This document shows, piece after piece, positions 1 to 64,000 of a DNA stretch of 64,000 nucleotides. Origin of the DNA: a virus. The notes below the pieces were generated by a model. It saw only the letters and a program-made list of their open reading frames with translations, ran no database searches and was not told where the DNA came from. The stretch spans positions 1 to 64,000 of IMG/VR virus record IMGVR_UViG_3300035698_011322, one strand, 5' to 3'. The translations under genes were made by a program, and so were the position numbers. The first letter of the stretch is position 1, and each line of letters starts with the position of its first letter.

Positions 1-1544
1 AATAGTTCTTGTGCTCGTTCTAGTACTTTGTCCCTCTCCTTGCCTTCGTGCATCTGTGATGCCTGATTCTTTAGATCCTTCATTAGACCCTTTACTTCTT
101 TACGCTTAAAGAATACTTCTCTCTCAACCTGTGCAATCACACCAATCTTGGATGTTGAGAATATCGAACCACAAGGAGCAATGGCTATAAGACCTTTACT
201 CAAAACTTTATTGAAGTTCTCCAGCCTCTTACCTGTCATTTTTACGATACCACTATGCTCCTTGAACATATCAAACTCCATGAAAGCCTTGTTCTTGACG
301 CAATCAATAATGTAACTTTCCTTCAAGCCCATTATTCTCCCGATGTATGTTTCGACAGACATATTCAATGCAATAATATGTGATGGGTAAGATGATGTAA
401 TATCAACAGATGTGACCCAGTTATGCATGCCCTTCTGTGGATCTTTGACATAGGCAGCCTCAAATGTTTCCTGTGCACCACCCATAAAAGTAGGAGCACA
501 TTGTCCTTCTCTTCTAAAGTGAACCAACATAGCACCCTCAATTAGTTGAGTCATTACATTGTAATATTTCATTGGAGTCTTTGTTAAGAGCGATAGTGAC
601 TGTACTAACTTTATGTAACCAAGCTTGTCTTCTAGCTGACGAACACGTTCGCAATCTATTACGTTGTATTCCACATACTTGTTCCAGTTCTTGTTATACA
701 TCTCGTTAAGATTACCATACTCAGAGTAATCTAGCTTACCTTCTCCTAGCTCTATCTCAGAGATATATCCTAGTTGGTAATTTTCTGGCTTGTTCGGTGA
801 ATACCATTTGTATATTGAATAGTAATCAAGTATACAGACACCAGCGATGTCTATATTGATTTCATCCGTATTCTTTTGTTTCCATGTTCTGACAATTTTG
901 ACTGGAGACATTAATACATGAGGACTATTCTTAAATAAAATTTTCGATCTATTGATTATATAAGGCAAATCGAAGTTCCATATATTCCAACCAGATAGAA
1001 CATCACATGGATTCCTAAATATATAGAGAAAGAACTTCGTTAGTATTTCCTTCTCATCCTTGCATTCTGTGAATACAACATTTTCCTTATTACCTGTATA
1101 CTTCTTTGAACCAAAGGATATGGTCTTTTTAGTTTTATTATCACTAAAAGAAATAATAGTAATGGGGTCAATAGGTTTCTTTGCATTAGGAAACCCCTTG
1201 CTTGTGAGTACTTCTATATCAATTGAGTATATTCTAAGGTTCGGAACATCGACCTCATCATCTGGAATGTTATAGTATCTCTCGGCTAAGAATTGTATCT
1301 CTGGCCTAACTTTATTCTCATAGCACATATTATTCAATTGAAAATTATAGTAGTCTTGATAAGTAAGGAAATCTTTACGCATAGCTGGTATGTCGTCAAT
1401 GGTTTTATCGCCCACTCTATCACCCGTTGACTTAACATAAACATATGGAACCCATTGGAACTTATCATAAAGATCCTTACCATCTATCTGCTCCCATATA
1501 TGAACAGTTGATTCTCTTGTATTGTAAAAAATATTCTTGAACAT
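1..1544 (-). CDS. Family B DNA polymerase (T4 gp43-like), N-terminal part; runs off window start
   Basis: Not in ORF track. Manual translation from ATG 1544 gives ExoI (YSIDIEV), ExoII (GWNIWNFDLPYIINR) and Pol motif A (SVDITSSYPSHI). Confidence 0.95.
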   Translation of the reverse strand, partial: MFKNIFYNTRESTVHIWEQIDGKDLYDKFQWVPYVYVKSTGDRVGDKTIDDIPAMRKDFLTYQDYYNFQLNNMCYENKVRPEIQFLAERYYNIPDDEVDVPNLRIYSIDIEVLTSKGFPNAKKPIDPITIISFSDNKTKKTISFGSKKYTGNKENVVFTECKDEKEILTKFFLYIFRNPCDVLSGWNIWNFDLPYIINRSKILFKNSPHVLMSPVKIVRTWKQKNTDEINIDIAGVCILDYYSIYKWYSPNKPENYQLGYISEIELGEGKLDYSEYGNLNEMYNKNWNKYVEYNVIDCERVRQLEDKLGYIKLVQSLSLLTKTPMKYYNVMTQLIEGAMLVHFRREGQCAPTFMGGAQETFEAAYVKDPQKGMHNWVTSVDITSSYPSHIIALNMSVETYIGRIMGLKESYIIDCVKNKAFMEFDMFKEHSGIVKMTGKRLENFNKVLSKGLIAIAPCGSIFSTSKIGVIAQVEREVFFKRKEVKGLMKDLKNQASQMHEGKERDKVLERAQEL

Positions 1545-1570
1545 ATTACTCACCCACCCCCCCCTCTCTT

Positions 1571-2005
1571 TTATAACCCCGTAGATCCAAATCCTTGTGA
1601 TCCTCTTTCTGTTGGTTCAAGTTCATCTACCTCAACTATCTTTGATATAAACACAGGTGATACAACGCCTTGGGCAATACGATCACCAGCCTTTATTATA
1701 AACAATTTCCCATCAGTTCTATTGTTACAAATAGGTATCTTTATCTCACCTATATATGAGTTATCAACAGTCCCAATACCGATTGCTATATAGTTTGGGT
1801 ATATTATTGATAGACCACTCCTTTGTCTTACTGTCATTTCATGCCCTGATGGTATCTTAAAAGCCAAGCCTGTTTTCACTATTTTCATTTCACCTGTGGA
1901 TATAAGGCAATCATGAGCTGAGGATAAATCAAATCCAATATCACCCATATAAGCATATTTCGGTATTTTAGCATTCTCATGTAATCTCTTGACAAGTATA
2001 TTCAT
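1571..2005 (-). CDS. dut: Trimeric dUTPase
   Basis: GFDL, RSGL, GTVDNSYIGEI, GDRIAQ, RGSQGFGSTG motifs. Confidence 0.97.
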   Translation of the reverse strand: MNILVKRLHENAKIPKYAYMGDIGFDLSSAHDCLISTGEMKIVKTGLAFKIPSGHEMTVRQRSGLSIIYPNYIAIGIGTVDNSYIGEIKIPICNNRTDGKLFIIKAGDRIAQGVVSPVFISKIVEVDELEPTERGSQGFGSTGL

Positions 2006-3375
2006 CTTCTAGTCCCCCCACCCCTTTGTTGTCTTCGTTGCTTTTGTGCTGCCTCTCGTTCATCACCAGATGTTGATCTATCACTTATCCATTCATCCAT
2101 TTCTGTCTCATCATACATTTTCAAACTTCTCGCATCATAGTATAATTTTGATATCTCACCCACTCTACCACCAAGTCTGTTCTTTACAATCTTATAAGTA
2201 AGTTCATTTTGATATATCATGTTGTCTTCATCAGTACCCAGAATTATCACCAAATCAGATGTAGCGGCGATTCCGAGGCTTTCGGCAATGTATGTAAAAT
2301 CAAGCTCCCGAAATCCAACGAATGATCCTTCTCTGTTTAATTGACTAACAGATACAACAGGAGATTCGAACTCAAAAGAAAGTGCTCTGAGTTCTTCTGA
2401 TATCCTTTTTATAGCCGAATACATATTACCTTCAACTTTATATGCTGTTTTCATAAGATTTATGTAATCAACATATATAATGCCTATCTTGATCCCCCGC
2501 ATTAGTAGTTCTCTCAGATATATCTTAAAGTCCAGTACAGATGCCTCACCTGTTGGGAATTGTTTAATGTATAATTCACCTCTATCCGTGTTGCCCTTTA
2601 GTTCTCTTAAAGAAGCTAGTAGTTTTTTCTTTGTATTAGCAACATTATACATTCTATTGATATCAAGCAATGAGTATATGGCATCAAATCTTTGAGCAAA
2701 TGCATTCTCTGACATTTCAAGTGTCATTAGAACTACATTATGACCACGAAGTACTTGTCGAGCAGCAATATTTGCCATAAACGAACTTTTGCTGCCATGA
2801 ATTCTAGCAGCAAAAGTTGATAGTGTAAATGGAGGAAATCCACCATTCAAATACTCATCCAGTTGTGGGAAATATGTTGGTATCCTTATGTCTACGGCAT
2901 TGAATATCTCTCTAAGTCGTTTGCCTAAGTCACCAAAATAATTTAAACCCAGATCGACCTTTATATCTTTGCTCAAAGCAGTTTCAATGATATTCTGTAT
3001 CTCGGCCCTACTCTCAGGATCGTCAACCTTATCAACAGAGGTAATGATAGCATTCTTTATTGCCTTCTCTTTCAAGTATTCATTTGTTTGAGTCAACAGA
3101 TGATCATAGTTTCTGTTTATATCATAATCAATTAGTTCAATGTCAGTCAGAGCCTCACTAATATCATCCTTATTGTCCCCAAATGAGTTTATGATTATAT
3201 CCTTCTGTGGTATATCCTTATACTCTGAGAAGTGATCTCTAACAAATTCAAATATATTAGAGCATGCAGAATCATTAAAATATTCTTTTTCGAACACAGA
3301 GGCAATCACTGCTAAATACTTCTTACTACTCAGCATTCCTTTCATTATCAGTTTTTCTAAAAATTCCGAATTCAT
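2002..3375 (-). CDS. Replicative DnaB-like helicase (T4 gp41-like)
   Basis: TLEMSE, IYVDYINLM, SQLNREG, KNRLGG; variant Walker A (ARIHGSKS); start placed at MNSEF after AAGG. Confidence 0.92.
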   Translation of the reverse strand: MNSEFLEKLIMKGMLSSKKYLAVIASVFEKEYFNDSACSNIFEFVRDHFSEYKDIPQKDIIINSFGDNKDDISEALTDIELIDYDINRNYDHLLTQTNEYLKEKAIKNAIITSVDKVDDPESRAEIQNIIETALSKDIKVDLGLNYFGDLGKRLREIFNAVDIRIPTYFPQLDEYLNGGFPPFTLSTFAARIHGSKSSFMANIAARQVLRGHNVVLMTLEMSENAFAQRFDAIYSLLDINRMYNVANTKKKLLASLRELKGNTDRGELYIKQFPTGEASVLDFKIYLRELLMRGIKIGIIYVDYINLMKTAYKVEGNMYSAIKRISEELRALSFEFESPVVSVSQLNREGSFVGFRELDFTYIAESLGIAATSDLVIILGTDEDNMIYQNELTYKIVKNRLGGRVGEISKLYYDARSLKMYDETEMDEWISDRSTSGDEREAAQKQRRQQRGGGTRR

Positions 3376-3400
3376 CCTTTCTTCCATAAACACTTGCCCC

Positions 3401-3667
3401 TTATATTGTGAAATCCTTTTCTGAGAAGAAGTTAGTTACTTCATTTTCAAGCCAATCTTCTCTCCACCCATATACACCACCTTCTTTTAATGTATATACA
3501 TATTTTTCATAACCACGATTATAATGTCCACTAATTATAGTACAGATTTTATCATCAAGTAGTTCCATTGTGGTTTTATATCCTGGCCTGCTAGTACCAA
3601 GTTTTTTATCAGCTTCTTCCCTTTCTTCAAAATTCAATACTCTTACCTTATCACCAGATTCAAACAT
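3401..3667 (-). CDS. Hypothetical protein
   Basis: 88-aa ORF with GAGGA RBS. Confidence 0.7.
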   Translation of the reverse strand: MFESGDKVRVLNFEEREEADKKLGTSRPGYKTTMELLDDKICTIISGHYNRGYEKYVYTLKEGGVYGWREDWLENEVTNFFSEKDFTI

Positions 3668-3790
3668 AAAATCCTCTTTCTCTAATTAAATTCTTATTAA
3701 GTTTTATTATACTATAATTATATAAAAAAGTAAATGTGTTTACTTTTATCGCCGAATATTATATCATAAATAAATAGGAGCAAGATTTTT

Positions 3791-4240
3791 ATGGAAGAAC
3801 AAGAAAAGCAAGAATTGGTTGATAGGTCTGAGGAAGAGCAACGGATCATAGATGAGCTGAAGGCGGAACACCCTATTGATGAAATGGTCAAGTTCTCCGA
3901 GATCGATATAATGGATAAGCTCAAGGACAATAGCTTTATGATTGTCAAGTATAGAGAGCATTACTATCTGGAACAATCAAAATTTGAGAAACTTGAAGAT
4001 CTATATAACAAACTCCTAGGCATGCGGTATAAGCACTACAGATTCGATGATGAACGAGAATTTTCAAAAGTCGAGATTGAATTATATTGCCTACCATCAG
4101 ATACAAAAGTACTACAATTTAAGAAGATTATGTCACGGCAAAAAATAAGAGTAATGTTCTTTGAGATGGCTTACAAAGGCTTTGAAAAACAGCAATGGGC
4201 TATGAAAACATATTCAGACAATTTGAGAAGTGGAGTATAA
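3791..4240 (+). CDS. uvsY: UvsY-like recombination mediator
   Basis: Helical ~150-aa protein ending QQWAMK, located upstream of uvsW as in T4-like phages. Confidence 0.7.
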   Translation: MEEQEKQELVDRSEEEQRIIDELKAEHPIDEMVKFSEIDIMDKLKDNSFMIVKYREHYYLEQSKFEKLEDLYNKLLGMRYKHYRFDDEREFSKVEIELYCLPSDTKVLQFKKIMSRQKIRVMFFEMAYKGFEKQQWAMKTYSDNLRSGV

Positions 4241-4894
4241 ATGAAATTATGTGATGTTGATTGGAAAAATATGAGAAAAACCGAAAGTGGTAACTTTAGA
4301 GATGTTGTAAAAAAGAAAACATCGAAATATATTGAATCATGTAAGAATTGTGGTGAACCATTTTTAAGACCATCTGGAAGTAAGTGTATATTTTGCAGCA
4401 GATCATGTTCTAAGGGTGGTGAAAATAATCCTATGTATGGCAGAAGTGGTGAGTTAAATCCTTTGTATGGTAAACACCATACAAAAGAAGCAAAGAAGAA
4501 AATGAGTGAACAAAAAAGTGGTGAAAATAATCCTATGTATGGCAGAAGTGGTGAGTTAAATCCTATGTATGGCAAAACTGGTGAGTTAAATCCTGCTTGG
4601 AGAGGTGGTTGTACTGACGACCCTTACTGCCCTATATGGACAAGTGATAAAGAGTTCAGACAATCAATAAGAGATAGAGATAATAATGAGTGCCAAAATC
4701 CAGATTGTTGGGGGAAAGACAAACGAATACATCTACATCATATCAACTATGATAAAATGGATTGCCATCCTGATAATATAATTACTTTATGTGGTAGTTG
4801 TAATGCAAGGGCTAATACTAAAAGAATATGGCATGAATCGTTTTATAATATGATATTAGAAGAACAAGGTAAATTATTAAAACAAGCGGCATAA
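4241..4894 (+). CDS. Free-standing HNH homing endonuclease with NUMOD3-like repeats
   Basis: Repeated GE(N/L)NP(M/L)YG, HHTKEAKKKMS, C-terminal HLHHINYDK..N..TLCGSCN. Confidence 0.88.
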   Translation: MKLCDVDWKNMRKTESGNFRDVVKKKTSKYIESCKNCGEPFLRPSGSKCIFCSRSCSKGGENNPMYGRSGELNPLYGKHHTKEAKKKMSEQKSGENNPMYGRSGELNPMYGKTGELNPAWRGGCTDDPYCPIWTSDKEFRQSIRDRDNNECQNPDCWGKDKRIHLHHINYDKMDCHPDNIITLCGSCNARANTKRIWHESFYNMILEEQGKLLKQAA

Positions 4895-4902
4895 GGATAT
4901 AA

Positions 4903-7392
4903 ATGAATAAAGAGGTAAGAATATCAAAGCACAACCTAATGCAAATCAAAATCAACACCGAGAGTGCTGAATATATTGCTGGCATGAAAGAGTTGTTTAC
5001 TCAGTATGTGGAGGGATTTCAATATACTCCTAAATTTCGTAGCGGAAGCTGGAACGGAAAAATTTGTTTAGTAAGTAGTCCACACAACACTCTACCCTAT
5101 GGACTGTTATTAGATCTTATAAAGTTTCATAAATTGCACTTCTCAAGTTTCCATTTATCTGTGGATGATGATGTTAAAGAGTTCTTCAAGGGCCCAGAGC
5201 TGAAGGTCAAGAATGATCTTTCACTCAAACCAAGATTCTATCAAAAGGAAAGTATACGAATATGCCTAGATAGAACAAAGGGTATCATTAGATCAGCAAC
5301 CGCTTGCCATGCAAAGGGTGATAAAATTATAATATTTGATGGATCTATAAAAAACATAGAAGATATAAAAATAGGTGACTTTGTAATTGGAAAAGATGGT
5401 AAACCAAAAAAAGTTATCAACGTTTTTAATGGTATCGATGATCTATACGAAATAGATCCAAAAAATAATAGAGAATCAATAACTGTAACAGGAAATCATT
5501 TATTACATTTAACCTTCACAAATCGTGGCGGAAAATATAATAAAAGATGGAACTCATTCGAAAATATTTCTGTTGAGGAATATTTAAATAAGAGTAAAAC
5601 ATATAAACATCAATCAAAACTTTATTATAATAAAGAAGAAATAAACTTTTCTCAGAAAAAAATTGATTGTAATCTTTCACCATATTTTATAGGATTGTAT
5701 TTAGGTGATGGTGGAAAAAATGTCTGTTCTGTATATAACATAGATGAAGAATGTATAAACGCTATTTATGAAGAAGCTGACAAATTTAATATGGAAGTTA
5801 TAACTAAGTCATATAGCAAATATGGTTATTTTATTAAAGGATCAAAAAACAAAAGAAATATAATATTCAACGAATTAGAAAAAATAGGAATTATATTTGG
5901 AAGAAAACAAATGTGCGCATGTGAGGATAGATTTATACCAAAAATAATATTTAACCAAAGTATAGATTATAAAAAAGAAGTTCTTGCTGGATTAATTGAT
6001 TCGGATGGATGTTTAACAAACAGAACATATTATGAATATTGTTCAAAATCAAAAAAATTATCTGATGATGTTAAATTATTATCTACTTCATTGGGATTGG
6101 TATGTTCAATGTCGATTAAAGTTGTAAATGATGTGGATTATTATAGAGTGGTAATAATGGGTGATATATTAAGAATACCTGTTAGAATAAAAAGAAAACA
6201 AAATGTTAAAAAATCAACAACAGATGCTTACAAAAGTGGATTCAATGTAAATTATGTTGGGAAAGGGGAATATTATGGCATCCAAGTAGAAGACTCTTTA
6301 TATTTAACAGATGGTGGTATGGTAACTCATAATTCAGGTAAATCACTAGTGATCTCATATATAATGAAAACTCTACTAGAGAACAAAAAGTCTGGTGTCA
6401 ATAGAGTATTATTATCAGTAACGAGAGCTGCACTAGTAGAGCAATTTTATAATGATATGCTAGAGTATGGTATACCAGATAAACTAATAGGTAGGGTGTA
6501 TACCAAAAGAAAAGAATGGGACACACCTATCACTATATCCACATGGCAATCATTAATGAATAATCATGATAAACTTCCTAACTATGATTGTATAATATGT
6601 GATGAGGTACATGGTGCGAAATCTCATGAGCTTAAGAAAATATTAGTCAAGGCAACCAAAGCTAACTATAGATTGGGGTTCACAGGCACACTCCATTCAG
6701 CCGAGCTTGACAACTGGAATACAAAATCGTATTTGGGGCCTGTGTTGAAAGAATACTCATCTGGCTTTCTAGCAGAAAAGGGATTCATAAGTAAATGTAA
6801 TGTCCATATATTAGGAGTAGAATATGAAGCTGGTGATGATATTAAAGGGGATTATAATGAGGTCAAAGATATTGTGTTCACTAATAAATACAGAATCAAT
6901 GTCATTAGTGATCTTATTAATAAGCTTGATCATAATGTTTTACTTCTAGTTGGGTTGGTAGAAAAAGAAGGCAAAGTTCTTCTGGACGAGCTGAAGAGTG
7001 TTAATAAAGAGGTGGTGTTTCTCTCAGGCAGGGATAGTGTTGAGGATCGAGAAAAGTGGCGGAATGAAATGGATAAACGAAATGATATTGCTCTGATTGC
7101 CACATATGGAATATTTGCTGAGGGTATAAATATTCCAAATTTGAAGTACACTATACTTGCATCCCCGTTTAAAGCAAAGATTAGAATACTTCAGTCAATT
7201 GGTAGGAACCTTCGGATGCATGAAAACAAAAAACATGGAGCACATATATTTGATATACATGACCATGTTAAGTATCTTGAGAAGCATGGGGATGTGAGGT
7301 ATAGGTTCTATGATAATGAGAAGTTCGGTATTAATGAATATAATCTAATAGAAGGAACTGAGTTCGATACATCACTTCTTAATCTGAAATAG
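4903..7392 (+). CDS. uvsW: UvsW-like SF2 helicase containing an intein
   Basis: Walker A split as SATA/SGKS, DEVH, GFTGT, QSIGRNLR. Confidence 0.92.
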   Translation: MNKEVRISKHNLMQIKINTESAEYIAGMKELFTQYVEGFQYTPKFRSGSWNGKICLVSSPHNTLPYGLLLDLIKFHKLHFSSFHLSVDDDVKEFFKGPELKVKNDLSLKPRFYQKESIRICLDRTKGIIRSATACHAKGDKIIIFDGSIKNIEDIKIGDFVIGKDGKPKKVINVFNGIDDLYEIDPKNNRESITVTGNHLLHLTFTNRGGKYNKRWNSFENISVEEYLNKSKTYKHQSKLYYNKEEINFSQKKIDCNLSPYFIGLYLGDGGKNVCSVYNIDEECINAIYEEADKFNMEVITKSYSKYGYFIKGSKNKRNIIFNELEKIGIIFGRKQMCACEDRFIPKIIFNQSIDYKKEVLAGLIDSDGCLTNRTYYEYCSKSKKLSDDVKLLSTSLGLVCSMSIKVVNDVDYYRVVIMGDILRIPVRIKRKQNVKKSTTDAYKSGFNVNYVGKGEYYGIQVEDSLYLTDGGMVTHNSGKSLVISYIMKTLLENKKSGVNRVLLSVTRAALVEQFYNDMLEYGIPDKLIGRVYTKRKEWDTPITISTWQSLMNNHDKLPNYDCIICDEVHGAKSHELKKILVKATKANYRLGFTGTLHSAELDNWNTKSYLGPVLKEYSSGFLAEKGFISKCNVHILGVEYEAGDDIKGDYNEVKDIVFTNKYRINVISDLINKLDHNVLLLVGLVEKEGKVLLDELKSVNKEVVFLSGRDSVEDREKWRNEMDKRNDIALIATYGIFAEGINIPNLKYTILASPFKAKIRILQSIGRNLRMHENKKHGAHIFDIHDHVKYLEKHGDVRYRFYDNEKFGINEYNLIEGTEFDTSLLNLK
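5305..6333 (+). mobile_element. Intein with LAGLIDADG endonuclease (343 aa) inserted in the uvsW Walker A motif
   Basis: Begins CHAKGD, ends THN followed by Ser; block B TGNH; GLYLGDG and LAGLIDSDG. Confidence 0.95.
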
Positions 7393-8314
7393 TATTGTAT
7401 TTGAACTGATATTTCTTTTCAAAGTCGAGTTTCTTTTGCCAGAAATCTGGTTTCATAGCCCACCCGCCCAGAAAGTGATCTTTTAACACACCAGCAAATG
7501 ACGATTCTACTAAAAAGTATTCTTTACACCTGAACGTTACCTCTACATATGATGAATGAGCTTTCTTTAAGTTCTTATCAGTATAATCATTTATATAATT
7601 ATTAAGATTGCTTTTTATTCTTTTATACTCTTCATCAGCCTTTGTTTCAACATACTCATCAAATGTTATTTTTGGAACCCATTCAAGATCAAGATCAAGA
7701 ATATCTTCATCAAACTCACCTTCTTCATCCATGACTTTATCCATAGCATCAAATTTGGTCGATTGAAATGTATTTTTATCATTATAATACCATGTTCCAC
7801 CATCGCTATCATCGCCATAATCTTCATAATAATCATTTTCTATTTCATAATCATCATGAAAATTATCATAAATTCTATCTTTATCTGGTGGAATTAAGTT
7901 ATACTCCTCTATAACAGAATATAGATCCTCTATATCTGGATTATAAATAAAACTATACTTCTTGCCTATAGGCAAGAAGATTGCTGCTTTTCCATAATTC
8001 TTTGCAGTACTTTTGTTTGATGTAGTAAACACACCCTCTGTACGCGGTCGCCACTTGAACTTATTATAGAACTCATCATCAAGATATTCCTGCATATCAT
8101 CATCCATATCCTTTGACTGTCTATCTTTTCGTGGCTTAACATGCACCATTTTCTTATTATAAGCTTTGTTAGAGCCTCTATAGAACCAATCCTTTAGGCC
8201 AACACGTTTCATATGCTTTAGAAATGGCATACATTTCTTTTCTAAAACATTGATTATACCATATAGCTCAAGGTCTTCTTGTTCTTTTTCAATTACATAT
8301 TGCTGTAGTTTCAT
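7379..8314 (-). CDS. Putative virion-packaged protein, possible ADP-ribosyltransferase fold
   Basis: N-terminal MKLQQYVIE; YRG...FTTS...VEV pattern; paralog of 11809..12465; acidic insert. Confidence 0.5.
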   Translation of the reverse strand: MKLQQYVIEKEQEDLELYGIINVLEKKCMPFLKHMKRVGLKDWFYRGSNKAYNKKMVHVKPRKDRQSKDMDDDMQEYLDDEFYNKFKWRPRTEGVFTTSNKSTAKNYGKAAIFLPIGKKYSFIYNPDIEDLYSVIEEYNLIPPDKDRIYDNFHDDYEIENDYYEDYGDDSDGGTWYYNDKNTFQSTKFDAMDKVMDEEGEFDEDILDLDLEWVPKITFDEYVETKADEEYKRIKSNLNNYINDYTDKNLKKAHSSYVEVTFRCKEYFLVESSFAGVLKDHFLGGWAMKPDFWQKKLDFEKKYQFKYNTISD

Positions 8315-8315
8315 T

Positions 8316-8594
8316 TTAATAGTCTGTATAATAATCTATTGAAATGTAGTTACCCGATTTATAATAATTAACAGCTGATGGATGAACACCAAATGATTTT
8401 GATATCTCTTTAAGTATATTAAGTGGGTAGACATTTTTATCATCATTATCCTTTTCAATGTTTATTGTAATATTTACCTTTTCACTGGATATTTTTAATG
8501 ATGTCCCATGTTTCTTATTAATCTTATTAATAGCATCAATATACTTTTTGTTTTTGCCTGATTTCGCTTCTACCAAATATTTATCTAATTTCAT
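8316..8594 (-). CDS. Hypothetical protein with capsid-targeting-like N-terminus
   Basis: MKLDKYLVE; GGAGG RBS. Confidence 0.7.
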   Translation of the reverse strand: MKLDKYLVEAKSGKNKKYIDAINKINKKHGTSLKISSEKVNITINIEKDNDDKNVYPLNILKEISKSFGVHPSAVNYYKSGNYISIDYYTDY

Positions 8595-8678
8595 ATTACC
8601 CTCCGTATTTTTTAATTCTTGCTGTGCTGGTTTTTTAAGATTTATGATATTCCCAGTGTACTGGTCTCTCTCTCTCTC

Positions 8679-9308
8679 TCATATAAATAATTTCTCAGTC
8701 AGAACAGCATTACCAGTATTCTTTATATTCTCATATATGTTCTCATATATTTTTGGTATCAATTCTTCACTAACAAAAGCATTACCAGTATTCTTTATAT
8801 TCTCATGTATATTCTCATACACACCAGAAATAGCATTCCATTGTGATTCCGAAAAGTTCATTTCTTTAAGTGAAAATGTGTAATATATTTTATTCTTATA
8901 TTCATGTACATAAACAAAATATTTACTAAATAATTTACTATCGATTCTGAACTTATTTATTATACTATCATAGTATATTTTTAAATATTTTTCAGCATCA
9001 AATTCAAATGATTCTGGTTTCTTTTCCTTTATAAACTGATATATTGCTGTCAGAAGTTTATTAAAAAGTTCTGTTTTTTCTGTTGTAGTAAAATTTCTAA
9101 ATTCTTTTGATAGTTTAATAAGCTCATTTTTATTATCTGATAACACCCAGTATATTATCCATTTTTGTATAAAATTTTCATAAAGCGTTTTAAATAGATA
9201 TTTTTGATTTTTATGTATAATCGTCCATTCATTATTACCAGTTTTGCTAACATCTTTATCAAATTTATTTAATAGCACACCTTCTTTTATGTGGTGTACT
9301 GGTCTCAT
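8679..9308 (-). CDS. Hypothetical protein with capsid-targeting-like N-terminus and C-terminal duplication
   Basis: MRPVHHIKE; YENI(H/Y)ENIKNTGNA twice. Confidence 0.65.
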   Translation of the reverse strand: MRPVHHIKEGVLLNKFDKDVSKTGNNEWTIIHKNQKYLFKTLYENFIQKWIIYWVLSDNKNELIKLSKEFRNFTTTEKTELFNKLLTAIYQFIKEKKPESFEFDAEKYLKIYYDSIINKFRIDSKLFSKYFVYVHEYKNKIYYTFSLKEMNFSESQWNAISGVYENIHENIKNTGNAFVSEELIPKIYENIYENIKNTGNAVLTEKLFI

Positions 9309-9832
9309 ATAAACAATTCCAATAACTCATATATTAATTTAGTTTGTTCCTTATTGAATTTAAATTTTTTAACTGATTTATTTGTCCATGCTTTCAAATC
9401 ATCTTTTAGTTCTTGACTCATTGCTGCCCAATCAGCCATCATTTCAGCAATATCTATATCACTCATTTTATCTACACTACTATGTGCCTGTGGATGATGT
9501 TTGTTTACTCCTATATGATGTTTGGATGCTTTCTTTACTTTATCCTTTATACCATCTGGATATTCAAATCCTCTTCCAGCATTTTTTTCTTTATGCCACC
9601 ACGAAAGCCATATATATGGTATTCTTTCCTCTTTGCTATACTTTGATTTATCATGGTTTTTAGCTCTTGACATTAATTGAACTTTATTTAAATCATCTCT
9701 TTCTTCAGCAATTGTATATAAATTCTTTTGAACTCTTTTGATATGTTCGTTAGTTCTTTTCTCATAAAAATCAACCATCTCTTTTGTTGGTTGGGTTTCT
9801 TTAGCTTCTTTTATATAGTGTGTTAGTCTCAT
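9305..9832 (-). CDS. HD-superfamily phosphohydrolase (DUF5662-like)
   Basis: MRLTHYIKE; H..V, HDKSK, HH..N.HHP, EMMADW. Confidence 0.75.
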   Translation of the reverse strand: MRLTHYIKEAKETQPTKEMVDFYEKRTNEHIKRVQKNLYTIAEERDDLNKVQLMSRAKNHDKSKYSKEERIPYIWLSWWHKEKNAGRGFEYPDGIKDKVKKASKHHIGVNKHHPQAHSSVDKMSDIDIAEMMADWAAMSQELKDDLKAWTNKSVKKFKFNKEQTKLIYELLELFI

Positions 9833-10356
9833 GTGGTTTCCCAGAATATCTCGGCAAATTGCCCATCAAAACCCCATCCCCTTCTCAATTCACTTCCAAA
9901 TGTTTTCTTGAATAATTTCCAGTATTCATTAACACTAACTTTATACCATGGCCACCCATTAACAAAATCTTTATCTGGTGTTCCATTGCCCATATGTGTC
10001 CATACCATATCTGTGTTCTTTAGCTTAATTGTCTTATATAGTTTCTTGAACTTTCTGTTTACTACCTTATTGTCTAATCTCTCCATTTCAATATATGGTA
10101 GTTTATTATACTCTTCTTGGCTCATACCATATTCTTTTTCAAAATCCTTTACTTTTAGCCTATGTTTTTCTTCATCACCCACATATCCACCTAGAAAAGA
10201 CAAATCGGATTTTCCGGCTTGAACAGGTAACAACCATATACCTTTTCTAGCTGGCGCTCTTAATCTTTTTCTATGAGTCTGTTTTTGCCCAGACATCGGC
10301 CCTAAACGAATAAAGAACTTATCCATGCCTTCTTTTATGTAGTTTTTTAATTTCAT
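9829..10356 (-). CDS. Hypothetical protein with capsid-targeting-like N-terminus
   Basis: MKLKNYIKE start with ATGA overlap. Confidence 0.7.
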   Translation of the reverse strand: MKLKNYIKEGMDKFFIRLGPMSGQKQTHRKRLRAPARKGIWLLPVQAGKSDLSFLGGYVGDEEKHRLKVKDFEKEYGMSQEEYNKLPYIEMERLDNKVVNRKFKKLYKTIKLKNTDMVWTHMGNGTPDKDFVNGWPWYKVSVNEYWKLFKKTFGSELRRGWGFDGQFAEIFWETT

Positions 10357-10880
10357 ATATCCCACAAATCCTTTAATTTCTTTATTGTGTCACTTGTGTT
10401 CTTATGTAGTATACCGATCCCGCCTTTGGATCTCCATTGCTTGATATTTCTTTTACTATCATCTATGAGGACAGAAGATTTACTAGCATGGTTCTGTTTC
10501 TCTATACTAAGTGTAATGAAGGCCGTCTTGAGAAAGCCAGATCCAAGCTCTTTACTGATCCAATCTCTCTTGCCCTTTATGGCTGAGGTAACAGTCTTTG
10601 GTCTAGCGGTCAATATAGTTGGCTCATACTTCTTTATATAGTTCCACAGTTGCTTGCCATCACTAGTCCATGGCAGTTCAGACCAGAATGTTGCGCCCAT
10701 CTCAGCAACCTTAGTCCAAACATCTTCTGACTTCTTTTTAGTAATCCATTTTTTCCAACCATCTTTTATGTTTGGATCGATTTTATCACTCATACCTTGT
10801 AGAAAGTCAACCAGCACACCATCAAGATCACAATAAATTTTATATTCAATTTCTTCTTTTATGTAGTTAGACAGTCTCAT
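10353..10880 (-). CDS. HAD-family 5'(3')-deoxyribonucleotidase-like phosphatase
   Basis: DLDGVLVDF, ILTAR, LIDD; MRLSNYIKE. Confidence 0.88.
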   Translation of the reverse strand: MRLSNYIKEEIEYKIYCDLDGVLVDFLQGMSDKIDPNIKDGWKKWITKKKSEDVWTKVAEMGATFWSELPWTSDGKQLWNYIKKYEPTILTARPKTVTSAIKGKRDWISKELGSGFLKTAFITLSIEKQNHASKSSVLIDDSKRNIKQWRSKGGIGILHKNTSDTIKKLKDLWDI

Positions 10881-11203
10881 TTGAGTTTCCTTTTGATGGA
10901 TCGTAGTCCTAGCTCCATCTTCTTTCTAGCGGATGGATTCGCTGTATGGATTTTTATTTTGGGGCATTTGAATTCTTTGTTCGTGAATACTTGTTTCTCT
11001 ATCCATAACAATACATCATTTCCAGTTCCGATTTTACGATCATCACCTAAATCATGGTCAAGACTTATCTCGATAACATCGCCTTTTTTCAATAAATCTA
11101 TAGCTTGAGTCGGTGTCTTAACACCAATCCACCCACTAGGTGATGTTCTTTCATCATCCAGATATACCTTTATACCTTCATTTATATAATGAGTTAGTCT
11201 CAT
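10877..11203 (-). CDS. Cyclic-phosphate-processing receiver-domain protein
   Basis: YLDDER, ISLDHDLG, IHTANP; MRLTHYINE. Confidence 0.82.
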   Translation of the reverse strand: MRLTHYINEGIKVYLDDERTSPSGWIGVKTPTQAIDLLKKGDVIEISLDHDLGDDRKIGTGNDVLLWIEKQVFTNKEFKCPKIKIHTANPSARKKMELGLRSIKRKLK

Positions 11204-11331
11204 TTGAATATTCCTCTTATACGATACCCACCTATATTTCGATCCCATTCAAATGCAACATCTCCAGCAAACACAGAACCACTTACCAAAAATATTAAAG
11301 CAACAACTGTACTAAACAGTTTTAATTTCAT
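11200..11331 (-). CDS. 43-aa ORF with signal peptide (possible truncated FN3-like remnant)
   Basis: Manual translation MKLKLFSTVVALIFLVSGSVFAGDVAFEWDRNIGGYRIRGIFK; ATGA-coupled to the next gene. Confidence 0.5.
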   Translation of the reverse strand: MKLKLFSTVVALIFLVSGSVFAGDVAFEWDRNIGGYRIRGIFK

Positions 11332-11812
11332 CAAAGCCCTCTTCTTTAGTTGGTGGTTGATACTTAGCCTTCATTGATTTTATAACATCATCTGGTATAA
11401 CCTTGCCAGTGTCTTTTCCACGTTTGTCTAATCTCTTCTTTAACTCAGATCCACCAACTTTGAATATGATAGCTATTTTCTTATAGTCCTCTGAGGCACT
11501 CTTCATAAAATAACTTCTTTGTTTTACAGTCATATTAGTATTATCAACTATTATATTTCTTCCTTTACTTAGGGCCTTGTCAAACTCTTTTCTAGTATTA
11601 CCTAGAGTATTATCTCTACCCGCTTTAACAAATGCCTCTGAATATGTTATTTTATTCTTCTTCGCAATCTTCTCAACATATAAATCATTAGACACAATAT
11701 TATATTTTCCCTTGAGCTTCGAGATATATGTGGACTTACCGGATGCTGGAAGGCCAATCAGTAGTATTATTTCCTTCTGTGCCTCTTCGTTTATATAGTT
11801 GCTTAGTCTCAT
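11312..11812 (-). CDS. P-loop kinase (AAA_33 / polynucleotide-kinase type)
   Basis: GLPASGKST, IVDNTN, R..KR, PTKEEGF; MRLSNYINE. Confidence 0.88.
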   Translation of the reverse strand: MRLSNYINEEAQKEIILLIGLPASGKSTYISKLKGKYNIVSNDLYVEKIAKKNKITYSEAFVKAGRDNTLGNTRKEFDKALSKGRNIIVDNTNMTVKQRSYFMKSASEDYKKIAIIFKVGGSELKKRLDKRGKDTGKVIPDDVIKSMKAKYQPPTKEEGFDEIKTV

Positions 11813-12465
11813 AATAATACGTCCTCTACGAACTTATTATACCTTTCTCGCATTGTTAGTCCGCCTTTTGGATGGTACATTTGATCCAAAAACGATCCTT
11901 GAATGATTATATACTTCTTACAATTTAGAACAATCTCGCCCATTGTATTTAAAGCATTACATAAATCCTTATCAGTATACATCCTAGAAACCTTTTCTGA
12001 CCATTTTTTTCTATAGTGAAGCTCTTCTTTTGAATTCTTTATTCCAGCTGGTTTATAATTAGTGCTCTGCCATATAAAAAAATCTTCAATTCTTGATGAC
12101 CATACATAATTGAAGTCACCTATAGGAAAAACTAAACCAGCACCAGTTCCATATCCACTACCCAATATTTTAGGTGGGAAAGTAAACAGACCCCCGCTTC
12201 TTGGTTTCCATTTAAATTTCTTAAAGAACTCTATATCAACGGCTGCCTGTATTTCCCTTGGAGTATCAACCGGTACTCTGTTAGATCTGGTGCTCTTTAT
12301 CTCTACCAAGTCTTTTGCTACATATCCTCTTCTTACATATTTGTTATTACAACTCTTTACAGCATTAAGCCATGGTTTGCAATTAGCTTTTGTATACTTG
12401 ATAAAGAAATCGTACTTGATCTGTGGTTTTTTATTAGCTTCGTTCAAATATGAGTTGAGTTTCAT
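11809..12465 (-). CDS. Paralog of 7379..8314, possible ADP-ribosyltransferase fold
   Basis: RRG, KFKWKPRSGGLFT, FPIG, GEIVLNCKKY; MKLNSYLNE. Confidence 0.5.
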   Translation of the reverse strand: MKLNSYLNEANKKPQIKYDFFIKYTKANCKPWLNAVKSCNNKYVRRGYVAKDLVEIKSTRSNRVPVDTPREIQAAVDIEFFKKFKWKPRSGGLFTFPPKILGSGYGTGAGLVFPIGDFNYVWSSRIEDFFIWQSTNYKPAGIKNSKEELHYRKKWSEKVSRMYTDKDLCNALNTMGEIVLNCKKYIIIQGSFLDQMYHPKGGLTMRERYNKFVEDVLL

Positions 12466-13281
12466 TTATTTGATTCCTTGAATTTGCTTTGATAGTCTAC
12501 CCATAGTTCTCTTCATGGTTTTAGTCAAAAGCTTTTCTCTAATCATTCTCTTTATGAAGAAAGGGAAGAAATTATCCATGTGTCTAACCCACTTTCGAAC
12601 ATCTGGAATCTCTTTCATAAACTCATCCCATGTTAGTTTATTATACTCTTTATCACCAAGTTGCTTTCTAACTTCATCAACAGCATGTATTATTGCTTGT
12701 ATTTCTGCTGTCATATGGAAACCCAATCCTTCTTTTTCTTGTCTTATATCATCTCGCTTAGGTTCAGAGAAATACATATTATGCTTTACATCATCAATCC
12801 AATGTGTCAATTCATGTCTTATGTTGGATTTTATATTAATCTCTGTTGATACACCAAAGAAAAAGTCAAATACATTCTTTTTATCAATATCCTCTAACTC
12901 TCCAGGTTTTACAAAATGATCAAATAAAGATATTGTTGGGCCAATGAATATAACATTTTTATCAGGATAGTAAAAACCCCCATGTGATGTAAAACCAACA
13001 AATATATTTACAGGCTTTTCTTTATTTATTTCTTTAATAATAGGCGATTTCAATGAACTAGATTTGATTCTTTTGAAAACCCATATCTCATCACCACCAA
13101 CCTTGACTTTCTTTCCGGCCTTTCGGACATCACTTAAAACTTTTTTGAGTGTTTTTATATCACGTTTCTTAACACTATTGTTTATTTGTTTGACAAACTT
13201 ATCTATAGGCTTGTAGATCAAGTCTATATCACTCTTATCAACATCAATAATACTATTTTTTATATATTTGTCAAATCTCAT
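12466..13281 (-). CDS. Putative zincin metallopeptidase
   Basis: HELTH plus downstream EIQA; MRFDKYIK. Confidence 0.6.
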   Translation of the reverse strand: MRFDKYIKNSIIDVDKSDIDLIYKPIDKFVKQINNSVKKRDIKTLKKVLSDVRKAGKKVKVGGDEIWVFKRIKSSSLKSPIIKEINKEKPVNIFVGFTSHGGFYYPDKNVIFIGPTISLFDHFVKPGELEDIDKKNVFDFFFGVSTEINIKSNIRHELTHWIDDVKHNMYFSEPKRDDIRQEKEGLGFHMTAEIQAIIHAVDEVRKQLGDKEYNKLTWDEFMKEIPDVRKWVRHMDNFFPFFIKRMIREKLLTKTMKRTMGRLSKQIQGIK

Positions 13282-13964
13282 TAGAGTATTTTATCCAGCT
13301 TCATCGATTTCAGTTTGGATTTATATGATTCGAGTCTCTTCAAAAACTTCTTGTATTCTTTACCCTCACCCGAAAAAACCATTTTAAACCATTTATATAT
13401 ACCACCATGTTTACCATACTTCAGAAATTCTATTGCGGCTTGAAATGCAAAGGAATCAATCTCCACATCTGATCCAACATATTTCCAAGTATCTTCGGCT
13501 TCTAATTCCGATGGATCAATAAAAACAGCTTTAAGATCCGATACACTTATTTGAGTCAAGTGCTTAAATTCATGCGATAAAATATTCAAAAGATCTGAGA
13601 AGAATTGGTTCTTTCTTATATCCAAGAACATCTTATCTTTACCAGGTTTTGCAAATCTCTTAAAGAACTCTGAAAGACCTGTTTGTAAATGAACTGTTAT
13701 TGATAGTTCTCCACCACCTATTTCCACTTCGGCACCTGACATATATCTATATATTTTATGCTTCACTCTACCAATGTCAAATATAATAGGTAGATCTTTG
13801 TCCTTAAATAATATGTTTAGGATTTCTGTAATCTCTTTATCACTTGTTATCCATTTATTGCTTTTCAGAAACTTATATAAGAGTTTAATTTTGGGTTTTA
13901 TTATATACGCAACAAGTTTAATTTCTTCGGCTGTTGCTTCAACCATATATTGTTTTAATCTCAT
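13281..13964 (-). CDS. Putative zincin metallopeptidase
   Basis: HEFKH plus Y....EIDSFA; MRLKQYMVE. Confidence 0.6.
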   Translation of the reverse strand: MRLKQYMVEATAEEIKLVAYIIKPKIKLLYKFLKSNKWITSDKEITEILNILFKDKDLPIIFDIGRVKHKIYRYMSGAEVEIGGGELSITVHLQTGLSEFFKRFAKPGKDKMFLDIRKNQFFSDLLNILSHEFKHLTQISVSDLKAVFIDPSELEAEDTWKYVGSDVEIDSFAFQAAIEFLKYGKHGGIYKWFKMVFSGEGKEYKKFLKRLESYKSKLKSMKLDKIL

Positions 13965-14899
13965 TTATGCCATTCCCATGCTGTTTTTATAATTGTGTTT
14001 ATGTCACTCTGTTTCGGCTCCCAGCCAAGCTCGTTTTTTAACTTCGATGGATCGGCAATCAAAGTGTCAGGCTCGTTTTTTCTTCTACCAACCTCTATTA
14101 TATTTATTCTTTTGCCTGAGATTTCTCTGACCTTATCGATTATTTCTCTTACAGAATATCCTCTATTATTTCCTATGTTATATACTGTGTATCCACTCTT
14201 CAAGGCATCAATTGCCAAAATATGAGCATTAGCAATATCATTAACATGGATGTAATCCCTTACCCCTGTTCCATCTGGTGTATCATAATCTGTTCCATAT
14301 ATTTTGAATTCTTTTGATATCATTAATAACGGTATAATATGTGTTTCGGGGGCATGTAACTCACCAATATTTCCACCAGATCCCGCCGCATTAAAATATC
14401 TCAAAATAACCGAATTCATGCCATCACAGTCTTTAAGAACATTTTCTATTATAAGCTTTGTCTTACCATAAACATTCTCTGGATTACAAGCTGTTTCTTC
14501 TTTTATAGGAATTTCTTTTGGATTACCATATACAGAGGCTGATGATGAGAAAATAAAATTCTTGACCTTATTCTCCATCATAACATATAACAGATTAATT
14601 GTATTCGACACATTATTCTTGTAGTATTTTAAACTACTTGTATCAGATTCACTTACAATCGAAAATGCCGCAAAATGCATAACAATATCAATACTATACT
14701 GTTTAAATAATCTTCTTAATAATCCAACATCACCGAAATCACCTATTATAGTTCTTGTGTCTTGTAGAAGATGATCACTACCTGTTGAAAAGTTATCTAA
14801 TACAGTAACATCATAATCCTTTGTCTCCAATAACATCTTTACAACATGTGATCCAATATAACCAGCACCACCTATTACCAATATATTTTTATACTTCAC
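13961..14899 (-). CDS. galE: UDP-glucose 4-epimerase
   Basis: GGAGYIGSH, FSSSASVYG, YGKTK, RYFNAAG, DGTGVRDYIHV; GTG start chosen. Confidence 0.95.
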   Translation of the reverse strand: MKYKNILVIGGAGYIGSHVVKMLLETKDYDVTVLDNFSTGSDHLLQDTRTIIGDFGDVGLLRRLFKQYSIDIVMHFAAFSIVSESDTSSLKYYKNNVSNTINLLYVMMENKVKNFIFSSSASVYGNPKEIPIKEETACNPENVYGKTKLIIENVLKDCDGMNSVILRYFNAAGSGGNIGELHAPETHIIPLLMISKEFKIYGTDYDTPDGTGVRDYIHVNDIANAHILAIDALKSGYTVYNIGNNRGYSVREIIDKVREISGKRINIIEVGRRKNEPDTLIADPSKLKNELGWEPKQSDINTIIKTAWEWHK

Positions 14900-15029
14900 C
14901 CTTTGCCCTTCTCTCTTCATAATTTACCCATTTAACATATAAATGACCACATTTATGGCATATGCCTTGACCACTTTTTTGTTTCCATTGGTGCTCACAT
15001 TTCTGACACTTGAATGTATTATACTGCAT
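14889..15029 (-). CDS. 46-aa zinc-ribbon protein
   Basis: Manual translation with CQKC...CHKC. Confidence 0.6.
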   Translation of the reverse strand: MQYNTFKCQKCEHQWKQKSGQGICHKCGHLYVKWVNYEERRAKGEV

Positions 15030-15726
15030 ACCACGCATCGACTCCTTTATTAATTTTCTCAAGTGACAGAATAGTTGGAGATAGATACTTTTCTCCAGTT
15101 TCTATGAGTGTCTTCTTATGATCAATTCCAACTGGATTTTGTATTGGAGAGTTATAGAATCCAGCCATGAATTTATATGCGTTGACAATTACTTCATTTG
15201 TGAGCATGCCCTCATTATTATCTATCTCCATCCATGTTGAAAACTTCCCTCTATAGAAGTTCTTAGCAGCGTTGACATTCTTATGTATTTGTCTAATAAA
15301 ATCAACATCGACTTGTCGCTCTCTCTTTGAGGCTCGCTCGATTGCTGTTTCCAATGATGTGTTGATAAATATTATTGCAACATCATAGCCAAAGTATTCA
15401 AGTATTCCAACTCGCTTTAAAACTGCTGATGTTTTATTGGCAGTACCATCAACAGCTAATGGTAACATAGAATTTATATATAAGGTAAGTTGGTTCTTGT
15501 TTATTGTTTTAACTTTTAAACTTATCTTACCCCAATCCGTATTCCACCATTTCTTGAAAAGTGGAAATGATTTATCGGTGTTGACTATACGAGGTTCAAT
15601 AGATCCAGATTTTACTTTTGATAATGTATATGATTTACCTGATCCACTACTACCACACATAAAACAAGCTTTAAAAATTCCGCGATCCATAATCCCTTCA
15701 GTTATATAGTCTTCTAGTCTACTCAT
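15019..15726 (-). CDS. P-loop kinase (zeta/AAA_33-like)
   Basis: GSSGSGKS, VDGT, R...RER; MSRLEDYITE. Confidence 0.8.
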   Translation of the reverse strand: MSRLEDYITEGIMDRGIFKACFMCGSSGSGKSYTLSKVKSGSIEPRIVNTDKSFPLFKKWWNTDWGKISLKVKTINKNQLTLYINSMLPLAVDGTANKTSAVLKRVGILEYFGYDVAIIFINTSLETAIERASKRERQVDVDFIRQIHKNVNAAKNFYRGKFSTWMEIDNNEGMLTNEVIVNAYKFMAGFYNSPIQNPVGIDHKKTLIETGEKYLSPTILSLEKINKGVDAWYAV

Positions 15727-16046
15727 TTAATAACTCCGAATAATTGTTTTTTGTATGGGTGTTTTTTAGTATCTGTTTTGATTTCTTTTTTCGACTTCCC
15801 AGATCCTCTCCAATACGTGCTATTATATGATTGATCTTTAATTGAAGCACAGAACCCTTTGGCTTTCTGTGTATCGAAGCCTTCTTTACTACTCATTCTT
15901 AAGACACAGGCATCAAAGAAACCATGCTCAGTAGGATCTTTACCAATTGTCTTGGCAAACTTTGCTATGGAGTTCTCTGTCCATCCCTTAGAGGCAATTG
16001 GAGCCTCGTCTAATTCATCCACCATTAGCTTTTCAAAGAATTTCAT
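15723..16046 (-). CDS. Hypothetical protein
   Basis: 107 aa, coupled to neighbours. Confidence 0.7.
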   Translation of the reverse strand: MKFFEKLMVDELDEAPIASKGWTENSIAKFAKTIGKDPTEHGFFDACVLRMSSKEGFDTQKAKGFCASIKDQSYNSTYWRGSGKSKKEIKTDTKKHPYKKQLFGVIK

Positions 16047-16416
16047 TTATCTTTTTCTTATCCTCCTCTTCATCATCTTCTTCTGGTGGATCTTCTTCTG
16101 GTGGATCTTCTTCTGGTGGATCTTCTTCTGGTGGATCTTCTTCTGGTGGATCTTCTTCACCATCTTCTGGAAATGGCCCAACGGCCTCTATTTCCTTTTC
16201 AACATTATTCCACTTTTCGAGTTTATCTTCCAGATCAGATAATATAGCCTCTTCTGCATCATCATTTGGATCACCAACCTTCGAAATGGCATTTTCTATA
16301 GATTTCTTATTCTGGCTGATCACTCTCTCAGAATACTTTTCACCAATCTCCGGCTCATCAATATCAAGAGCTGATTGCACAGAATCCTCTTCTCTTATAT
16401 ATCTATTAAATCTCAT
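16033..16416 (-). CDS. Acidic protein with EEDPP repeats, possible head core/internal protein
   Basis: MRFNRYIRE; 15-nt tandem repeats ~16077-16160. Confidence 0.7.
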   Translation of the reverse strand: MRFNRYIREEDSVQSALDIDEPEIGEKYSERVISQNKKSIENAISKVGDPNDDAEEAILSDLEDKLEKWNNVEKEIEAVGPFPEDGEEDPPEEDPPEEDPPEEDPPEEDPPEEDDEEEDKKKINEIL

Positions 16417-16432
16417 AACTCACTCCTTCCCC

Positions 16433-16969
16433 TTATAGTGCCAGAATCAATAACAATATACTACCAATTGTTATTAAATACATTCCACCTCTATTTATCA
16501 TATTATCTGTTTTATGTTCATATTTTTCATCTCGATACATATTTTCTGAATTGATCCATAGCTCTCTATATGATATAACCTTCTCACGTTCTAGCATACT
16601 TAATTCTTTTAGAGCATTTATTTCATCTATATATGTATTTGTTATTGATTCATTAACCAATAATATTTCTTTATATGTCTTCGCTAACTTAACCACAGCA
16701 CCAACCTTAGCATATTCTTTAGGTGCTAGTAAGATATGAGTACCTTCTTCTATACTACCAACAACTTCATAACTCAATTCACCTGTTTTCTTTATATATA
16801 TGGGGAAAAGTTTATCTGGTTTTGGTAGATTATCTAAATCACTCTTTATATCATAAGAAGGTGTTTCATTAATTTGTAAATCTGGTGGTTTATATGGTGT
16901 AAATGACTTAGGGGCACAAGAAACAAACAAGAAAAGGAAGAGTATACACAATACTATTCTTGATCTCAT
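16433..16969 (-). CDS. Lipoprotein with C-terminal TM helix, spanin candidate
   Basis: Lipobox FVSC after hydrophobic signal; hydrophobic C-terminus. Confidence 0.6.
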   Translation of the reverse strand: MRSRIVLCILFLFLFVSCAPKSFTPYKPPDLQINETPSYDIKSDLDNLPKPDKLFPIYIKKTGELSYEVVGSIEEGTHILLAPKEYAKVGAVVKLAKTYKEILLVNESITNTYIDEINALKELSMLEREKVISYRELWINSENMYRDEKYEHKTDNMINRGGMYLITIGSILLLILAL

Positions 16970-17313
16970 ATATCTTCCCAATCATCATTCATTTGTTTCT
17001 CTATTTCAGCAAGCTTATCTTCTTTTAAAACTACTTGTATGTCTCTTGAAGCCTCTTGAAGTATAACTTTTATCTTTCCTTTTGTTTCCTCTGAGGAAAT
17101 TTCAGCAACTTCTATCTGTTTCATTATTATATCTTGCTCTTTGGTTTTAGCTGCAATTTCTCCCTGTTTAGTTTTATTTAAAAACTTATTCTTAAACGCA
17201 TCTATAATTTTTTCTTTCTTGTTTCTACCAAAGAACTTTGTTAATATTAAAGTTACTAAAGCAATTAAACACGCACCACCACCACCTATGAACAGAATAC
17301 TTGATATATCCAT
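16966..17313 (-). CDS. Membrane-anchored coiled-coil protein, i-spanin candidate
   Basis: N-terminal TM, helical remainder. Confidence 0.55.
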   Translation of the reverse strand: MDISSILFIGGGGACLIALVTLILTKFFGRNKKEKIIDAFKNKFLNKTKQGEIAAKTKEQDIIMKQIEVAEISSEETKGKIKVILQEASRDIQVVLKEDKLAEIEKQMNDDWEDI

Positions 17314-17330
17314 TTTATTTCACACTCCTC

Positions 17331-17693
17331 TTATACATTTACATTTTCAATTTTTTTTGCTTTTTTATCATCTGATGCTTCGTTAATTTCTTTTAGTTTA
17401 CGAACTTTATAAACCTCACGAACGGCTATAATCGAACCAGTTAAAGTAATATTAAACGTACACCATGCTATAAAGGTATCTGTCAGAACCTTTATTTGAC
17501 CCAATAATGCAGCAATTAATTCTGGTTTGACAGCCATCAAGCTTATTGCGATTTCCATAAACCCAAATTGTGACATACAGATATATATAAAAATACCCGT
17601 TGACGCCAGAAATGGTAAAAGAAAAAACCAAACCTTTACTGATGCCAAATTTTGAAGAACCTTTTTACTAAACAATCTAAACATTTCTTTCAT
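17331..17693 (-). CDS. Holin-like membrane protein
   Basis: 2-3 hydrophobic segments, charged C-terminus, first gene after a late promoter. Confidence 0.5.
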   Translation of the reverse strand: MKEMFRLFSKKVLQNLASVKVWFFLLPFLASTGIFIYICMSQFGFMEIAISLMAVKPELIAALLGQIKVLTDTFIAWCTFNITLTGSIIAVREVYKVRKLKEINEASDDKKAKKIENVNV

Positions 17694-17723
17694 TATCTTA
17701 CCTCCACTATATATTTCTGATAC

Positions 17724-17731
17724 TATTTATA
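17724..17731 (-). promoter_or_regulatory. T4-type late promoter TATAAATA heading the lysis and internal-protein cluster
   Basis: Exact TATAAATA ~30 nt upstream of ATG 17693. Confidence 0.75.
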
Positions 17732-17743
17732 TAGTTTGGGCAT

Positions 17744-17780
17744 AAAAAAGAGAAATACAAATAAATCATATTTCTCTTTT
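17744..17780 (-). terminator. Intrinsic terminator after the ubiquitin-like operon
   Basis: AAAAGAGAAATA/TATTTCTCTTTT hairpin with U-tract. Confidence 0.6.
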
Positions 17781-17811
17781 GTCCTGTAGTGGTACATCGC
17801 TTATATATTTC

Positions 17812-18696
17812 TTATATAAGATTAACTTCCGGGCCTTCAAAGTCAGTACTAATTTTCTCCATCTCCGACATCAAATCCATTTCCTCTTCTAATGTCTGTT
17901 CTTTAGAAAAATCAAGTTCTTCGATTTCAGCATCAATCTCTTCAACTTCAGCCTCTGTTAAAACAGTAGGCAAACCTGTTTTTAGATTTATATTACGAGG
18001 CACTTGTTTACCCATAAAAACACCTGGTTTAGACCATAATTCATTCTTAGCACGTGTATCCCATGACCCACCAGGATAGTTACTATAAACAACATTTGTA
18101 TCATATGTTTTTTTCTTAATTTTCTCTTTAGCGGCTTTAATAAAATCTTCTTTGTCCAAAATACATTCAGTTCTAATCTTCACAATACTCTCAATGATTT
18201 TATAAGCACCACATGGAGTTGCCCATCTTACATGACCATTTATACCATCTTTTGAAATACAAAGTGATATGTTATGATTCTGATTAATATACTTATCATC
18301 TGTCTGTGAAAATGAATTACCCATTGTATGGTGTGAATGTATAACACCAACTACTGGCAATTCATTAAACTCTTTACACATAATATTATCAACACTTCCA
18401 GTGCTTATCTCTTGATCTGGAATAAAGATATCAGTTATTTCAATAGTTTCACCAAAATCACCAAGAAGATAAGCCAACCACTCAATGTTTGAATATTCTT
18501 CCATAAGTGCTTCAATCTTTTCTTTTACCAATGGTTGAATCCACACAATAAGATTCTCAGGTGCCTTACCACAATCTGTTAAACACTCTACCTCGGTTTC
18601 CCAATAATCTGGTTCTTTATCAGAGGCAATAACATTGATTTTATTTTGTACATGCATATTATTTTTCCCTTTCTTCTTTCTATTCCTTCTTGACAT
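17812..18696 (-). CDS. JAB/MPN+ metalloprotease (Ubl processing/deconjugation)
   Basis: EWLAYL...IHSHHTMGNSFSQTD (E...HxH...S..D). Confidence 0.88.
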   Translation of the reverse strand: MSRRNRKKKGKNNMHVQNKINVIASDKEPDYWETEVECLTDCGKAPENLIVWIQPLVKEKIEALMEEYSNIEWLAYLLGDFGETIEITDIFIPDQEISTGSVDNIMCKEFNELPVVGVIHSHHTMGNSFSQTDDKYINQNHNISLCISKDGINGHVRWATPCGAYKIIESIVKIRTECILDKEDFIKAAKEKIKKKTYDTNVVYSNYPGGSWDTRAKNELWSKPGVFMGKQVPRNINLKTGLPTVLTEAEVEEIDAEIEELDFSKEQTLEEEMDLMSEMEKISTDFEGPEVNLI

Positions 18697-18706
18697 TTTT
18701 ATTCCT

Positions 18707-19285
18707 TTATATATACAATTCAATAAGATTTGTGCTAATTTCTTTATCATAGTATTTCATTATTTTATTATCAGTAAGAGCGGCTATAATACTAGCAGGA
18801 ACAACCCATGATGAAATTTCAGTATATCCATCTTCAGCTTCTCCCCACTCGGCCACTCTATTATTGATAGAAATATGTTCACCATTATACCCCGCCTTAA
18901 CATATTTCGCACCAATGTTGTCAGCAATTCCTTGATTTGTCATTTGTGATTTTATATTATCAGTACAATCGACAACCCAATCTGTTTTCTCAGATGTCAA
19001 TTCAGAATACTTAAACGGAAAACTATGAATTGTACAATCGGGTCTAATGGACTCAACCATCATTCTTACAACATCCGTTTTATTTTTCCCAATAAACTTT
19101 AAAGGAATATCTATTCTATTAAGATTATGAGCCTCAAATATATCTGGGTCCCATACACATATATTGTCTATACCTGATAAAACAGCAAACTTTGATACCC
19201 AGAACCCAATTCCACCAACGCCACATACGCTTATACTTATATTCTGATTTAATTTTAAACTTTCTTGACGATCATAAAATGACAT
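18707..19285 (-). CDS. Minimal ThiF/E1 adenylating enzyme
   Basis: YDRQ, GVGGIG, DPD.FEAHNLNR, K, VDCTDN; no CxxC pairs. Confidence 0.9.
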   Translation of the reverse strand: MSFYDRQESLKLNQNISISVCGVGGIGFWVSKFAVLSGIDNICVWDPDIFEAHNLNRIDIPLKFIGKNKTDVVRMMVESIRPDCTIHSFPFKYSELTSEKTDWVVDCTDNIKSQMTNQGIADNIGAKYVKAGYNGEHISINNRVAEWGEAEDGYTEISSWVVPASIIAALTDNKIMKYYDKEISTNLIELYI

Positions 19286-19303
19286 TATTTACTTCCTTTC
19301 TAT

Positions 19304-20152
19304 TTAAGAGCCCCATACATCCAAATCTTCCCTTCTTGTATCCGCAGATATACCTGATCTTCTAATTTGTTGATTCAAATTACCAAGTGTATCATCTTCA
19401 CCATCCTTCGCAATATGTTTTAAAACTGTTGTTTTTCTTGGCAAGCCCCTTGGTGAACTTGTAGCAATGGATCTTGTATTAATATTTTCTAAAACAGCCT
19501 CCGCATCTCTTGCTACTTTAATTATATCATCAGGTGATTTAAAACTTTTAGGATATGACCAACGACCCCAGCAATCTGGATTGGATTGATGATAATGATC
19601 AAAATAACCAAGCCCAATAGGTTGTCTCGTTGATACACTAATAATCGTATCTCCATGAGTTTTTATCATAAAAACAACAGGTGATATCATTTTCTTTGAA
19701 AACTTCTTCTCAAGTAATTTACCATCTAGAGTCTTTGGCCAATAAACACCCTGAACCAACCAAATTGTTTCATGACCCGATCCCTTTAGAACAGACAAAC
19801 CTCTTTCTGCATGACAAAATGTTACATTAGGCATGACACTAGAATTCTCAAGGGTTCTCTTTAATTCTTTTTCTTTACGTGAGTACTCTCTTTTCACTTG
19901 ATTAAAATATTCAATCATCTCTGAGATCTTAGCATTTATCTTATCTCTGATTATCTTTTGCTGAGTATTAATCTTCTCTCTCAACTCATTGCGTATTTCA
20001 TCTTCAACGGTTATAGGATTGTCTTCAACTGATTTGAACACAACCAATTTACCACCTATACGCAGAGACATACCATCAGTCTTTATTTTATCTATATCAA
20101 TTTCATTTAAATCATTCAAAACTGATTTAAATTGATCCATTTTTTGATCCAT
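19304..20152 (-). CDS. Coiled-coil plus E2/UBC-like domain protein
   Basis: HYH....DCWG resembles the prokaryotic E2 HPH..C.G motif; operon context. Confidence 0.6.
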   Translation of the reverse strand: MDQKMDQFKSVLNDLNEIDIDKIKTDGMSLRIGGKLVVFKSVEDNPITVEDEIRNELREKINTQQKIIRDKINAKISEMIEYFNQVKREYSRKEKELKRTLENSSVMPNVTFCHAERGLSVLKGSGHETIWLVQGVYWPKTLDGKLLEKKFSKKMISPVVFMIKTHGDTIISVSTRQPIGLGYFDHYHQSNPDCWGRWSYPKSFKSPDDIIKVARDAEAVLENINTRSIATSSPRGLPRKTTVLKHIAKDGEDDTLGNLNQQIRRSGISADTRREDLDVWGS

Positions 20153-20176
20153 TATTATATCCTTTTACATTTGATT

Positions 20177-20212
20177 TTCACTCCCTAGTGCTCTTAAATA
20201 CTAGGGAGTGAA
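20177..20212 (-). promoter_or_regulatory. Perfect 13-bp hairpin between Ubl and E2-like genes
   Basis: TTCACTCCCTAGT-N10-ACTAGGGAGTGAA; no U-tract on the coding strand. Confidence 0.7.
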
Positions 20213-20219
20213 GGTGTAA

Positions 20220-20492
20220 TCAAGTCCCAGCCACATCAAATGGTCTTATCTCAATATTATCATTTTCTTCGATAAGTGCCGGTGCAGCTGAGGGTAACAC
20301 TTCATCGCTATTATAAAAAACACGAAACTTTCCCATACCAGCGTCTGCAGCATAATCTCTTACTGTGTCTTTAAATGATACACCTGGATCCAATTCGATT
20401 TTAGAACCATTTACAACGATATAAGTTCCGCCATCCCTTGGTACTTCATTAACCTCTGCAGGATTTCCACCATCCCAATATTCATCATTCAT
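20220..20492 (-). CDS. Ubiquitin-like (beta-grasp) protein
   Basis: 90 aa with beta-grasp-like pattern, ends IEIRPFDVAG-T; heads the E2/E1/JAB operon. Confidence 0.78.
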   Translation of the reverse strand: MNDEYWDGGNPAEVNEVPRDGGTYIVVNGSKIELDPGVSFKDTVRDYAADAGMGKFRVFYNSDEVLPSAAPALIEENDNIEIRPFDVAGT

Positions 20493-20529
20493 TTTTTAAC
20501 TCCTCCTTTTCAATTTTTTATTATAATTT

Positions 20530-20559
20530 AATATAACAAATTTTTACAACAATGTAAAC
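20530..20559 (-). promoter_or_regulatory. Early (sigma70-like) promoter of the Ubl operon
   Basis: GTTTACA-N17-TATATT. Confidence 0.75.
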
Positions 20560-20562
20560 CAA

Positions 20563-21303
20563 CTATATTTCTCTTGAAAACAAACAATATTGCTCGGACT
20601 CATCAGCAGACTTAACAAACAATATTCCCAAATCCTGCTCCTCTCTATATGCGAACCTTATAGAAAAGTTTTCAAAACTATCCTCAATCACAGCCATAAT
20701 ATTTACCACATCTTTATAGTCAAAGGACAATACAAGATCATCATGAACTACATCATCAATGCCGAATCTTAATCCATTTGAGAACTCATTTGATTTATCC
20801 GATGTTTCAATAAACAACTTATTTTCTTTCACTTCGAAATATATCTTCTGAAACCTTGAACCGATCTTCTTAATCTTCTTAAAGTGATCCATGAAATCAT
20901 CATCAAGTTCTTTTTCATAAAACCATGTTACATCATTCCTTATTGATTCAGACCCAAATTTATTTATAATAGTAGGTGAACAAAAATTAAGTATAGTCTT
21001 CTGCTTACCAGACTTTAATACAATCCTATTCTCAAAGATCTGGGTGTCGACCTCTTCCGAATCAAACAAATTCAAGAATGGAATGACATTACTTGATGGC
21101 TCCGAGAAATTAAGTTCAATTTCATCACCTGTATCAAAAACATCGTTATCCACATTCACTATTGAAATACTACCATCATCGCTTGATATCATTCTTGATT
21201 TGGCCTTGCTGTCCGCAAATTTTATCTGAACATTATTAATTGAAAAATTTATTGTGGCCTTTTTTAACAACTCTTTTAGGTTGCTTACATTCGTTTTTAT
21301 CAT
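20563..21303 (-). CDS. Sliding clamp (gp45-like)
   Basis: 246 aa with two-domain clamp-like pattern, directly after the clamp loader genes. Confidence 0.75.
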   Translation of the reverse strand: MIKTNVSNLKELLKKATINFSINNVQIKFADSKAKSRMISSDDGSISIVNVDNDVFDTGDEIELNFSEPSSNVIPFLNLFDSEEVDTQIFENRIVLKSGKQKTILNFCSPTIINKFGSESIRNDVTWFYEKELDDDFMDHFKKIKKIGSRFQKIYFEVKENKLFIETSDKSNEFSNGLRFGIDDVVHDDLVLSFDYKDVVNIMAVIEDSFENFSIRFAYREEQDLGILFVKSADESEQYCLFSREI

Positions 21304-21676
21304 CTATCTTTAACTCCTTTTTAAATGTCACAAGCATCTTTGCTTCTCTTTTTGACAAATCTGTTTCTTCGACTACCTTTAAGACATCTTTCATAAACTG
21401 TTTTTCTTCAGTTGTCTTCTTGATCCACTTCACATATCTTCTGCCCTTTGGAACAACAGCCATATAATAGTCATATATAGATTTATCAGGTATCTTAAAC
21501 TGTAAGTGATTTATTTTCTCAACATATTGAATTAAATGTTTATCATGGCTCAACCACATTGATAACATATATGCAGATGCAAGTTTCTTGTCATATGAGT
21601 ATTTTATTACCTTTGTATATATCTGATTCAAGAAGGTAAAGAGATTCGGTTCACTACTTTTCTTCTTCTTAGCCAT
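21236..21676 (-). CDS. Clamp loader small subunit (gp62-like)
   Basis: LFTFLNQI, YDYY...VPKGRRYVKWIK. Confidence 0.8.
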   Translation of the reverse strand: MAKKKKSSEPNLFTFLNQIYTKVIKYSYDKKLASAYMLSMWLSHDKHLIQYVEKINHLQFKIPDKSIYDYYMAVVPKGRRYVKWIKKTTEEKQFMKDVLKVVEETDLSKREAKMLVTFKKELKIDDKNECKQPKRVVKKGHNKFFN

Positions 21677-21784
21677 ATTACACAAACCCCATAATAAAAA
21701 TAGTAGTCAAAATAACAATTACAATAGATATACTTATTTCTACAAACCACTCATTCAAAAAATCCATTAATTTATAAACCACTC

Positions 21785-22696
21785 TCATACTATTTTACCA
21801 TATATCATATCAACAACCATGTGCATAAAATTTATTTCTTTTATATCTGATATAGCATTTCTATGTAAATGCTCACCTATCATTAGAATAGCACCACCTG
21901 GTTCTTTGAACTCACCCGCGTTCTCAAATAGATAACTATATAGCTCTGTATAATCGATATAATTTGATTTGAGAATTTGTCGTACAGTTTCAATATCCTT
22001 TAGTGTGATACCTCTTAATATCTTATCCCATACACCCTCTGACTTTGATAGTCTACTGCCAATCAAAACACCATCAATACAATTTTCTTGTAGAACATTA
22101 ATAGTTTTTCGTATGTCTGGATAGCATTTCTCAACAATAGTTTTTATATGAGCAACACTTTCCTTGGTAAGTTTTATCTTCTCACTCCTTAAGATCTTCA
22201 AACAAAACTTAGCTATATCAGGCTTAGGTGGGTTCTCTACCTTCAACACAGTGAAACGTGATCTCAGTTCTGGAATAACATACCTATCATAATTACACAG
22301 AAGAACAAATCTAGTAATCTTTTGTACGTCTTCCATCATTTGTCTTAGCATCTTTTGGGCACCCTGTGGGCCTGAGGATAATGAGTCGCCCTCATTTAGA
22401 ACAACAATTTTCATATCCCCATGAGAGGCCATAGATGTAGCAAACCGCCTAACCTTATCTCTCATTGTATCTATACCTGTTTCATCAGAAGCATTAATCC
22501 ACAGTTTAGGTAAGGCTGACTGCTCCAAAAGTATATGGGCAAAGGTACCTTTGCCAATACCAGGACTACCATACAACATTATGTTTGGTAATTCTATAAT
22601 AAACTTTCTAAACCTTTTTCTTATATCTTCATTTAGAACCATATCATCTATAGATTTTGGTTCATATCGAAATGACCAGATTGATTTACTATTCAT
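21785..22696 (-). CDS. Clamp loader AAA+ subunit (gp44/RFC-like)
   Basis: W..RYEPKSIDDM, GSPGIGKGT, INASDETGID, SRF, YPDIRKTIN. Confidence 0.93.
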   Translation of the reverse strand: MNSKSIWSFRYEPKSIDDMVLNEDIRKRFRKFIIELPNIMLYGSPGIGKGTFAHILLEQSALPKLWINASDETGIDTMRDKVRRFATSMASHGDMKIVVLNEGDSLSSGPQGAQKMLRQMMEDVQKITRFVLLCNYDRYVIPELRSRFTVLKVENPPKPDIAKFCLKILRSEKIKLTKESVAHIKTIVEKCYPDIRKTINVLQENCIDGVLIGSRLSKSEGVWDKILRGITLKDIETVRQILKSNYIDYTELYSYLFENAGEFKEPGGAILMIGEHLHRNAISDIKEINFMHMVVDMIYGKIV

Positions 22697-23169
22697 TATA
22701 TACACTCTATACATTTTATTTTATTTGGTTCTGTTTCTATACCATCATTACAACAAGGTCTTTCACAACTATCATCGTGTATATGTGACTTTATATGCAT
22801 GCAATCCTGAAACTCACAATTTTCGGCCTCTATACATTTCACCACAGTTTTTTTTTCATCTATTGTTTCTATTTTTACCGAATCAATTCCACCACTACCC
22901 ATAACAACATTCACATCTGCTGTTCTCCGCACATCATCTTTTAGTTGAAGACTCATATCATACTCAATATCATTCATAGCATCTTCAATAAGATTCTCAA
23001 CTTGATTTAAAATATCTGATATGTTACCACCTATTTTCTTCTCCATCTTTTGTAAGAATAATAAATACTCATCTTTGTCCATAGAAGATTCCAATTCTTT
23101 TTTGAACTCATAATTCTTAATGCCATACAAAAAATACTTACAAAATAACCTTTTGAGAATTTTTTTCAT
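22696..23169 (-). CDS. Hypothetical protein, Cys/His-rich C-terminus
   Basis: 157-aa ORF with RBS. Confidence 0.65.
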   Translation of the reverse strand: MKKILKRLFCKYFLYGIKNYEFKKELESSMDKDEYLLFLQKMEKKIGGNISDILNQVENLIEDAMNDIEYDMSLQLKDDVRRTADVNVVMGSGGIDSVKIETIDEKKTVVKCIEAENCEFQDCMHIKSHIHDDSCERPCCNDGIETEPNKIKCIECI

Positions 23170-23237
23170 TTATCTATTTCCTTTTTATGTTTTATTATAT
23201 TAATTATACAGCAAAATTATAGATAAGTAAATACAAT

Positions 23238-23675
23238 TTATAATCTTTCAAGGAGAAAGTTTTTAGATGAATATACTTGATTCCTTTTAGTATTAACAAA
23301 GGCATCAATTATCTTTTCATGTTGATCGGAGTTGGTTATTTTATCTGGTATACAAATCACATTCATATCATATTTTTCGATTGCTCTTGTTACCATTAGT
23401 TCATTTATACAAACGACTGCTCTTGTATGTTTATTTCTGTTTGCCATAATAGATGAATACATTGAATACTCTGATATAATAATTCCAAGATCATTATATT
23501 CAGACACAGCTTCAGAAAGCATTGATACAATAATAGAAAAATCTTTATTGTCAATACTCAAGTTTATTATATTATGGAATTGGAATTTTTTGCTCAGATA
23601 AGTTGTTATTAGGTAGGATGTTTCAACACAATTTTTATCATTGCATATATATATTGTGGGTTTTTCACTTGACAT
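23238..23675 (-). CDS. Degenerate RpiB/LacAB-family protein
   Basis: GIII....SSIMANR....RAVVC...MNVICI pattern; catalytic CGTG absent. Confidence 0.65.
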   Translation of the reverse strand: MSSEKPTIYICNDKNCVETSYLITTYLSKKFQFHNIINLSIDNKDFSIIVSMLSEAVSEYNDLGIIISEYSMYSSIMANRNKHTRAVVCINELMVTRAIEKYDMNVICIPDKITNSDQHEKIIDAFVNTKRNQVYSSKNFLLERL

Positions 23676-23703
23676 TTTATTACTTCCTTTCACAAATTAT
23701 TAT

Positions 23704-23793
23704 TGGCGGAAGAGGAGAGGATTGAACTCCCACCGGCTTTTACACCGTAGCGCCTTAGCAGGGCGTTCCAATACCAATTATGGTTACTCTTCC
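23704..23793 (-). tRNA. tRNA-Ser(GCT)
   Basis: Cloverleaf, long variable arm, CCA. Confidence 0.9.
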
Positions 23794-23799
23794 ATTTTT

Positions 23800-23872
23800 T
23801 GGAGCGACTTGGGGATTTGAACCCTACCTTCCCGCTGGACGCAAGACGTGCTGCCAATTACACCATCGCCGC
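23800..23872 (-). tRNA. tRNA-Gly(TCC), atypical G33
   Basis: GCG..CGC-T-CCA acceptor; loop CG-TCC-AG. Confidence 0.75.
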
Positions 23873-24298
23873 TTATACTATCCTTATTAGGTTTCCATCA
23901 TAGTTCTTACCTAAATGTCGTTCTACTTTTCTTAAAGTATCTTCTGTACCACCTTTTCTATCAGGTGACACACAGGCTATAACTATTGTATTTGGCTCTG
24001 ATTCTCTTGCAACAACTGTATTTCTTTCGTAGAACCATTGTGCCCATTTATGTCTTGGTGAATATTCTACTGGTTTCTTTTCTGGATCGGGTCTATGAAT
24101 TATTAGCTTTCCATTTGATTCTGTTAGGTTCATCTTTCTAGCAATGATTTCAGCAAACCGATCCCCACCCTTTGGGCAACCGCCAGAAATAATCACATCA
24201 CCTTTATCATACCATTTCTTGAACTCATTATAAACTTGATGGTAATCGGAAGGATTGTTTCTTCTTCTAGATCCAATGATAATTATCTTCTTAGACAT
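23873..24298 (-). CDS. SLOG-family (YspA/DprA-like) protein
   Basis: IIGSR, ISGGCPKGGD, RN, GGTEDT. Confidence 0.8.
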   Translation of the reverse strand: MSKKIIIIGSRRRNNPSDYHQVYNEFKKWYDKGDVIISGGCPKGGDRFAEIIARKMNLTESNGKLIIHRPDPEKKPVEYSPRHKWAQWFYERNTVVARESEPNTIVIACVSPDRKGGTEDTLRKVERHLGKNYDGNLIRIV

Positions 24299-24506
24299 AG
24301 ATTATCCTTTGAGATAATTCTTCACCTATTTCCCAATCCTCTATAGTAACTTTTACTTTTGTCGCTTCGAAAATCGCATACCAAACAGATCCACAATCAT
24401 CGCATACTCCTTCAAGACCTGCTGTTTGTGGATCTGTTTGTGGTATCAAATGAGGTTCTGATCTATAACTTATATTACCATTACATTCTGGGCATACATC
24501 TTTCAT
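24291..24506 (-). CDS. Zinc-ribbon protein
   Basis: CPEC...CDDC. Confidence 0.65.
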   Translation of the reverse strand: MKDVCPECNGNISYRSEPHLIPQTDPQTAGLEGVCDDCGSVWYAIFEATKVKVTIEDWEIGEELSQRIIYV

Positions 24507-24521
24507 TTAACTTTTACCTTT

Positions 24522-24659
24522 CTATTTCTTTACTGGGGTGTCTCTTCCACGACCTCGACCTTTTCCACGACCTCGACCTCGACCATCTTTTTCTGGCCAA
24601 CCCTTTTTATCTTTCTTTGGGCCTTTTCCATCTGGGCCCGTTCCATCACCTCTTGGCAT
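24522..24659 (-). CDS. 45-aa DUF5320-like GR-rich protein
   Basis: Manual translation MPRGDGTGPDGKGP...GRGRGRGKGRGRGR; AGGAG RBS. Confidence 0.7.
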   Translation of the reverse strand: MPRGDGTGPDGKGPKKDKKGWPEKDGRGRGRGKGRGRGRDTPVKK

Positions 24660-24674
24660 AATTACTCCTCCTTT

Positions 24675-25265
24675 TCAATTTTTTATTACTTCATTAACAA
24701 AATCATATAGTGGCAAATCTTCCATTTCCTCAATCTTAATAGACCACATATCACACTCTTTGCTTTCTTTTATATCACCAGCCAGTTTCTTTATATCAGA
24801 GGAAATTATCTTACCACTATCTTGTGATATCTTTACATCCATATATGAATCTTCTTCCTTATATTCTAACTTACCAGATAATACCATACTTGCCCACTTT
24901 TGTAAATAAGATTTTGATTTACTTGATAGGTTAGATAAATTGATACTCCAGAAGTTTCTATATCTTCTCAATCTCATCCACCCCTTCTTGAACAAAGACA
25001 ACATTATTTGCTCTCTAGCTTTGCCTTCAATCCCCATTTTTTCATTATAAAAATCATATATATATTCTATGAATTCTTTATTCAGTCCGAACTTCTTAGG
25101 ATACCTTATAATCGTTTGTATATGAGTTGTTGGAGCATAAACAATTTCACCCTTTGGTGAAATAAAGAATGCTGCCATAAACACACCTTCCTCAAGAATA
25201 CTTTCAAAAACAAATGTTCTCTTACCTTTTATTGAAGTTTCTTTTAAATAATTTTCGAATTTCAT
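24675..25265 (-). CDS. Hypothetical protein with capsid-targeting-like N-terminus
   Basis: MKFENYLKE; TATAAATA at 25300-25307 upstream. Confidence 0.72.
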   Translation of the reverse strand: MKFENYLKETSIKGKRTFVFESILEEGVFMAAFFISPKGEIVYAPTTHIQTIIRYPKKFGLNKEFIEYIYDFYNEKMGIEGKAREQIMLSLFKKGWMRLRRYRNFWSINLSNLSSKSKSYLQKWASMVLSGKLEYKEEDSYMDVKISQDSGKIISSDIKKLAGDIKESKECDMWSIKIEEMEDLPLYDFVNEVIKN

Positions 25266-25308
25266 TATTATTTTCTCTCTATGACTTTTAATTGACTCAT
25301 ATTTATAA

Positions 25309-25884
25309 TTATACACTATTATATAGTAAATGTAAACTCTCATATAAATCTTTAAATTTTATTGGTGTATAGTTGATGTTCTCTACAGATATATTTATAT
25401 AATAATTGTCATATAAGTTTCTAAAGAGCGGAGATTTATTGTGCAAATGGCCGTGAATAGAGATGGCATTGTGTTTACAAGGTTTTGGTTTATGACTAAA
25501 AATAATTGGCACATCTCCATCATATATAGTGAATGGTTTCTTTGTAAGTGTTATTCCTATGTCTTTGAACCAACCAACACTATGTCCATCATGATTGCCT
25601 CTTATCATATATATTTCACCATTCAATTTACTTCTTATTTCAAATATTCTCTCTTGACCACCAAAACCAAAGTCTCCAAGATGAAGAACTATATCATCAT
25701 TACCAACAACATTGTTCCAGTTTCTTATTATAATATTTTGCCAATCATTTGGTCTGCTACAATACTCTCCTATTTTTTTATGGTTGAAATGTGTGTCTGA
25801 TATAAGAAAAACATTTTGTATGCTTCCCATAGTAAAATATTTTGATTTATTTTTTATCAAATCGTCGAATGTATTATTTGTCAT
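25309..25884 (-). CDS. Calcineurin-like metallophosphoesterase
   Basis: SDTHFNH, HLGDF, GNHD, HGHLH. Confidence 0.92.
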   Translation of the reverse strand: MTNNTFDDLIKNKSKYFTMGSIQNVFLISDTHFNHKKIGEYCSRPNDWQNIIIRNWNNVVGNDDIVLHLGDFGFGGQERIFEIRSKLNGEIYMIRGNHDGHSVGWFKDIGITLTKKPFTIYDGDVPIIFSHKPKPCKHNAISIHGHLHNKSPLFRNLYDNYYINISVENINYTPIKFKDLYESLHLLYNSV

Positions 25885-26038
25885 ATATTCCCATTTATTT
25901 TATTTTTTATGTTTACAATTATTTTTTTTATGGTATACTAGAGCATGCTCGCGCGGCAGGAAGGTTTAAATTCTGATAATATAAAAATATAGAATATAAA
26001 AATATAGAATATAAAAATATATAAAGAATAATATATAA

Positions 26039-26224
26039 TTATTTAATATACTTTTTAAGATTAAGTTTAGCCTTTTTCCTATCATATTTTCTATCATTCT
26101 TTTTTCCATGAATAACTTTTGTACCTTTTGTTGTGGGTATCCTTCCAATATTAAGATCATTCATCCTAATTATAATATCCTTTTTCTTTTTCTTATCATT
26201 AACTGACTTCATTCTCTTAGGCAT
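26039..26224 (-). CDS. Small basic protein
   Basis: GGAGG RBS; TATAAATA at 26258-26265. Confidence 0.65.
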   Translation of the reverse strand: MPKRMKSVNDKKKKKDIIIRMNDLNIGRIPTTKGTKVIHGKKNDRKYDRKKAKLNLKKYIK

Positions 26225-26286
26225 AAAAATACCCTCCTATTTTACTACATTCAACAGTATTTATATAAGAGGGTATGGTTATTTTA

Positions 26287-26676
26287 TTATTTTTCTTTGA
26301 TTAAGTTTCTTTGCTTATCCTTTTCTTGTTCGGATGCCATTCGTCGTCTACCCTCTATAAATGCTGTAATAATATTATCAATGTGTTCCAAATCTTGTAC
26401 AAGAAAAGATTCCTCTAGCTCGATATATCCTGTAAATAACATTTTTAAAGATCCTGTTATTCTTTTCCATATTCTTCTATACCAGTTGTCTTCCCAACCA
26501 GTACACCAACATACATTCTTATAAAAGGTCATTTCGAACATATTGATTTTTTTATCATATTCGAATGATATCATTGCATTATGATCGGTACTACCACAAT
26601 CACATGCTATTTGATATAGAACATAATTTTCCCATTCATCTACATTCATCACACCCTTTGATATTTCACTTTTCAT
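26287..26676 (-). CDS. Hypothetical protein
   Basis: AGGAG RBS; CDC...H. Confidence 0.7.
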   Translation of the reverse strand: MKSEISKGVMNVDEWENYVLYQIACDCGSTDHNAMISFEYDKKINMFEMTFYKNVCWCTGWEDNWYRRIWKRITGSLKMLFTGYIELEESFLVQDLEHIDNIITAFIEGRRRMASEQEKDKQRNLIKEK

Positions 26677-26692
26677 TAAACTTACTCCTTTA

Positions 26693-26992
26693 TTATTTCA
26701 AATACAATCCAAAATTGACATTAAGATGTTTGAATTTTGATAATGATTCATTCAAACTATTTGGATGAGCAATTAATAGTTCGGCCATGGACCATCCACG
26801 ATCTTTAAAGTCCGAGTTGATGAACTTATTCCGTGAACACAGGATAGCATTGTTTAATAAGGCATTACGTGTTGCTTTTTCTGACACGGGATTCTGTTTG
26901 AATTCAAGCTCACAAAACTTATTAGTATTGATCAAGTTATGATCAATACAAAATTTACAATTCTTACAATAGTTTCTCAATTTTTTAGCCAT
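26693..26992 (-). CDS. Hypothetical protein
   Basis: CKNCKFC motif. Confidence 0.6.
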   Translation of the reverse strand: MAKKLRNYCKNCKFCIDHNLINTNKFCELEFKQNPVSEKATRNALLNNAILCSRNKFINSDFKDRGWSMAELLIAHPNSLNESLSKFKHLNVNFGLYLK

Positions 26993-27324
26993 TATACTTT
27001 TTCCTTTCTTATCTCTGATTCTTTACGAGCATCAATATCTCTCTGATCAAACACCCTGCCATATATATCTTTTATCATATTATTTATTCTATCTTTTTTA
27101 CCATAATACTGTGATATACACATAATAATTTTTGGTGCATATTGTTGGTTATCTTTTAAGAACATCATTACATCATAACCAGATTTCTTAAATTTTTCTA
27201 AATCATGATCTATATATAATAGATCCCATTTTTTTCTCGATAACTGTTTTATACCCTTTTCAAATGTAGTCGCTATATAATCACATTTTAGTATTTTATT
27301 ATAACTAATAACTAATATTTCCAT
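26992..27324 (-). CDS. Second cyclic-phosphate-processing receiver-like protein (degenerate)
   Basis: LYIDHDL....SGYDVMMFL. Confidence 0.6.
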   Translation of the reverse strand: MEILVISYNKILKCDYIATTFEKGIKQLSRKKWDLLYIDHDLEKFKKSGYDVMMFLKDNQQYAPKIIMCISQYYGKKDRINNMIKDIYGRVFDQRDIDARKESEIRKEKV

Positions 27325-27343
27325 TCACTTTACTCCTTACCAT

Positions 27344-27571
27344 CTATTTCTTTTTTGTGGCAATAACTGTTTTCGCCGCGGCCTTAAAGGCATAGGCCGT
27401 GCCTCTTTTATTTCTCCATCTTGAGGCCATTCTGGTTGTATTATCAACACCTGCTTGTTTACAAGCCTCTACGAAAATCTCATTCTTCAAAGCAAACTCA
27501 GCGTTCTTTTGAGCATACTTGGGTTCAATCGGATCGGCCTGTATTCTATCCCACTTAAAATTTCTCCACAT
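27344..27571 (-). CDS. Small basic hypothetical protein
   Basis: GAGGAG RBS. Confidence 0.7.
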   Translation of the reverse strand: MWRNFKWDRIQADPIEPKYAQKNAEFALKNEIFVEACKQAGVDNTTRMASRWRNKRGTAYAFKAAAKTVIATKKK

Positions 27572-27574
27572 GTT

Positions 27575-28135
27575 TTACTTACTCCTCTTCTTTATAATAG
27601 ATTTTGGTTTATAAAGTTTAAGTTTTTTCTTTGGTTTCTTTGCTAATGTTAATTTCTTCTTTTTTGGTTTTTTATCACTCTCTTCGCCAACATCATCATA
27701 TGATTCAGTTGCTGTTGGATCATCATTCCATATATCTGTTGGATCATCATAAGATAACTTTAACATTTCCTCCAGTTTTTGTAAATGTTTACGTGGAAAA
27801 TAACCATCTATTGTAAGCTCATCAAGGATTTTAATGAGAATATTCTCCGATATTTTTGTTATACTGAACCTTACATCTCTTGGTATGCCTGTTCTTTTAT
27901 CACCCGATCCTCTTTTCAAATTCATATTAAGAACACAACTAATGTCCTCATGTATCTTCATATATTTTTTCTTTTTTGCTTTTGAACCAGATACACAAAC
28001 ACTACTTACTTGTTTGGATCTGAATACCATAAACTTGAAACCCTTATCTTGATGTTCAGTAGTTTTAGAAAAAATGAGCATACCATTACCAAAGTCTATA
28101 TACGGCATGCCTGTTTCTGAGTATTTTAATTCCAA
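27575..28135 (-). CDS. Hypothetical protein with Lys-rich tail
   Basis: 186-aa ORF, AAGGA RBS. Confidence 0.7.
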   Translation of the reverse strand: MELKYSETGMPYIDFGNGMLIFSKTTEHQDKGFKFMVFRSKQVSSVCVSGSKAKKKKYMKIHEDISCVLNMNLKRGSGDKRTGIPRDVRFSITKISENILIKILDELTIDGYFPRKHLQKLEEMLKLSYDDPTDIWNDDPTATESYDDVGEESDKKPKKKKLTLAKKPKKKLKLYKPKSIIKKRSK

Positions 28136-28243
28136 AGTATTATTCCTTTTTATTTAATTCTGGATGAATAAAAAATTCTCTTTCTCATTCATTATTTTAT
28201 CCTTTATTATACTATACTTAGCTAAAAATGTAAACACATTCTC

Positions 28244-28456
28244 TTATATTAATCGTTTATTTGATATTTGATTATCAATACCTGCTTTAAAGGCAGCCTG
28301 ACAAAATGATTCTTTGACTATAGGTTTTCTATATTCACCATCATATCCCGCAAAGTAAGCATCATGTAAAGATGAGCACCGCATTCTATCCGGTGGATGG
28401 TTTATGTAATGCTCATACATTTTCTGCAATTCTAGTATTTTAAATCGTTTTATCAT
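28244..28456 (-). CDS. Hypothetical protein
   Basis: 70-aa ORF in strand context. Confidence 0.55.
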   Translation of the reverse strand: MIKRFKILELQKMYEHYINHPPDRMRCSSLHDAYFAGYDGEYRKPIVKESFCQAAFKAGIDNQISNKRLI

Positions 28457-28832
28457 CTACGTATTCATCCCCCCTCCGTGATGTAACACATAGACCCAGA
28501 ATGAAAAATCCTGCAATCGTGCCTATGAAAATCCCTGTTATAAAGGCGATCCAAATCATATTGTCTCCTATCCTCTTCTTAATTATTTTGATACATAATT
28601 ATATCTCTAAAGCTAAAATATAGTGCATAATATTATACCATAATGGATATATTTCTGGCACTCCAATTGCGAATAAGAGTGTCCAAAATAAAATTACTAC
28701 AAAATTAAACATTATTTTAATCATTATCGATATTCTCCTTTATATTTTAAAAGCGGTCAGGATTCCAACCTGAGATAACCGTGATTTGATCAGATCACCG
28801 ACTGATAGCCACTTATATCCCCGCTTTAATGT

Positions 28833-29684
28833 TTACGCTGCCAAGAGCAGTTGATTTTCCTCATCACCATACAGATCCCCAGCCAGTCTACCCATAGTGC
28901 CGTAACGGGCTGAGAAAATATTGGAACCATTTCTAGCCTTGGTTTCGTGGGTCATAAGGTAAGTAAGGATATTAAAGGCACCCCATTTGGTGTCAGCCAA
29001 TTTTTGTTCGTTCAAAAGAGGCTCATAAGATTCACCAATAGTATTTGCCATTTTTTCGGACAAGTACTGAGTTGCCTTAGATTTACCAGTGGTAGGTTTT
29101 GTATGAAGACTAAGAAAATCATCGAAAGCCTTTTGATCAAAGGATTCTTTAGTCCATTTTTCCCACACCTTCGCGTTTTTGTGAAACATGTTGAACTTGA
29201 AGGCGAAGGATTCTCTCAGCCTATCAACATTACCATCATAGTGAGCGAATGACTCTGAGAACAAGTTTTTCTTACCCATGATCATACCATTAGAGCACAT
29301 CCAACGAAAACCCATAAGATTGTAACCGAAAGCGGTTCTACCATCATAACCATTATACACTTCAAGGCACACACCGACCACATCGGAAGGCAAGATCTCA
29401 GCGTTCAAACGACTATCATCGAAAAGGAACTGACGCTTCCACCTTTTGGTAGTCGAATCCATATGATCCTTGACCTTGGCAACACCAAACTCGCTGACTG
29501 CTTCTTCAAACAAATTACTGACAGCCTGATTTTCAACAATATCATAACCAGGTGAAACAAAACCAATCACAGTATTCAGTTCATCATTAACGAGTGCTAC
29601 TTTGTTAGGTATCTCAACACCCGAAGCCGTATGAACGGTTTCTTTCTTTACATTGAAAAACGGATTTCTTGGTTCGATATACAT
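28833..29684 (-). CDS. DUF932/DUF945-family protein
   Basis: VSPGYDIVEN, NGYDG, CSNGM, WGAFNILT. Confidence 0.8.
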   Translation of the reverse strand: MYIEPRNPFFNVKKETVHTASGVEIPNKVALVNDELNTVIGFVSPGYDIVENQAVSNLFEEAVSEFGVAKVKDHMDSTTKRWKRQFLFDDSRLNAEILPSDVVGVCLEVYNGYDGRTAFGYNLMGFRWMCSNGMIMGKKNLFSESFAHYDGNVDRLRESFAFKFNMFHKNAKVWEKWTKESFDQKAFDDFLSLHTKPTTGKSKATQYLSEKMANTIGESYEPLLNEQKLADTKWGAFNILTYLMTHETKARNGSNIFSARYGTMGRLAGDLYGDEENQLLLAA

Positions 29685-29685
29685 A

Positions 29686-29761
29686 TTTCACACTCCTTTT
29701 TGATTTCTAAGAACATTGTAACACAAAATAAAGTTTGTGTAAATCACTTTTTAATTTCTTT
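29686..29761 (-). repeat. Promoter+RBS cassette, copy 1 (copy 2 at 34086..34162)
   Basis: ~75 bp near-identical direct repeat containing TTTACA-N17-TACAAT and AAGGAG. Confidence 0.9.
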
Positions 29762-29782
29762 TACTCTCCTCTATATATTGTT

Positions 29783-30034
29783 TTAGTTTATTCCCCCTTT
29801 ATACGAAAAAAACATATCTGCTGATTTAAACATGACACTGCAATTTTTGCAGATACAATATTCTATCCAGCTGCTCCCCCCAGGCCCTAATATCCCATTG
29901 TTTGATACGATTTCAGTGTATCCTTTATCTGAAAGACATACTGGGCATATACAGTCGTCCGTTATGTCAGTTGCTTCTATCTTGCTGTGTCTATCACACA
30001 CGGCATCTTGTTCAAACGGTACATCTCTTAACAT
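29783..30034 (-). CDS. Zinc-finger protein
   Basis: CPVC...CKNC; AAGGAGG RBS. Confidence 0.65.
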   Translation of the reverse strand: MLRDVPFEQDAVCDRHSKIEATDITDDCICPVCLSDKGYTEIVSNNGILGPGGSSWIEYCICKNCSVMFKSADMFFSYKGGIN

Positions 30035-30159
30035 AATACCTCCTTAGTTTGTCGCTCCCTGATTGGTTTCATTTTTCTTTTGTATCGGGATTAATATATT
30101 CAGTACACTTGCCTTCTTTGTCAACATAAATCCCCATTTAATCATGCTTTGGATTGTGT

Positions 30160-31029
30160 TCATGCGGCCTTGTCTTTGACGGCGGTTTCAATTTCGTACA
30201 GCGCCTTGCAATACTCATAAGCCATGCAACATTTCTCGTAGTCGTCACCAGGCTCGACTTGGCTTCTATATTTGTCTGTGGCAACGATCTTGTCCCACTC
30301 AGCCATGGTATGAAGGTTGCATCCAATTTGCAGAAATTTGTCGTAAAGTGTGACATTAAAGCTACACGTACCGATTAAATTAATGACAGTTTTAGTGATT
30401 TTCGCATCGCCGGAGACCCTCGCATCGCCGGAGACTATCGCATCACCACAGACCTTCGCATCACCACAGACCCACGCATTGCTGGAGACCCCCGCATTGC
30501 CGTAGACCCATGCATTGCCGTAAACCTTCGTATCACCACAGACCCTCGCCTTGCCGTAGACCCATGCATTGCCGTAAACCTTCGTATCACCACAGACCCA
30601 CGCATTGCCGTAAACCTTCGTATTACCATAGACCCTCGCATTGCCGTAGACCCATGCATTACCATAGACCCTCGCATTGCCGTAGACCCATGCATTGCCG
30701 TAAACCTTCGCATCACCACAGACCCACGCATTGCCGGAGACATCCACATCGCCGTAGACCATCGCATCACCGCAGACCTCCGCATCGCCGGAGACCTTCG
30801 CATTGCCGGAGACCTTCGCATTGCCGGAGACCCTCGCATTGCCGGAGACCCACGCATCGCCGAAGACCCACGCATCGCCGAAGACATCCAGGTTTTTACC
30901 AGATTCCACAAACCCACCCTTTTCTCTTTTTTCCACGTCTCCAAACGAGATTAGCGCCTCAATGCGGAATAAGGTTCGGCCAAGAAATGTTTTTGTTTCT
31001 TTGGTGAGTTTGTACTTTTTGTTTTTCAT
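30160..31029 (-). CDS. Hexapeptide-repeat beta-helix protein
   Basis: ~25 x G(N/D)A(W/R/K)V(Y/S/C) repeats; start MKNKKY after AAGGAGG. Confidence 0.85.
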   Translation of the reverse strand: MKNKKYKLTKETKTFLGRTLFRIEALISFGDVEKREKGGFVESGKNLDVFGDAWVFGDAWVSGNARVSGNAKVSGNAKVSGDAEVCGDAMVYGDVDVSGNAWVCGDAKVYGNAWVYGNARVYGNAWVYGNARVYGNTKVYGNAWVCGDTKVYGNAWVYGKARVCGDTKVYGNAWVYGNAGVSSNAWVCGDAKVCGDAIVSGDARVSGDAKITKTVINLIGTCSFNVTLYDKFLQIGCNLHTMAEWDKIVATDKYRSQVEPGDDYEKCCMAYEYCKALYEIETAVKDKAA

Positions 31030-31154
31030 GTTTTCCTCCTTTAAGTTAGGCAGCGAGGCTTTACCAGGGCTTGTCTCCCTGGCGTCACCCGTTGTGACTT
31101 GCCCCACCGTTGTTGCCGAAGTGCGTAAGCATTGAAGGTGGCTTCGGCAAAACA

Positions 31155-31865
31155 TTAAATCTTAATTCCAATGTTGTAAAAAACCAGTGCGAATATTGCC
31201 GCGAATGCCGCTATTTCTATTAGTATTTTTTTCATGTTCCCCCCCCTTTTCTTTACAATCATTGATGTTAATCTACGATTATATTTATCTAATATTTTTT
31301 CGTTTATGTTAGGATCCCAATCACCCTTGGTAATGTCCCTAGTAGCATCCCAGGCAGCGTTCCAGGCAGCGGCTATGGCAGTGCCCCCGGCAGTGCCCCC
31401 GGCAGCTGCCCTGGCAGCGGCCCCGGCAGCGGCCCTGGCAGCAAGAGTGGCAGAGTACCAGGCAGCATCCCAAGCAGCGGTCCAGGCAGCGACTCTTAAT
31501 AAGTCATTGCCTGTTTTTAAATATTCGGTGACAATAGCAGGTGCCTCCCATAAGTGTATAACGTCAAGAGCACAGCGACGAGTAAAGTCATTGAGTACAT
31601 CTGTTGCATCATATCCCCACAGATATTTTCGTTTAGTAGCTGCGATTTTATCAGCACCAATATCAAATTTTCCAGAAAGTTCTACTCGCCAGATTATCGG
31701 CCCGGGAGAATATAACAGCGCATCAATTATTCTTTGAGATCCGTGTAGCCCTTGAAGGCAAAGTCGTGGTATACAATTAACTTTGTGCATTCGGTTTTTC
31801 CGAATTTGTCGGCAATCACCATATTTAAGCTTTCTATCAAGTTGAGAAAACCACCATACTTTCAT
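31155..31865 (-). CDS. Phage protein with AAWDAA-type repeats
   Basis: C..GLHGS....DAL.Y; Ala-rich repeats. Confidence 0.72.
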   Translation of the reverse strand: MKVWWFSQLDRKLKYGDCRQIRKNRMHKVNCIPRLCLQGLHGSQRIIDALLYSPGPIIWRVELSGKFDIGADKIAATKRKYLWGYDATDVLNDFTRRCALDVIHLWEAPAIVTEYLKTGNDLLRVAAWTAAWDAAWYSATLAARAAAGAAARAAAGGTAGGTAIAAAWNAAWDATRDITKGDWDPNINEKILDKYNRRLTSMIVKKRGGNMKKILIEIAAFAAIFALVFYNIGIKI

Positions 31866-31866
31866 T

Positions 31867-32064
31867 TTATTCTCCTCCTTTAGTTGGCTCGGGTATCGGG
31901 CCAGCCCATTTGCTATTATCTGATAATCCCCAGCCGATAGTACATACATCGCCATTCAAAATCTTGACAAAAACTACCCGTGGACTGTTATTGCCTGGGT
32001 GAGATTTTGGTGGTTTTTCCCAATACCAACCCATCGTTGTTGGTTTTTCTTTTGTCCATTTCAT
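31867..32064 (-). CDS. Small phage protein
   Basis: WTKEKPT..GWYW...WAGPIPEP. Confidence 0.7.
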   Translation of the reverse strand: MKWTKEKPTTMGWYWEKPPKSHPGNNSPRVVFVKILNGDVCTIGWGLSDNSKWAGPIPEPTKGGE

Positions 32065-32074
32065 TTTGTATTCC

Positions 32075-32287
32075 TTATTCTACCGTTACGGCGTCCATTA
32101 CAGTTGTTAGTAAATGGGTATAGTCGCCCGTGGTGGCCTCGTCGATTACTGATGTTATATAATCCTGATCCGCCCCGGCTGCTTTGAGTGCTCGTTTCAT
32201 GGTTCCAATTATCGCAAAAGCATTTCCAGATTTTCCTTCTAAAGAAATTGTCGGTTTTGTTTTTGGTATTTCCATGTTTTCCTCCAT
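32075..32287 (-). CDS. Small conserved phage protein
   Basis: GNAFAIIG....AL..AG...GDY..LL. Confidence 0.7.
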   Translation of the reverse strand: MEENMEIPKTKPTISLEGKSGNAFAIIGTMKRALKAAGADQDYITSVIDEATTGDYTHLLTTVMDAVTVE

Positions 32288-32335
32288 TTCCCAAAAATGT
32301 TGTTCTTAATCCCTTAGTGTCAAACTTACTTGTTC

Positions 32336-32626
32336 CTAATATCCTCCATCAAACGGTTGGGTTCTCCTTGACGCCATAATCTCCGCTCTACTCTTACCTT
32401 TTTTCGGAACAGAATCCCCTCCTGTACATCCTGCAGAAAATCTATATACATCCTGCAGAACATTTAACTCTTCTTTCAAAGTTGTAATCTCGTTTGATAA
32501 AATCTTCTCTTTGAGCAAGAGCCATCTATCGGGCCATGTATCCCTGGCATCTGATTCATATTCACTACTCAATGGTTTTTGAGCAATTATTTCATTCATC
32601 AATTCTATGATCTTTGAACTTTTCAT
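32336..32626 (-). CDS. Hypothetical protein
   Basis: ATGA-coupled ORF. Confidence 0.55.
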   Translation of the reverse strand: MKSSKIIELMNEIIAQKPLSSEYESDARDTWPDRWLLLKEKILSNEITTLKEELNVLQDVYRFSAGCTGGDSVPKKGKSRAEIMASRRTQPFDGGY

Positions 32627-32862
32627 AACCCGTCTATCCAAGATATAGATTTTAATTCGTTATTATCATTAAGCTGAAAAGATATTTTCCCATCTTTAGG
32701 AACCTCAGGATAAAGCACCCTTATAGCATCCCAAAAGTTGTCTGAAGTTCTTTTGACAAGAATTGCACTTTCCTGAAATGCTACTCGCGCCGCATCATGT
32801 GATTCTCTTAGTGTTTCTAAATGATCTACGTGGTCTTCTTCCACTTCAATTCTGTTTAACAT
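32623..32862 (-). CDS. Hypothetical protein (MLNRIEVEE start)
   Basis: RBS; N-terminus shared with the next gene. Confidence 0.65.
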   Translation of the reverse strand: MLNRIEVEEDHVDHLETLRESHDAARVAFQESAILVKRTSDNFWDAIRVLYPEVPKDGKISFQLNDNNELKSISWIDGL

Positions 32863-32907
32863 TTTTTCTCCTTTTTTGCGAATGGGATTTGTTACGAAGC
32901 GCCCTCA

Positions 32908-33144
32908 TTATTCGTTTTCTTCTCCACCATATTTTTTGAAACAGCGAATGGCATATCCTAAAGACATAAAATAACGTGACGGTCTTACCGGATCTTTCAT
33001 TAATTCCATATATACCTCTAGCAATGCTTTAAGAACCTTCTCTTTTGCCATTGCTCTTATTTGAGGTTCATCTACCCACTCGATAGTGCTATTGTCAGAC
33101 CGTCCACTATGTTGGCCTTCTTCCACTTCAATTCTGTTTAACAT
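32908..33144 (-). CDS. Hypothetical protein (MLNRIEVEE start)
   Basis: RBS; duplicated N-terminus. Confidence 0.6.
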   Translation of the reverse strand: MLNRIEVEEGQHSGRSDNSTIEWVDEPQIRAMAKEKVLKALLEVYMELMKDPVRPSRYFMSLGYAIRCFKKYGGEENE

Positions 33145-33172
33145 TTTCTACTCCTTCTTAAATTTTCAAGTA

Positions 33173-33391
33173 CTATGATAATTCCCAAAAGTGTTTATCA
33201 ATTAACGCGCTAATTTTTGGTGGTAAATCTTTTTGGTTTCTGATAATATTTTCAAATACTTCAACGTGTGCCGCACAAAGAGCCACAACCTCCATGTCGT
33301 CCTCGTCAAATTTACAGCAGCATCCACTTCTATTTTTTCGCAGAGCAGAATCTTTCCCTGCTTGCCATCTTTTTGCAAAATCTTTAGCCAT
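33173..33391 (-). CDS. Hypothetical protein
   Basis: AAGGAGG RBS. Confidence 0.65.
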   Translation of the reverse strand: MAKDFAKRWQAGKDSALRKNRSGCCCKFDEDDMEVVALCAAHVEVFENIIRNQKDLPPKISALIDKHFWELS

Positions 33392-33405
33392 AATTTTTCT
33401 CCTCC

Positions 33406-33798
33406 TTAGCGCCACCATTGCATAAGTTCTGGATTCTCATATATATTGCCCACTATTTGCATTTCTGGGTATGAATATCCACCTAGTGATGTAACTGGGC
33501 CAGAAAAGAAGCCAAATCCCATGTAGCATTCGTCCCACTGGCAGACATAAATAGTGCCATTTACATCAACAATATCCCCCTCGTAAATCTCTATACCTGA
33601 TTTATCTTTTAGCCATATGTATTGCATGAGTGTCCAGCCGTCATCAGTCCACGGCGCAGTAAATGGGTATCCAATATCAGGATCTTTCTCACATATAAAC
33701 CACACGTCTAGATCGATAATTTCTTGATAAAACATTAGATAACCATCTTTAGTATCTTTGAATGGTTCATAAATTGCTCTAAATTTAATCTTTTGCAT
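33406..33798 (-). CDS. YopX-family protein
   Basis: IKFRA, LMQY..LKDKSG.EIYEGDIV, VGNIYENPEL. Confidence 0.9.
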   Translation of the reverse strand: MQKIKFRAIYEPFKDTKDGYLMFYQEIIDLDVWFICEKDPDIGYPFTAPWTDDGWTLMQYIWLKDKSGIEIYEGDIVDVNGTIYVCQWDECYMGFGFFSGPVTSLGGYSYPEMQIVGNIYENPELMQWWR

Positions 33799-33848
33799 TT
33801 TGTGCCCTCCTTCTTTACAGGCGCAATCACAGTAAGTTTCTGCTTTTA

Positions 33849-34091
33849 TTATATTTTTCTCCGTTTGAACTTACGTTTCACCGAGTATTTCGGTTTTTCA
33901 TAGTCCACAATTTTATTCGTTTTGAGAGCACACCCACCAAGTCTAGCGAATACGGAAGGATCAATATAGGCTTTACAAATAGAGTCCTCATAAACCTTAT
34001 CGCATCCCGTACACATTTTTTCGTCAATAGGTTTTCTTGTCACATTCTCATTTGGAAGTACATCAATATATTTTCTTTTAGACATTTTCAC
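33849..34091 (-). CDS. Small Cys-containing protein
   Basis: CTGC..C..C; downstream of promoter cassette. Confidence 0.65.
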   Translation of the reverse strand: MKMSKRKYIDVLPNENVTRKPIDEKMCTGCDKVYEDSICKAYIDPSVFARLGGCALKTNKIVDYEKPKYSVKRKFKRRKI

Positions 34092-34162
34092 ACTCCTTTT
34101 TGATTTCTAAGAACATTGTAACACAAAATAAAGTTTGTGTAAACCACTTTTTTAATTTCTTT
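34086..34162 (-). repeat. Promoter+RBS cassette, copy 2
   Basis: Direct repeat of 29686..29761. Confidence 0.9.
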
Positions 34163-34181
34163 CATCTTTATTACTGTTTAA

Positions 34182-34257
34182 TGGCATGCCTGGTAGGATC
34201 AAAACCCACGACAATCTGATTAGAAGTCAGATGCTCTATTCCCTGAGATACAGCGCA
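34182..34257 (-). tRNA. tRNA-Arg(TCT), degenerate
   Basis: TCTGA-CTTCTAA-TCAGA arm, CCA; altered T-loop and acceptor. Confidence 0.65.
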
Positions 34258-34521
34258 TTATTTATTATTTCTTTACGTAACCCTTTCCCTCACATGTTCT
34301 ACAGTATTCAGTGACATCATGACCACAGAATATAGTAATTTCTCCATCGCCAAGACAATCTTCGCATACTTTTATCGGTAAATTAAATTCTTTTTTAAGT
34401 TCCTCAATTTGTTCTACACCCATTGGTTAACCTCCAGTCAATTCAATATCTACAATGATATCACTAATTTGCTCTAAATTATGCCTTATTACTCTTTTGT
34501 CAATTACTTCATTTAACATAG

Positions 34522-35244
34522 TCAAAAGTGCATCCTATTCATTTTATCAACACTATGAATGTTTATACGCCTTTCATCATTTTTATAACCATTACAAAGA
34601 ATATAAGCAGATTTAGGTGTAGTTCTAGTAAGTCGTTCCCACTTTAGGCCATTCTTATATCTCACAAGAACTTTAACACCCTCATAATGTTTATTCTTTC
34701 TCAGACCAAGTTTTTCAAACTGAACATCTGCAATAGTTTGTTTAACTTTGGCAATTGATTTTCTCTGATTCTTATTAAATTCAAGTTTTTGCTGGCCTTC
34801 GTTTACTATGAATTCGTCAGCCATACCAACGATATCAAACACAACCGCATTGGTAACAACTTTCCATAACTCATTGTTTTTAAAGTCATATATACTGAAT
34901 TCGCGTTTGCCTCTATTATATCCCTTTTTTATTTCACGGATTGCAATGATAACACCATGAAGGGTTTTTTCTTTTTTCTTGAAAATAAATCTATGGCGAA
35001 TGATAGCACCGACAACGGCCTCGAATACTGAATTAGCGAAAGAACTAGCTTTCTGATCAAAAGCAGATGTATTGAATGAACCGTCAAGAGCCAATCCCCA
35101 TTTTCTGGCAAGAGTCAAAAGTGCATAAGGTCGGTCTTTATTAGCAATGACTTCACGCATTTTAGCACCTGATGCAAATTCCGAATTGGTCATATCGGGG
35201 TGAACTTGTTTAGATATTTCTCTGAATAGTGATTTATCATTCAT
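34522..35244 (-). CDS. Protein with N-terminal J-domain-like HPD motif
   Basis: FREISKQVHPD...KMREV. Confidence 0.6.
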   Translation of the reverse strand: MNDKSLFREISKQVHPDMTNSEFASGAKMREVIANKDRPYALLTLARKWGLALDGSFNTSAFDQKASSFANSVFEAVVGAIIRHRFIFKKKEKTLHGVIIAIREIKKGYNRGKREFSIYDFKNNELWKVVTNAVVFDIVGMADEFIVNEGQQKLEFNKNQRKSIAKVKQTIADVQFEKLGLRKNKHYEGVKVLVRYKNGLKWERLTRTTPKSAYILCNGYKNDERRINIHSVDKMNRMHF

Positions 35245-35459
35245 TATACAATCTCCCCTTCCCCCCAACCGCCTGACCTTACTTTAATTTTTTCGATATT
35301 ACCCTCGTTACGCGGGCACAATATATTATTCATATGTTCCTTAACAAGTTTTTCGCACTTTTCTGCCAATTTCCAACCAAGATCATATGTCCCTGTTCCA
35401 TCATCCTCAATTGATGCTTCAAAAGACATATCTATATATACTGTAAATTTCTTTTTCAT
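35244..35459 (-). CDS. Hypothetical protein
   Basis: Coupled ORF. Confidence 0.6.
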   Translation of the reverse strand: MKKKFTVYIDMSFEASIEDDGTGTYDLGWKLAEKCEKLVKEHMNNILCPRNEGNIEKIKVRSGGWGEGEIV

Positions 35460-35705
35460 TTAGGCCACCACCTTTGTGAGCAATCTATCAATTCTTTCAT
35501 GTGTAACAGATTTACCGAAAACAGCACGACTTTGGCTGGATATTCTGCCAGACCGAAAAGCACCACCTTTACCAATAAAAATTTTAGGGTCAATGCCATC
35601 TTTTTCAAAGGTTCTGTACTTTCTGGATTTAGTCAAAATTTCCTCATATCCTCGAAGGGTTACGAATTCCACAAGTTTTTCAGATACCGTTTTTCTTTTA
35701 GCCAT
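35460..35705 (-). CDS. Small basic early protein
   Basis: AAGGA RBS; early promoter upstream. Confidence 0.7.
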   Translation of the reverse strand: MAKRKTVSEKLVEFVTLRGYEEILTKSRKYRTFEKDGIDPKIFIGKGGAFRSGRISSQSRAVFGKSVTHERIDRLLTKVVA

Positions 35706-35792
35706 GATTTTCGATTCCTTTCAATTTTTTCTTGATTATAAAAATATTGTAACACAGAAAATGTTTTATGTAAACCACTTATTCTAGAGCAT

Positions 35793-35821
35793 AAAAAATG
35801 GGGATTCTAAGGATATCCCCA
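35793..35821 (-). terminator. Intrinsic terminator
   Basis: TGGGGAT...ATCCCCA followed by T6 on minus strand. Confidence 0.75.
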
Positions 35822-35846
35822 AAGCCTGTCGGGTCACAGCAGACAA

Positions 35847-35974
35847 CACTGGGTGATTTCGGTTCTAGCTTGATTTAAGTGAGTGAACCTGGCATGACCT
35901 ACAATGCTCACTGGGTGATTTCGGTTCTAGCTTGATTTAAGTGAGTGAACCTGGCATGACCTACAATGCTCACT
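35847..35974. repeat. Exact tandem duplication of a 62-bp non-coding unit
   Basis: Copies start at 35847 and 35909. Confidence 0.95.
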
Positions 35975-36001
35975 ATCCGAATCCAATAATTAGGGGGTTC
36001 A

Positions 36002-36175
36002 TTACCCTATGGTAATGAACTCAAAGTCATTGAATTTCAGGTTATCGCTCATGCGAATCATATTGCGGACGAACTTTTCAGCCTTGAAACGAGCGGAGAA
36101 AACGCGGGCTTTGGAAGTGGATTTGGAAGCTACAAGAACACGACCTTCTTTAATAACAATAGTGGATTTTGCCAT
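36002..36175 (-). CDS. 57-aa basic early protein
   Basis: Manual translation MAKSTIVIKEGRVLVASK...FEFITIG; AAAGGAG RBS; promoter 36212-36240. Confidence 0.8.
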   Translation of the reverse strand: MAKSTIVIKEGRVLVASKSTSKARVFSARFKAEKFVRNMIRMSDNLKFNDFEFITIG

Positions 36176-36256
36176 GATATAATCTCCTTTGATTTTTTAT
36201 TGAACTGTTTTAATATAACCCATTGTATCGCCAATGTAAATGCCTAATGTTTTAAT

Positions 36257-36499
36257 TCATATAAAAAACAACTCTTCTTCTAATTCAAACTCATTATATA
36301 ATTGAAACCTATCATCCATATATCCTTGACCAGTGCAATCCCCTTCTAATGTAATACTATGAGGTCTAGTAGATTTAACAACTACATATGTATACTCAGA
36401 AAAAAGCCAATCCAGATGTTTAATAAAATCATCAATCCATGCCGGTCCGGTAAAACAGATATTCTGTACTACTTTATCTCCAACTTCAAATTTACTCAT
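36257..36499 (-). CDS. Hypothetical protein
   Basis: GAGGGG RBS; resembles 3401..3667 at both ends. Confidence 0.65.
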   Translation of the reverse strand: MSKFEVGDKVVQNICFTGPAWIDDFIKHLDWLFSEYTYVVVKSTRPHSITLEGDCTGQGYMDDRFQLYNEFELEEELFFI

Positions 36500-36549
36500 A
36501 TCAACCCCTCATGTAACGTTTTAATTTTGTTTTTCTCTCGACTGAAACC

Positions 36550-37067
36550 ATACTAACAACCTTGAACCGACTTGTAAATCATAAATAAAATTTTAAGAAT
36601 AATTAAAAAATATGGCTAAATGAATGTATAACTTCTCACCTTATTTAATTCGCTTCTGAAACCATACTTTCCAATTGAAATTGGTTGTAACGTTTTGATT
36701 TTGTTTCGTTTTTGACCGTACCAACGTTGGAGTTTGTTTAAATTGTTTTTGTTTTATTTTCCGAAGAAAATTTGGTAGGAAAATCAAGGGTTTACTAAAC
36801 GTCTTAAGCCGTTTTTCAACTCTTCCAATGTTTTATGACATCGGCTACCCGAACTGTTTTAATATAATTCATTGTATCGCCAATGTAAACGCCTATGGTT
36901 TTTTCTTTAATTAACTCATAGGGTAAAAATTTAGATTCTTAAATGAAATCGGTGGTTTATATAACCAAAGTTTCGGGCAGAATCGACATCTTTGTAAAAT
37001 GTTTTTAATATAATTTATTTTTCCTCTCGACTGAAACTATAATACCAAATTCCACCCACAATGTAAA
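36550..37067 (-). promoter_or_regulatory. Battery of leftward early promoters
   Basis: TTTACA-N17-(TAGTAT/TATATT/TATTAT) with -35 boxes at 36573, 36884, 37062. Confidence 0.7.
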
Positions 37068-37144
37068 TCATAAAATTATCTCCAATAAAATCAGATCCTT
37101 ATATAATCCTATGGGTTTTCAAGAGAAAATCGAATCAGGATTTT

Positions 37145-37660
37145 ACTCAAAATATCGATTCTGGGCAACTCAGGTGACGCTGGTTGGGTCAAAAAACATT
37201 TCGAATGTTATGGGTCGCGTTATGGAATCAAATATTTTCTGTGGTCTAATATCAATATCCTTAATGATGTCAGGGTGTTATCCTATATAATTATATGCCG
37301 CAACAGTATCCTCAATGATTTCTGGGGTTTATGTGTGCAGTGTTTTACCACAGTGACCTACCCGATGCATGCCTCATATTAGGGGCACTTATGCTCTACC
37401 TGAGGCACAGTGCCCAACTTGAGGCACAGTGCCACCTACCTGAGGCACAAAATGTGCAGTGAAATCCTGCACCTTTTATCCAATGATCTCAGGGAATTAT
37501 AACGTGTCATATAATTATACATGGCAAGGCCCTGATTTTATTGGAGATATTGATAATGGATCGATTTTCTGGTCGTGATTCCATAACGGCCCATTATATC
37601 TCTTTTGGATTTTAACCCACCAGAATTGACCTGAGTTGCTCTGAGGGTATATTTTGAATG
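37145..37660. repeat. ~500-bp imperfect inverted repeat with central TGAGGCACA direct repeats; candidate origin
   Basis: Mirror blocks 37165-75/37629-39, 37218-30/37576-88, 37286-97/37508-19 all centre on ~37402. Confidence 0.8.
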
Positions 37661-37716
37661 TACTTTCAGGAGGTTATGGTGATCCAAATATGCCCCAAAA
37701 TTTTTAATATGAGGCG

Positions 37717-37935
37717 GTTTACATCTGAGTCAAAAATTGGTAGAATGGTTTTGTGGTTGGGAGATTTACCCCGACCCATGTGTCTCAAAAAACAAATTAA
37801 TATGAGACAGTTTACAATCGAGTTAAAAATTGTTATAGTGTACGTGTTGTTCGGAAATTGTTTTTAAAAACGGAAATGGTTTTAAAAATTGTTTGAAAAT
37901 TGTTCGTTTACAAGTTAGTTCAAAGTTGTTAGAAT
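37717..37935 (+). promoter_or_regulatory. Three tandem rightward early promoters
   Basis: GTTTACA-N17-TAGAAT/TATAGT at 37717, 37810, 37906. Confidence 0.8.
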
Positions 37936-37979
37936 GTGTTTATTGAGTGAGTAAATTGTTAAAGAAATTGTTAACTAAA

Positions 37980-38605
37980 TAGTCTTGTAATCTTGGCCGA
38001 TTGGCGGTTAATAGTCCTGTGAAGAAAAACACCTAGCGCTGGGTGCAAAGTAACAGGTTAAATTGGGATGGCTAGTTCTTCAAACCTTTAAAAACCCTTG
38101 AGTCGCGACTCAAGGAACCGATTGAAATTCAAAACAAATTGATATACTCGACAGCAAACGTGATGGTTAGTCGCAACAAGTACTAGCTAGGCTAATAGCG
38201 GACTATATTGATCTTTGGGTTAACATTATCGGATATTAAAATCCCAAGTGGGGATATTGTTTAGGGAATTAACCTGGTTAGATATTCCTTCTTGTAAGGT
38301 CGGTGGCGTGGCATCGAATAATAAAATAATCCACGACGCTTTAATAATGATACCCCAGTCCTACAGATAATGCTTCTGAAATAAGAGTATATGGCCGCAT
38401 GGTGAAACAATATCGCTGGGGGATTTACAATTTTATTGGTTCCAGTGGATTAAATGCAACGGATTCAGACCGTTCAGCCAATAATGAATTAAACATATGA
38501 TCTAAAACCCTGTATCACCTATCACCTAATAGGTGGGAAACCTACAAGCAAGAGGTATAGAAAAGGGTATTCGTCTGTTAAAATCAGAAGAGATCATATA
38601 AATTT
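37980..38605 (+). ncRNA. Candidate large structured ncRNA (~620 nt), family unknown
   Basis: No ORF >=60 aa; many helices and long-range complementarities; triple promoter. Confidence 0.55.
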
Positions 38606-38676
38606 TTATTCGTGTACAATGGTAAATGATTGTGTTATTCTTAATATTATTAACTACAGAAGGGAGTAACTCTCAA

Positions 38677-38925
38677 ATGGCAAGATATGACCGTAGTAAA
38701 GACATTGCGGTTTTTGAAAGAACGATAGGTGATGAAATCAACAAATCGCTTAAAGTGTCCGTAATGTCCTATAATGATGGAGAAAGAAAACTCCAGATTG
38801 GCCCCCGTACTTATATTAAACGCAATAGGTCCACTGGTTACGGCAAAGCAGGTCGCATGACCCTTGATGAAGTAAAGTCAATCACAGACCTTATGCCTGA
38901 AATCGAAGGTGCAATGAACGCTTAA
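38677..38925 (+). CDS. PC4/YdbC-like ssDNA-binding protein
   Basis: VSVMSYNDGERKLQIG.R...GKAGRMTLDE; GGGAG RBS. Confidence 0.65.
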   Translation: MARYDRSKDIAVFERTIGDEINKSLKVSVMSYNDGERKLQIGPRTYIKRNRSTGYGKAGRMTLDEVKSITDLMPEIEGAMNA

Positions 38926-39010
38926 TAATCAACAGGGCGGTGTTTTTCTGGGGACCACAGTAGGTCCCAGCCGCCCATTAACAAGATTGTAAGAAAAAAG
39001 GGAACATGAA

Positions 39011-39379
39011 ATGAAAATAACACATGATAGATTTAATAGGACAGTGTGGGCTATTAAGAAAGACTTTACAGGAGCGCTGGCTAAGTACTTAGTAATACAA
39101 TCACCGTATACCGTGCCAGAGAACCTATCAACGTGCATAGAGAAATTCGACCAGAAGCTTGACAAACTGGCATCATTTGACACCAATGGAATGGCTGAAA
39201 TCTCTTTGTTGGGGTTAACCGCTAATGTAAATTCAATCCTTGAAAGCATCCCCGAAATAATGGCTTTGAACGAGCCAAACGATGATTTTATAGACATCCT
39301 GGCGGTAGCTCAAAACATAACCTGTGCATTCGCAGAGGAAGCAGAGTCTCAATGTTATCGGGAACACTGCATGGGCTGA
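39011..39379 (+). CDS. Hypothetical protein
   Basis: 122-aa ORF. Confidence 0.65.
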   Translation: MKITHDRFNRTVWAIKKDFTGALAKYLVIQSPYTVPENLSTCIEKFDQKLDKLASFDTNGMAEISLLGLTANVNSILESIPEIMALNEPNDDFIDILAVAQNITCAFAEEAESQCYREHCMG

Positions 39380-39474
39380 TCCTATTATTAACATGGGATC
39401 ATATCTGGTGTAAGGCATTACCCAGTGATAACATGGGTTTAAAAGATATTATTGACTACAATATAACAAAAGCA

Positions 39475-39525
39475 CTCGCATAGAGATCATTCTCGCATAG
39501 AGATCGTTCTCGCATAGAGATCGTT
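39475..39525. repeat. 17-bp tandem repeat x3
   Basis: CTCGCATAGAGATC(A/G)TT. Confidence 0.9.
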
Positions 39526-39734
39526 TAGTTTGAATAGTTCAGATATCTTCTTAACCAATCCGCAAAAATCCTTGTGGTTTACATCATATCGATCATTTAT
39601 TATGGTGATAATAACGCAAAAACTATAATAAGCTTGATCGAGTGTAAAGTAGAAATAAGTCGTGTTCATTTTAGCGTTATGGATAAAAGCACACTTAAAG
39701 TAAACCGGGTATGAATTTAAAAAAGGAGTGTACA

Positions 39735-39938
39735 ATGATTAAACAAGATGATATATTAGAAATTAAGTTCAGGATCAAAGAAGTTCAAGAATCATTACTT
39801 AATCTTACATGTTCTTTAGAAGAAATTGGTTTTAGAGAAAGCGATTTAGAAATAATAAATTTATCGAATACAATTGATTCACATTTTGATAGTATTAACG
39901 AAGTAATGAAGTTGAGTTTGTTTAAAAGGAAAGTTTAG
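39735..39938 (+). CDS. Hypothetical protein
   Basis: AAGGAG RBS. Confidence 0.6.
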   Translation: MIKQDDILEIKFRIKEVQESLLNLTCSLEEIGFRESDLEIINLSNTIDSHFDSINEVMKLSLFKRKV

Positions 39939-40041
39939 AAAAGTGATTTACATATTATCTTAATTTTGAGATAATAAATCCAACTGTTAGAAAAATCTTC
40001 TTCAAGGTTTTGAAAAAACAGTAAAAATCAAAGGAGGCAAC

Positions 40042-40338
40042 ATGAATAAGAAAGGATTGACGAATTTCGTAGCAGAGGAAGCAGGGATTACTAAAAAGGA
40101 CGCTAACGCACTGATCGGTGTGGTTCTGGATGGTGTCACCAGCGGTATTACTACCGATGGTAAAGTGACCCTGGTTGGTTTCGGGACATTTTCAGTAGTG
40201 ACCAGGAACGCCCGTATGGCTCGGAACCCACGGACTGGGGAAGCGATTTCGGTTCCTGAGAAAACGGTTCCGAAGTTCAAACCGTCCAAGAAACTGAAGG
40301 AAGCTACCCTCGGTTTCGAGGCACCTGCCGCAGAGTAA
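40042..40338 (+). CDS. hup: HU-family DNA-binding protein
   Basis: GFGTF, RNPRTGE, PKFKPSKKLK. Confidence 0.96.
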   Translation: MNKKGLTNFVAEEAGITKKDANALIGVVLDGVTSGITTDGKVTLVGFGTFSVVTRNARMARNPRTGEAISVPEKTVPKFKPSKKLKEATLGFEAPAAE

Positions 40339-40358
40339 TAATACTCGGTAGGATTGAC

Positions 40359-40396
40359 AAAAAAGGGATGATGGCGAGTTCATCATCCCTTTTTTG
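40359..40396 (+). terminator. Intrinsic (bidirectional) terminator after HU
   Basis: AAAAAAGGGATGATG/CATCATCCCTTTTTT. Confidence 0.85.
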
Positions 40397-40468
40397 TTTA
40401 CATTTTGAATTGTGTGTGGTACACTTCTTATGAATGAGGGCAAATCAAATGAAAAAAGGATAAATCAA

Positions 40469-40735
40469 ATGAAAAAAGAAAAAATAATAGTTTTTGATTA
40501 TACTGATGCTATTCATGGTTCCGCGCCTTGGCATTATAAAGATGATCACTCGCCTGTAAAATATGAAGTTGAGGCATGGTGCCTTCAAGGTGATACAGGG
40601 TTTAGAGCGTTTTTTTATTTAGGCGACAAAATATGTGAAGCTCATGGCGATGATGGTCATTGGTGGTTGATAGGGTGCATGCATAAAAACTGGATTAAAG
40701 ACTTCAAAAATGTTGTTAATTCTATTGAAGAGTAA
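40469..40735 (+). CDS. Hypothetical protein
   Basis: AAGGA RBS. Confidence 0.65.
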   Translation: MKKEKIIVFDYTDAIHGSAPWHYKDDHSPVKYEVEAWCLQGDTGFRAFFYLGDKICEAHGDDGHWWLIGCMHKNWIKDFKNVVNSIEE

Positions 40736-40748
40736 AGGGTGATCAAAA

Positions 40749-41102
40749 ATGGCAAAGATCACAACTCATTGTGAGGACTGCGTAAGATTATTAGGAAAAC
40801 CATATAAAGAAGTCCATGTGTGGTTGGATCATTATGCCAAGAAGTTCAATCCTTTTATCTATCTTGAATATCATAGACAATTCAGGCACACAGAGGTGGC
40901 ACTTAATAAAAAATTCAAGGAATGGGGTTTCTATAGACAACAAGCCGCTAAAATCCATATCATAAGAGACAATGAAGATTTTGTTCTCAGTAAACTATTT
41001 TGTCAAGTAGAAGTTGAGGAAATAGATGCTCTGTATGAAAAAGCAAAACAGTGTTTACATCCTGGTGAAATCGATTATAATGTAGATAACTATAAATTTT
41101 AA
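40749..41102 (+). CDS. His-rich hypothetical protein
   Basis: H....VH.WLD...HRQFRH...H. Confidence 0.7.
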   Translation: MAKITTHCEDCVRLLGKPYKEVHVWLDHYAKKFNPFIYLEYHRQFRHTEVALNKKFKEWGFYRQQAAKIHIIRDNEDFVLSKLFCQVEVEEIDALYEKAKQCLHPGEIDYNVDNYKF

Positions 41103-41122
41103 GGTGGGGGTGGGGGGTTAAA

Positions 41123-41365
41123 ATGGTAAAAATTTGTGTTAAATGTAATGTGTGCCATGATCGATATCCAAAGATAATAGAAGTAGATGCTCGAGAAGTC
41201 AATGAGCAAATGCGGGAACTGTTGGGAATTGTAGAACAAGATAATTGGATAGTTGATTGGCAGTCCGGTGACGCGACTTGTACAGACTGTTTGGGTGAAA
41301 TAGGTATAGAGGTTGAAATTGACCCCAAAACCGGTGATTACAAAACACTGTCATTTAAGGAGTAA
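41123..41365 (+). CDS. Zinc-binding hypothetical protein
   Basis: CNVC...CTDC. Confidence 0.6.
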   Translation: MVKICVKCNVCHDRYPKIIEVDAREVNEQMRELLGIVEQDNWIVDWQSGDATCTDCLGEIGIEVEIDPKTGDYKTLSFKE

Positions 41366-41426
41366 ATACACAGAAATACTCATGATAAATATAGAAGCAA
41401 AGAAAAATATTTTTTTCAAATAACTA

Positions 41427-41490
41427 GTTTACATTTTATCTCAAAAAAGTTATAATAAATCTTAGTCAAAGTAAGAAAGTTATATAAATA
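41427..41490 (+). promoter_or_regulatory. Tandem early + late promoter of tRNA array 1
   Basis: GTTTACA-N17-TATAAT then TATAAATA (41483-90); same layout at 45143-45206. Confidence 0.8.
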
Positions 41491-41598
41491 GAATTGAGGA
41501 TAACGTTGAAGAATATTTTAGTCAAATATTGCAAAATCTGGATAAAGTGGACTATAAAACAAACTCCAGTATATTCTCTTCAATAAAAGGAAAATATT

Positions 41599-41721
41599 AT
41601 GTCAAGAACAACTAAAAAAACTACTACAAGGGGCAATGATTATCGATATATAGTCGAACATCATATTTATGCAATCGTACCGACAACGCATATTATCCCA
41701 ACAGAGGAACATAATATGTAA
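41599..41721 (+). CDS. Leader peptide 1 (40 aa) of putative tRNA-array attenuator
   Basis: AAAGGA RBS; MSRTTKKTTTRGNDYRYIVEHHIYAIVPTTHIIPTEEHNM. Confidence 0.75.
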   Translation: MSRTTKKTTTRGNDYRYIVEHHIYAIVPTTHIIPTEEHNM

Positions 41722-41724
41722 GTA

Positions 41725-41790
41725 TTAGCTGAAATATAAGTAATAACCTAAAGGGTTTCAGCTAAGTTAAAAGTTGAAATCCTTTTTTAG
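41725..41790 (+). terminator. Terminator/antiterminator switch 1
   Basis: 41725-34 pairs with 41756-65; alternatively 41750-63 pairs with 41772-85 ending in a U-run. Confidence 0.8.
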
Positions 41791-41795
41791 TTTAT

Positions 41796-41869
41796 GGTTC
41801 CATCGTCTAATGGTAGGACACCAGACTTTCGATCTGAGAATCGGGGTTCGATCCCCCGTGGAATCGCCA
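41796..41869 (+). tRNA. tRNA-Glu(TTC)
   Basis: Cloverleaf, TTCGA, CCA. Confidence 0.92.
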
Positions 41870-41918
41870 AATTCACCCCGCGAAGAGGGTGTTGAAATAA
41901 TATCTTCGACAAACATAT

Positions 41919-41993
41919 CGCCGAGAAGGCTTGGGGTAAGCCCCTGGTTTTGGGTACCAGTAGCTGTGAGTTCAACTCTCACCTCGGCGACCA
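41919..41993 (+). tRNA. tRNA-Pro(TGG)
   Basis: CTGGT-TTTGGGT-ACCAG, CCA. Confidence 0.88.
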
Positions 41994-42001
41994 ATTTTTA
42001 T

Positions 42002-42078
42002 GGTGGTTGTGGCGAATTGGTAAACGCGATCGGTTGTGGCCCGATTATTAGTGGGATCGTTACCCACCAATCACCCCA
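42002..42078 (+). tRNA. tRNA-His(GTG)
   Basis: G-1:C73, anticodon GTG, CCA. Confidence 0.88.
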
Positions 42079-42154
42079 TTTTATGATCCATATATGAGGC
42101 ATGTTTACAAAATAATTTGATAGTGTTATAATATAATCTTGAAAGGAAAGAATA

Positions 42155-42469
42155 ATGAATGAAAATTATGAAAAACAAATGAAAGTTAATGAATCCTTTG
42201 AAGAGTGTCTTTATAAATTAAAAGATAAAATACAAGTCACCAAATATAGTTATGAAATGTATAATGCCTTGAGTAATATACAATGGCAGAATATAAAAGA
42301 TCCAGAAAATATTTATTCATGTTCATGGCGATATGCAGGTGGTATGATTGCAGAAATAAAAGGATATGGTGAAAACTATTTAGATTTTTATTGTTCTGGC
42401 AATGAAGGTATGGTAACAGAAGAGATTGAGAATGATCTTAATGAATTAGGTTGGAAATCATTAGAATGA
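42155..42469 (+). CDS. Hypothetical protein
   Basis: SCSWRYAGGMIA...YCSGNEG; RBS and promoter. Confidence 0.75.
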   Translation: MNENYEKQMKVNESFEECLYKLKDKIQVTKYSYEMYNALSNIQWQNIKDPENIYSCSWRYAGGMIAEIKGYGENYLDFYCSGNEGMVTEEIENDLNELGWKSLE

Positions 42470-42496
42470 AATTTTGATATAATATGAAGTAAATGA

Positions 42497-42586
42497 GCGT
42501 CGGCCAATAGTGTAAGTGGAGAACACAAGTGGCTGTAACCCACCCGCTGAAAAGCTTTGGGGGTTCGACTCCCTCCCGGCGCACCA
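42497..42586 (+). tRNA. tRNA-Tyr(GTA)
   Basis: Long variable arm, TTCGA, CCA. Confidence 0.82.
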
Positions 42587-42815
42587 TTTATGATTCGTAT
42601 ATAGACCATAAGACACCTTTATGATCCATGTACGAATCACGTTTACAAAATAAAATATCTATGTTATAGTGGGGTATATTAAATGGAATATTGTATTTTG
42701 AGAGAATCATTAAATGAGTGGACAACAGATACAATTTGTTCAAGTAAGAAATATAGACCAATCAAGGGAATTAAGTATAAGTACACTTGTGATAACTATA
42801 AATTGGAGATAATAA

Positions 42816-43004
42816 ATGGAATACAATGATCTAGTAAAAAATGTTTCAAAGGATGCCGGTATTGATGAAGAAGAAGCAGAAAAATGTACGGAATCTTTCT
42901 TTAAATATTTTGAAGGTAAACCAGAAAGTGTACTGGAAGAATTCTTTGGTTATAATCTGATAGAAATAGATTTTAAATATGATGATATGAGATACAAATG
43001 GTAA
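42816..43004 (+). CDS. Small acidic protein (HU N-terminus-like)
   Basis: GGAG RBS. Confidence 0.55.
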   Translation: MEYNDLVKNVSKDAGIDEEEAEKCTESFFKYFEGKPESVLEEFFGYNLIEIDFKYDDMRYKW

Positions 43005-43441
43005 TAGAAAATTATAAACCTTTTAGTGAACAGTTTACAGAGTGTCAAGAGAATGGTAATCTGATAAAGATCGATACATCGATGATGAAAGGATTATATG
43101 GTCATGATGTTGGTGAGATAAATGTCTGTATAAAATATAAATCAATTTGTCATTCTGGAGTATGTAGAGAAGAAAGGACAAAGATGAGAATTAAATGTAC
43201 CGCAATACGATATGAAGGTAAAATATATGAAGGCAAACGTCATGCTGTAATTGGTTTAAAAATGGTACATGATGATATTTGTTCCGCACCTTATCCATTC
43301 GGTGATGATCAGGGTTTTGTAACAGAATGTGGAAAGTATGTTCACAGAGCACCGGCACTTATGATTGCACTTAGATCAGGTCAAGTGAAAGAAGGCGAAC
43401 ATATACGACCAAATGAATTATATAGTGAAGATTTAAAGTAA
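42998..43441 (+). CDS. Hypothetical protein
   Basis: G.RH...QGFVT..G.YV.R...LYSEDL. Confidence 0.65.
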   Translation: MVIENYKPFSEQFTECQENGNLIKIDTSMMKGLYGHDVGEINVCIKYKSICHSGVCREERTKMRIKCTAIRYEGKIYEGKRHAVIGLKMVHDDICSAPYPFGDDQGFVTECGKYVHRAPALMIALRSGQVKEGEHIRPNELYSEDLK

Positions 43442-43447
43442 GTAATA

Positions 43448-43542
43448 GAGGGGGATGTTCCGGTGAGCGGACTGTAAATTCGTTGCACGTTAAAATTTCA
43501 TCGGCGGCTGTGTGAGTGGTTCGATTCCTCCATCCCTCACCA
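43448..43542 (+). tRNA. tRNA-Tyr(GTA)-like, reduced D-arm and oversized variable region
   Basis: GCGGA-CTGTAAA-TTCGT, TTCGA, CCA. Confidence 0.6.
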
Positions 43543-43552
43543 AAAAATATAA

Positions 43553-43639
43553 GCTCTTGTCGCATAGTGATCGATTGCACTGGTTTCGTAATCCAGCGGA
43601 ATAATTCCCACGTAGGTTTAAATCCTATCAAGGGCTCCA
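43553..43639 (+). tRNA. tRNA-Thr(CGT) with extra variable arm
   Basis: Loop TT-CGT-AA, CCA. Confidence 0.78.
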
Positions 43640-43682
43640 GAAACAATAATAAAGATAAAGATAAAGGATTAAGGGTAATCAA

Positions 43683-44384
43683 ATGAAAATTATAATAGCA
43701 GGCGATGTTCATGGTCGATTCGGTGAACTAAACACACTTATCAGTAAACAAAAACCAAATCTTGTGATCTGTTGTGGTGACTTTGGTTACTGGCCTCACT
43801 TTGGTAAAGATGAGTTTAATAAAATCAAACCACAAGGCTCAAAGATACTGTGGTGTGATGGGAACCATGAAGATCATTGGTCTTTGAGAGACAGAAAAAC
43901 CGATGAATTCGTGAAAGACGTTCATTATATGCCAAGAGGATCAACATTTACATTAAGCGATGGTCGTGTCTTACTCTTTATGGGTGGCGGAGATTCAATT
44001 GATAAAAATTCTAGAACAACTGGTGTTGATTGGTTTCCAGAAGAAGTGATTGGACAAAAAGATATTGAGAACCTTCCTGACAAGAAAATTGATATTGTTA
44101 TATCTCATACTTGCCCACTTGAGCTATTAGGTGAAATGAGAGGATATCGAGAAAAAAAAGTAGAACCTTCTAATCACGCTCTTAGCTACATTTTAGAAAA
44201 ATATAATCCTCGCCAATGGTTTTATGGTCACTGGCATTCATATAAAGAAGTGTTACTGAGAAGCACAAAGTTTACTGCTCTATCATGTTTGCCTACTTAC
44301 ATGGGTCATGGTAGATGGTGGATTGAGTTAGATGAGAAAATATCGAGTAAAATATCAACATTTAGTTTTAATGATAATTTTTAA
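43683..44384 (+). CDS. Calcineurin-like metallophosphoesterase
   Basis: GDVHG, GDFG, GNHE, SHTCP, GHWH. Confidence 0.92.
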   Translation: MKIIIAGDVHGRFGELNTLISKQKPNLVICCGDFGYWPHFGKDEFNKIKPQGSKILWCDGNHEDHWSLRDRKTDEFVKDVHYMPRGSTFTLSDGRVLLFMGGGDSIDKNSRTTGVDWFPEEVIGQKDIENLPDKKIDIVISHTCPLELLGEMRGYREKKVEPSNHALSYILEKYNPRQWFYGHWHSYKEVLLRSTKFTALSCLPTYMGHGRWWIELDEKISSKISTFSFNDNF

Positions 44385-44600
44385 ATTTGGTTCGTAGTCG
44401 GAATTCTAACCAATAGAAGACGATGTTTCCAAGGGTGAAATTGATCAAAACAGGGAAGGGTGGTTCCTTTCAATGTCGTGATAAAGTAACCCAAAAACAT
44501 AATATTGTAACATAAAAAGTTAATGTTGACCAGAGCGCGCACTAAATCAGTTAGTGCGCGCTGTGGTTTACATTAAGTATATAGAAAGGAGAAAGTAACA

Positions 44601-44627
44601 ATGATTTATCTATCCAATACCTTCTGA
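44601..44627 (+). CDS. 8-codon leader ORF (MIYLSNTF) overlapping an SD-sequestering hairpin
   Basis: AAAGGAG RBS; stem 44620-30/44637-47 hides AGGAGG of the next gene. Confidence 0.65.
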   Translation: MIYLSNTF

Positions 44628-44654
44628 TGTAACTTAACATTAGGAGGCATACAA

Positions 44655-44987
44655 ATGAAACATGGCGATATTATTCAAGAAGCAGATTGGCTACATTGGT
44701 GGCCTAAGTGGAAAAGATATCCACGTTTACAATACAGATTTAGATACGATCCTGTACCATTATATATCAATAACTATCATAGAGGTTGTTGGTGTAAAAG
44801 ACCACATCACATGAATGAAGAAAAACAATTCTATGCATGTGATCCAAAACTAGTAAGAGGAAAAAGACATCCAAGACACCTTCCAGATCCTTGGGATGAT
44901 CACAAAAGAAGTGATCTAAGAGACAAAAGATCATGGAAAAAAGGATATAGAGTTCGTAAACAATGGATGAAACATATAGCCAGTTAG
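44655..44987 (+). CDS. Basic Trp/Arg-rich protein (LPDPWDD...RSWK...KQW)
   Basis: AGGAGG RBS; stop codon lies inside tRNA-Ile. Confidence 0.8.
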   Translation: MKHGDIIQEADWLHWWPKWKRYPRLQYRFRYDPVPLYINNYHRGCWCKRPHHMNEEKQFYACDPKLVRGKRHPRHLPDPWDDHKRSDLRDKRSWKKGYRVRKQWMKHIAS

Positions 44988-45051
44988 CTCAACGGAAGAG
45001 CCCGCGATCGATAATCGCGTGATAAAAGTTCAATTCTTTTACTGGCTACCA
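44978..45051 (+). tRNA. tRNA-Ile(GAT), C33 variant
   Basis: CGCGA-TCGATAA-TCGCG, CCA. Confidence 0.78.
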
Positions 45052-45056
45052 AATTT

Positions 45057-45130
45057 AGCCCTATAATAGAATGGTAGAATATTTCTTTTACAAGGAAATT
45101 AACTTGGTTCGATTCCAAGTGGGGCTACCA
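45057..45130 (+). tRNA. tRNA-Val(TAC)
   Basis: Loop TT-TAC-AA, TTCGA, CCA; weak D-stem. Confidence 0.75.
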
Positions 45131-45142
45131 AAATAAAAAGTA

Positions 45143-45206
45143 GTTTACAATTATTTCAAAAAAAGTTATAATAAATGTAATTGAAGTTGAGAAAGTTATA
45201 TAAATA
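45143..45206 (+). promoter_or_regulatory. Tandem early + late promoter of tRNA array 2
   Basis: GTTTACA-N17-TATAAT; TATAAATA 45199-45206. Confidence 0.8.
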
Positions 45207-45220
45207 GAAAGTAGGAGTAA

Positions 45221-45334
45221 ATGATGATGGCGAGAAAAATTAATAGGCAAAAACAGAATAATAGATGTTTATCGACAGGCATACTTGCGTTCTCCTCATC
45301 ATTTTTGAATTGGGCAGGAGATAAGTGCCTATGA
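45221..45334 (+). CDS. Leader peptide 2 (37 aa) of putative tRNA-array attenuator
   Basis: AGGAG RBS; MMMARKINRQKQNNRCLSTGILAFSSSFLNWAGDKCL. Confidence 0.75.
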   Translation: MMMARKINRQKQNNRCLSTGILAFSSSFLNWAGDKCL

Positions 45335-45336
45335 TC

Positions 45337-45405
45337 TAGCTGAAACATAAAGTAATATTTTAAGGGGGTTTCAGCTAAAAAGTTAAAGTTGTAACCCCTT
45401 TTTAG
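45337..45405 (+). terminator. Terminator/antiterminator switch 2
   Basis: 45337-46 pairs with 45368-77; alternatively 45362-76 pairs with 45387-401 ending in a U-run. Confidence 0.8.
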
Positions 45406-45412
45406 TTTATTC

Positions 45413-45487
45413 GGATATGTCGTATAAAGGGAATTATACTTGACTCTTAATCAAGATGATGTTGGTTCAAATCAAATCGTACCATCA
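45413..45487 (+). tRNA. tRNA-Lys(CTT), degenerate
   Basis: CTTGA-CTCTTAA-TCAAG intact; acceptor and T stems broken; ends TCA. Confidence 0.55.
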
Positions 45488-45511
45488 AACAATAGAAAGG
45501 AAAATATTAAA

Positions 45512-46153
45512 ATGAACACATATCATAAAATCCAAACGGTATTTTTAAGAGATCCTAAAACTAAGTTCAAAACACTTTTAGAAGGTCAGTTTGCTAAATT
45601 TGAGTTTGAATATCTCGCAGAACTTATGTGGGCATGGACAGAAAAAGTTGATGGTACTAATATTCGCGTACAGTATGATAGTGATGAAAAGAGCCTTAAC
45701 TTTAATGGCAAGACAGATAGGGCTCAGTTACAGGCAACTCTTTTCGAGTACCTAACAGAAACCTTTACACCAAAGAAACAACTTTTTATGGATACATTTG
45801 ATAAAGAGAATGTTAAAGTATGTTTATACGGTGAGGGTTATGGCCCCAGAATTCAAAAAGGTGGTGGCCTGTATCGTAAAGATCAGAGTTTTGTATTGTT
45901 CGATGTAAAGATCAATGATTGGTGGTTAAAACGTGGTGATGTAGAAAATATCGGACATAAGTTTGGTATTGATGTTGTACCAATCATTCGCCATGGTAAT
46001 CTTTATGAAATGGTCGAGTTTGTTAGAAATGGTTTTAATTCACAATGGGGAGATTTTCTAGCAGAAGGTATTGTTGCAAGACCATTCGTGGATTTGAGAG
46101 CAAGAAGTGGTGAAAGAATCATTACTAAACTAAAATGTAAAGATTTTGTATAA
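45512..46153 (+). CDS. RNA ligase (Rnl2-like nucleotidyltransferase)
   Basis: YHKI, TEKVDGTN, YGEGYG, FDV, EGIV, KLK. Confidence 0.88.
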   Translation: MNTYHKIQTVFLRDPKTKFKTLLEGQFAKFEFEYLAELMWAWTEKVDGTNIRVQYDSDEKSLNFNGKTDRAQLQATLFEYLTETFTPKKQLFMDTFDKENVKVCLYGEGYGPRIQKGGGLYRKDQSFVLFDVKINDWWLKRGDVENIGHKFGIDVVPIIRHGNLYEMVEFVRNGFNSQWGDFLAEGIVARPFVDLRARSGERIITKLKCKDFV

Positions 46154-46162
46154 AATGAATAT

Positions 46163-46240
46163 TGTGGATTAGAGAAGTGGCCTATATAGGAGGGTTCGAA
46201 TCCTTCAGATAGGTGGGGGTGATCGATTTCCAACCCGCCA
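46163..46240 (+). pseudogene. Scrambled tRNA remnant
   Basis: D-arm-like start, GGTTCGAATCC T-arm, terminal CCA, no anticodon arm. Confidence 0.45.
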
Positions 46241-46245
46241 TATAA

Positions 46246-46318
46246 GGGTTTGTAGTTCAATGGTAGAACATTCGGTTCTTACCCGAAAAATTAGGTTTCG
46301 ATACCTACGAACCCACCA
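46246..46318 (+). tRNA. tRNA-Lys(CTT)
   Basis: TTCGG-TTCTTAC-CCGAA, CCA. Confidence 0.8.
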
Positions 46319-46340
46319 TACAATAGAAAGGAGTATTAAA

Positions 46341-47039
46341 ATGGAAAAGTTAACTAATTACCCAAAAACATATTGCCCCTTTATAAGAAAAACATTTGAT
46401 GTTAATAAAGATCAATGGAAAAAATATGGTCGAAAACTTCAACTACGTGAGCCTAATGTTTATCTTGCAGTGAATGAGATTAATCCTGGTTATGAATGGG
46501 TTCTTGATGATCCTGATACGTTTGCAGTTGAAAAACTTGATGGTACAAATGTTAAACTCAAAACAGAAAATGGTAGATTAATTGCTCTTCAAAATAGATT
46601 GAATATCATTGATCCACTTCAAATAGTAAAAGGTAAGGCATTTATTCTCGAAGGCGTTTTTCAAGCAATTGGGAAGGGTTATGTTGAGAAAGATGGGGAA
46701 CAATCAGGCGAAGTTATTGGAACAAAACTTCAAGGCAATCCATATGAACTCAATAATACACATCTATGGTATCCTTTTGAAAAGTCTATAAAGCATTTAA
46801 AATACAAGTCTTTTTTTAATCATGATAGAACTTTTGATAATTGGAGTTCATGGTTCAAAGATTACTTATTTTCCCTCTTTGCAATGAAAAGAGGTAACAA
46901 GGATATTATGGCAGAAGGTGTAATATTTTATAATCTAAAAAGAAAAGCCGAAGGTAAAATATATAGAGCAAAACTTAGAAGAGACATGTTTGAATGGTAT
47001 TATAGTGATAAGATTGATATTTACAATTATCATGGGTAA
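46341..47039 (+). CDS. Second RNA ligase-like nucleotidyltransferase
   Basis: VEKLDGTN, GEVIG, QGNPY, EGVIF, AKLRRDMF. Confidence 0.82.
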   Translation: MEKLTNYPKTYCPFIRKTFDVNKDQWKKYGRKLQLREPNVYLAVNEINPGYEWVLDDPDTFAVEKLDGTNVKLKTENGRLIALQNRLNIIDPLQIVKGKAFILEGVFQAIGKGYVEKDGEQSGEVIGTKLQGNPYELNNTHLWYPFEKSIKHLKYKSFFNHDRTFDNWSSWFKDYLFSLFAMKRGNKDIMAEGVIFYNLKRKAEGKIYRAKLRRDMFEWYYSDKIDIYNYHG

Positions 47040-47059
47040 TGATATTATAAAATAAATGA

Positions 47060-47148
47060 TGCGGGTTAGAGTAGCCAGGTCAACTCACTAGTCTCATAAG
47101 CTAGAGCTCTTAACGAGCACGGGGGTTCGAGTCCCCCACCCGCTACCA
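47060..47148 (+). tRNA. tRNA-Met(CAT) with 1:72 mismatch and long variable arm
   Basis: Loop CT-CAT-AA, TTCGA, CCA. Confidence 0.82.
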
Positions 47149-47381
47149 AAAAAGATAAACGAGTTTGACTCATGTTTATAGTGTTCTAGACACCATTTAA
47201 AAATAGTTGGTTTGTGCTCAAAGAATATCAATTATGGCATATTCATTGTAGTATACTGAGTGAAAGCCTCAGGACTCGTTTGTTGATAAAAAAGTAGTGA
47301 GAATGTATAATAAAGATTACGTTGTGAACACGAACGTTATGTGGTAAAACATGGTTTTGTATAGGTCCTGGAGTGCCCTAA

Positions 47382-47458
47382 GCCCTTGTAGCTGAACTGG
47401 ATCAGCACGAAACTTCTAATTTCGTTCTATGTGGGTTCGAATCCCATCAAGGGTTCCA
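47382..47458 (+). tRNA. tRNA-Arg(TCT)
   Basis: Cloverleaf, CCA. Confidence 0.9.
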
Positions 47459-47466
47459 AAAAATAC

Positions 47467-47544
47467 GGTCTGTTGGAAGTAGGTGGTGAACTTCGTGAGA
47501 CTGTCAATCTCAAGTAGCGGGTTCGATTCCCGTACAGACCGCCA
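47467..47544 (+). tRNA. tRNA-Asp(GTC)
   Basis: Cloverleaf, G73, CCA. Confidence 0.9.
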
Positions 47545-47720
47545 AAGAAATGGTATCATAAGTTAATACCATAGAAGAAGATTATAAGTTAAAATCTATT
47601 CCAGAATGGTGTCCTTTAGAAAATGCAGAAGAGTATCATTTACATGGACGTATAGATCATCCATTTTAATAGAATGAGGAAGGCGCCGTCAACAGTGACA
47701 AACAATATAAATTAATCTTA

Positions 47721-47806
47721 GGAAGAAATCCGGTTGGATGAGGACGCAGTCTTGAAAACTGTTGGGTGTAAAAGCTTTGGGGGTTCGAATCCCTCTTCTT
47801 CCGCCA
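47721..47806 (+). tRNA. tRNA-Ser(TGA)
   Basis: Long variable arm, G73, CCA. Confidence 0.9.
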
Positions 47807-47853
47807 TTAAAGAGTTTTGATGATTTTTATACATTTTGAACTAAATTATTATT

Positions 47854-47919
47854 GCGGCCTGAGCTAGTGTGGTCATATCGTTCGGTTTAAACCCGGAAGA
47901 ATTCAGAGAGGTCGCGCCA
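47854..47919 (+). pseudogene. tRNA pseudogene lacking T-arm (loop TT-TAA-AC; possibly ex-Phe)
   Basis: Acceptor GCGGCCT/AGGTCGC, D-arm, CCA. Confidence 0.55.
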
Positions 47920-48105
47920 AAATTAAAGGAGTATGATAGTGAGTAAAACAATAATAATGGCAGAAGAATTTGGTATTTATTGGTCTAAAGATGATCTAAA
48001 GAACCTAAGAGAACTGTTATACATAGGTTTGGGTGGTAATATTGGCGATGAAAGAATAAATTATATAGGAATCGCGGTTATAGACAGAATAGAGGAGAGA
48101 TTAAA

Positions 48106-48537
48106 ATGAACTTAATACCACTTGAAAAATGTGTAAAGGGCAGAGTATATAAACTCGATTGCCGTAATTTTAATTATGGTGTGTATAATGGTAAATATGG
48201 CTTCATTGGTATTCGCCGCAAGTTCAATGATAGATTTCTATTTACTGAATATCACAAAGATATAGATCCCCACTATGGTACTGTTATAAGAATGGAAGAC
48301 ATGGGTATCGATGTTCCGGATGATATAGAACTAAAAGAAGACGAGCCAACCATTGATAGAAATACTGGCAGACACGTGTGGTTCGATAAACCAGTTGTTG
48401 ATGGTGGTCGAGGCTGGGTATACAAAGATACTGATGAAAATAGTTATGATATAAAACCAGTCTCTCATGTGAATAGAAAATTGTTTAAATTCTTGGATGA
48501 TATGTGGGAGGATTTTAATTATACAGAAGTAGAGTAA
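48106..48537 (+). CDS. Hypothetical protein
   Basis: GAGGAG RBS; 143 aa. Confidence 0.75.
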   Translation: MNLIPLEKCVKGRVYKLDCRNFNYGVYNGKYGFIGIRRKFNDRFLFTEYHKDIDPHYGTVIRMEDMGIDVPDDIELKEDEPTIDRNTGRHVWFDKPVVDGGRGWVYKDTDENSYDIKPVSHVNRKLFKFLDDMWEDFNYTEVE

Positions 48538-48542
48538 TATAA

Positions 48543-48627
48543 GCACCCAGCCCTTAATCTGAGAGGGACTCAGGCAAGTCTCCAAAGCTTGTGGCATAAA
48601 GGCGTTCAACTCGTCCTGGGTGTGCCA
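48543..48627 (+). tRNA. tRNA-Trp(CCA), atypical D-region
   Basis: CAAGT-CTCCAAA-GCTTG, CCA. Confidence 0.72.
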
Positions 48628-48637
48628 AAATAAATAT

Positions 48638-48713
48638 GGGGGCGTAGCCAAATCGGGAAGGCACTTGGTTTGCAACCAAGAGATTGAGGGATCGTTCCCC
48701 TCCGCCTCCACCA
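48638..48713 (+). tRNA. tRNA-Ala(TGC)
   Basis: G3:U70 pair, CCA. Confidence 0.9.
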
Positions 48714-48790
48714 AATGATTTAATAGATAAAAAAACATCAATACTTTATGGTTGGAAAAGAGGTAGATCAAAAGGTAATTTTAATCCTAT

Positions 48791-48869
48791 ACCCTAGTAT
48801 ACCCTCTGGCTACGAACCAGTTGAAAGGTTAACGAACACATGTGGGTTTGAATCCCATCTAGGGTTCCA
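48791..48869 (+). tRNA. tRNA-Arg(ACG)-like lacking a D-arm
   Basis: ACCCTAG/CTAGGGT acceptor, CTGG-CTACGAA-CCAG, T-arm, CCA. Confidence 0.65.
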
Positions 48870-48873
48870 CTAA

Positions 48874-48950
48874 GGGCTGTGTTATCAGATGGTTTTCTGG
48901 TGACTGGTTGCAATCCAGTTTTTGAGGTTCAATTCCTCCGCGGCCCTCCA
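48874..48950 (+). tRNA. tRNA-Cys(GCA)
   Basis: U73, CCA. Confidence 0.82.
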
Positions 48951-49003
48951 ACTTTAAAAAAAAGTAGTTTACAATAAATATGATTTGAGATATAATAGTT
49001 AAA

Positions 49004-49232
49004 TATGACATAGATAGTTCCTATAAAAATATTAATAAATAAGAAATACTATCCGTCATATAATTAGTTATCAAGTGACATAAATGGTTCCTCTATAAAA
49101 ACTGGAACCGGATGCTGGCGAGCCTTTGGTTCGTACCAGACCGGTTATTAAATTACCATTCGTCATTTAAAATATTGGGCAAATGAAAGTTCCTATAAAA
49201 CACACTTGATATGTATAATTACTTTCCGCCCA
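49004..49232 (+). ncRNA. Three structurally conserved hairpin RNAs (Y-RNA-like candidates)
   Basis: Units 49004-60, 49075-166, 49176-232 with covarying stems and shared GTTCCT(CT)ATAAAA; promoter at 48967. Confidence 0.7.
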
Positions 49233-49254
49233 TAACAAATTAAAAGGAGTGAAA

Positions 49255-51159
49255 ATGAAACGATCATTGTTAAGATTATTTAAAGCTGTTGAGATCGAAT
49301 CCACACCTAAACATAAAGATGCCGAAGTTAGCCGTTATATCAATGGTATAACATTAAAGAGTGGTTTCGTTTTCTCTCCAGAGATTCATTATAATTGTCC
49401 TCAAAGCAAAATGATAGAGATGGCCAATGTAATAACTAATGAATTGGGTATCACTTCAGAACAAATGAATAATGCTTTCCATAAGTCATGGGATAAGGTT
49501 GCCAATGCTGATCTGTTATTGCTTCAATTAGAACAAGCAATTCATTATGCAACAACCTATGGTTATGAATCAATCGGTATATTCAAGAACAGTACTGTAT
49601 TCATTCCAGATGAACAATTGGATGTACCTGGTTTAGAAAATGGTATTAAGTTAACTGTTATCAAAGGTATGACAAAGTATGATATGAGAGTTGCCTTGAT
49701 GGACTTGCTTGATACGGGCATTGCATTGAAAGAAGATACAGTTGTTGATTGTGTTGTATTGGGTAAATATCTTGAACTGTCAAATGATGAAATCAATAGT
49801 ATCAATAATAAAGAAGTAAAGACTGCTCTTTTTGATGAACTAGGTGGTGTTCCAAAGAATCCAATTGAGTTCCTGAGATATGTTGTTTATAGAGTTACTG
49901 GTAAAACATTATTGATCAAAAATCAAGCACTTATTGCTCAAATCAAAGAAGGTAATTTGGATAGAGCACTTGATCCATTTAAAATGTATGATATTGGATA
50001 TGGTATGAATCATTTGTCAGGAATCTTCAATAGATTCAAACCATTGTTCTTGGCTTTCAAGGCTCATAGGGAATTGAAGCCTGTTATAAACAAGTTGAGT
50101 AAACTTTCTAAGAAATATCATGAACCAATGAAGAGTGATTATTTAAATGATATTACAGCTATGATTAAGAATAGTATACACATTGATGTTCGTACTCTTC
50201 GAGACAAACTTAACAAAGCAAACGCTTTCAGAAAAATCAGATTGGCTTATGCTTTAAACTATAGAACCAATGATGTTAGTTCAATCCTTTATAGAGTCAG
50301 AAATGGCAAGGGGTTTTCAACTGAATTTTCGTTTGATAATAAGAGAGTTGCCAAGAGAGCACTGAACATTGTATTGGATTCGATTGCCAAAGATCTTAAA
50401 AGAAATGTGGAAGGCAAGAAAATATATGTTCCATCTAATATTAGATATGCTCTGCCTGCAACTGAGAAACAATTTACAGGCAACTTCCCAACTGGCACAA
50501 GTGTAGTGGTTGATAGTGATATGATCTTTGGTATTCATTGGAATGATATTGGTGGATATAGAATTGATTTGGATCTATCATTAATTGATGTAACTGGATA
50601 TAAATATGGCTGGGATAGCAATTATCGTAATGAAGATAAGAGTATTTTGTTTTCTGGTGATATGACTTCCGCTCCTGGGCCAATGGGTGCAACGGAGTTG
50701 TTCTATGTTAGAAATAATGTTGTTGGATCAAACATCTTGTCAGTTAATTATTACAACTATATGGATGATGTTCCTGTTCCATTCAAGATCATTGTTGGTA
50801 AAGATAAAACAGATAAGTTCAGAAATAACTATGTACTCGATCCTAATAATGTAGTAATGACGTCTTCATCAAAAATGAATGTTAAACAAAAGGTATTGGG
50901 TCTACTGAACACTACTAAAGATGAATGTAGATTTTACTTCACAGAGGTTGATATGGGTAACTCTATAACATCATCTTCTACGTATGATTATGTTACTCAT
51001 GCTAGAAAGTATATGTTCGACTTCTATAAAAACAACATAGACCTTGATGTGATGCTACTAATGGCGGGTGCTGAGTTTGTAGAAAATGTAGAAGATTGTG
51101 ACATTGATCTTTCACCTGAGAATATTAAAAAGGATGATATAATTAATATGTTAGTGTAA
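49255..51159 (+). CDS. Large protein with helical N-terminus and TerD-like C-terminal domain
   Basis: ALPATEKQF.G..P.G, GIHW...DLDLS, FSGDMTSAP..GATE. Confidence 0.65.
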   Translation: MKRSLLRLFKAVEIESTPKHKDAEVSRYINGITLKSGFVFSPEIHYNCPQSKMIEMANVITNELGITSEQMNNAFHKSWDKVANADLLLLQLEQAIHYATTYGYESIGIFKNSTVFIPDEQLDVPGLENGIKLTVIKGMTKYDMRVALMDLLDTGIALKEDTVVDCVVLGKYLELSNDEINSINNKEVKTALFDELGGVPKNPIEFLRYVVYRVTGKTLLIKNQALIAQIKEGNLDRALDPFKMYDIGYGMNHLSGIFNRFKPLFLAFKAHRELKPVINKLSKLSKKYHEPMKSDYLNDITAMIKNSIHIDVRTLRDKLNKANAFRKIRLAYALNYRTNDVSSILYRVRNGKGFSTEFSFDNKRVAKRALNIVLDSIAKDLKRNVEGKKIYVPSNIRYALPATEKQFTGNFPTGTSVVVDSDMIFGIHWNDIGGYRIDLDLSLIDVTGYKYGWDSNYRNEDKSILFSGDMTSAPGPMGATELFYVRNNVVGSNILSVNYYNYMDDVPVPFKIIVGKDKTDKFRNNYVLDPNNVVMTSSSKMNVKQKVLGLLNTTKDECRFYFTEVDMGNSITSSSTYDYVTHARKYMFDFYKNNIDLDVMLLMAGAEFVENVEDCDIDLSPENIKKDDIINMLV

Positions 51160-51168
51160 GGGAATCAA

Positions 51169-51252
51169 GCCACCATAGAGGAAATGGTCTACTCAACAGG
51201 TTTAGGCCCTGTGCCTTCGGGCGTCTCGGTTCGAATCCGAGTGGTGGTACCA
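51169..51252 (+). tRNA. tRNA-Leu(TAG)
   Basis: Variable arm, CCA. Confidence 0.88.
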
Positions 51253-51264
51253 GTTAATAATTAA

Positions 51265-51351
51265 GCGGTTGTAGACTAATTGATAAGTCACCAGTCTTCC
51301 AAGCTGGCGTCAGAAATGACATTGTGAGTTTGAATCTCACCAGCCGCTCCA
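51265..51351 (+). tRNA. tRNA-Gly(TCC) with long variable arm
   Basis: GCG/CGC-T-CCA; extra GTCA-GAAA-TGAC arm. Confidence 0.82.
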
Positions 51352-51368
51352 ATAAAGGATTGGTGATT

Positions 51369-51533
51369 ATGATGGACACAATAAAAGATAGAGCTAAAGA
51401 ATTATTGAGACTAAGTAGAATAGAACTGAAAAGAAGATCAGAGTTACTTAAACTAAAGAATATAGAAGGGGCTGGTAAAATAAAACTAGCTGTTATGATC
51501 GCTGTGAAAGAATATATTGATGATCCAGACTAG
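51369..51533 (+). CDS. Small hypothetical protein
   Basis: AAGGA RBS. Confidence 0.5.
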   Translation: MMDTIKDRAKELLRLSRIELKRRSELLKLKNIEGAGKIKLAVMIAVKEYIDDPD

Positions 51534-51592
51534 TTTACATTTTATATACTATCTGATATACTATATACAAGTTAAAGAATTGTGTATTTATA

Positions 51593-51773
51593 GGGAGAGA
51601 GTTGAGATTGGGGATGATAAACTCAACAGAGATATGGGCAAATCCGGATAAGCCCCATATAGCATAAAGGTTAATTGCGAGAAAGAACTGTTCAATTCGA
51701 ATATCGCGACATCCTGTAAAAAGTTATGCTTGTCTCAATAGAGGCAAGTATAACAACAATATGTAACTCTCCC
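51593..51773 (+). ncRNA. Candidate ~180-nt multibranch ncRNA, family unknown
   Basis: Closing stem GGGAGAG/CTCTCCC plus four internal helices; promoter at 51533. Confidence 0.65.
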
Positions 51774-51791
51774 GCTATAAGTACATAATTT

Positions 51792-51869
51792 GCCGGAGTG
51801 GTGTAAATGGTAGCCACGCGAGGTTTAAGCCTTCGTGCCTGAGATGGTGTAGGGGGGTTTCCGGTATCA
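51792..51869 (+). pseudogene. tRNA-Leu(TAA) with disrupted T-arm
   Basis: Intact D and anticodon arms; T-loop missing; ends TCA. Confidence 0.65.
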
Positions 51870-51874
51870 TATAT

Positions 51875-51949
51875 CGCGGAGAGGATGCTGGTTTCCAACT
51901 AGGGCTCATATCCCTGGTCGCGTCGGTTCGATTCCGATCTCCGCTCCCA
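51875..51949 (+). tRNA. Initiator-type tRNA-Met(CAT)
   Basis: C1 mismatch, GGG/CCC anticodon stem, CCA. Confidence 0.8.
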
Positions 51950-51956
51950 AAAATAA

Positions 51957-52033
51957 TGGGGTATCGTCCAATTGGCAGGACAGCGGACTTTGAATCCGCT
52001 AATGATCTGGTTCGAATCCATCTACCCCAGCCA
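51957..52033 (+). tRNA. tRNA-Gln(TTG)
   Basis: Cloverleaf, CCA. Confidence 0.9.
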
Positions 52034-52044
52034 TAATACAGCAT

Positions 52045-52130
52045 GCCCGCATAGACGAAATGTGGCATAGTCACTAGTTTCAAACACTAGGCCCTCGGGC
52101 GTGTAGGTTCGACCCCTACTGCGGGTACCA
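52045..52130 (+). tRNA. tRNA-Leu(CAA)
   Basis: Variable arm, CCA. Confidence 0.88.
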
Positions 52131-52144
52131 GAAAGGAAAAACAA

Positions 52145-52375
52145 ATGAAACTATGTATAGATTGTAGATATTATGATAGTGTTAAAGGTATATCTTTATT
52201 CTTTAAAACAAAGGCATGCATACATCCAAAGAATATTGAAATAAATCCAGTCACTGGTGATATAGAGTATGGATCCACACCAAGTCATTTAAGAAAATTT
52301 GTTGATGCTTATTGTGATAAAGATGCTTATTGTGATAAAGATGGTAAGTGGTTTAAGAAAAGAGTGAAGAAATAA
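52145..52375 (+). CDS. Small Cys-rich phage protein
   Basis: CIDCRYY...C; DAYCDK duplicated. Confidence 0.7.
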   Translation: MKLCIDCRYYDSVKGISLFFKTKACIHPKNIEINPVTGDIEYGSTPSHLRKFVDAYCDKDAYCDKDGKWFKKRVKK

Positions 52376-52378
52376 TAT

Positions 52379-52453
52379 AGTCTAGTAGCTCAATGGTAGA
52401 GCATTCAACTTATAATTGAAAAACGTAAGGTTCGATTCCTTTCTAGACTACCA
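52379..52453 (+). tRNA. tRNA-Ile(TAT)
   Basis: TTCAA-CTTATAA-TTGAA, CCA. Confidence 0.85.
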
Positions 52454-52545
52454 AATAATTTTTATAGTTCAAAGTACTACAATGTTGCTCAAAAAAGAAT
52501 TAGAGAGTATGTAAAGACACAGAATAGCAAAGGGGAATTTTTCAA

Positions 52546-52728
52546 ATGAAAATATTACAAAAAGTTTTAATATTGGTTGGTCTTAGTGGGTTTCTATTAA
52601 GTGTTCTAGTTGCCATATTATTACCATCAGCCATTTCTCTCGCAGTGATTATATGGTTTTGTTCATCTTGTATTATGGCAATAATAGGTCTTGTATGGTA
52701 TTATAGAAATCCAATTAAAATGTATTAG
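52546..52728 (+). CDS. Two-TM membrane protein
   Basis: Hydrophobic 60 aa. Confidence 0.6.
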   Translation: MKILQKVLILVGLSGFLLSVLVAILLPSAISLAVIIWFCSSCIMAIIGLVWYYRNPIKMY

Positions 52729-52746
52729 GAGGAGGGGGGGGGGTTT

Positions 52747-52956
52747 ATGACAGATATGAAATTTAAGCATTATATTTTATCACCGGATTTAGACGAAGCA
52801 GCATATATGGGTAACATAGGCTTTGAAGAACTTGTAAGCTACTATAAAAAAGCATCTAAAAAAGAAATTAAAATTATAGAAGATATAATTAAAAAAGAAG
52901 ATTGGGAAGAATTTAAGAATCAAATCTTTAAGGTATTGGGTAAAAAACTAAAATAA
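52747..52956 (+). CDS. Small protein with capsid-targeting-like N-terminus
   Basis: MKFKHYIL...LDEAAY.GNIGF.E. Confidence 0.7.
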   Translation: MTDMKFKHYILSPDLDEAAYMGNIGFEELVSYYKKASKKEIKIIEDIIKKEDWEEFKNQIFKVLGKKLK

Positions 52957-53217
52957 GATAATTCACAACTAAACACTAAATCGGCATAGGATTTTCATTC
53001 TATGCTGATTTTTTTGTTTACATTTTTTACATAATTTAGTATAATATATGTAATGTTCTACACAATAAATTAAATTATGTAATTTATTTCATAGTAATTA
53101 ATATTTTATAATGCTTTGTTTTCATATGTTTTGAAGTATTTTTTAAAATATTGGGATATTGGCATAATTATTGTATATAACATGTAGTAAAATAATAATA
53201 AAAAGGAGAATGAGAAA

Positions 53218-53940
53218 ATGAGAAAAATTTTAATGAGTTTAACGATTTTAATGTTAGGAATGTTTTTAGTAGTTGGGAATGTGTCAGCGTTAGCAATTAA
53301 TTCCGATTCAACAATGTCTACAGAAGGTGTGATATATAATGAATCAAATGCTGAGACATTGGTTTTGAATGATGTTGATCAAGCTGATATGCATGCTTAT
53401 TTTATATTAGAGCTAGCAGGTTGGTCTGGTCAAAATGTATTTGGGATTTATGGTATTTCAGAAGATGGTAATGGTAATGCTCTTGCACCTAGTTCAAATC
53501 AAATGCTTTCTTTATTTGATGGCGTGGAGGGTACATATTCAGTTAGTATTAAATTTGATCTAGTTAATGATCAAGCATGGAGAGTGGATAATCCAACAGA
53601 TGTTAAAGATATAGGAATGGAATTTGGTTTGTATCTTGATTCATCAGCTACAATAAGTAATCTATCAGGTATTTTCTTTTCACAGAATGATCTTAATATT
53701 AATTCACATGACTATTTTTGGATCTATGATGTGTCTAATGGTATTTCAACAGAGATCGGTGGATATGAGACTGTTGTAGCAATGGAAGATCAATTGTTTG
53801 GTGGTGGGGATAATGATCATAATGACTTGGTTGTTGGTATTACTGATGCGTCGCCAGTACCCGAGCCAGCAACAATGCTACTATTAGGAACAGGATTGCT
53901 TGGATTTGTATCTATAGGTAGAAGAAAATTTAAAAAATAA
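53218..53940 (+). CDS. PEP-CTERM-sorted surface protein (DUF4114-like)
   Basis: Signal peptide; EDQ.FGGGDNDHND; VPEPATMLLLGTGLLG...RRKFKK. Confidence 0.92.
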   Translation: MRKILMSLTILMLGMFLVVGNVSALAINSDSTMSTEGVIYNESNAETLVLNDVDQADMHAYFILELAGWSGQNVFGIYGISEDGNGNALAPSSNQMLSLFDGVEGTYSVSIKFDLVNDQAWRVDNPTDVKDIGMEFGLYLDSSATISNLSGIFFSQNDLNINSHDYFWIYDVSNGISTEIGGYETVVAMEDQLFGGGDNDHNDLVVGITDASPVPEPATMLLLGTGLLGFVSIGRRKFKK

Positions 53941-54054
53941 TATAAATAAAATATAATAGAATATTTAATCGATATAGGCATTACGCCTATATCGATTTTT
54001 TTTGTTTACATTTTGTATTATGTATAGTATAATATAATATAAAGGAGAAATAAA

Positions 54055-54822
54055 ATGAATGATGAAAATATGGATAGTATTGGTGAGCCATTTGATTTTA
54101 AAAAGTACTTAGACTCGAAATATCCTTTACTGGAAGTGTTTAGAGAAAAAACACCAGGAACACATAAGCATTCACAAAATGTTGCTTTGCTGTGTGAGGC
54201 TGTTGCATTAGGTCTTGATTTGAATGTTGATGAAATGAAGGTAATTGGGTTGTATCATGATATTGGTAAAATGAACTTCCCAGAAAATTTCTCAGAAAAT
54301 CAGAATGGAACTAATGTGCATGATGGTTATGATTCTTTTGTATCATATCATCTAATAACAAGACATATTGGTGATTCGGCTGTTATTTTATTGAATAAAA
54401 CAAATTTACCTAGAGATACTATTTCAAAAATAACAGAGCATCATGGCAATACTGTTCTTCAATATTTTTATGAAAAATCTGAATCAAGTACAGAAGAATC
54501 ATATAGATATAAATGTTCATCACCAAGTACCATTGAGTCAACTGTTTTAATGCTCTGTGATTCTATTGATGCTACCGCTAGAGCACTTTCTGCTGCGGGT
54601 AAATTGGGTTCAATAGAAGATAGAAAGGCTGTTGTTAGTAGTACTATAAATAGATTGATGGATGATGATCAACTTGATGGAATGACGGTTGGTTCTATTA
54701 AAGTTATAAGAAGAGTTCTGTTACGAGAGTTAGAAACGATTTATCATAAACGTGAAGTATATGGTAACGAAAAAAAAGAAGTTAAAAATGATGATTCTGT
54801 AAGGATAGAAGATAAGGAGTAA
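54055..54822 (+). CDS. Stand-alone HD domain of the PgpH/7TM-HD type
   Basis: PGT..HS, YHDIGK, F.ENQ, EHHG, YFY, YRY, MLCDS.DA..RAL. Confidence 0.85.
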   Translation: MNDENMDSIGEPFDFKKYLDSKYPLLEVFREKTPGTHKHSQNVALLCEAVALGLDLNVDEMKVIGLYHDIGKMNFPENFSENQNGTNVHDGYDSFVSYHLITRHIGDSAVILLNKTNLPRDTISKITEHHGNTVLQYFYEKSESSTEESYRYKCSSPSTIESTVLMLCDSIDATARALSAAGKLGSIEDRKAVVSSTINRLMDDDQLDGMTVGSIKVIRRVLLRELETIYHKREVYGNEKKEVKNDDSVRIEDKE

Positions 54823-54835
54823 AGGGGGGTGTGTT

Positions 54836-55267
54836 GTGGTCGTAAGGGGTTATAAAGTTAAAGTATGGCAAGTTGTAGTCGGTGTGGGTGTTGTATTAAG
54901 TGTGCTTGGTGGTTTCTTTACAGCAGAAGATAGATGGAATCAAATGGATGAAGTCATGGCGGCTGAAAAGGAAGCTGATTATAAGATAGTAACAGCCGGA
55001 AAGGATTATGATAATAAGTTGTTACTTGTGTCTCAGGAGATCATTCAAACCTTTGAGTCATATCAAAAAAAACAAGATGTTCAAACCAAAGGTCAGGCAT
55101 TAGAAATATTGGATATGCAGTATGAAACTCTTACAAGACAATATTATGAGGTTCGTAAACAATTAAAAGCTAATCCAGGTGATGTTGAGTTAAGAGAAGA
55201 ACTAGATAGAATAAAAAGAGATAGAGAAAGAGTTCTGAACAGAAAAAATAAAATAATGGGTGAATAA
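54836..55267 (+). CDS. Membrane-anchored coiled-coil protein
   Basis: N-terminal TM. Confidence 0.7.
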   Translation: MVVRGYKVKVWQVVVGVGVVLSVLGGFFTAEDRWNQMDEVMAAEKEADYKIVTAGKDYDNKLLLVSQEIIQTFESYQKKQDVQTKGQALEILDMQYETLTRQYYEVRKQLKANPGDVELREELDRIKRDRERVLNRKNKIMGE

Positions 55268-55282
55268 AAATAAGGATATCTA

Positions 55283-57133
55283 ATGAGTGAACTGAATAAA
55301 CTGATCGAATATGATAATTTGTATTATAATGAAGGAACGTCGCCTCTTGATGATGGCGAGTATGATAATCTAAAGAAAGAACTCAAATTAAAGTTTCCTG
55401 ACGATCTATATTTTACTGAGGTAGGAAGTCAGGTAAAAAATAATGGAAAGGTGAAACTCAAGTATACACTAGGTTCGCTCAATAAAGTCAAACTTGATAC
55501 ATTACAGAAATGGCTTGATAAGCAGACATCTGATATTTTTATCATAAGTGAAAAAATGGATGGTGTGTCTTTTTATGTGAACTATAAAAATAAAGAAGTG
55601 GTGTCTGCATCAACAAGGGGTGATGGTAGTTATGGTCAAGATATAACTGATAAAGCTAAGGTTTTTTGTGGCCCTATAAAAACAAATAAAGATTCATGGT
55701 TTCGATGTGAGGCAATGCTTGTTGGATCAAAAATCAATGAACAACTTGGTTTCAAAACAAGAAGAAATGGCGTTGCTGGTATTATAAATCGTGATGGTTT
55801 AAAAAATGTAGAACACATTACACCATTTTTCTATGAACTACTAAATTATGATGAAATACTTCCAGACTCAGATGAAATAGGAAGATTTGATTTTATGAAT
55901 GAAGTTGTGGATATGGGTAGCTCTAAAAATTTCATACCTTTGTTTTTTATATACAACAAGAATAATCACACAACAGCAGATATCATAACATTTTATGATA
56001 AAATGAAAGAAAAGAATGCATATGATATAGATGGTCTTGTTATAACACCAATTGACTATAAAAGAGAGAATGTCCTCTACCCTAAGAATAAAGTAGCATT
56101 TAAAATCAATGAAAAACCCATTAATGTCGTTGTGAAAGAAGTAATGTGGAGTGTTACAAGAACAAGTAGAGTGGTTCCATTAATTAATATCGAGCCTACT
56201 GAAATTCAAGGTGTTACTATTTCTAAGGCAACGGGATTTAATGCAAAATATATTGTTGACAATAATATAGGTAAAGGATCTATTGTAAAAATTATTAGAT
56301 CGGGGGATGTTATACCCACAATAGTTGGTGTTCAGAAGGAATCCAATCCTTATTTACCAACAAAATGCCCAGCCTGTGGTGCTGATCTGGTATGGGAAAG
56401 TGTTGATCTAAAATGTACCAATGATGATTGTTGGCGAAAATCATATAAAGAACTTGAGCACTTTCTCAGAGCAATGGGCGCCGAGAACATAACAGAGAAA
56501 ACACTCATGAAGCTCGGTGTGTCTCACATTGAAATGTTATATGAGATCGATGAGTGGAGTATTTCAACTATGGAAGGATTCGGTGTAAAGAGAGCACAAC
56601 AAATAATAGACGAGATACAAGGAACATTGTTTTCAACACCCGAAACACTACTAAGATCATTTGGTATAAAGAATATTGGCAAATCATTATCAAGAGATAT
56701 AACAAAACATTTGTACAGAATATCCGATGATGATAATACAGTAATGGAATATATATTTTCATTGCCATATGAAGAACTAATAAAAATTGAAGGAATCGGA
56801 GAAAAAATTGCTGAAGTATTTGTTTCGGAGATAAATAAACATAGATGGAAGTATGATTTTCTTAAAAGTGTTGGTTTGGTCTTTTCAAACGAAAACGAAA
56901 CAGGAAAGTTTGATGGAATGAAATTTACTTTAACAGGGAAGGGGAGTTTGGGAAGAAATGAAATTCGGACTCTTATTGAACGTAAGGGTGGTTTGGTCAA
57001 GGGTATTAGTAAAACTACTAACTATCTTGTTGTTGGTGATATAAATACAACAACTAGTAAGGCTAAAAAGGCTAGAGAATATGGTGTAGAAATTATCATA
57101 TATGAAGATCTGATGAAAATGTTAGGAGTATAA
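55283..57133 (+). CDS. ligA: NAD-dependent DNA ligase
   Basis: YY...D.EYD, EKMDG, TRGDG, DGLVI, RSGDVIP, Zn finger, BRCT. Confidence 0.96.
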   Translation: MSELNKLIEYDNLYYNEGTSPLDDGEYDNLKKELKLKFPDDLYFTEVGSQVKNNGKVKLKYTLGSLNKVKLDTLQKWLDKQTSDIFIISEKMDGVSFYVNYKNKEVVSASTRGDGSYGQDITDKAKVFCGPIKTNKDSWFRCEAMLVGSKINEQLGFKTRRNGVAGIINRDGLKNVEHITPFFYELLNYDEILPDSDEIGRFDFMNEVVDMGSSKNFIPLFFIYNKNNHTTADIITFYDKMKEKNAYDIDGLVITPIDYKRENVLYPKNKVAFKINEKPINVVVKEVMWSVTRTSRVVPLINIEPTEIQGVTISKATGFNAKYIVDNNIGKGSIVKIIRSGDVIPTIVGVQKESNPYLPTKCPACGADLVWESVDLKCTNDDCWRKSYKELEHFLRAMGAENITEKTLMKLGVSHIEMLYEIDEWSISTMEGFGVKRAQQIIDEIQGTLFSTPETLLRSFGIKNIGKSLSRDITKHLYRISDDDNTVMEYIFSLPYEELIKIEGIGEKIAEVFVSEINKHRWKYDFLKSVGLVFSNENETGKFDGMKFTLTGKGSLGRNEIRTLIERKGGLVKGISKTTNYLVVGDINTTTSKAKKAREYGVEIIIYEDLMKMLGV

Positions 57134-57134
57134 T

Positions 57135-57359
57135 ATGTTAGAAAACATTAAAAAGTATATAAGAATTAATGAAAGTTACTTTGAAACCGAATCATTCTTT
57201 TCATTTATAATATTTAGAGTCGTCCCTAGTGATAGTGATACTTATAAAGTTAAATTTTCTTCGAAATATGGTAAAGAACATGATATAATTATAGGTTTGA
57301 AAGCCAAAAATAAATTAGATGCAAGAAAAGAATTTGAAAAAAATATAAGAGAGGTATAG
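57135..57359 (+). CDS. Hypothetical protein
   Basis: AGGAG RBS. Confidence 0.55.
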   Translation: MLENIKKYIRINESYFETESFFSFIIFRVVPSDSDTYKVKFSSKYGKEHDIIIGLKAKNKLDARKEFEKNIREV

Positions 57360-57360
57360 T

Positions 57361-57606
57361 ATGGGAAAGTGTATGCGGTGTTATTCAGTATACCCACCAC
57401 AATATATGCGAGATATTGAAGGATCTGAAGATGGTGATCAGCAATGTGTATATTGTAAGAGGGGAAACGATTTTGTAATGTTAGTAAAAGAGGGTGCTAT
57501 GGATGAAAAATATACAAAAAAGCAATGTATAAGTGATTACAAAGTATTTCTAAATGAACTAAAAAACATGCCAAATATTGCGAATAAATTGGCAAAGCCA
57601 AAATAG
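57361..57606 (+). CDS. Zinc-binding hypothetical protein
   Basis: CMRC...CVYC. Confidence 0.7.
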   Translation: MGKCMRCYSVYPPQYMRDIEGSEDGDQQCVYCKRGNDFVMLVKEGAMDEKYTKKQCISDYKVFLNELKNMPNIANKLAKPK

Positions 57607-57623
57607 AGAAGGAAAGTGATGTC

Positions 57624-58145
57624 ATGAATACAATAATAAGAGGCAATCCTGTAATACTATTAAATGCGGATTATAGTTATCTGAATACAATCAAATGGAA
57701 AAAAGCATTAACTCTTGTTACAAAAGATAAGGTTAGTGTTGTTAAATACAGTAAGAATGTAATAAGATCAGCATCTGGTATTATAATCAAAATACCTTTA
57801 ATAATGAAATTGATAAAATTCATTAGAACTGTATACAGAACCCGTGTGCCTTTTTCAAAGAAAAATATTATGATTCGTGATGGTATGAAGTGTGTTTACT
57901 GTGGTGCTACAAATGTTAGACTAACAATAGACCATATTCTCCCAAAGGCTAAAGGTGGTAAATCGACCTTTGAAAATACTGTTGCTGCATGTAAACCATG
58001 TAACAATAAAAAAGGTAGTAAGCTTTGCTCAGAGGTTAAAATGTATCCAAAGAGCAGAGCGAACTCACCTACGATTTCTGAGTTTTTGATGATCAAAATG
58101 AAGATACTCGGAATAGATAAGATAATAAGTGATTTGTTTAAATAA
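57624..58145 (+). CDS. HNH endonuclease
   Basis: RD..CVYCG, TIDHILPK.KGG, N..AAC..CN..K. Confidence 0.93.
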   Translation: MNTIIRGNPVILLNADYSYLNTIKWKKALTLVTKDKVSVVKYSKNVIRSASGIIIKIPLIMKLIKFIRTVYRTRVPFSKKNIMIRDGMKCVYCGATNVRLTIDHILPKAKGGKSTFENTVAACKPCNNKKGSKLCSEVKMYPKSRANSPTISEFLMIKMKILGIDKIISDLFK

Positions 58146-58214
58146 AAGTGAACATAGATAGTAGATCGTTAGTGTTTTACTATCTATGTTTGAAAGGTTT
58201 GGAGAATATGTTAA

Positions 58215-59333
58215 ATGACAAAAAAGAAAAAAGATGTACTAAATCGTATAAAAAAACCCGCACAAATAAATTTCCTCAGTTATATAGCAGATAATCAAGG
58301 ATGTGGTACAATAAGAGTAATGTATCCATTTATATTACTTCCACACTCAACAGATAAAGATAACAAATATATAACACAATATCAATCACAATATGTATCC
58401 AATCCAGATTATTATCAAGGGTATACTTTTACCCAATTTCAGAGATCAGCAACAAAAGAACATTTGAGTCTATTTTTACATTATAAAAAGAAGATTCAAA
58501 AGAGATTCAAAATACCATTGATATATGAAATTGATGATATGTTGATTAATATTCCTAAGTTCAATTATGCTTCATTATATTATGTTAAAAACGAGGAATA
58601 TATAAAAAAAATGATTGCAATGGCTGATGGTGTTATCACATCAACACAAAAATTAAAAGAAGTATATAGTAAATATAATAATAATATAGAAGTAATACCA
58701 AATCATCTTCCAAAATTTGTATGGGGCGATGTATTTCCGGCTCATGAATATAAAAATGAAAAGGAGAAAATAAAAATCTTATGGGCTGGTTCTATGAATC
58801 ACTTTCCATTGCCAGAAATGAAGCAAGCGGGTATAAAGGGTGGTGATTTTAGTGATATACTCATAGACTTTATGAAAAAGACTACTGATAAATATGAGTG
58901 GATATTTATGGGCGCTCTTCCACAAGAATTAAAACAACAAGTCAAATTTAATAAAATTAAGTATATTAAGTGGGTAAACATTTTTCAATACCCATCGGTA
59001 GTAAAGAAATTAGAGCCTGATATATGTATAGCTCCGTTATTTCCAGATAAATTCAATGAGTGTAAATCAAATATAAAATGTCTTGAGTACTCGGCTTTAG
59101 GAGCACCTGGTGTCTATACAAATATAAGACCTTATCAAGATATGACACTTACTGCTAACCTTGAAGAAGAAATGATATCACACATTGAAAAATTAGCTAG
59201 TGATATTAATTTTAGAGCAAAAGTATGGAAGAAGGATTATAAGACAGTTGAAGAAAATTTATATTGGGAAGAGAATAATAATCTAATAAAGTATGTCAAT
59301 TCTTATTTAAAGTTGTTTGGTAAGCGTTTATAG
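58215..59333 (+). CDS. GT-B glycosyltransferase
   Basis: YEIDD, WAGS..H, IAPL...FNECKSNIK.LEY. Confidence 0.85.
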   Translation: MTKKKKDVLNRIKKPAQINFLSYIADNQGCGTIRVMYPFILLPHSTDKDNKYITQYQSQYVSNPDYYQGYTFTQFQRSATKEHLSLFLHYKKKIQKRFKIPLIYEIDDMLINIPKFNYASLYYVKNEEYIKKMIAMADGVITSTQKLKEVYSKYNNNIEVIPNHLPKFVWGDVFPAHEYKNEKEKIKILWAGSMNHFPLPEMKQAGIKGGDFSDILIDFMKKTTDKYEWIFMGALPQELKQQVKFNKIKYIKWVNIFQYPSVVKKLEPDICIAPLFPDKFNECKSNIKCLEYSALGAPGVYTNIRPYQDMTLTANLEEEMISHIEKLASDINFRAKVWKKDYKTVEENLYWEENNNLIKYVNSYLKLFGKRL

Positions 59334-59379
59334 AATGTTTACAAAGTTTATATAATTTGTTATAATATATTAAAATGAA

Positions 59380-59607
59380 ATGAAAGGAAAAAGTATAATG
59401 GTAAACATAAGAGTTGAAAAATTATGCAAGAAGGATCATAAGAAAGAAGATTCGTGGATATTATCTCATGTAAAATTTTGTAGAGAGGGTGATATTGTTC
59501 GTATCAATGGAAAGAAGGATAAGTTCTTTCAATCTGTTTCTGATCCTATATGGTCTACGGCACATAAGGATTATGATATGAAGTTTACCATGTGGGTACC
59601 AGAATAG
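59380..59607 (+). CDS. Hypothetical protein
   Basis: After early promoter at 59337. Confidence 0.55.
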   Translation: MKGKSIMVNIRVEKLCKKDHKKEDSWILSHVKFCREGDIVRINGKKDKFFQSVSDPIWSTAHKDYDMKFTMWVPE

Positions 59608-60210
59608 ATGGACGCTGAAAACATATACTACTTCTTTCGAAAGGCTCAGTCTGAATCAAAGAATAGAGGGTTTAGATTACCCAAGGACTGGGAATCTCAC
59701 TTACAAAATAGATTCACTGCAAAGAATAGAGAATCGCTCTTAATGGCAACTGGTTTCTTCAATACGAAATGGGAGAACGTTGATCCATATAGATACTTTC
59801 AATGTGGTTTTGAAATACTAAAGACATTCTCTTATATTAATTTTTTCGATCCAAGAGTATTGAGATTGTATATTCAAAGAGATAAGAATATAAAAAGAGA
59901 GCTGAGTAACTGTAAGAAAGAAATAATAAACTCGATTGTCTTTATTAAAAAGTATATGAAGAAACATAACATCATTATGTTTAGTGATTACATACAAATA
60001 ACAGATGGAAATAGAAGTATTGTAATAAAGCACTATACACAGAATAAAGTAAGTAAGTTTTTTATTGTATGGTTGATGATGTTGGGTAAAATATCTCTGA
60101 GTGATAGTGATTTGGCTTTCATGCCATATCTTCAAGATCAGTATAGAGAAATAAGAGTCAAATTAGATGATATTGGGCCATTCTTGAGAAAAATAATAAG
60201 GAAACTATAA
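59608..60210 (+). CDS. Hypothetical protein, possibly gp59-like helicase loader
   Basis: Basic/aromatic ~200 aa upstream of gp32; weak call. Confidence 0.4.
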   Translation: MDAENIYYFFRKAQSESKNRGFRLPKDWESHLQNRFTAKNRESLLMATGFFNTKWENVDPYRYFQCGFEILKTFSYINFFDPRVLRLYIQRDKNIKRELSNCKKEIINSIVFIKKYMKKHNIIMFSDYIQITDGNRSIVIKHYTQNKVSKFFIVWLMMLGKISLSDSDLAFMPYLQDQYREIRVKLDDIGPFLRKIIRKL

Positions 60211-60221
60211 AGGAAAAACAA

Positions 60222-60674
60222 ATGATTAATTGGACAAGAAATATATATTATGGTGTTAGAAATATAATCAAATGGGTTCCTTTGATCTATAAAGATAGAG
60301 ACTGGGATCATACATATCTTATGGGGATTATGCAATTCAAACTGAAAAATATGGAAGAAAATTTCAGAAAATATGGACACCATGTTAATTCAGATAGAGA
60401 TGCAAGAGAGATTCGTAAATGCATTTTATTACTTGATAGAATTATAAAAGACGATTATATTAAAAAAGACTGGGATAAGTTTGAAAAAAGATGGGGCGAA
60501 TTAGGGTTTGAATCACATAGGTTGGTTCGTTCTAATGTTGTAACCGAAGATGATAAAGAACAAGAAAAAAAAGGCTTTAAGAGATTGATTGAAAAAGAAG
60601 ATTCTATAAAAAGTCAAGATATGGATCTTTTGTTTAATATAATGAGAAAGCAAATACTTGGATGGTGGGACTAA
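60222..60674 (+). CDS. Conserved phage protein
   Basis: DRDWD...FKL..M...WWD. Confidence 0.75.
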   Translation: MINWTRNIYYGVRNIIKWVPLIYKDRDWDHTYLMGIMQFKLKNMEENFRKYGHHVNSDRDAREIRKCILLLDRIIKDDYIKKDWDKFEKRWGELGFESHRLVRSNVVTEDDKEQEKKGFKRLIEKEDSIKSQDMDLLFNIMRKQILGWWD

Positions 60675-60675
60675 T

Positions 60676-61209
60676 ATGTTAAAATCTAGTAAAACAAAAA
60701 AGCGTAAGATATTATTAGATTCGATTCTGAAAGTCATATCAAATAAGGATATATATAATACTATAAACTATAAAAAGAAGAACGAAGAGTATATAAAACA
60801 GTTTATGTATCAGCCATTACTACAAAGCCTTATTAAAAGATATAGTGATGAAGGGTTCAGGGACAAAACTTGTGTTAAGAAATCCAAAGAGTCATTAATT
60901 TGGGAATCTAATAAACAAACAGTATTACATAATATGATGTTGTTTGGAACACAACATAGACCAGATATGGAAATTAATACAGATAATATTTCTATAGCAA
61001 TCGAGGTCAAGAGAGGTAGTTGTGGTTGTGATATTCGACAAGGCATAGGTCAATGTATTGTTTATTCTACAAAGTATGATTTTGTAGTATTTCTTTTTAT
61101 TGATACATCGGATGATAAAAGAATATTCAATAGCATGTGTTCCAAGAAAGAACTTGAGATCAGAGCAAACTTATGGAAGAACTATAATATAATGTTCGAT
61201 GCTGTATAA
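60676..61209 (+). CDS. PD-(D/E)xK nuclease
   Basis: RPD...IAIEVK...GIGQ...Y. Confidence 0.75.
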   Translation: MLKSSKTKKRKILLDSILKVISNKDIYNTINYKKKNEEYIKQFMYQPLLQSLIKRYSDEGFRDKTCVKKSKESLIWESNKQTVLHNMMLFGTQHRPDMEINTDNISIAIEVKRGSCGCDIRQGIGQCIVYSTKYDFVVFLFIDTSDDKRIFNSMCSKKELEIRANLWKNYNIMFDAV

Positions 61210-61529
61210 AGGAATGACAAAGACTGTGGATTTTTATAACAAAGAAGAAGAAGAAGAAGAAGAGGAAGAGTAGATGAGTAAAGAATATGATAAAGAAAAG
61301 TACTTGAAAGACAAAAAGAAGAAAGATCTTTTGAAAAAAAGCTTGCCAGAAGGTAAGATATTAAAACCTAAGTCACCAGAAGGTAGACCATTATGGGTTT
61401 ATGATAAACTAAACGAAGAAAAGAAGAAGAAGAAAAAGCTCAATGAGTAAAATTTTATGTTTACTTTTATAATATAATTGTGTATAATTATATTATAGTA
61501 AATAAAAAAGTATATAAAGGAGTAAGAAT

Positions 61530-62489
61530 ATGTCCAAATGGATTTCAAAAGATTTGTTTAACGACTTTCAGAAAGAAAAGAAAGCCGAGGCTGACAAGCC
61601 AAATGATTATGGTATGCGAAGAAGTGAAATTATATGGGAAACACCAGTAAAAGGTACACAAGAAAAACCTAAAACTTATGAGGGCCGATTTTTACCAGAT
61701 ATAGATGGTGGTTTTTATAAAAAGTACTCATACCATATGTTCAAAAGTGGTGAAAAATGGATGTTTATACTATGTCCGAAAACATATAATTTTGAAAATT
61801 ATTGTCCACTATGCTCCGCTACTTCTCAATTGTACCAAGGAACAGCAGCTGATAAGAAAATGGCATACAGTTATAAGAGAAAAGAAAAGTTCGTTAGTAA
61901 TTTCTTTCTTGTAAATGATCCCAGGGATGCTGAAAGAGAAGCAGAGAACAAAGTAAATGGTAAGGTCAAATTGTATGAGTTTCCTGGTAAAGTAGAAATG
62001 AAACTCAAGAACGAAATAACCGATACTAAAGAAGGGTATGGTTATTTGATATTTGATCCAGGTGAAGAAGGTCACAATTTCATTCTAAAAGTATTGGCAA
62101 CAAAGCAAGATACAAATGGAAACATATGGCCTGATTATGCTTCATCATTATTTTCAAGAAGTTCGGAGCCAATAGGCACAGAAGGCGATATTGATAAAAT
62201 AATGGAATCAAGAATCAATATTACTGAGTATATCAAGACACTTGAAAAGACAGATGATGAAATTGTTCAAATTTTAAAAGCTGAAATGTTATGGGATTTG
62301 GTCGAAGATGAGTGGAACAGATATAAGAACGTTCAAGAAAAGACAACAGTAAAAGTAGAAGAGGATGATATTGATGATTCACAATGGAGTGATGACACTA
62401 CTCCAGAAGAGAAAGATCAAGGAACTGAGAAAGAAACTGATCAGGAATTAGATGATGAAGAATTATTACGAGAATTAGAGGATATGTAG
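61530..62489 (+). CDS. Single-stranded DNA-binding protein (gp32-like)
   Basis: RFLPD, H..C...CPLC, V.DP...NGKV, NF.LK, acidic tail. Confidence 0.9.
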   Translation: MSKWISKDLFNDFQKEKKAEADKPNDYGMRRSEIIWETPVKGTQEKPKTYEGRFLPDIDGGFYKKYSYHMFKSGEKWMFILCPKTYNFENYCPLCSATSQLYQGTAADKKMAYSYKRKEKFVSNFFLVNDPRDAEREAENKVNGKVKLYEFPGKVEMKLKNEITDTKEGYGYLIFDPGEEGHNFILKVLATKQDTNGNIWPDYASSLFSRSSEPIGTEGDIDKIMESRINITEYIKTLEKTDDEIVQILKAEMLWDLVEDEWNRYKNVQEKTTVKVEEDDIDDSQWSDDTTPEEKDQGTEKETDQELDDEELLRELEDM

Positions 62490-62634
62490 TAATAACAAGG
62501 GTTTACACTTTTTGTTGAAAGAATTGGAAAAATATGTAATATTGTTGAAAAAGAAATTCATTTGATATTCATTAAAAAGTGATTATATTATGTATAGGAA
62601 AAAATATTAATTATAAAAAAGGAGTAAATGTTAT

Positions 62635-63099
62635 ATGAATTTATGGTCCACAAGTAAATTTGGAAATCGAATGTATAAGACTATGTTCGATGAAAGTGAT
62701 CCATTGGAAAATCTTTGGAATGATTTTAATTATATGTTTCATCGTGATAGTGATTGTGATTGTTGTAAAGAAGAAGAAGATGAGGAAGGTAGTTTGCTTC
62801 TTACCTTGGATGTTCCTGGATTTAATAAGGATAATCTAAAAGTAGACATATCTGATGGTATTTTAACTATAAGCGGCGAAAGTGAGGTGAGAAAACAAAC
62901 TGAATATGGTCGCAATAAGATTATGAAAAGATATCAAATTGGTGATGTGGAAGATGTAGAGGCTGCTATAAAAGATGGTATTTTAACTATTAATATAAAA
63001 TATCCTAGCAAAGAAGTAAAAACAAAACGGATTAAAATTAGTGATGGAATATGTGGATGTGGATGTGGATGTAATGATGTTGATTGTGCTGTATCTTAG
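62635..63099 (+). CDS. Small heat-shock protein (Hsp20) with Cys-rich ends
   Basis: DVPGF.K..L.V...GIL.I.G, A..KDGILTI; CDCC and CGCGCGC. Confidence 0.9.
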   Translation: MNLWSTSKFGNRMYKTMFDESDPLENLWNDFNYMFHRDSDCDCCKEEEDEEGSLLLTLDVPGFNKDNLKVDISDGILTISGESEVRKQTEYGRNKIMKRYQIGDVEDVEAAIKDGILTINIKYPSKEVKTKRIKISDGICGCGCGCNDVDCAVS

Positions 63100-63351
63100 T
63101 AATGGTAAGAGTTATTAAAAATAATAGATCGGCGAGAAAAGCGGAACTATTAACCATAACTTTTAATACTTGAACATAATACTAAACTAATTATAAATTA
63201 TGATGAAAAAATCCTTCAGTTAAAATTTAACAACTGGGGGATTTTTTTGCCTTTTTTATTGAAAAACCCAATTCATAACATAAATATAAAATGAATTAGT
63301 AGTTTTAAACAAGAAAATTTTGTAAAAAAGGTTGGAAAATAGAGGTAAATA

Positions 63352-63906
63352 ATGAGTAAATCTAGTAAGGGCAGTGCATTTGAAAGGGAGGTATCTAAAT
63401 ATCTTACTGAATGGATTAGTGGAAAAAAGGCCCCTCTTTTGTTTTGGCGAACCCCTCTTAGTGGTGGACTTGCAACAATAAATGAATTAAATAAAAATAT
63501 ATCTGGTGATGTTTTTCCAATTGACGAATCAGTAATGAAATGGTGGCCGTTTTCGGTCGAATGTAAAAATGGGTATCCATCTACTTCCTTTTGGCAACAC
63601 TTTAAAAACATAAAGACATTCAATCTGAAAAGTTTTTGGAAACAATGTTGTGGTGATGCTAGCAAATCTAGTAAATATCCGATGCTAATATATAGGAAAA
63701 AGGGTAGAAAACCTATAGTTGGTATAGATATGACTGTATTTTCGATCATTGATACAATTATTCCTATTTCTAGATTGAGTAGTGTTATATTGAATTGGAA
63801 TAATGGATTGGATAGTTTGTTACCAAGTGTTATATTTTTTGACTGCAATGATTTTTTTGAAATGATAAAACCAGATGACATAAAGGAGATTTTTACTAAT
63901 GGCTAA
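63352..63906 (+). CDS. Holliday junction resolvase (Hjc-like PD-(D/E)xK)
   Basis: KGSAFEREV, RTPLSGG, GD, VECK. Confidence 0.82.
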   Translation: MSKSSKGSAFEREVSKYLTEWISGKKAPLLFWRTPLSGGLATINELNKNISGDVFPIDESVMKWWPFSVECKNGYPSTSFWQHFKNIKTFNLKSFWKQCCGDASKSSKYPMLIYRKKGRKPIVGIDMTVFSIIDTIIPISRLSSVILNWNNGLDSLLPSVIFFDCNDFFEMIKPDDIKEIFTNG

Positions 63907-64000
63907 ATTAGATCTAACACCCAGCCAATTTGCTGATTATATATCAGCTCTTATGCTTGATAAAATGATCAATGACAAGGTTATGCATAAAAATAAAGAA
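63899..64000 (+). CDS. Partial ORF running off window end
   Basis: AAGGAG RBS, MAKLDLTPSQFADY... Confidence 0.6.
   Translation, partial: MAKLDLTPSQFADYISALMLDKMINDKVMHKNKE

Follow-up and report, generated by a model that had tools for sequence, protein, structure and literature searches.

Amino-acid operons can be controlled by transcription attenuators such as trpL and hisL, and two of these in enterobacteria, thrL and ilvL, are multivalent. In these systems a terminator close to the promoter overlaps an antiterminator, a short translated leader has its stop codon a few nucleotides ahead of the 5' strand of the antiterminator, and the leader contains regulatory codons; the phage cassettes described here share all of these features. 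The ilv and thr attenuators also resemble the cassettes in that several amino acids are sensed together. In antibiotic-resistance attenuators (vmlR, msr/mef), a ribosome stalled on an upstream ORF blocks the terminator, and fast translation results in termination (PMC9226507, PMC4335068). Phage tRNAs counter tRNA-targeting defences and T4 Pnkp and Rnl1 repair tRNA, according to the portions available of two reports (PMC10264068, PMC11555353). A literature search found neither a described attenuator on phage tRNA arrays nor any tRNA genes reported to be under this kind of switch, in agreement with a first-pass annotation of this DNA that knew of no described equivalent.

We analyzed a window of 64,000 nucleotides (the whole stretch of DNA under study) from the 74.6-kb record of a large, uncultured phage from salt lakes. 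Two paralogous cassettes, at 41428-41791 and 45144-45407, are located one ahead of each tRNA array. We consider it fairly probable that the cassettes act as ribosome-mediated (leader-peptide) transcription attenuators, each controlling a tRNA unit, although there are no expression data and ribosome occupancy, stalling and read-through are inferred.

Results

The two cassettes have the same architecture, as the first-pass annotation had described (Table 1). Each contains a TTTACA-17-TATAAT site, of which there are 10 in the record, and a GTTATATAAATAG element that is found nowhere else in the 74.6-kb record. These had been called early and late promoters; both promoter-like elements are present, and the role of the GTTATATAAATAG/TATAAATA element as a late promoter is only inferred. 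The ribosome-binding sites and leader ORFs of 37-40 codons held up, with Shine-Dalgarno strengths that are typical for genes of this phage and in the top 2-8% compared to random ATGs. The cassette flanks are homologous with high identity and the leaders are unrelated to each other, in line with the earlier claim of homologous switch sequences and non-homologous leaders.

The only strong terminators on the + strand in the region are those of the two cassettes and one at 52978, and therefore two tRNA units are delimited. In both cassettes the gap between the terminator and the first tRNA (or tRNA-like) gene is 10-11 nt, too short for a promoter. The claim that a tRNA follows at once is correct for cassette 1, with tRNA-Glu at 41796. 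In cassette 2, the first gene past the switch, starting at 45413, is a decayed tRNA copy.

The tRNA content of the units was close to that given by the first-pass annotation. All species listed for array 1 are present, with the qualifications that both Tyr(GTA) genes score under Rfam thresholds (the acceptor stem is broken in one) and that the Thr tRNA has anticodon CGT and a long variable arm. The species of array 2 were confirmed, but with two Leu genes and not three; the Trp and second Met tRNAs were detected only at relaxed ARAGORN settings.

Table 1. Features of the two cassettes and the tRNA units that follow them.
Feature	Coordinates	Strand	Basis or remarks
Cassette 1 promoter, sigma-70-type TTTACA-17-TATAAT	41428..41456	+	homologous to 45144-45172
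GTTATATAAATAG element, T4-late-promoter-like TATAAATA, cassette 1	41479..41491	+	13-mer match
Leader 1 Shine-Dalgarno AAAGGA	41586..41591	+	-5.6 kcal/mol versus anti-SD, the median of phage genes
Leader ORF 1, 40 codons + TAA	41599..41721	+	18 codons read by array-1 tRNAs
Hairpin spanning final codons of leader 1	41687..41719	+	predicted fold
Antiterminator 5' strand, cassette 1	41725..41735	+	pairs with 41755-41765, -11.4 kcal/mol
Antiterminator 3' strand, cassette 1, inside terminator 5' arm	41755..41765	+	predicted fold
Intrinsic terminator 1 + T run	41750..41791 (hairpin 41750-41785)	+	14-bp stem, -16.1 kcal/mol
tRNA unit 1: Glu, Pro, His, Tyr (decayed), Tyr, Thr(CGT), Ile(GAT), Val; also small genes	41796..45130	+	
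Metallophosphoesterase gene, in unit 1	43683-44384	+	
Cassette 2 promoter-like site, TTTACA-17-TATAAT	45144..45172	+	sequence match
GTTATATAAATAG element, cassette 2	45195..45207	+	13-mer match
Leader 2 Shine-Dalgarno AGGAG	45213..45217	+	-6.1 to -6.8 kcal/mol
Leader ORF 2, 37 codons + TGA	45221..45334	+	orthologue in L127; codons read by array-2 tRNAs 23, by array-1 tRNAs 1
Antiterminator 5' strand, cassette 2	45337..45346	+	pairs with 45368-45377, -13.4 kcal/mol
Antiterminator 3' strand, cassette 2, inside terminator 5' arm	45368..45377	+	predicted fold
Intrinsic terminator 2 + T run	45362..45407 (hairpin 45362-45401)	+	-16.2 kcal/mol
Unit 2 tRNAs, 5' part: decayed Asn-derived copy, Lys(CTT), Met, Arg, Asp, Ser, Trp, Ala	unit 45413..52453	+	
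Unit 2 tRNAs, 3' part: Cys, Leu(TAG), Gly, Met, Gln, Leu(CAA), Ile(TAT)	unit 45413..52453	+	
RNA ligase gene, in unit 2	45509-46153	+	
Ligase-like gene, in unit 2	46338-47039	+	
Strong terminator ending unit 2, then next promoter	52978..53011	+	terminator scan

The antiterminator and terminator folds of each cassette are mutually exclusive, and the 3' strand of the antiterminator overlaps the 5' arm of the terminator. Pairing of 10/10 bases beginning 2-3 nt after the stop codon had been proposed, and we found helices of 10-11 bp (shuffle p about 0.01 for each cassette). The pair TAGCTGAAA...TTTCAGCTA occurs exactly twice, with 0 occurrences expected from shuffles, and the distance from the stop to the start of TAGCTGAAA is 4 nt in cassette 1 but 2 nt in cassette 2; with one extra pair, the strand in cassette 1 begins 3 nt past the stop. 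When the leaders were folded, as the first-pass annotation had suggested, the antiterminator was the minimum-energy structure until the terminator 3' arm was added (energies in Table 1). By geometry, a ribosome parked at the stop codon would mask most of the antiterminator 5' strand, in line with the masking that had been inferred.

A hairpin is predicted over the last leader codons in both cassettes and in cassettes L129 and L136 of other phages (below), without any pairing to the antiterminator strand. That of leader 1 is possibly an RNA polymerase pause hairpin, which is an inference. The predicted folds of the window cassettes contain no region-1-type anti-antiterminator, and an untranslated leader should therefore give read-through. 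A T-box riboswitch (RF00230) was considered and rejected, as no Rfam cis-regulatory family reached gathering score anywhere in the window; at E<=1, the region 41000-53000 gave only chance-level matches coinciding with tRNA genes.

The codons of each leader correspond to the tRNAs of its own unit. E, P, H, Y, T, I and V account for 27/40 residues of leader 1 and for 22 of its last 26 (the latter counted by hand). Leader 1 is without L, C, W, F and Q, and leader 2 is without E, P, H, Y and V; translation bore out these counts and absences as originally reported. Compared to windows of the same length in the phage's own proteins, the E/P/H/Y/T/I/V content of leader 1 falls within the top 0.13% (40-residue windows), and the count of these residues in leader 2 equals the minimum over all 37-residue windows. 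We scored every 7+13 division of the 20 tRNA species (n=77,520) against the codons of both leaders. The real array split was the unique maximum (p=1.3e-5), and no other split equalled it when Tyr and Trp were dropped (5e-5), when Met was dropped (2e-5), or when scoring was by amino acid (8e-5). The signal was specific to the ORF frame, the other five reading frames giving p=0.44-0.98. Within the window, these permutations support the earlier proposal that leader codon content tracks downstream anticodons, and own-unit codons were enriched in both leader 1 (P=0.002) and leader 2 (P=0.0015).

For Thr and Lys, leader and array match better by amino acid than by codon: 7/8 Thr codons of leader 1 (ACA, ACT) are unreadable by the sole Thr tRNA of the array (CGT), and Lys(CTT) does not read the AAA codons of leader 2. 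Codons 1-14 of leader 1 are mostly unmatched or of the array-2 type. For the Phe and Asn codons of leader 2, the window lacks an intact cognate tRNA, a caveat that had been raised before; the Asn codons are accounted for by L127, which has an orthologue of the cassette 2 leader and whose array opens with an intact Asn(GTT) tRNA.

Cassettes with the same architecture precede tRNA arrays in other phages. There are five, in four other phage records, with unrelated helix sequences. In L129, the stop of a 41-codon leader abuts the antiterminator (-10.5 kcal/mol, versus -17.8 kcal/mol for the terminator), and L136 has a 43-codon leader and an antiterminator of 10/10 bp. L075 and L041 have the same leader/antiterminator/terminator layout upstream of tRNA arrays, as does L147, in which the antiterminator is weak. 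The leader stop adjoins or overlaps the antiterminator strand in all five. Switches without an ORF in relatives would, according to the first-pass annotation, have refuted its reading; the relatives retain an ORF with its stop at the antiterminator despite different helix sequences. L129 and L136 each have one array behind one diverse leader (19 and 17 amino-acid kinds, respectively). No attenuator was found in L135/L146, a relative with a tRNA array. Codon tracking extended to other phages only in part: in an unrelated phage with partial arrays, own-unit codons were enriched in one of two leaders (L147, P=0.0005) and not in the other (L075, P=0.42), and the two-leader partition gave only p=0.03-0.11.

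The switch is not the only possible source of transcripts for distal tRNAs. Internal promoter-like sites are present at 42104, 42642, 47020, 47283, 48968 and 51534; the first-pass annotation had placed four of these (at about 42103, 42641, 48967 and 51533), and those at 47020 and 47283 are additional. Because such sites can feed the distal genes of the arrays, exclusive control by the switch is limited to Glu-Pro-His and 45413-47039, which have no promoter of their own.

Discussion

Computation finds in these cassettes four features of an attenuator: an intrinsic terminator, an exclusive antiterminator, an ORF in the masking position, and enrichment of the leader for codons related to the regulated genes. 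In the mechanism that we propose, the cassette promoter would fire and a ribosome would translate the 37-40-codon leader. With fast decoding, the ribosome would be at the stop codon during transcription of the switch and would cover the antiterminator 5' strand 2-3 nt downstream, so that the terminator would fold and transcription would stop 10 nt ahead of the first tRNA. If the ribosome lagged at any leader position, the antiterminator (10-11 bp) would form first and sequester the terminator 5' arm, and polymerase would enter the tRNAs and RNA-repair-type genes. The new tRNAs would speed leader translation and termination would return, completing a negative feedback loop. Given the own-unit codon enrichment of each leader, a unit would answer mainly to shortage of the tRNAs that it supplies, and the phage would probably make more tRNA only when decoding is slowed.

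The components and their spacing, the exclusive folds, the division of codons and anticodons between the two units, and the recurrence in other phages are computational observations. Ribosome occupancy, stalling, read-through and the physiological trigger are inferred, as no RNA run contains the phage, and transcription-translation coupling is unverified because the host is unknown. Candidate triggers are cleavage of host tRNAs, a mismatch in codon usage and an overall slowing of translation. Host anticodon nucleases in this role are an inference, and a simple feedback loop that matches tRNA supply to demand through decoding speed is just as good a fit.

The cassettes might be ribosome-dependent attenuators that are unspecific and report translation capacity or coupling (host shut-off, a ribosome-targeting defence, infection stage), with a codon match that has no regulatory meaning. 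Without a region-1 hairpin, read-through would follow from a delay at any leader position; moreover, the leaders of single-array phages are merely diverse, that of L075 is without enrichment, and Thr and Lys codons are poorly matched by anticodon. We nevertheless consider this unlikely, since the real split is the single best of all divisions and only in the ORF frame, enrichment is independently present in L147, and the paralogous flanks retain high identity yet the leaders are unrelated, as expected from leader specialisation.

A different possibility, which we find improbable, is that the terminators are conditional through some factor of the phage or its host (a protein antiterminator, an RNA-binding protein on the antiterminator loop or an early/late polymerase switch) and the ORFs are irrelevant. 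What is conserved across lineages is an ORF with its stop abutting or just before the antiterminator strand, the leaders have gene-grade Shine-Dalgarno sites, and no Rfam family, T-box included, matches. The two promoter-like elements per cassette, including TATAAATA, do suggest temporal control, and the loop motif AAGTAA is common to cassette 1, cassette 2 and L127. However, this sharing is explained by paralogy, and the motif is missing from L129, L136, L075 and L041, whose loops are unrelated. No sequence motif is common to the switch regions of these four and the window cassettes, and an unknown factor cannot be excluded. We give very little credence to the idea that the leaders are ordinary small genes with their own promoter and terminator, the tRNAs being transcribed by leak or from internal promoters and the complementarity being coincidental. 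Internal promoter-like sites do exist, and tRNA-adjacent terminators without an antiterminator occur elsewhere (two in L066 and one each in L067, L068, L100 and L103), but antiterminator complementarity (p<=0.013) is site-specific, being found for 5/7 tRNA-array terminators versus 1/29 other strong terminators. The L127 leader (82% nucleotide identity) has a 3-nt deletion that preserves the frame, and its stop position is kept; with 8 non-synonymous and 3 synonymous changes the peptide drifts, unlike a functional small protein. The codon partition would also be left unexplained, and Glu-Pro-His and 45413-47039 lack a promoter of their own.

Returning to attenuation by leader translation, we believe, with little better than even confidence, that a clade of large phages has programmable decoding-speed sensors on tRNA arrays and linked RNA-repair genes, in the form of leader ORFs with a codon content tuned to the downstream tRNAs, self-correcting and fired also when host defences cleave or deplete those tRNAs. 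If true, tRNA genes would for the first time be known targets of a transcription attenuator, one that multiplexes the classical single-amino-acid design.

As with the phage tRNAs that counter defences and with T4 Pnkp/Rnl1, the large arrays adjoin genes for RNA ligase and phosphoesterase, which could plausibly explain expression according to demand; unlike here, regulation of tRNA genes is not described in the available portions of those reports (PMC10264068, PMC11555353). The vmlR and msr/mef attenuators use the same logic, in which a stall prevents the terminator and termination is the default under fast translation, but their stall depends on drug and nascent peptide, whereas the phage leaders have no conserved peptide motif and codon content is apparently the variable. 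For pheST (pheM leader, E. coli) and the T-box of Gram-positive synthetase genes, as here, the supply of usable tRNA sets expression of the decoding machinery; however, the pheM leader responds to a single tRNA and has a synthetase as its target, and T-box RNAs bind uncharged tRNA directly without need of a ribosome. Compared to trpL-type attenuators, which regulate biosynthetic enzymes and have runs of one to three codons, the cassettes are phage-borne, regulate tRNAs and RNA-ligase/phosphoesterase genes, sample 7 to 13 or more tRNA species, and have no region-1 anti-antiterminator, and the tRNA that they yield feeds straight back on the step being sensed.

Anatomy of the cassettes and extent of the tRNA units

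The cassettes that precede the two tRNA units are a real feature, and both are built as the first-pass annotation had described: a promoter, a Shine-Dalgarno sequence, a leader ORF, an antiterminator strand and a terminator, followed by a tRNA or tRNA-like gene. Each cassette opens with TTTACA-17-TATAAT, which looks like a sigma-70-type promoter (ten such sites occur across the record), followed by GTTATATAAATAG, a 13-mer unique to the two cassettes. The leader ORFs (leaders 1 and 2) have 40 and 37 codons and Shine-Dalgarno sequences of gene-typical strength. In both cassettes, the stop codon is followed after 2-3 nt by a strand that pairs over 10-11 bp with the 5' arm of a terminator of -16 kcal/mol. 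The terminator lies 10 nt before the start of tRNA-Glu in cassette 1 and 11 nt before the start of the tRNA-like gene in cassette 2. The switch parts are clearly homologous between the cassettes, as had also been claimed, and so are the promoter parts; the leaders are unrelated in sequence and length.

The units behind the cassettes are bounded by terminators. From 40.4 to 53 kb, the only strong plus-strand terminators are those of the two switches and one further downstream (Table). The gap between each switch terminator and the first gene is too short for a promoter. Judged from the sequence, read-through is therefore the only route to the Glu-Pro-His genes of unit 1 and to the segment 45413-47039 of unit 2, which starts with the tRNA-like gene and continues with an RNA ligase gene (PF09414), tRNA-Lys and a further gene that is ligase-like. 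The four internal promoter-like sites that had been raised as a possible bypass were found, with two more at 47020 and 47283, and all of these may add to downstream expression. Elsewhere in this phage, there are back-to-back units in which a promoter follows a terminator; the reverse arrangement, promoter then leader then terminator, occurs only in the two tRNA cassettes.

Features of the window and of other phage or metagenome records
Feature	Record	Strand	Position	Remark
Cassette 1	window	+	41428-41791	
Unit 1	window	+	41796-45130	
Cassette 2	window	+	45144-45407	
Unit 2	window	+	45413-52453	
Terminator closing unit 2	window	+	52978-53011	
Internal promoter-like sites	window		42104, 42642, 47020, 47283, 48968, 51534	
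Terminator-then-promoter units	window		40362-40392, 52978-53045, 53967-54033	
Tyr(GTA) copy	window		42499-42585	decayed; three mismatches in acceptor stem
Thr(CGT)	window		43553-43639	
Phosphoesterase gene	window		43683-44384	in unit 1
tRNA-like gene	window		45413-45486	decayed; reads CTT
RNA ligase 1 gene	window		45509-46153	
Ligase-like gene	window		46338-47039	
Met(CAT)	window		47060-47148	
Gly(TCC)	window		51265-51351	
ORF with PEP-CTERM-like C-terminus	window		53218-53940	PEP motif, hydrophobic stretch, basic end
258-aa ORF	L127	-	~1466-2242	between tRNA-Asn and tRNA-Lys
15-codon ORF	L129		6206-6253	strong ribosome-binding site; overlaps start of 41-codon leader (TAATG)
Tandem ~35-nt hairpin units, and tmRNA gene	L041		1-400 and 5700-6063	about nine hairpin copies, at contig end, just upstream of attenuator
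tRNA, anticodon CTA	L135		1113	amber-suppressor type; array of a related 223-kb phage

The tRNA lists of the first-pass annotation hold overall, with two Leu genes rather than three and with reservations about Tyr and Thr. Both Tyr genes score below threshold, one of them with a broken acceptor stem, and the Thr tRNA combines the anticodon CGT with a long variable arm. At 87-89 nt, three tRNAs with class I anticodons, Thr(CGT), Met(CAT) and Gly(TCC), are of a size that suggests an extended variable arm, seen in the printed structure for the Thr gene alone. Long Ile tRNAs of a similar kind occur in two other loci (L052 and L129).

Folding of the switches

The switches of both leaders are predicted to fold into the alternative structures that had been anticipated. 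For a transcript cut off after the antiterminator 3' strand, the lowest-energy fold is the antiterminator (-11.4 and -13.4 kcal/mol), and it is outcompeted by the terminator once the 3' arm of the latter is present (-16.1 and -16.2). Because the two structures have 9-10 nt in common, they are mutually exclusive without a pseudoknot. A ribosome is usually taken to reach about 12 nt downstream of its A site. From this geometry, we infer that a ribosome at the stop codon covers 7-8 nt of the antiterminator 5' strand, which stays exposed when the ribosome is held anywhere before the final one or two codons. There was no region-1 partner for the antiterminator 5' strand, and read-through is therefore expected from a leader that is translated slowly or not at all.

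Leader codons and the tRNAs of their own arrays

The codons of each leader match its own array, as the first-pass annotation had proposed. We ran the permutation check over all 7+13 splits of the 20 tRNA species, scoring the match of leader 1 to the first set plus that of leader 2 to the second. The real split alone ranked first among the 77,520 (p=1.3e-5), with all seven unit-1 species and none of the 13 unit-2 species commoner in leader 1. No other split equalled or overtook it when the weak Tyr and Trp genes were dropped, when Met was dropped, when scores were normalised for length, or when amino acids were used in place of codons (p=2e-5 to 8e-5). The match was specific to the ORF frame: when the same DNA was read in either remaining forward frame or in any reverse frame (five in all), p was 0.44-0.98, which excludes base composition as its cause. 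Compared with windows in the phage's own proteins, the E/P/H/Y/T/I/V content of leader 1 is in the top 0.13%, and that of leader 2 ties the lowest count in any window; the number of distinct residues in the two leaders is unremarkable. A weak point is that the Thr ACA/ACT and Lys AAA leader codons are not read by the array Thr(CGT) and Lys(CTT). Codon tuning of the leaders in the window has good statistical support.

An orthologue of cassette 2, 82% identical, is on the minus strand of a metagenome contig (L127). A 3-nt deletion leaves the reading frame of its leader intact, and the same strand again begins 2 nt after the stop. Relative to leader 2, there are 8 non-synonymous and 3 synonymous changes, indicating that the leader peptide itself is not conserved. 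The first tRNA of L127 is an intact Asn(GTT) where the window has a decayed copy, which accounts for the Asn codons of leader 2, one of two kinds that had been flagged as lacking intact cognates; the Phe codons still have no cognate tRNA in the window. The sole Lys codon that differs is AAA in L127 (tRNA-Lys TTT) and AAG in the window (tRNA CTT), a single observation. When the three homologous switches were aligned, the helix arms were invariant, so pair-by-pair covariation could not be counted. At the position of RNA ligase 1, L127 has an ORF with an N-terminus similar to that of GIY-YIG homing endonucleases (by eye; no family library), suggesting mobile-element turnover within the array.

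Outside the window, the codon match was mixed. For leaders preceding partial arrays, we asked what share of the codons is read by own-unit tRNAs and set this against the corresponding share in the genes of the phage; the test is powerless for phages with full arrays. The shares were 0.38 against 0.18 for leader 1 (P 0.002), 0.61 against 0.35 for leader 2 (P 0.0015), and, for two leaders of one distant phage, 0.72 against 0.41 (L147; P 0.0005) and 0.33 against 0.29 (L075; P 0.42). The two-leader partition in this L075/L147 phage gave p=0.03 (0.11 when normalised).

The same design in other phages

The design recurs in related phages, borne out by L127, L129 and L136 and, more distantly, by L075, L041 and L147. 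L129, with a ligase-like gene 71% identical to that of the window, has the same attenuator design with a wholly different helix sequence: a promoter with TATAAATA, a 41-codon leader, an 11-bp antiterminator (-10.5) abutting the stop, a terminator (-17.8) and one array covering all 20 amino acids, with 19 kinds of residue in the leader. The TAATG overlap in L129 indicates that leader translation may be coupled to the upstream mini-ORF. L136 (66% identity) combines a 43-codon leader and a single large array with yet another helix sequence, the third (10/10 bp, -17.6 versus -16.4). Of the more distant loci, L075 has a 19-codon leader with its stop within a 10-bp antiterminator, L041 a 28-codon leader, and L147 the design more weakly. 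A tmRNA gene is embedded in the tRNA array of the L041 phage. No attenuator was found at the tRNA array of L135/L146, nor at the arrays of four relatives linked through a 636-aa protein (L050, L052, L054, L056). Judged from sequence, putative leader-peptide attenuation of tRNA arrays occurs in five or more large-phage lineages.

The complementarity was largely confined to terminators preceding tRNA arrays. By shuffling, we tested the upstream 60 nt against the terminator 5' arm for terminators in the same loci, and p was ≤0.013 for 5/7 terminators preceding tRNA arrays versus 1/29 other strong terminators. The one ordinary terminator with apparent complementarity (L135, minus strand) lies inside a coding gene, and we rejected it as a chance match. 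Terminators directly before tRNAs and without an antiterminator are present in other phages. Searching IMG/VR for the exact inverted repeat gave 38 matches, all chance, the number expected from collection size; neither cassette had a blastn match among 50,697 phage records, and Rfam has no matching family.

Ligase genes and source phage

The ligase-like protein belongs to no Pfam or PHROG family, and in profile searches it had only nucleotidyltransferase motif I (EKxDGTN) in common with RNA ligase 1. It is 66-84% identical in seven relatives, three of which also have the attenuator (L127, L129, L136). Its AlphaFold model (pLDDT 46) was too poor for a structure search. RNA ligase 1 had no match in a PDB sequence search; its closest homologues reach 71% identity, with P0002-P0004 spanning 66-71%, and it is a poor marker because its homologues in bacteria are no more distant than those in phages.

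The source record is a 74.6-kb IMG/VR virus, of which the window is the first 64 kb, estimated to be 31% complete, and the source is therefore a large phage. The cassettes lie in a replication and nucleotide-metabolism module (helicases, NAD-dependent DNA ligase, SSB). The phage collection contains no near relative, and no relatives of the protein encoded upstream of cassette 1 were found. Several salt-lake metagenomes contain low-depth pieces identical to the window; in four DNA runs these span both switches, so informative variants are absent. No RNA sequencing run containing the phage is listed. The PEP-CTERM-like tail of one ORF is a hint that the host may be Gram-negative and have an exosortase.

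Interpretation

With no RNA data and the host unknown, the most economical reading is ribosome-mediated attenuation of the classical type, acting on tRNA genes through leaders tuned to the arrays. Such leaders would create a feedback loop on decoding speed. In published full texts, we found no phage tRNA genes reported to be under the control of an attenuator or a leader peptide, and the cassettes are most likely leader-peptide attenuation in a form not previously described.

More than 50 years after phage tRNA genes became known, opinion is still divided on whether they serve codon compensation or escape from tRNA-targeting immunity; to our knowledge, the control of their expression has received hardly any attention. 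If the reading is true, tRNA supply is a quantity regulated by the phage, and the leader reveals the shortages that the phage expects, an experimental handle. With reporter fusions, the element would become a sensor that detects when defence systems deplete tRNAs. Swapped leader codons should alter what is sensed, making the cassette a compact, reprogrammable part for synthetic biology. Besides biosynthetic operons, RNA genes would be subject to leader-peptide attenuation, and viruses would use it too.

The defence context of tRNA targeting is described in two papers (PMC10264068, PMC11555353). Host anticodon nucleases are a plausible trigger because RNA ligase and phosphoesterase genes sit within the units; nothing here shows such a link. 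By analogy only, these genes would recall the well-established repair pathway of T4.
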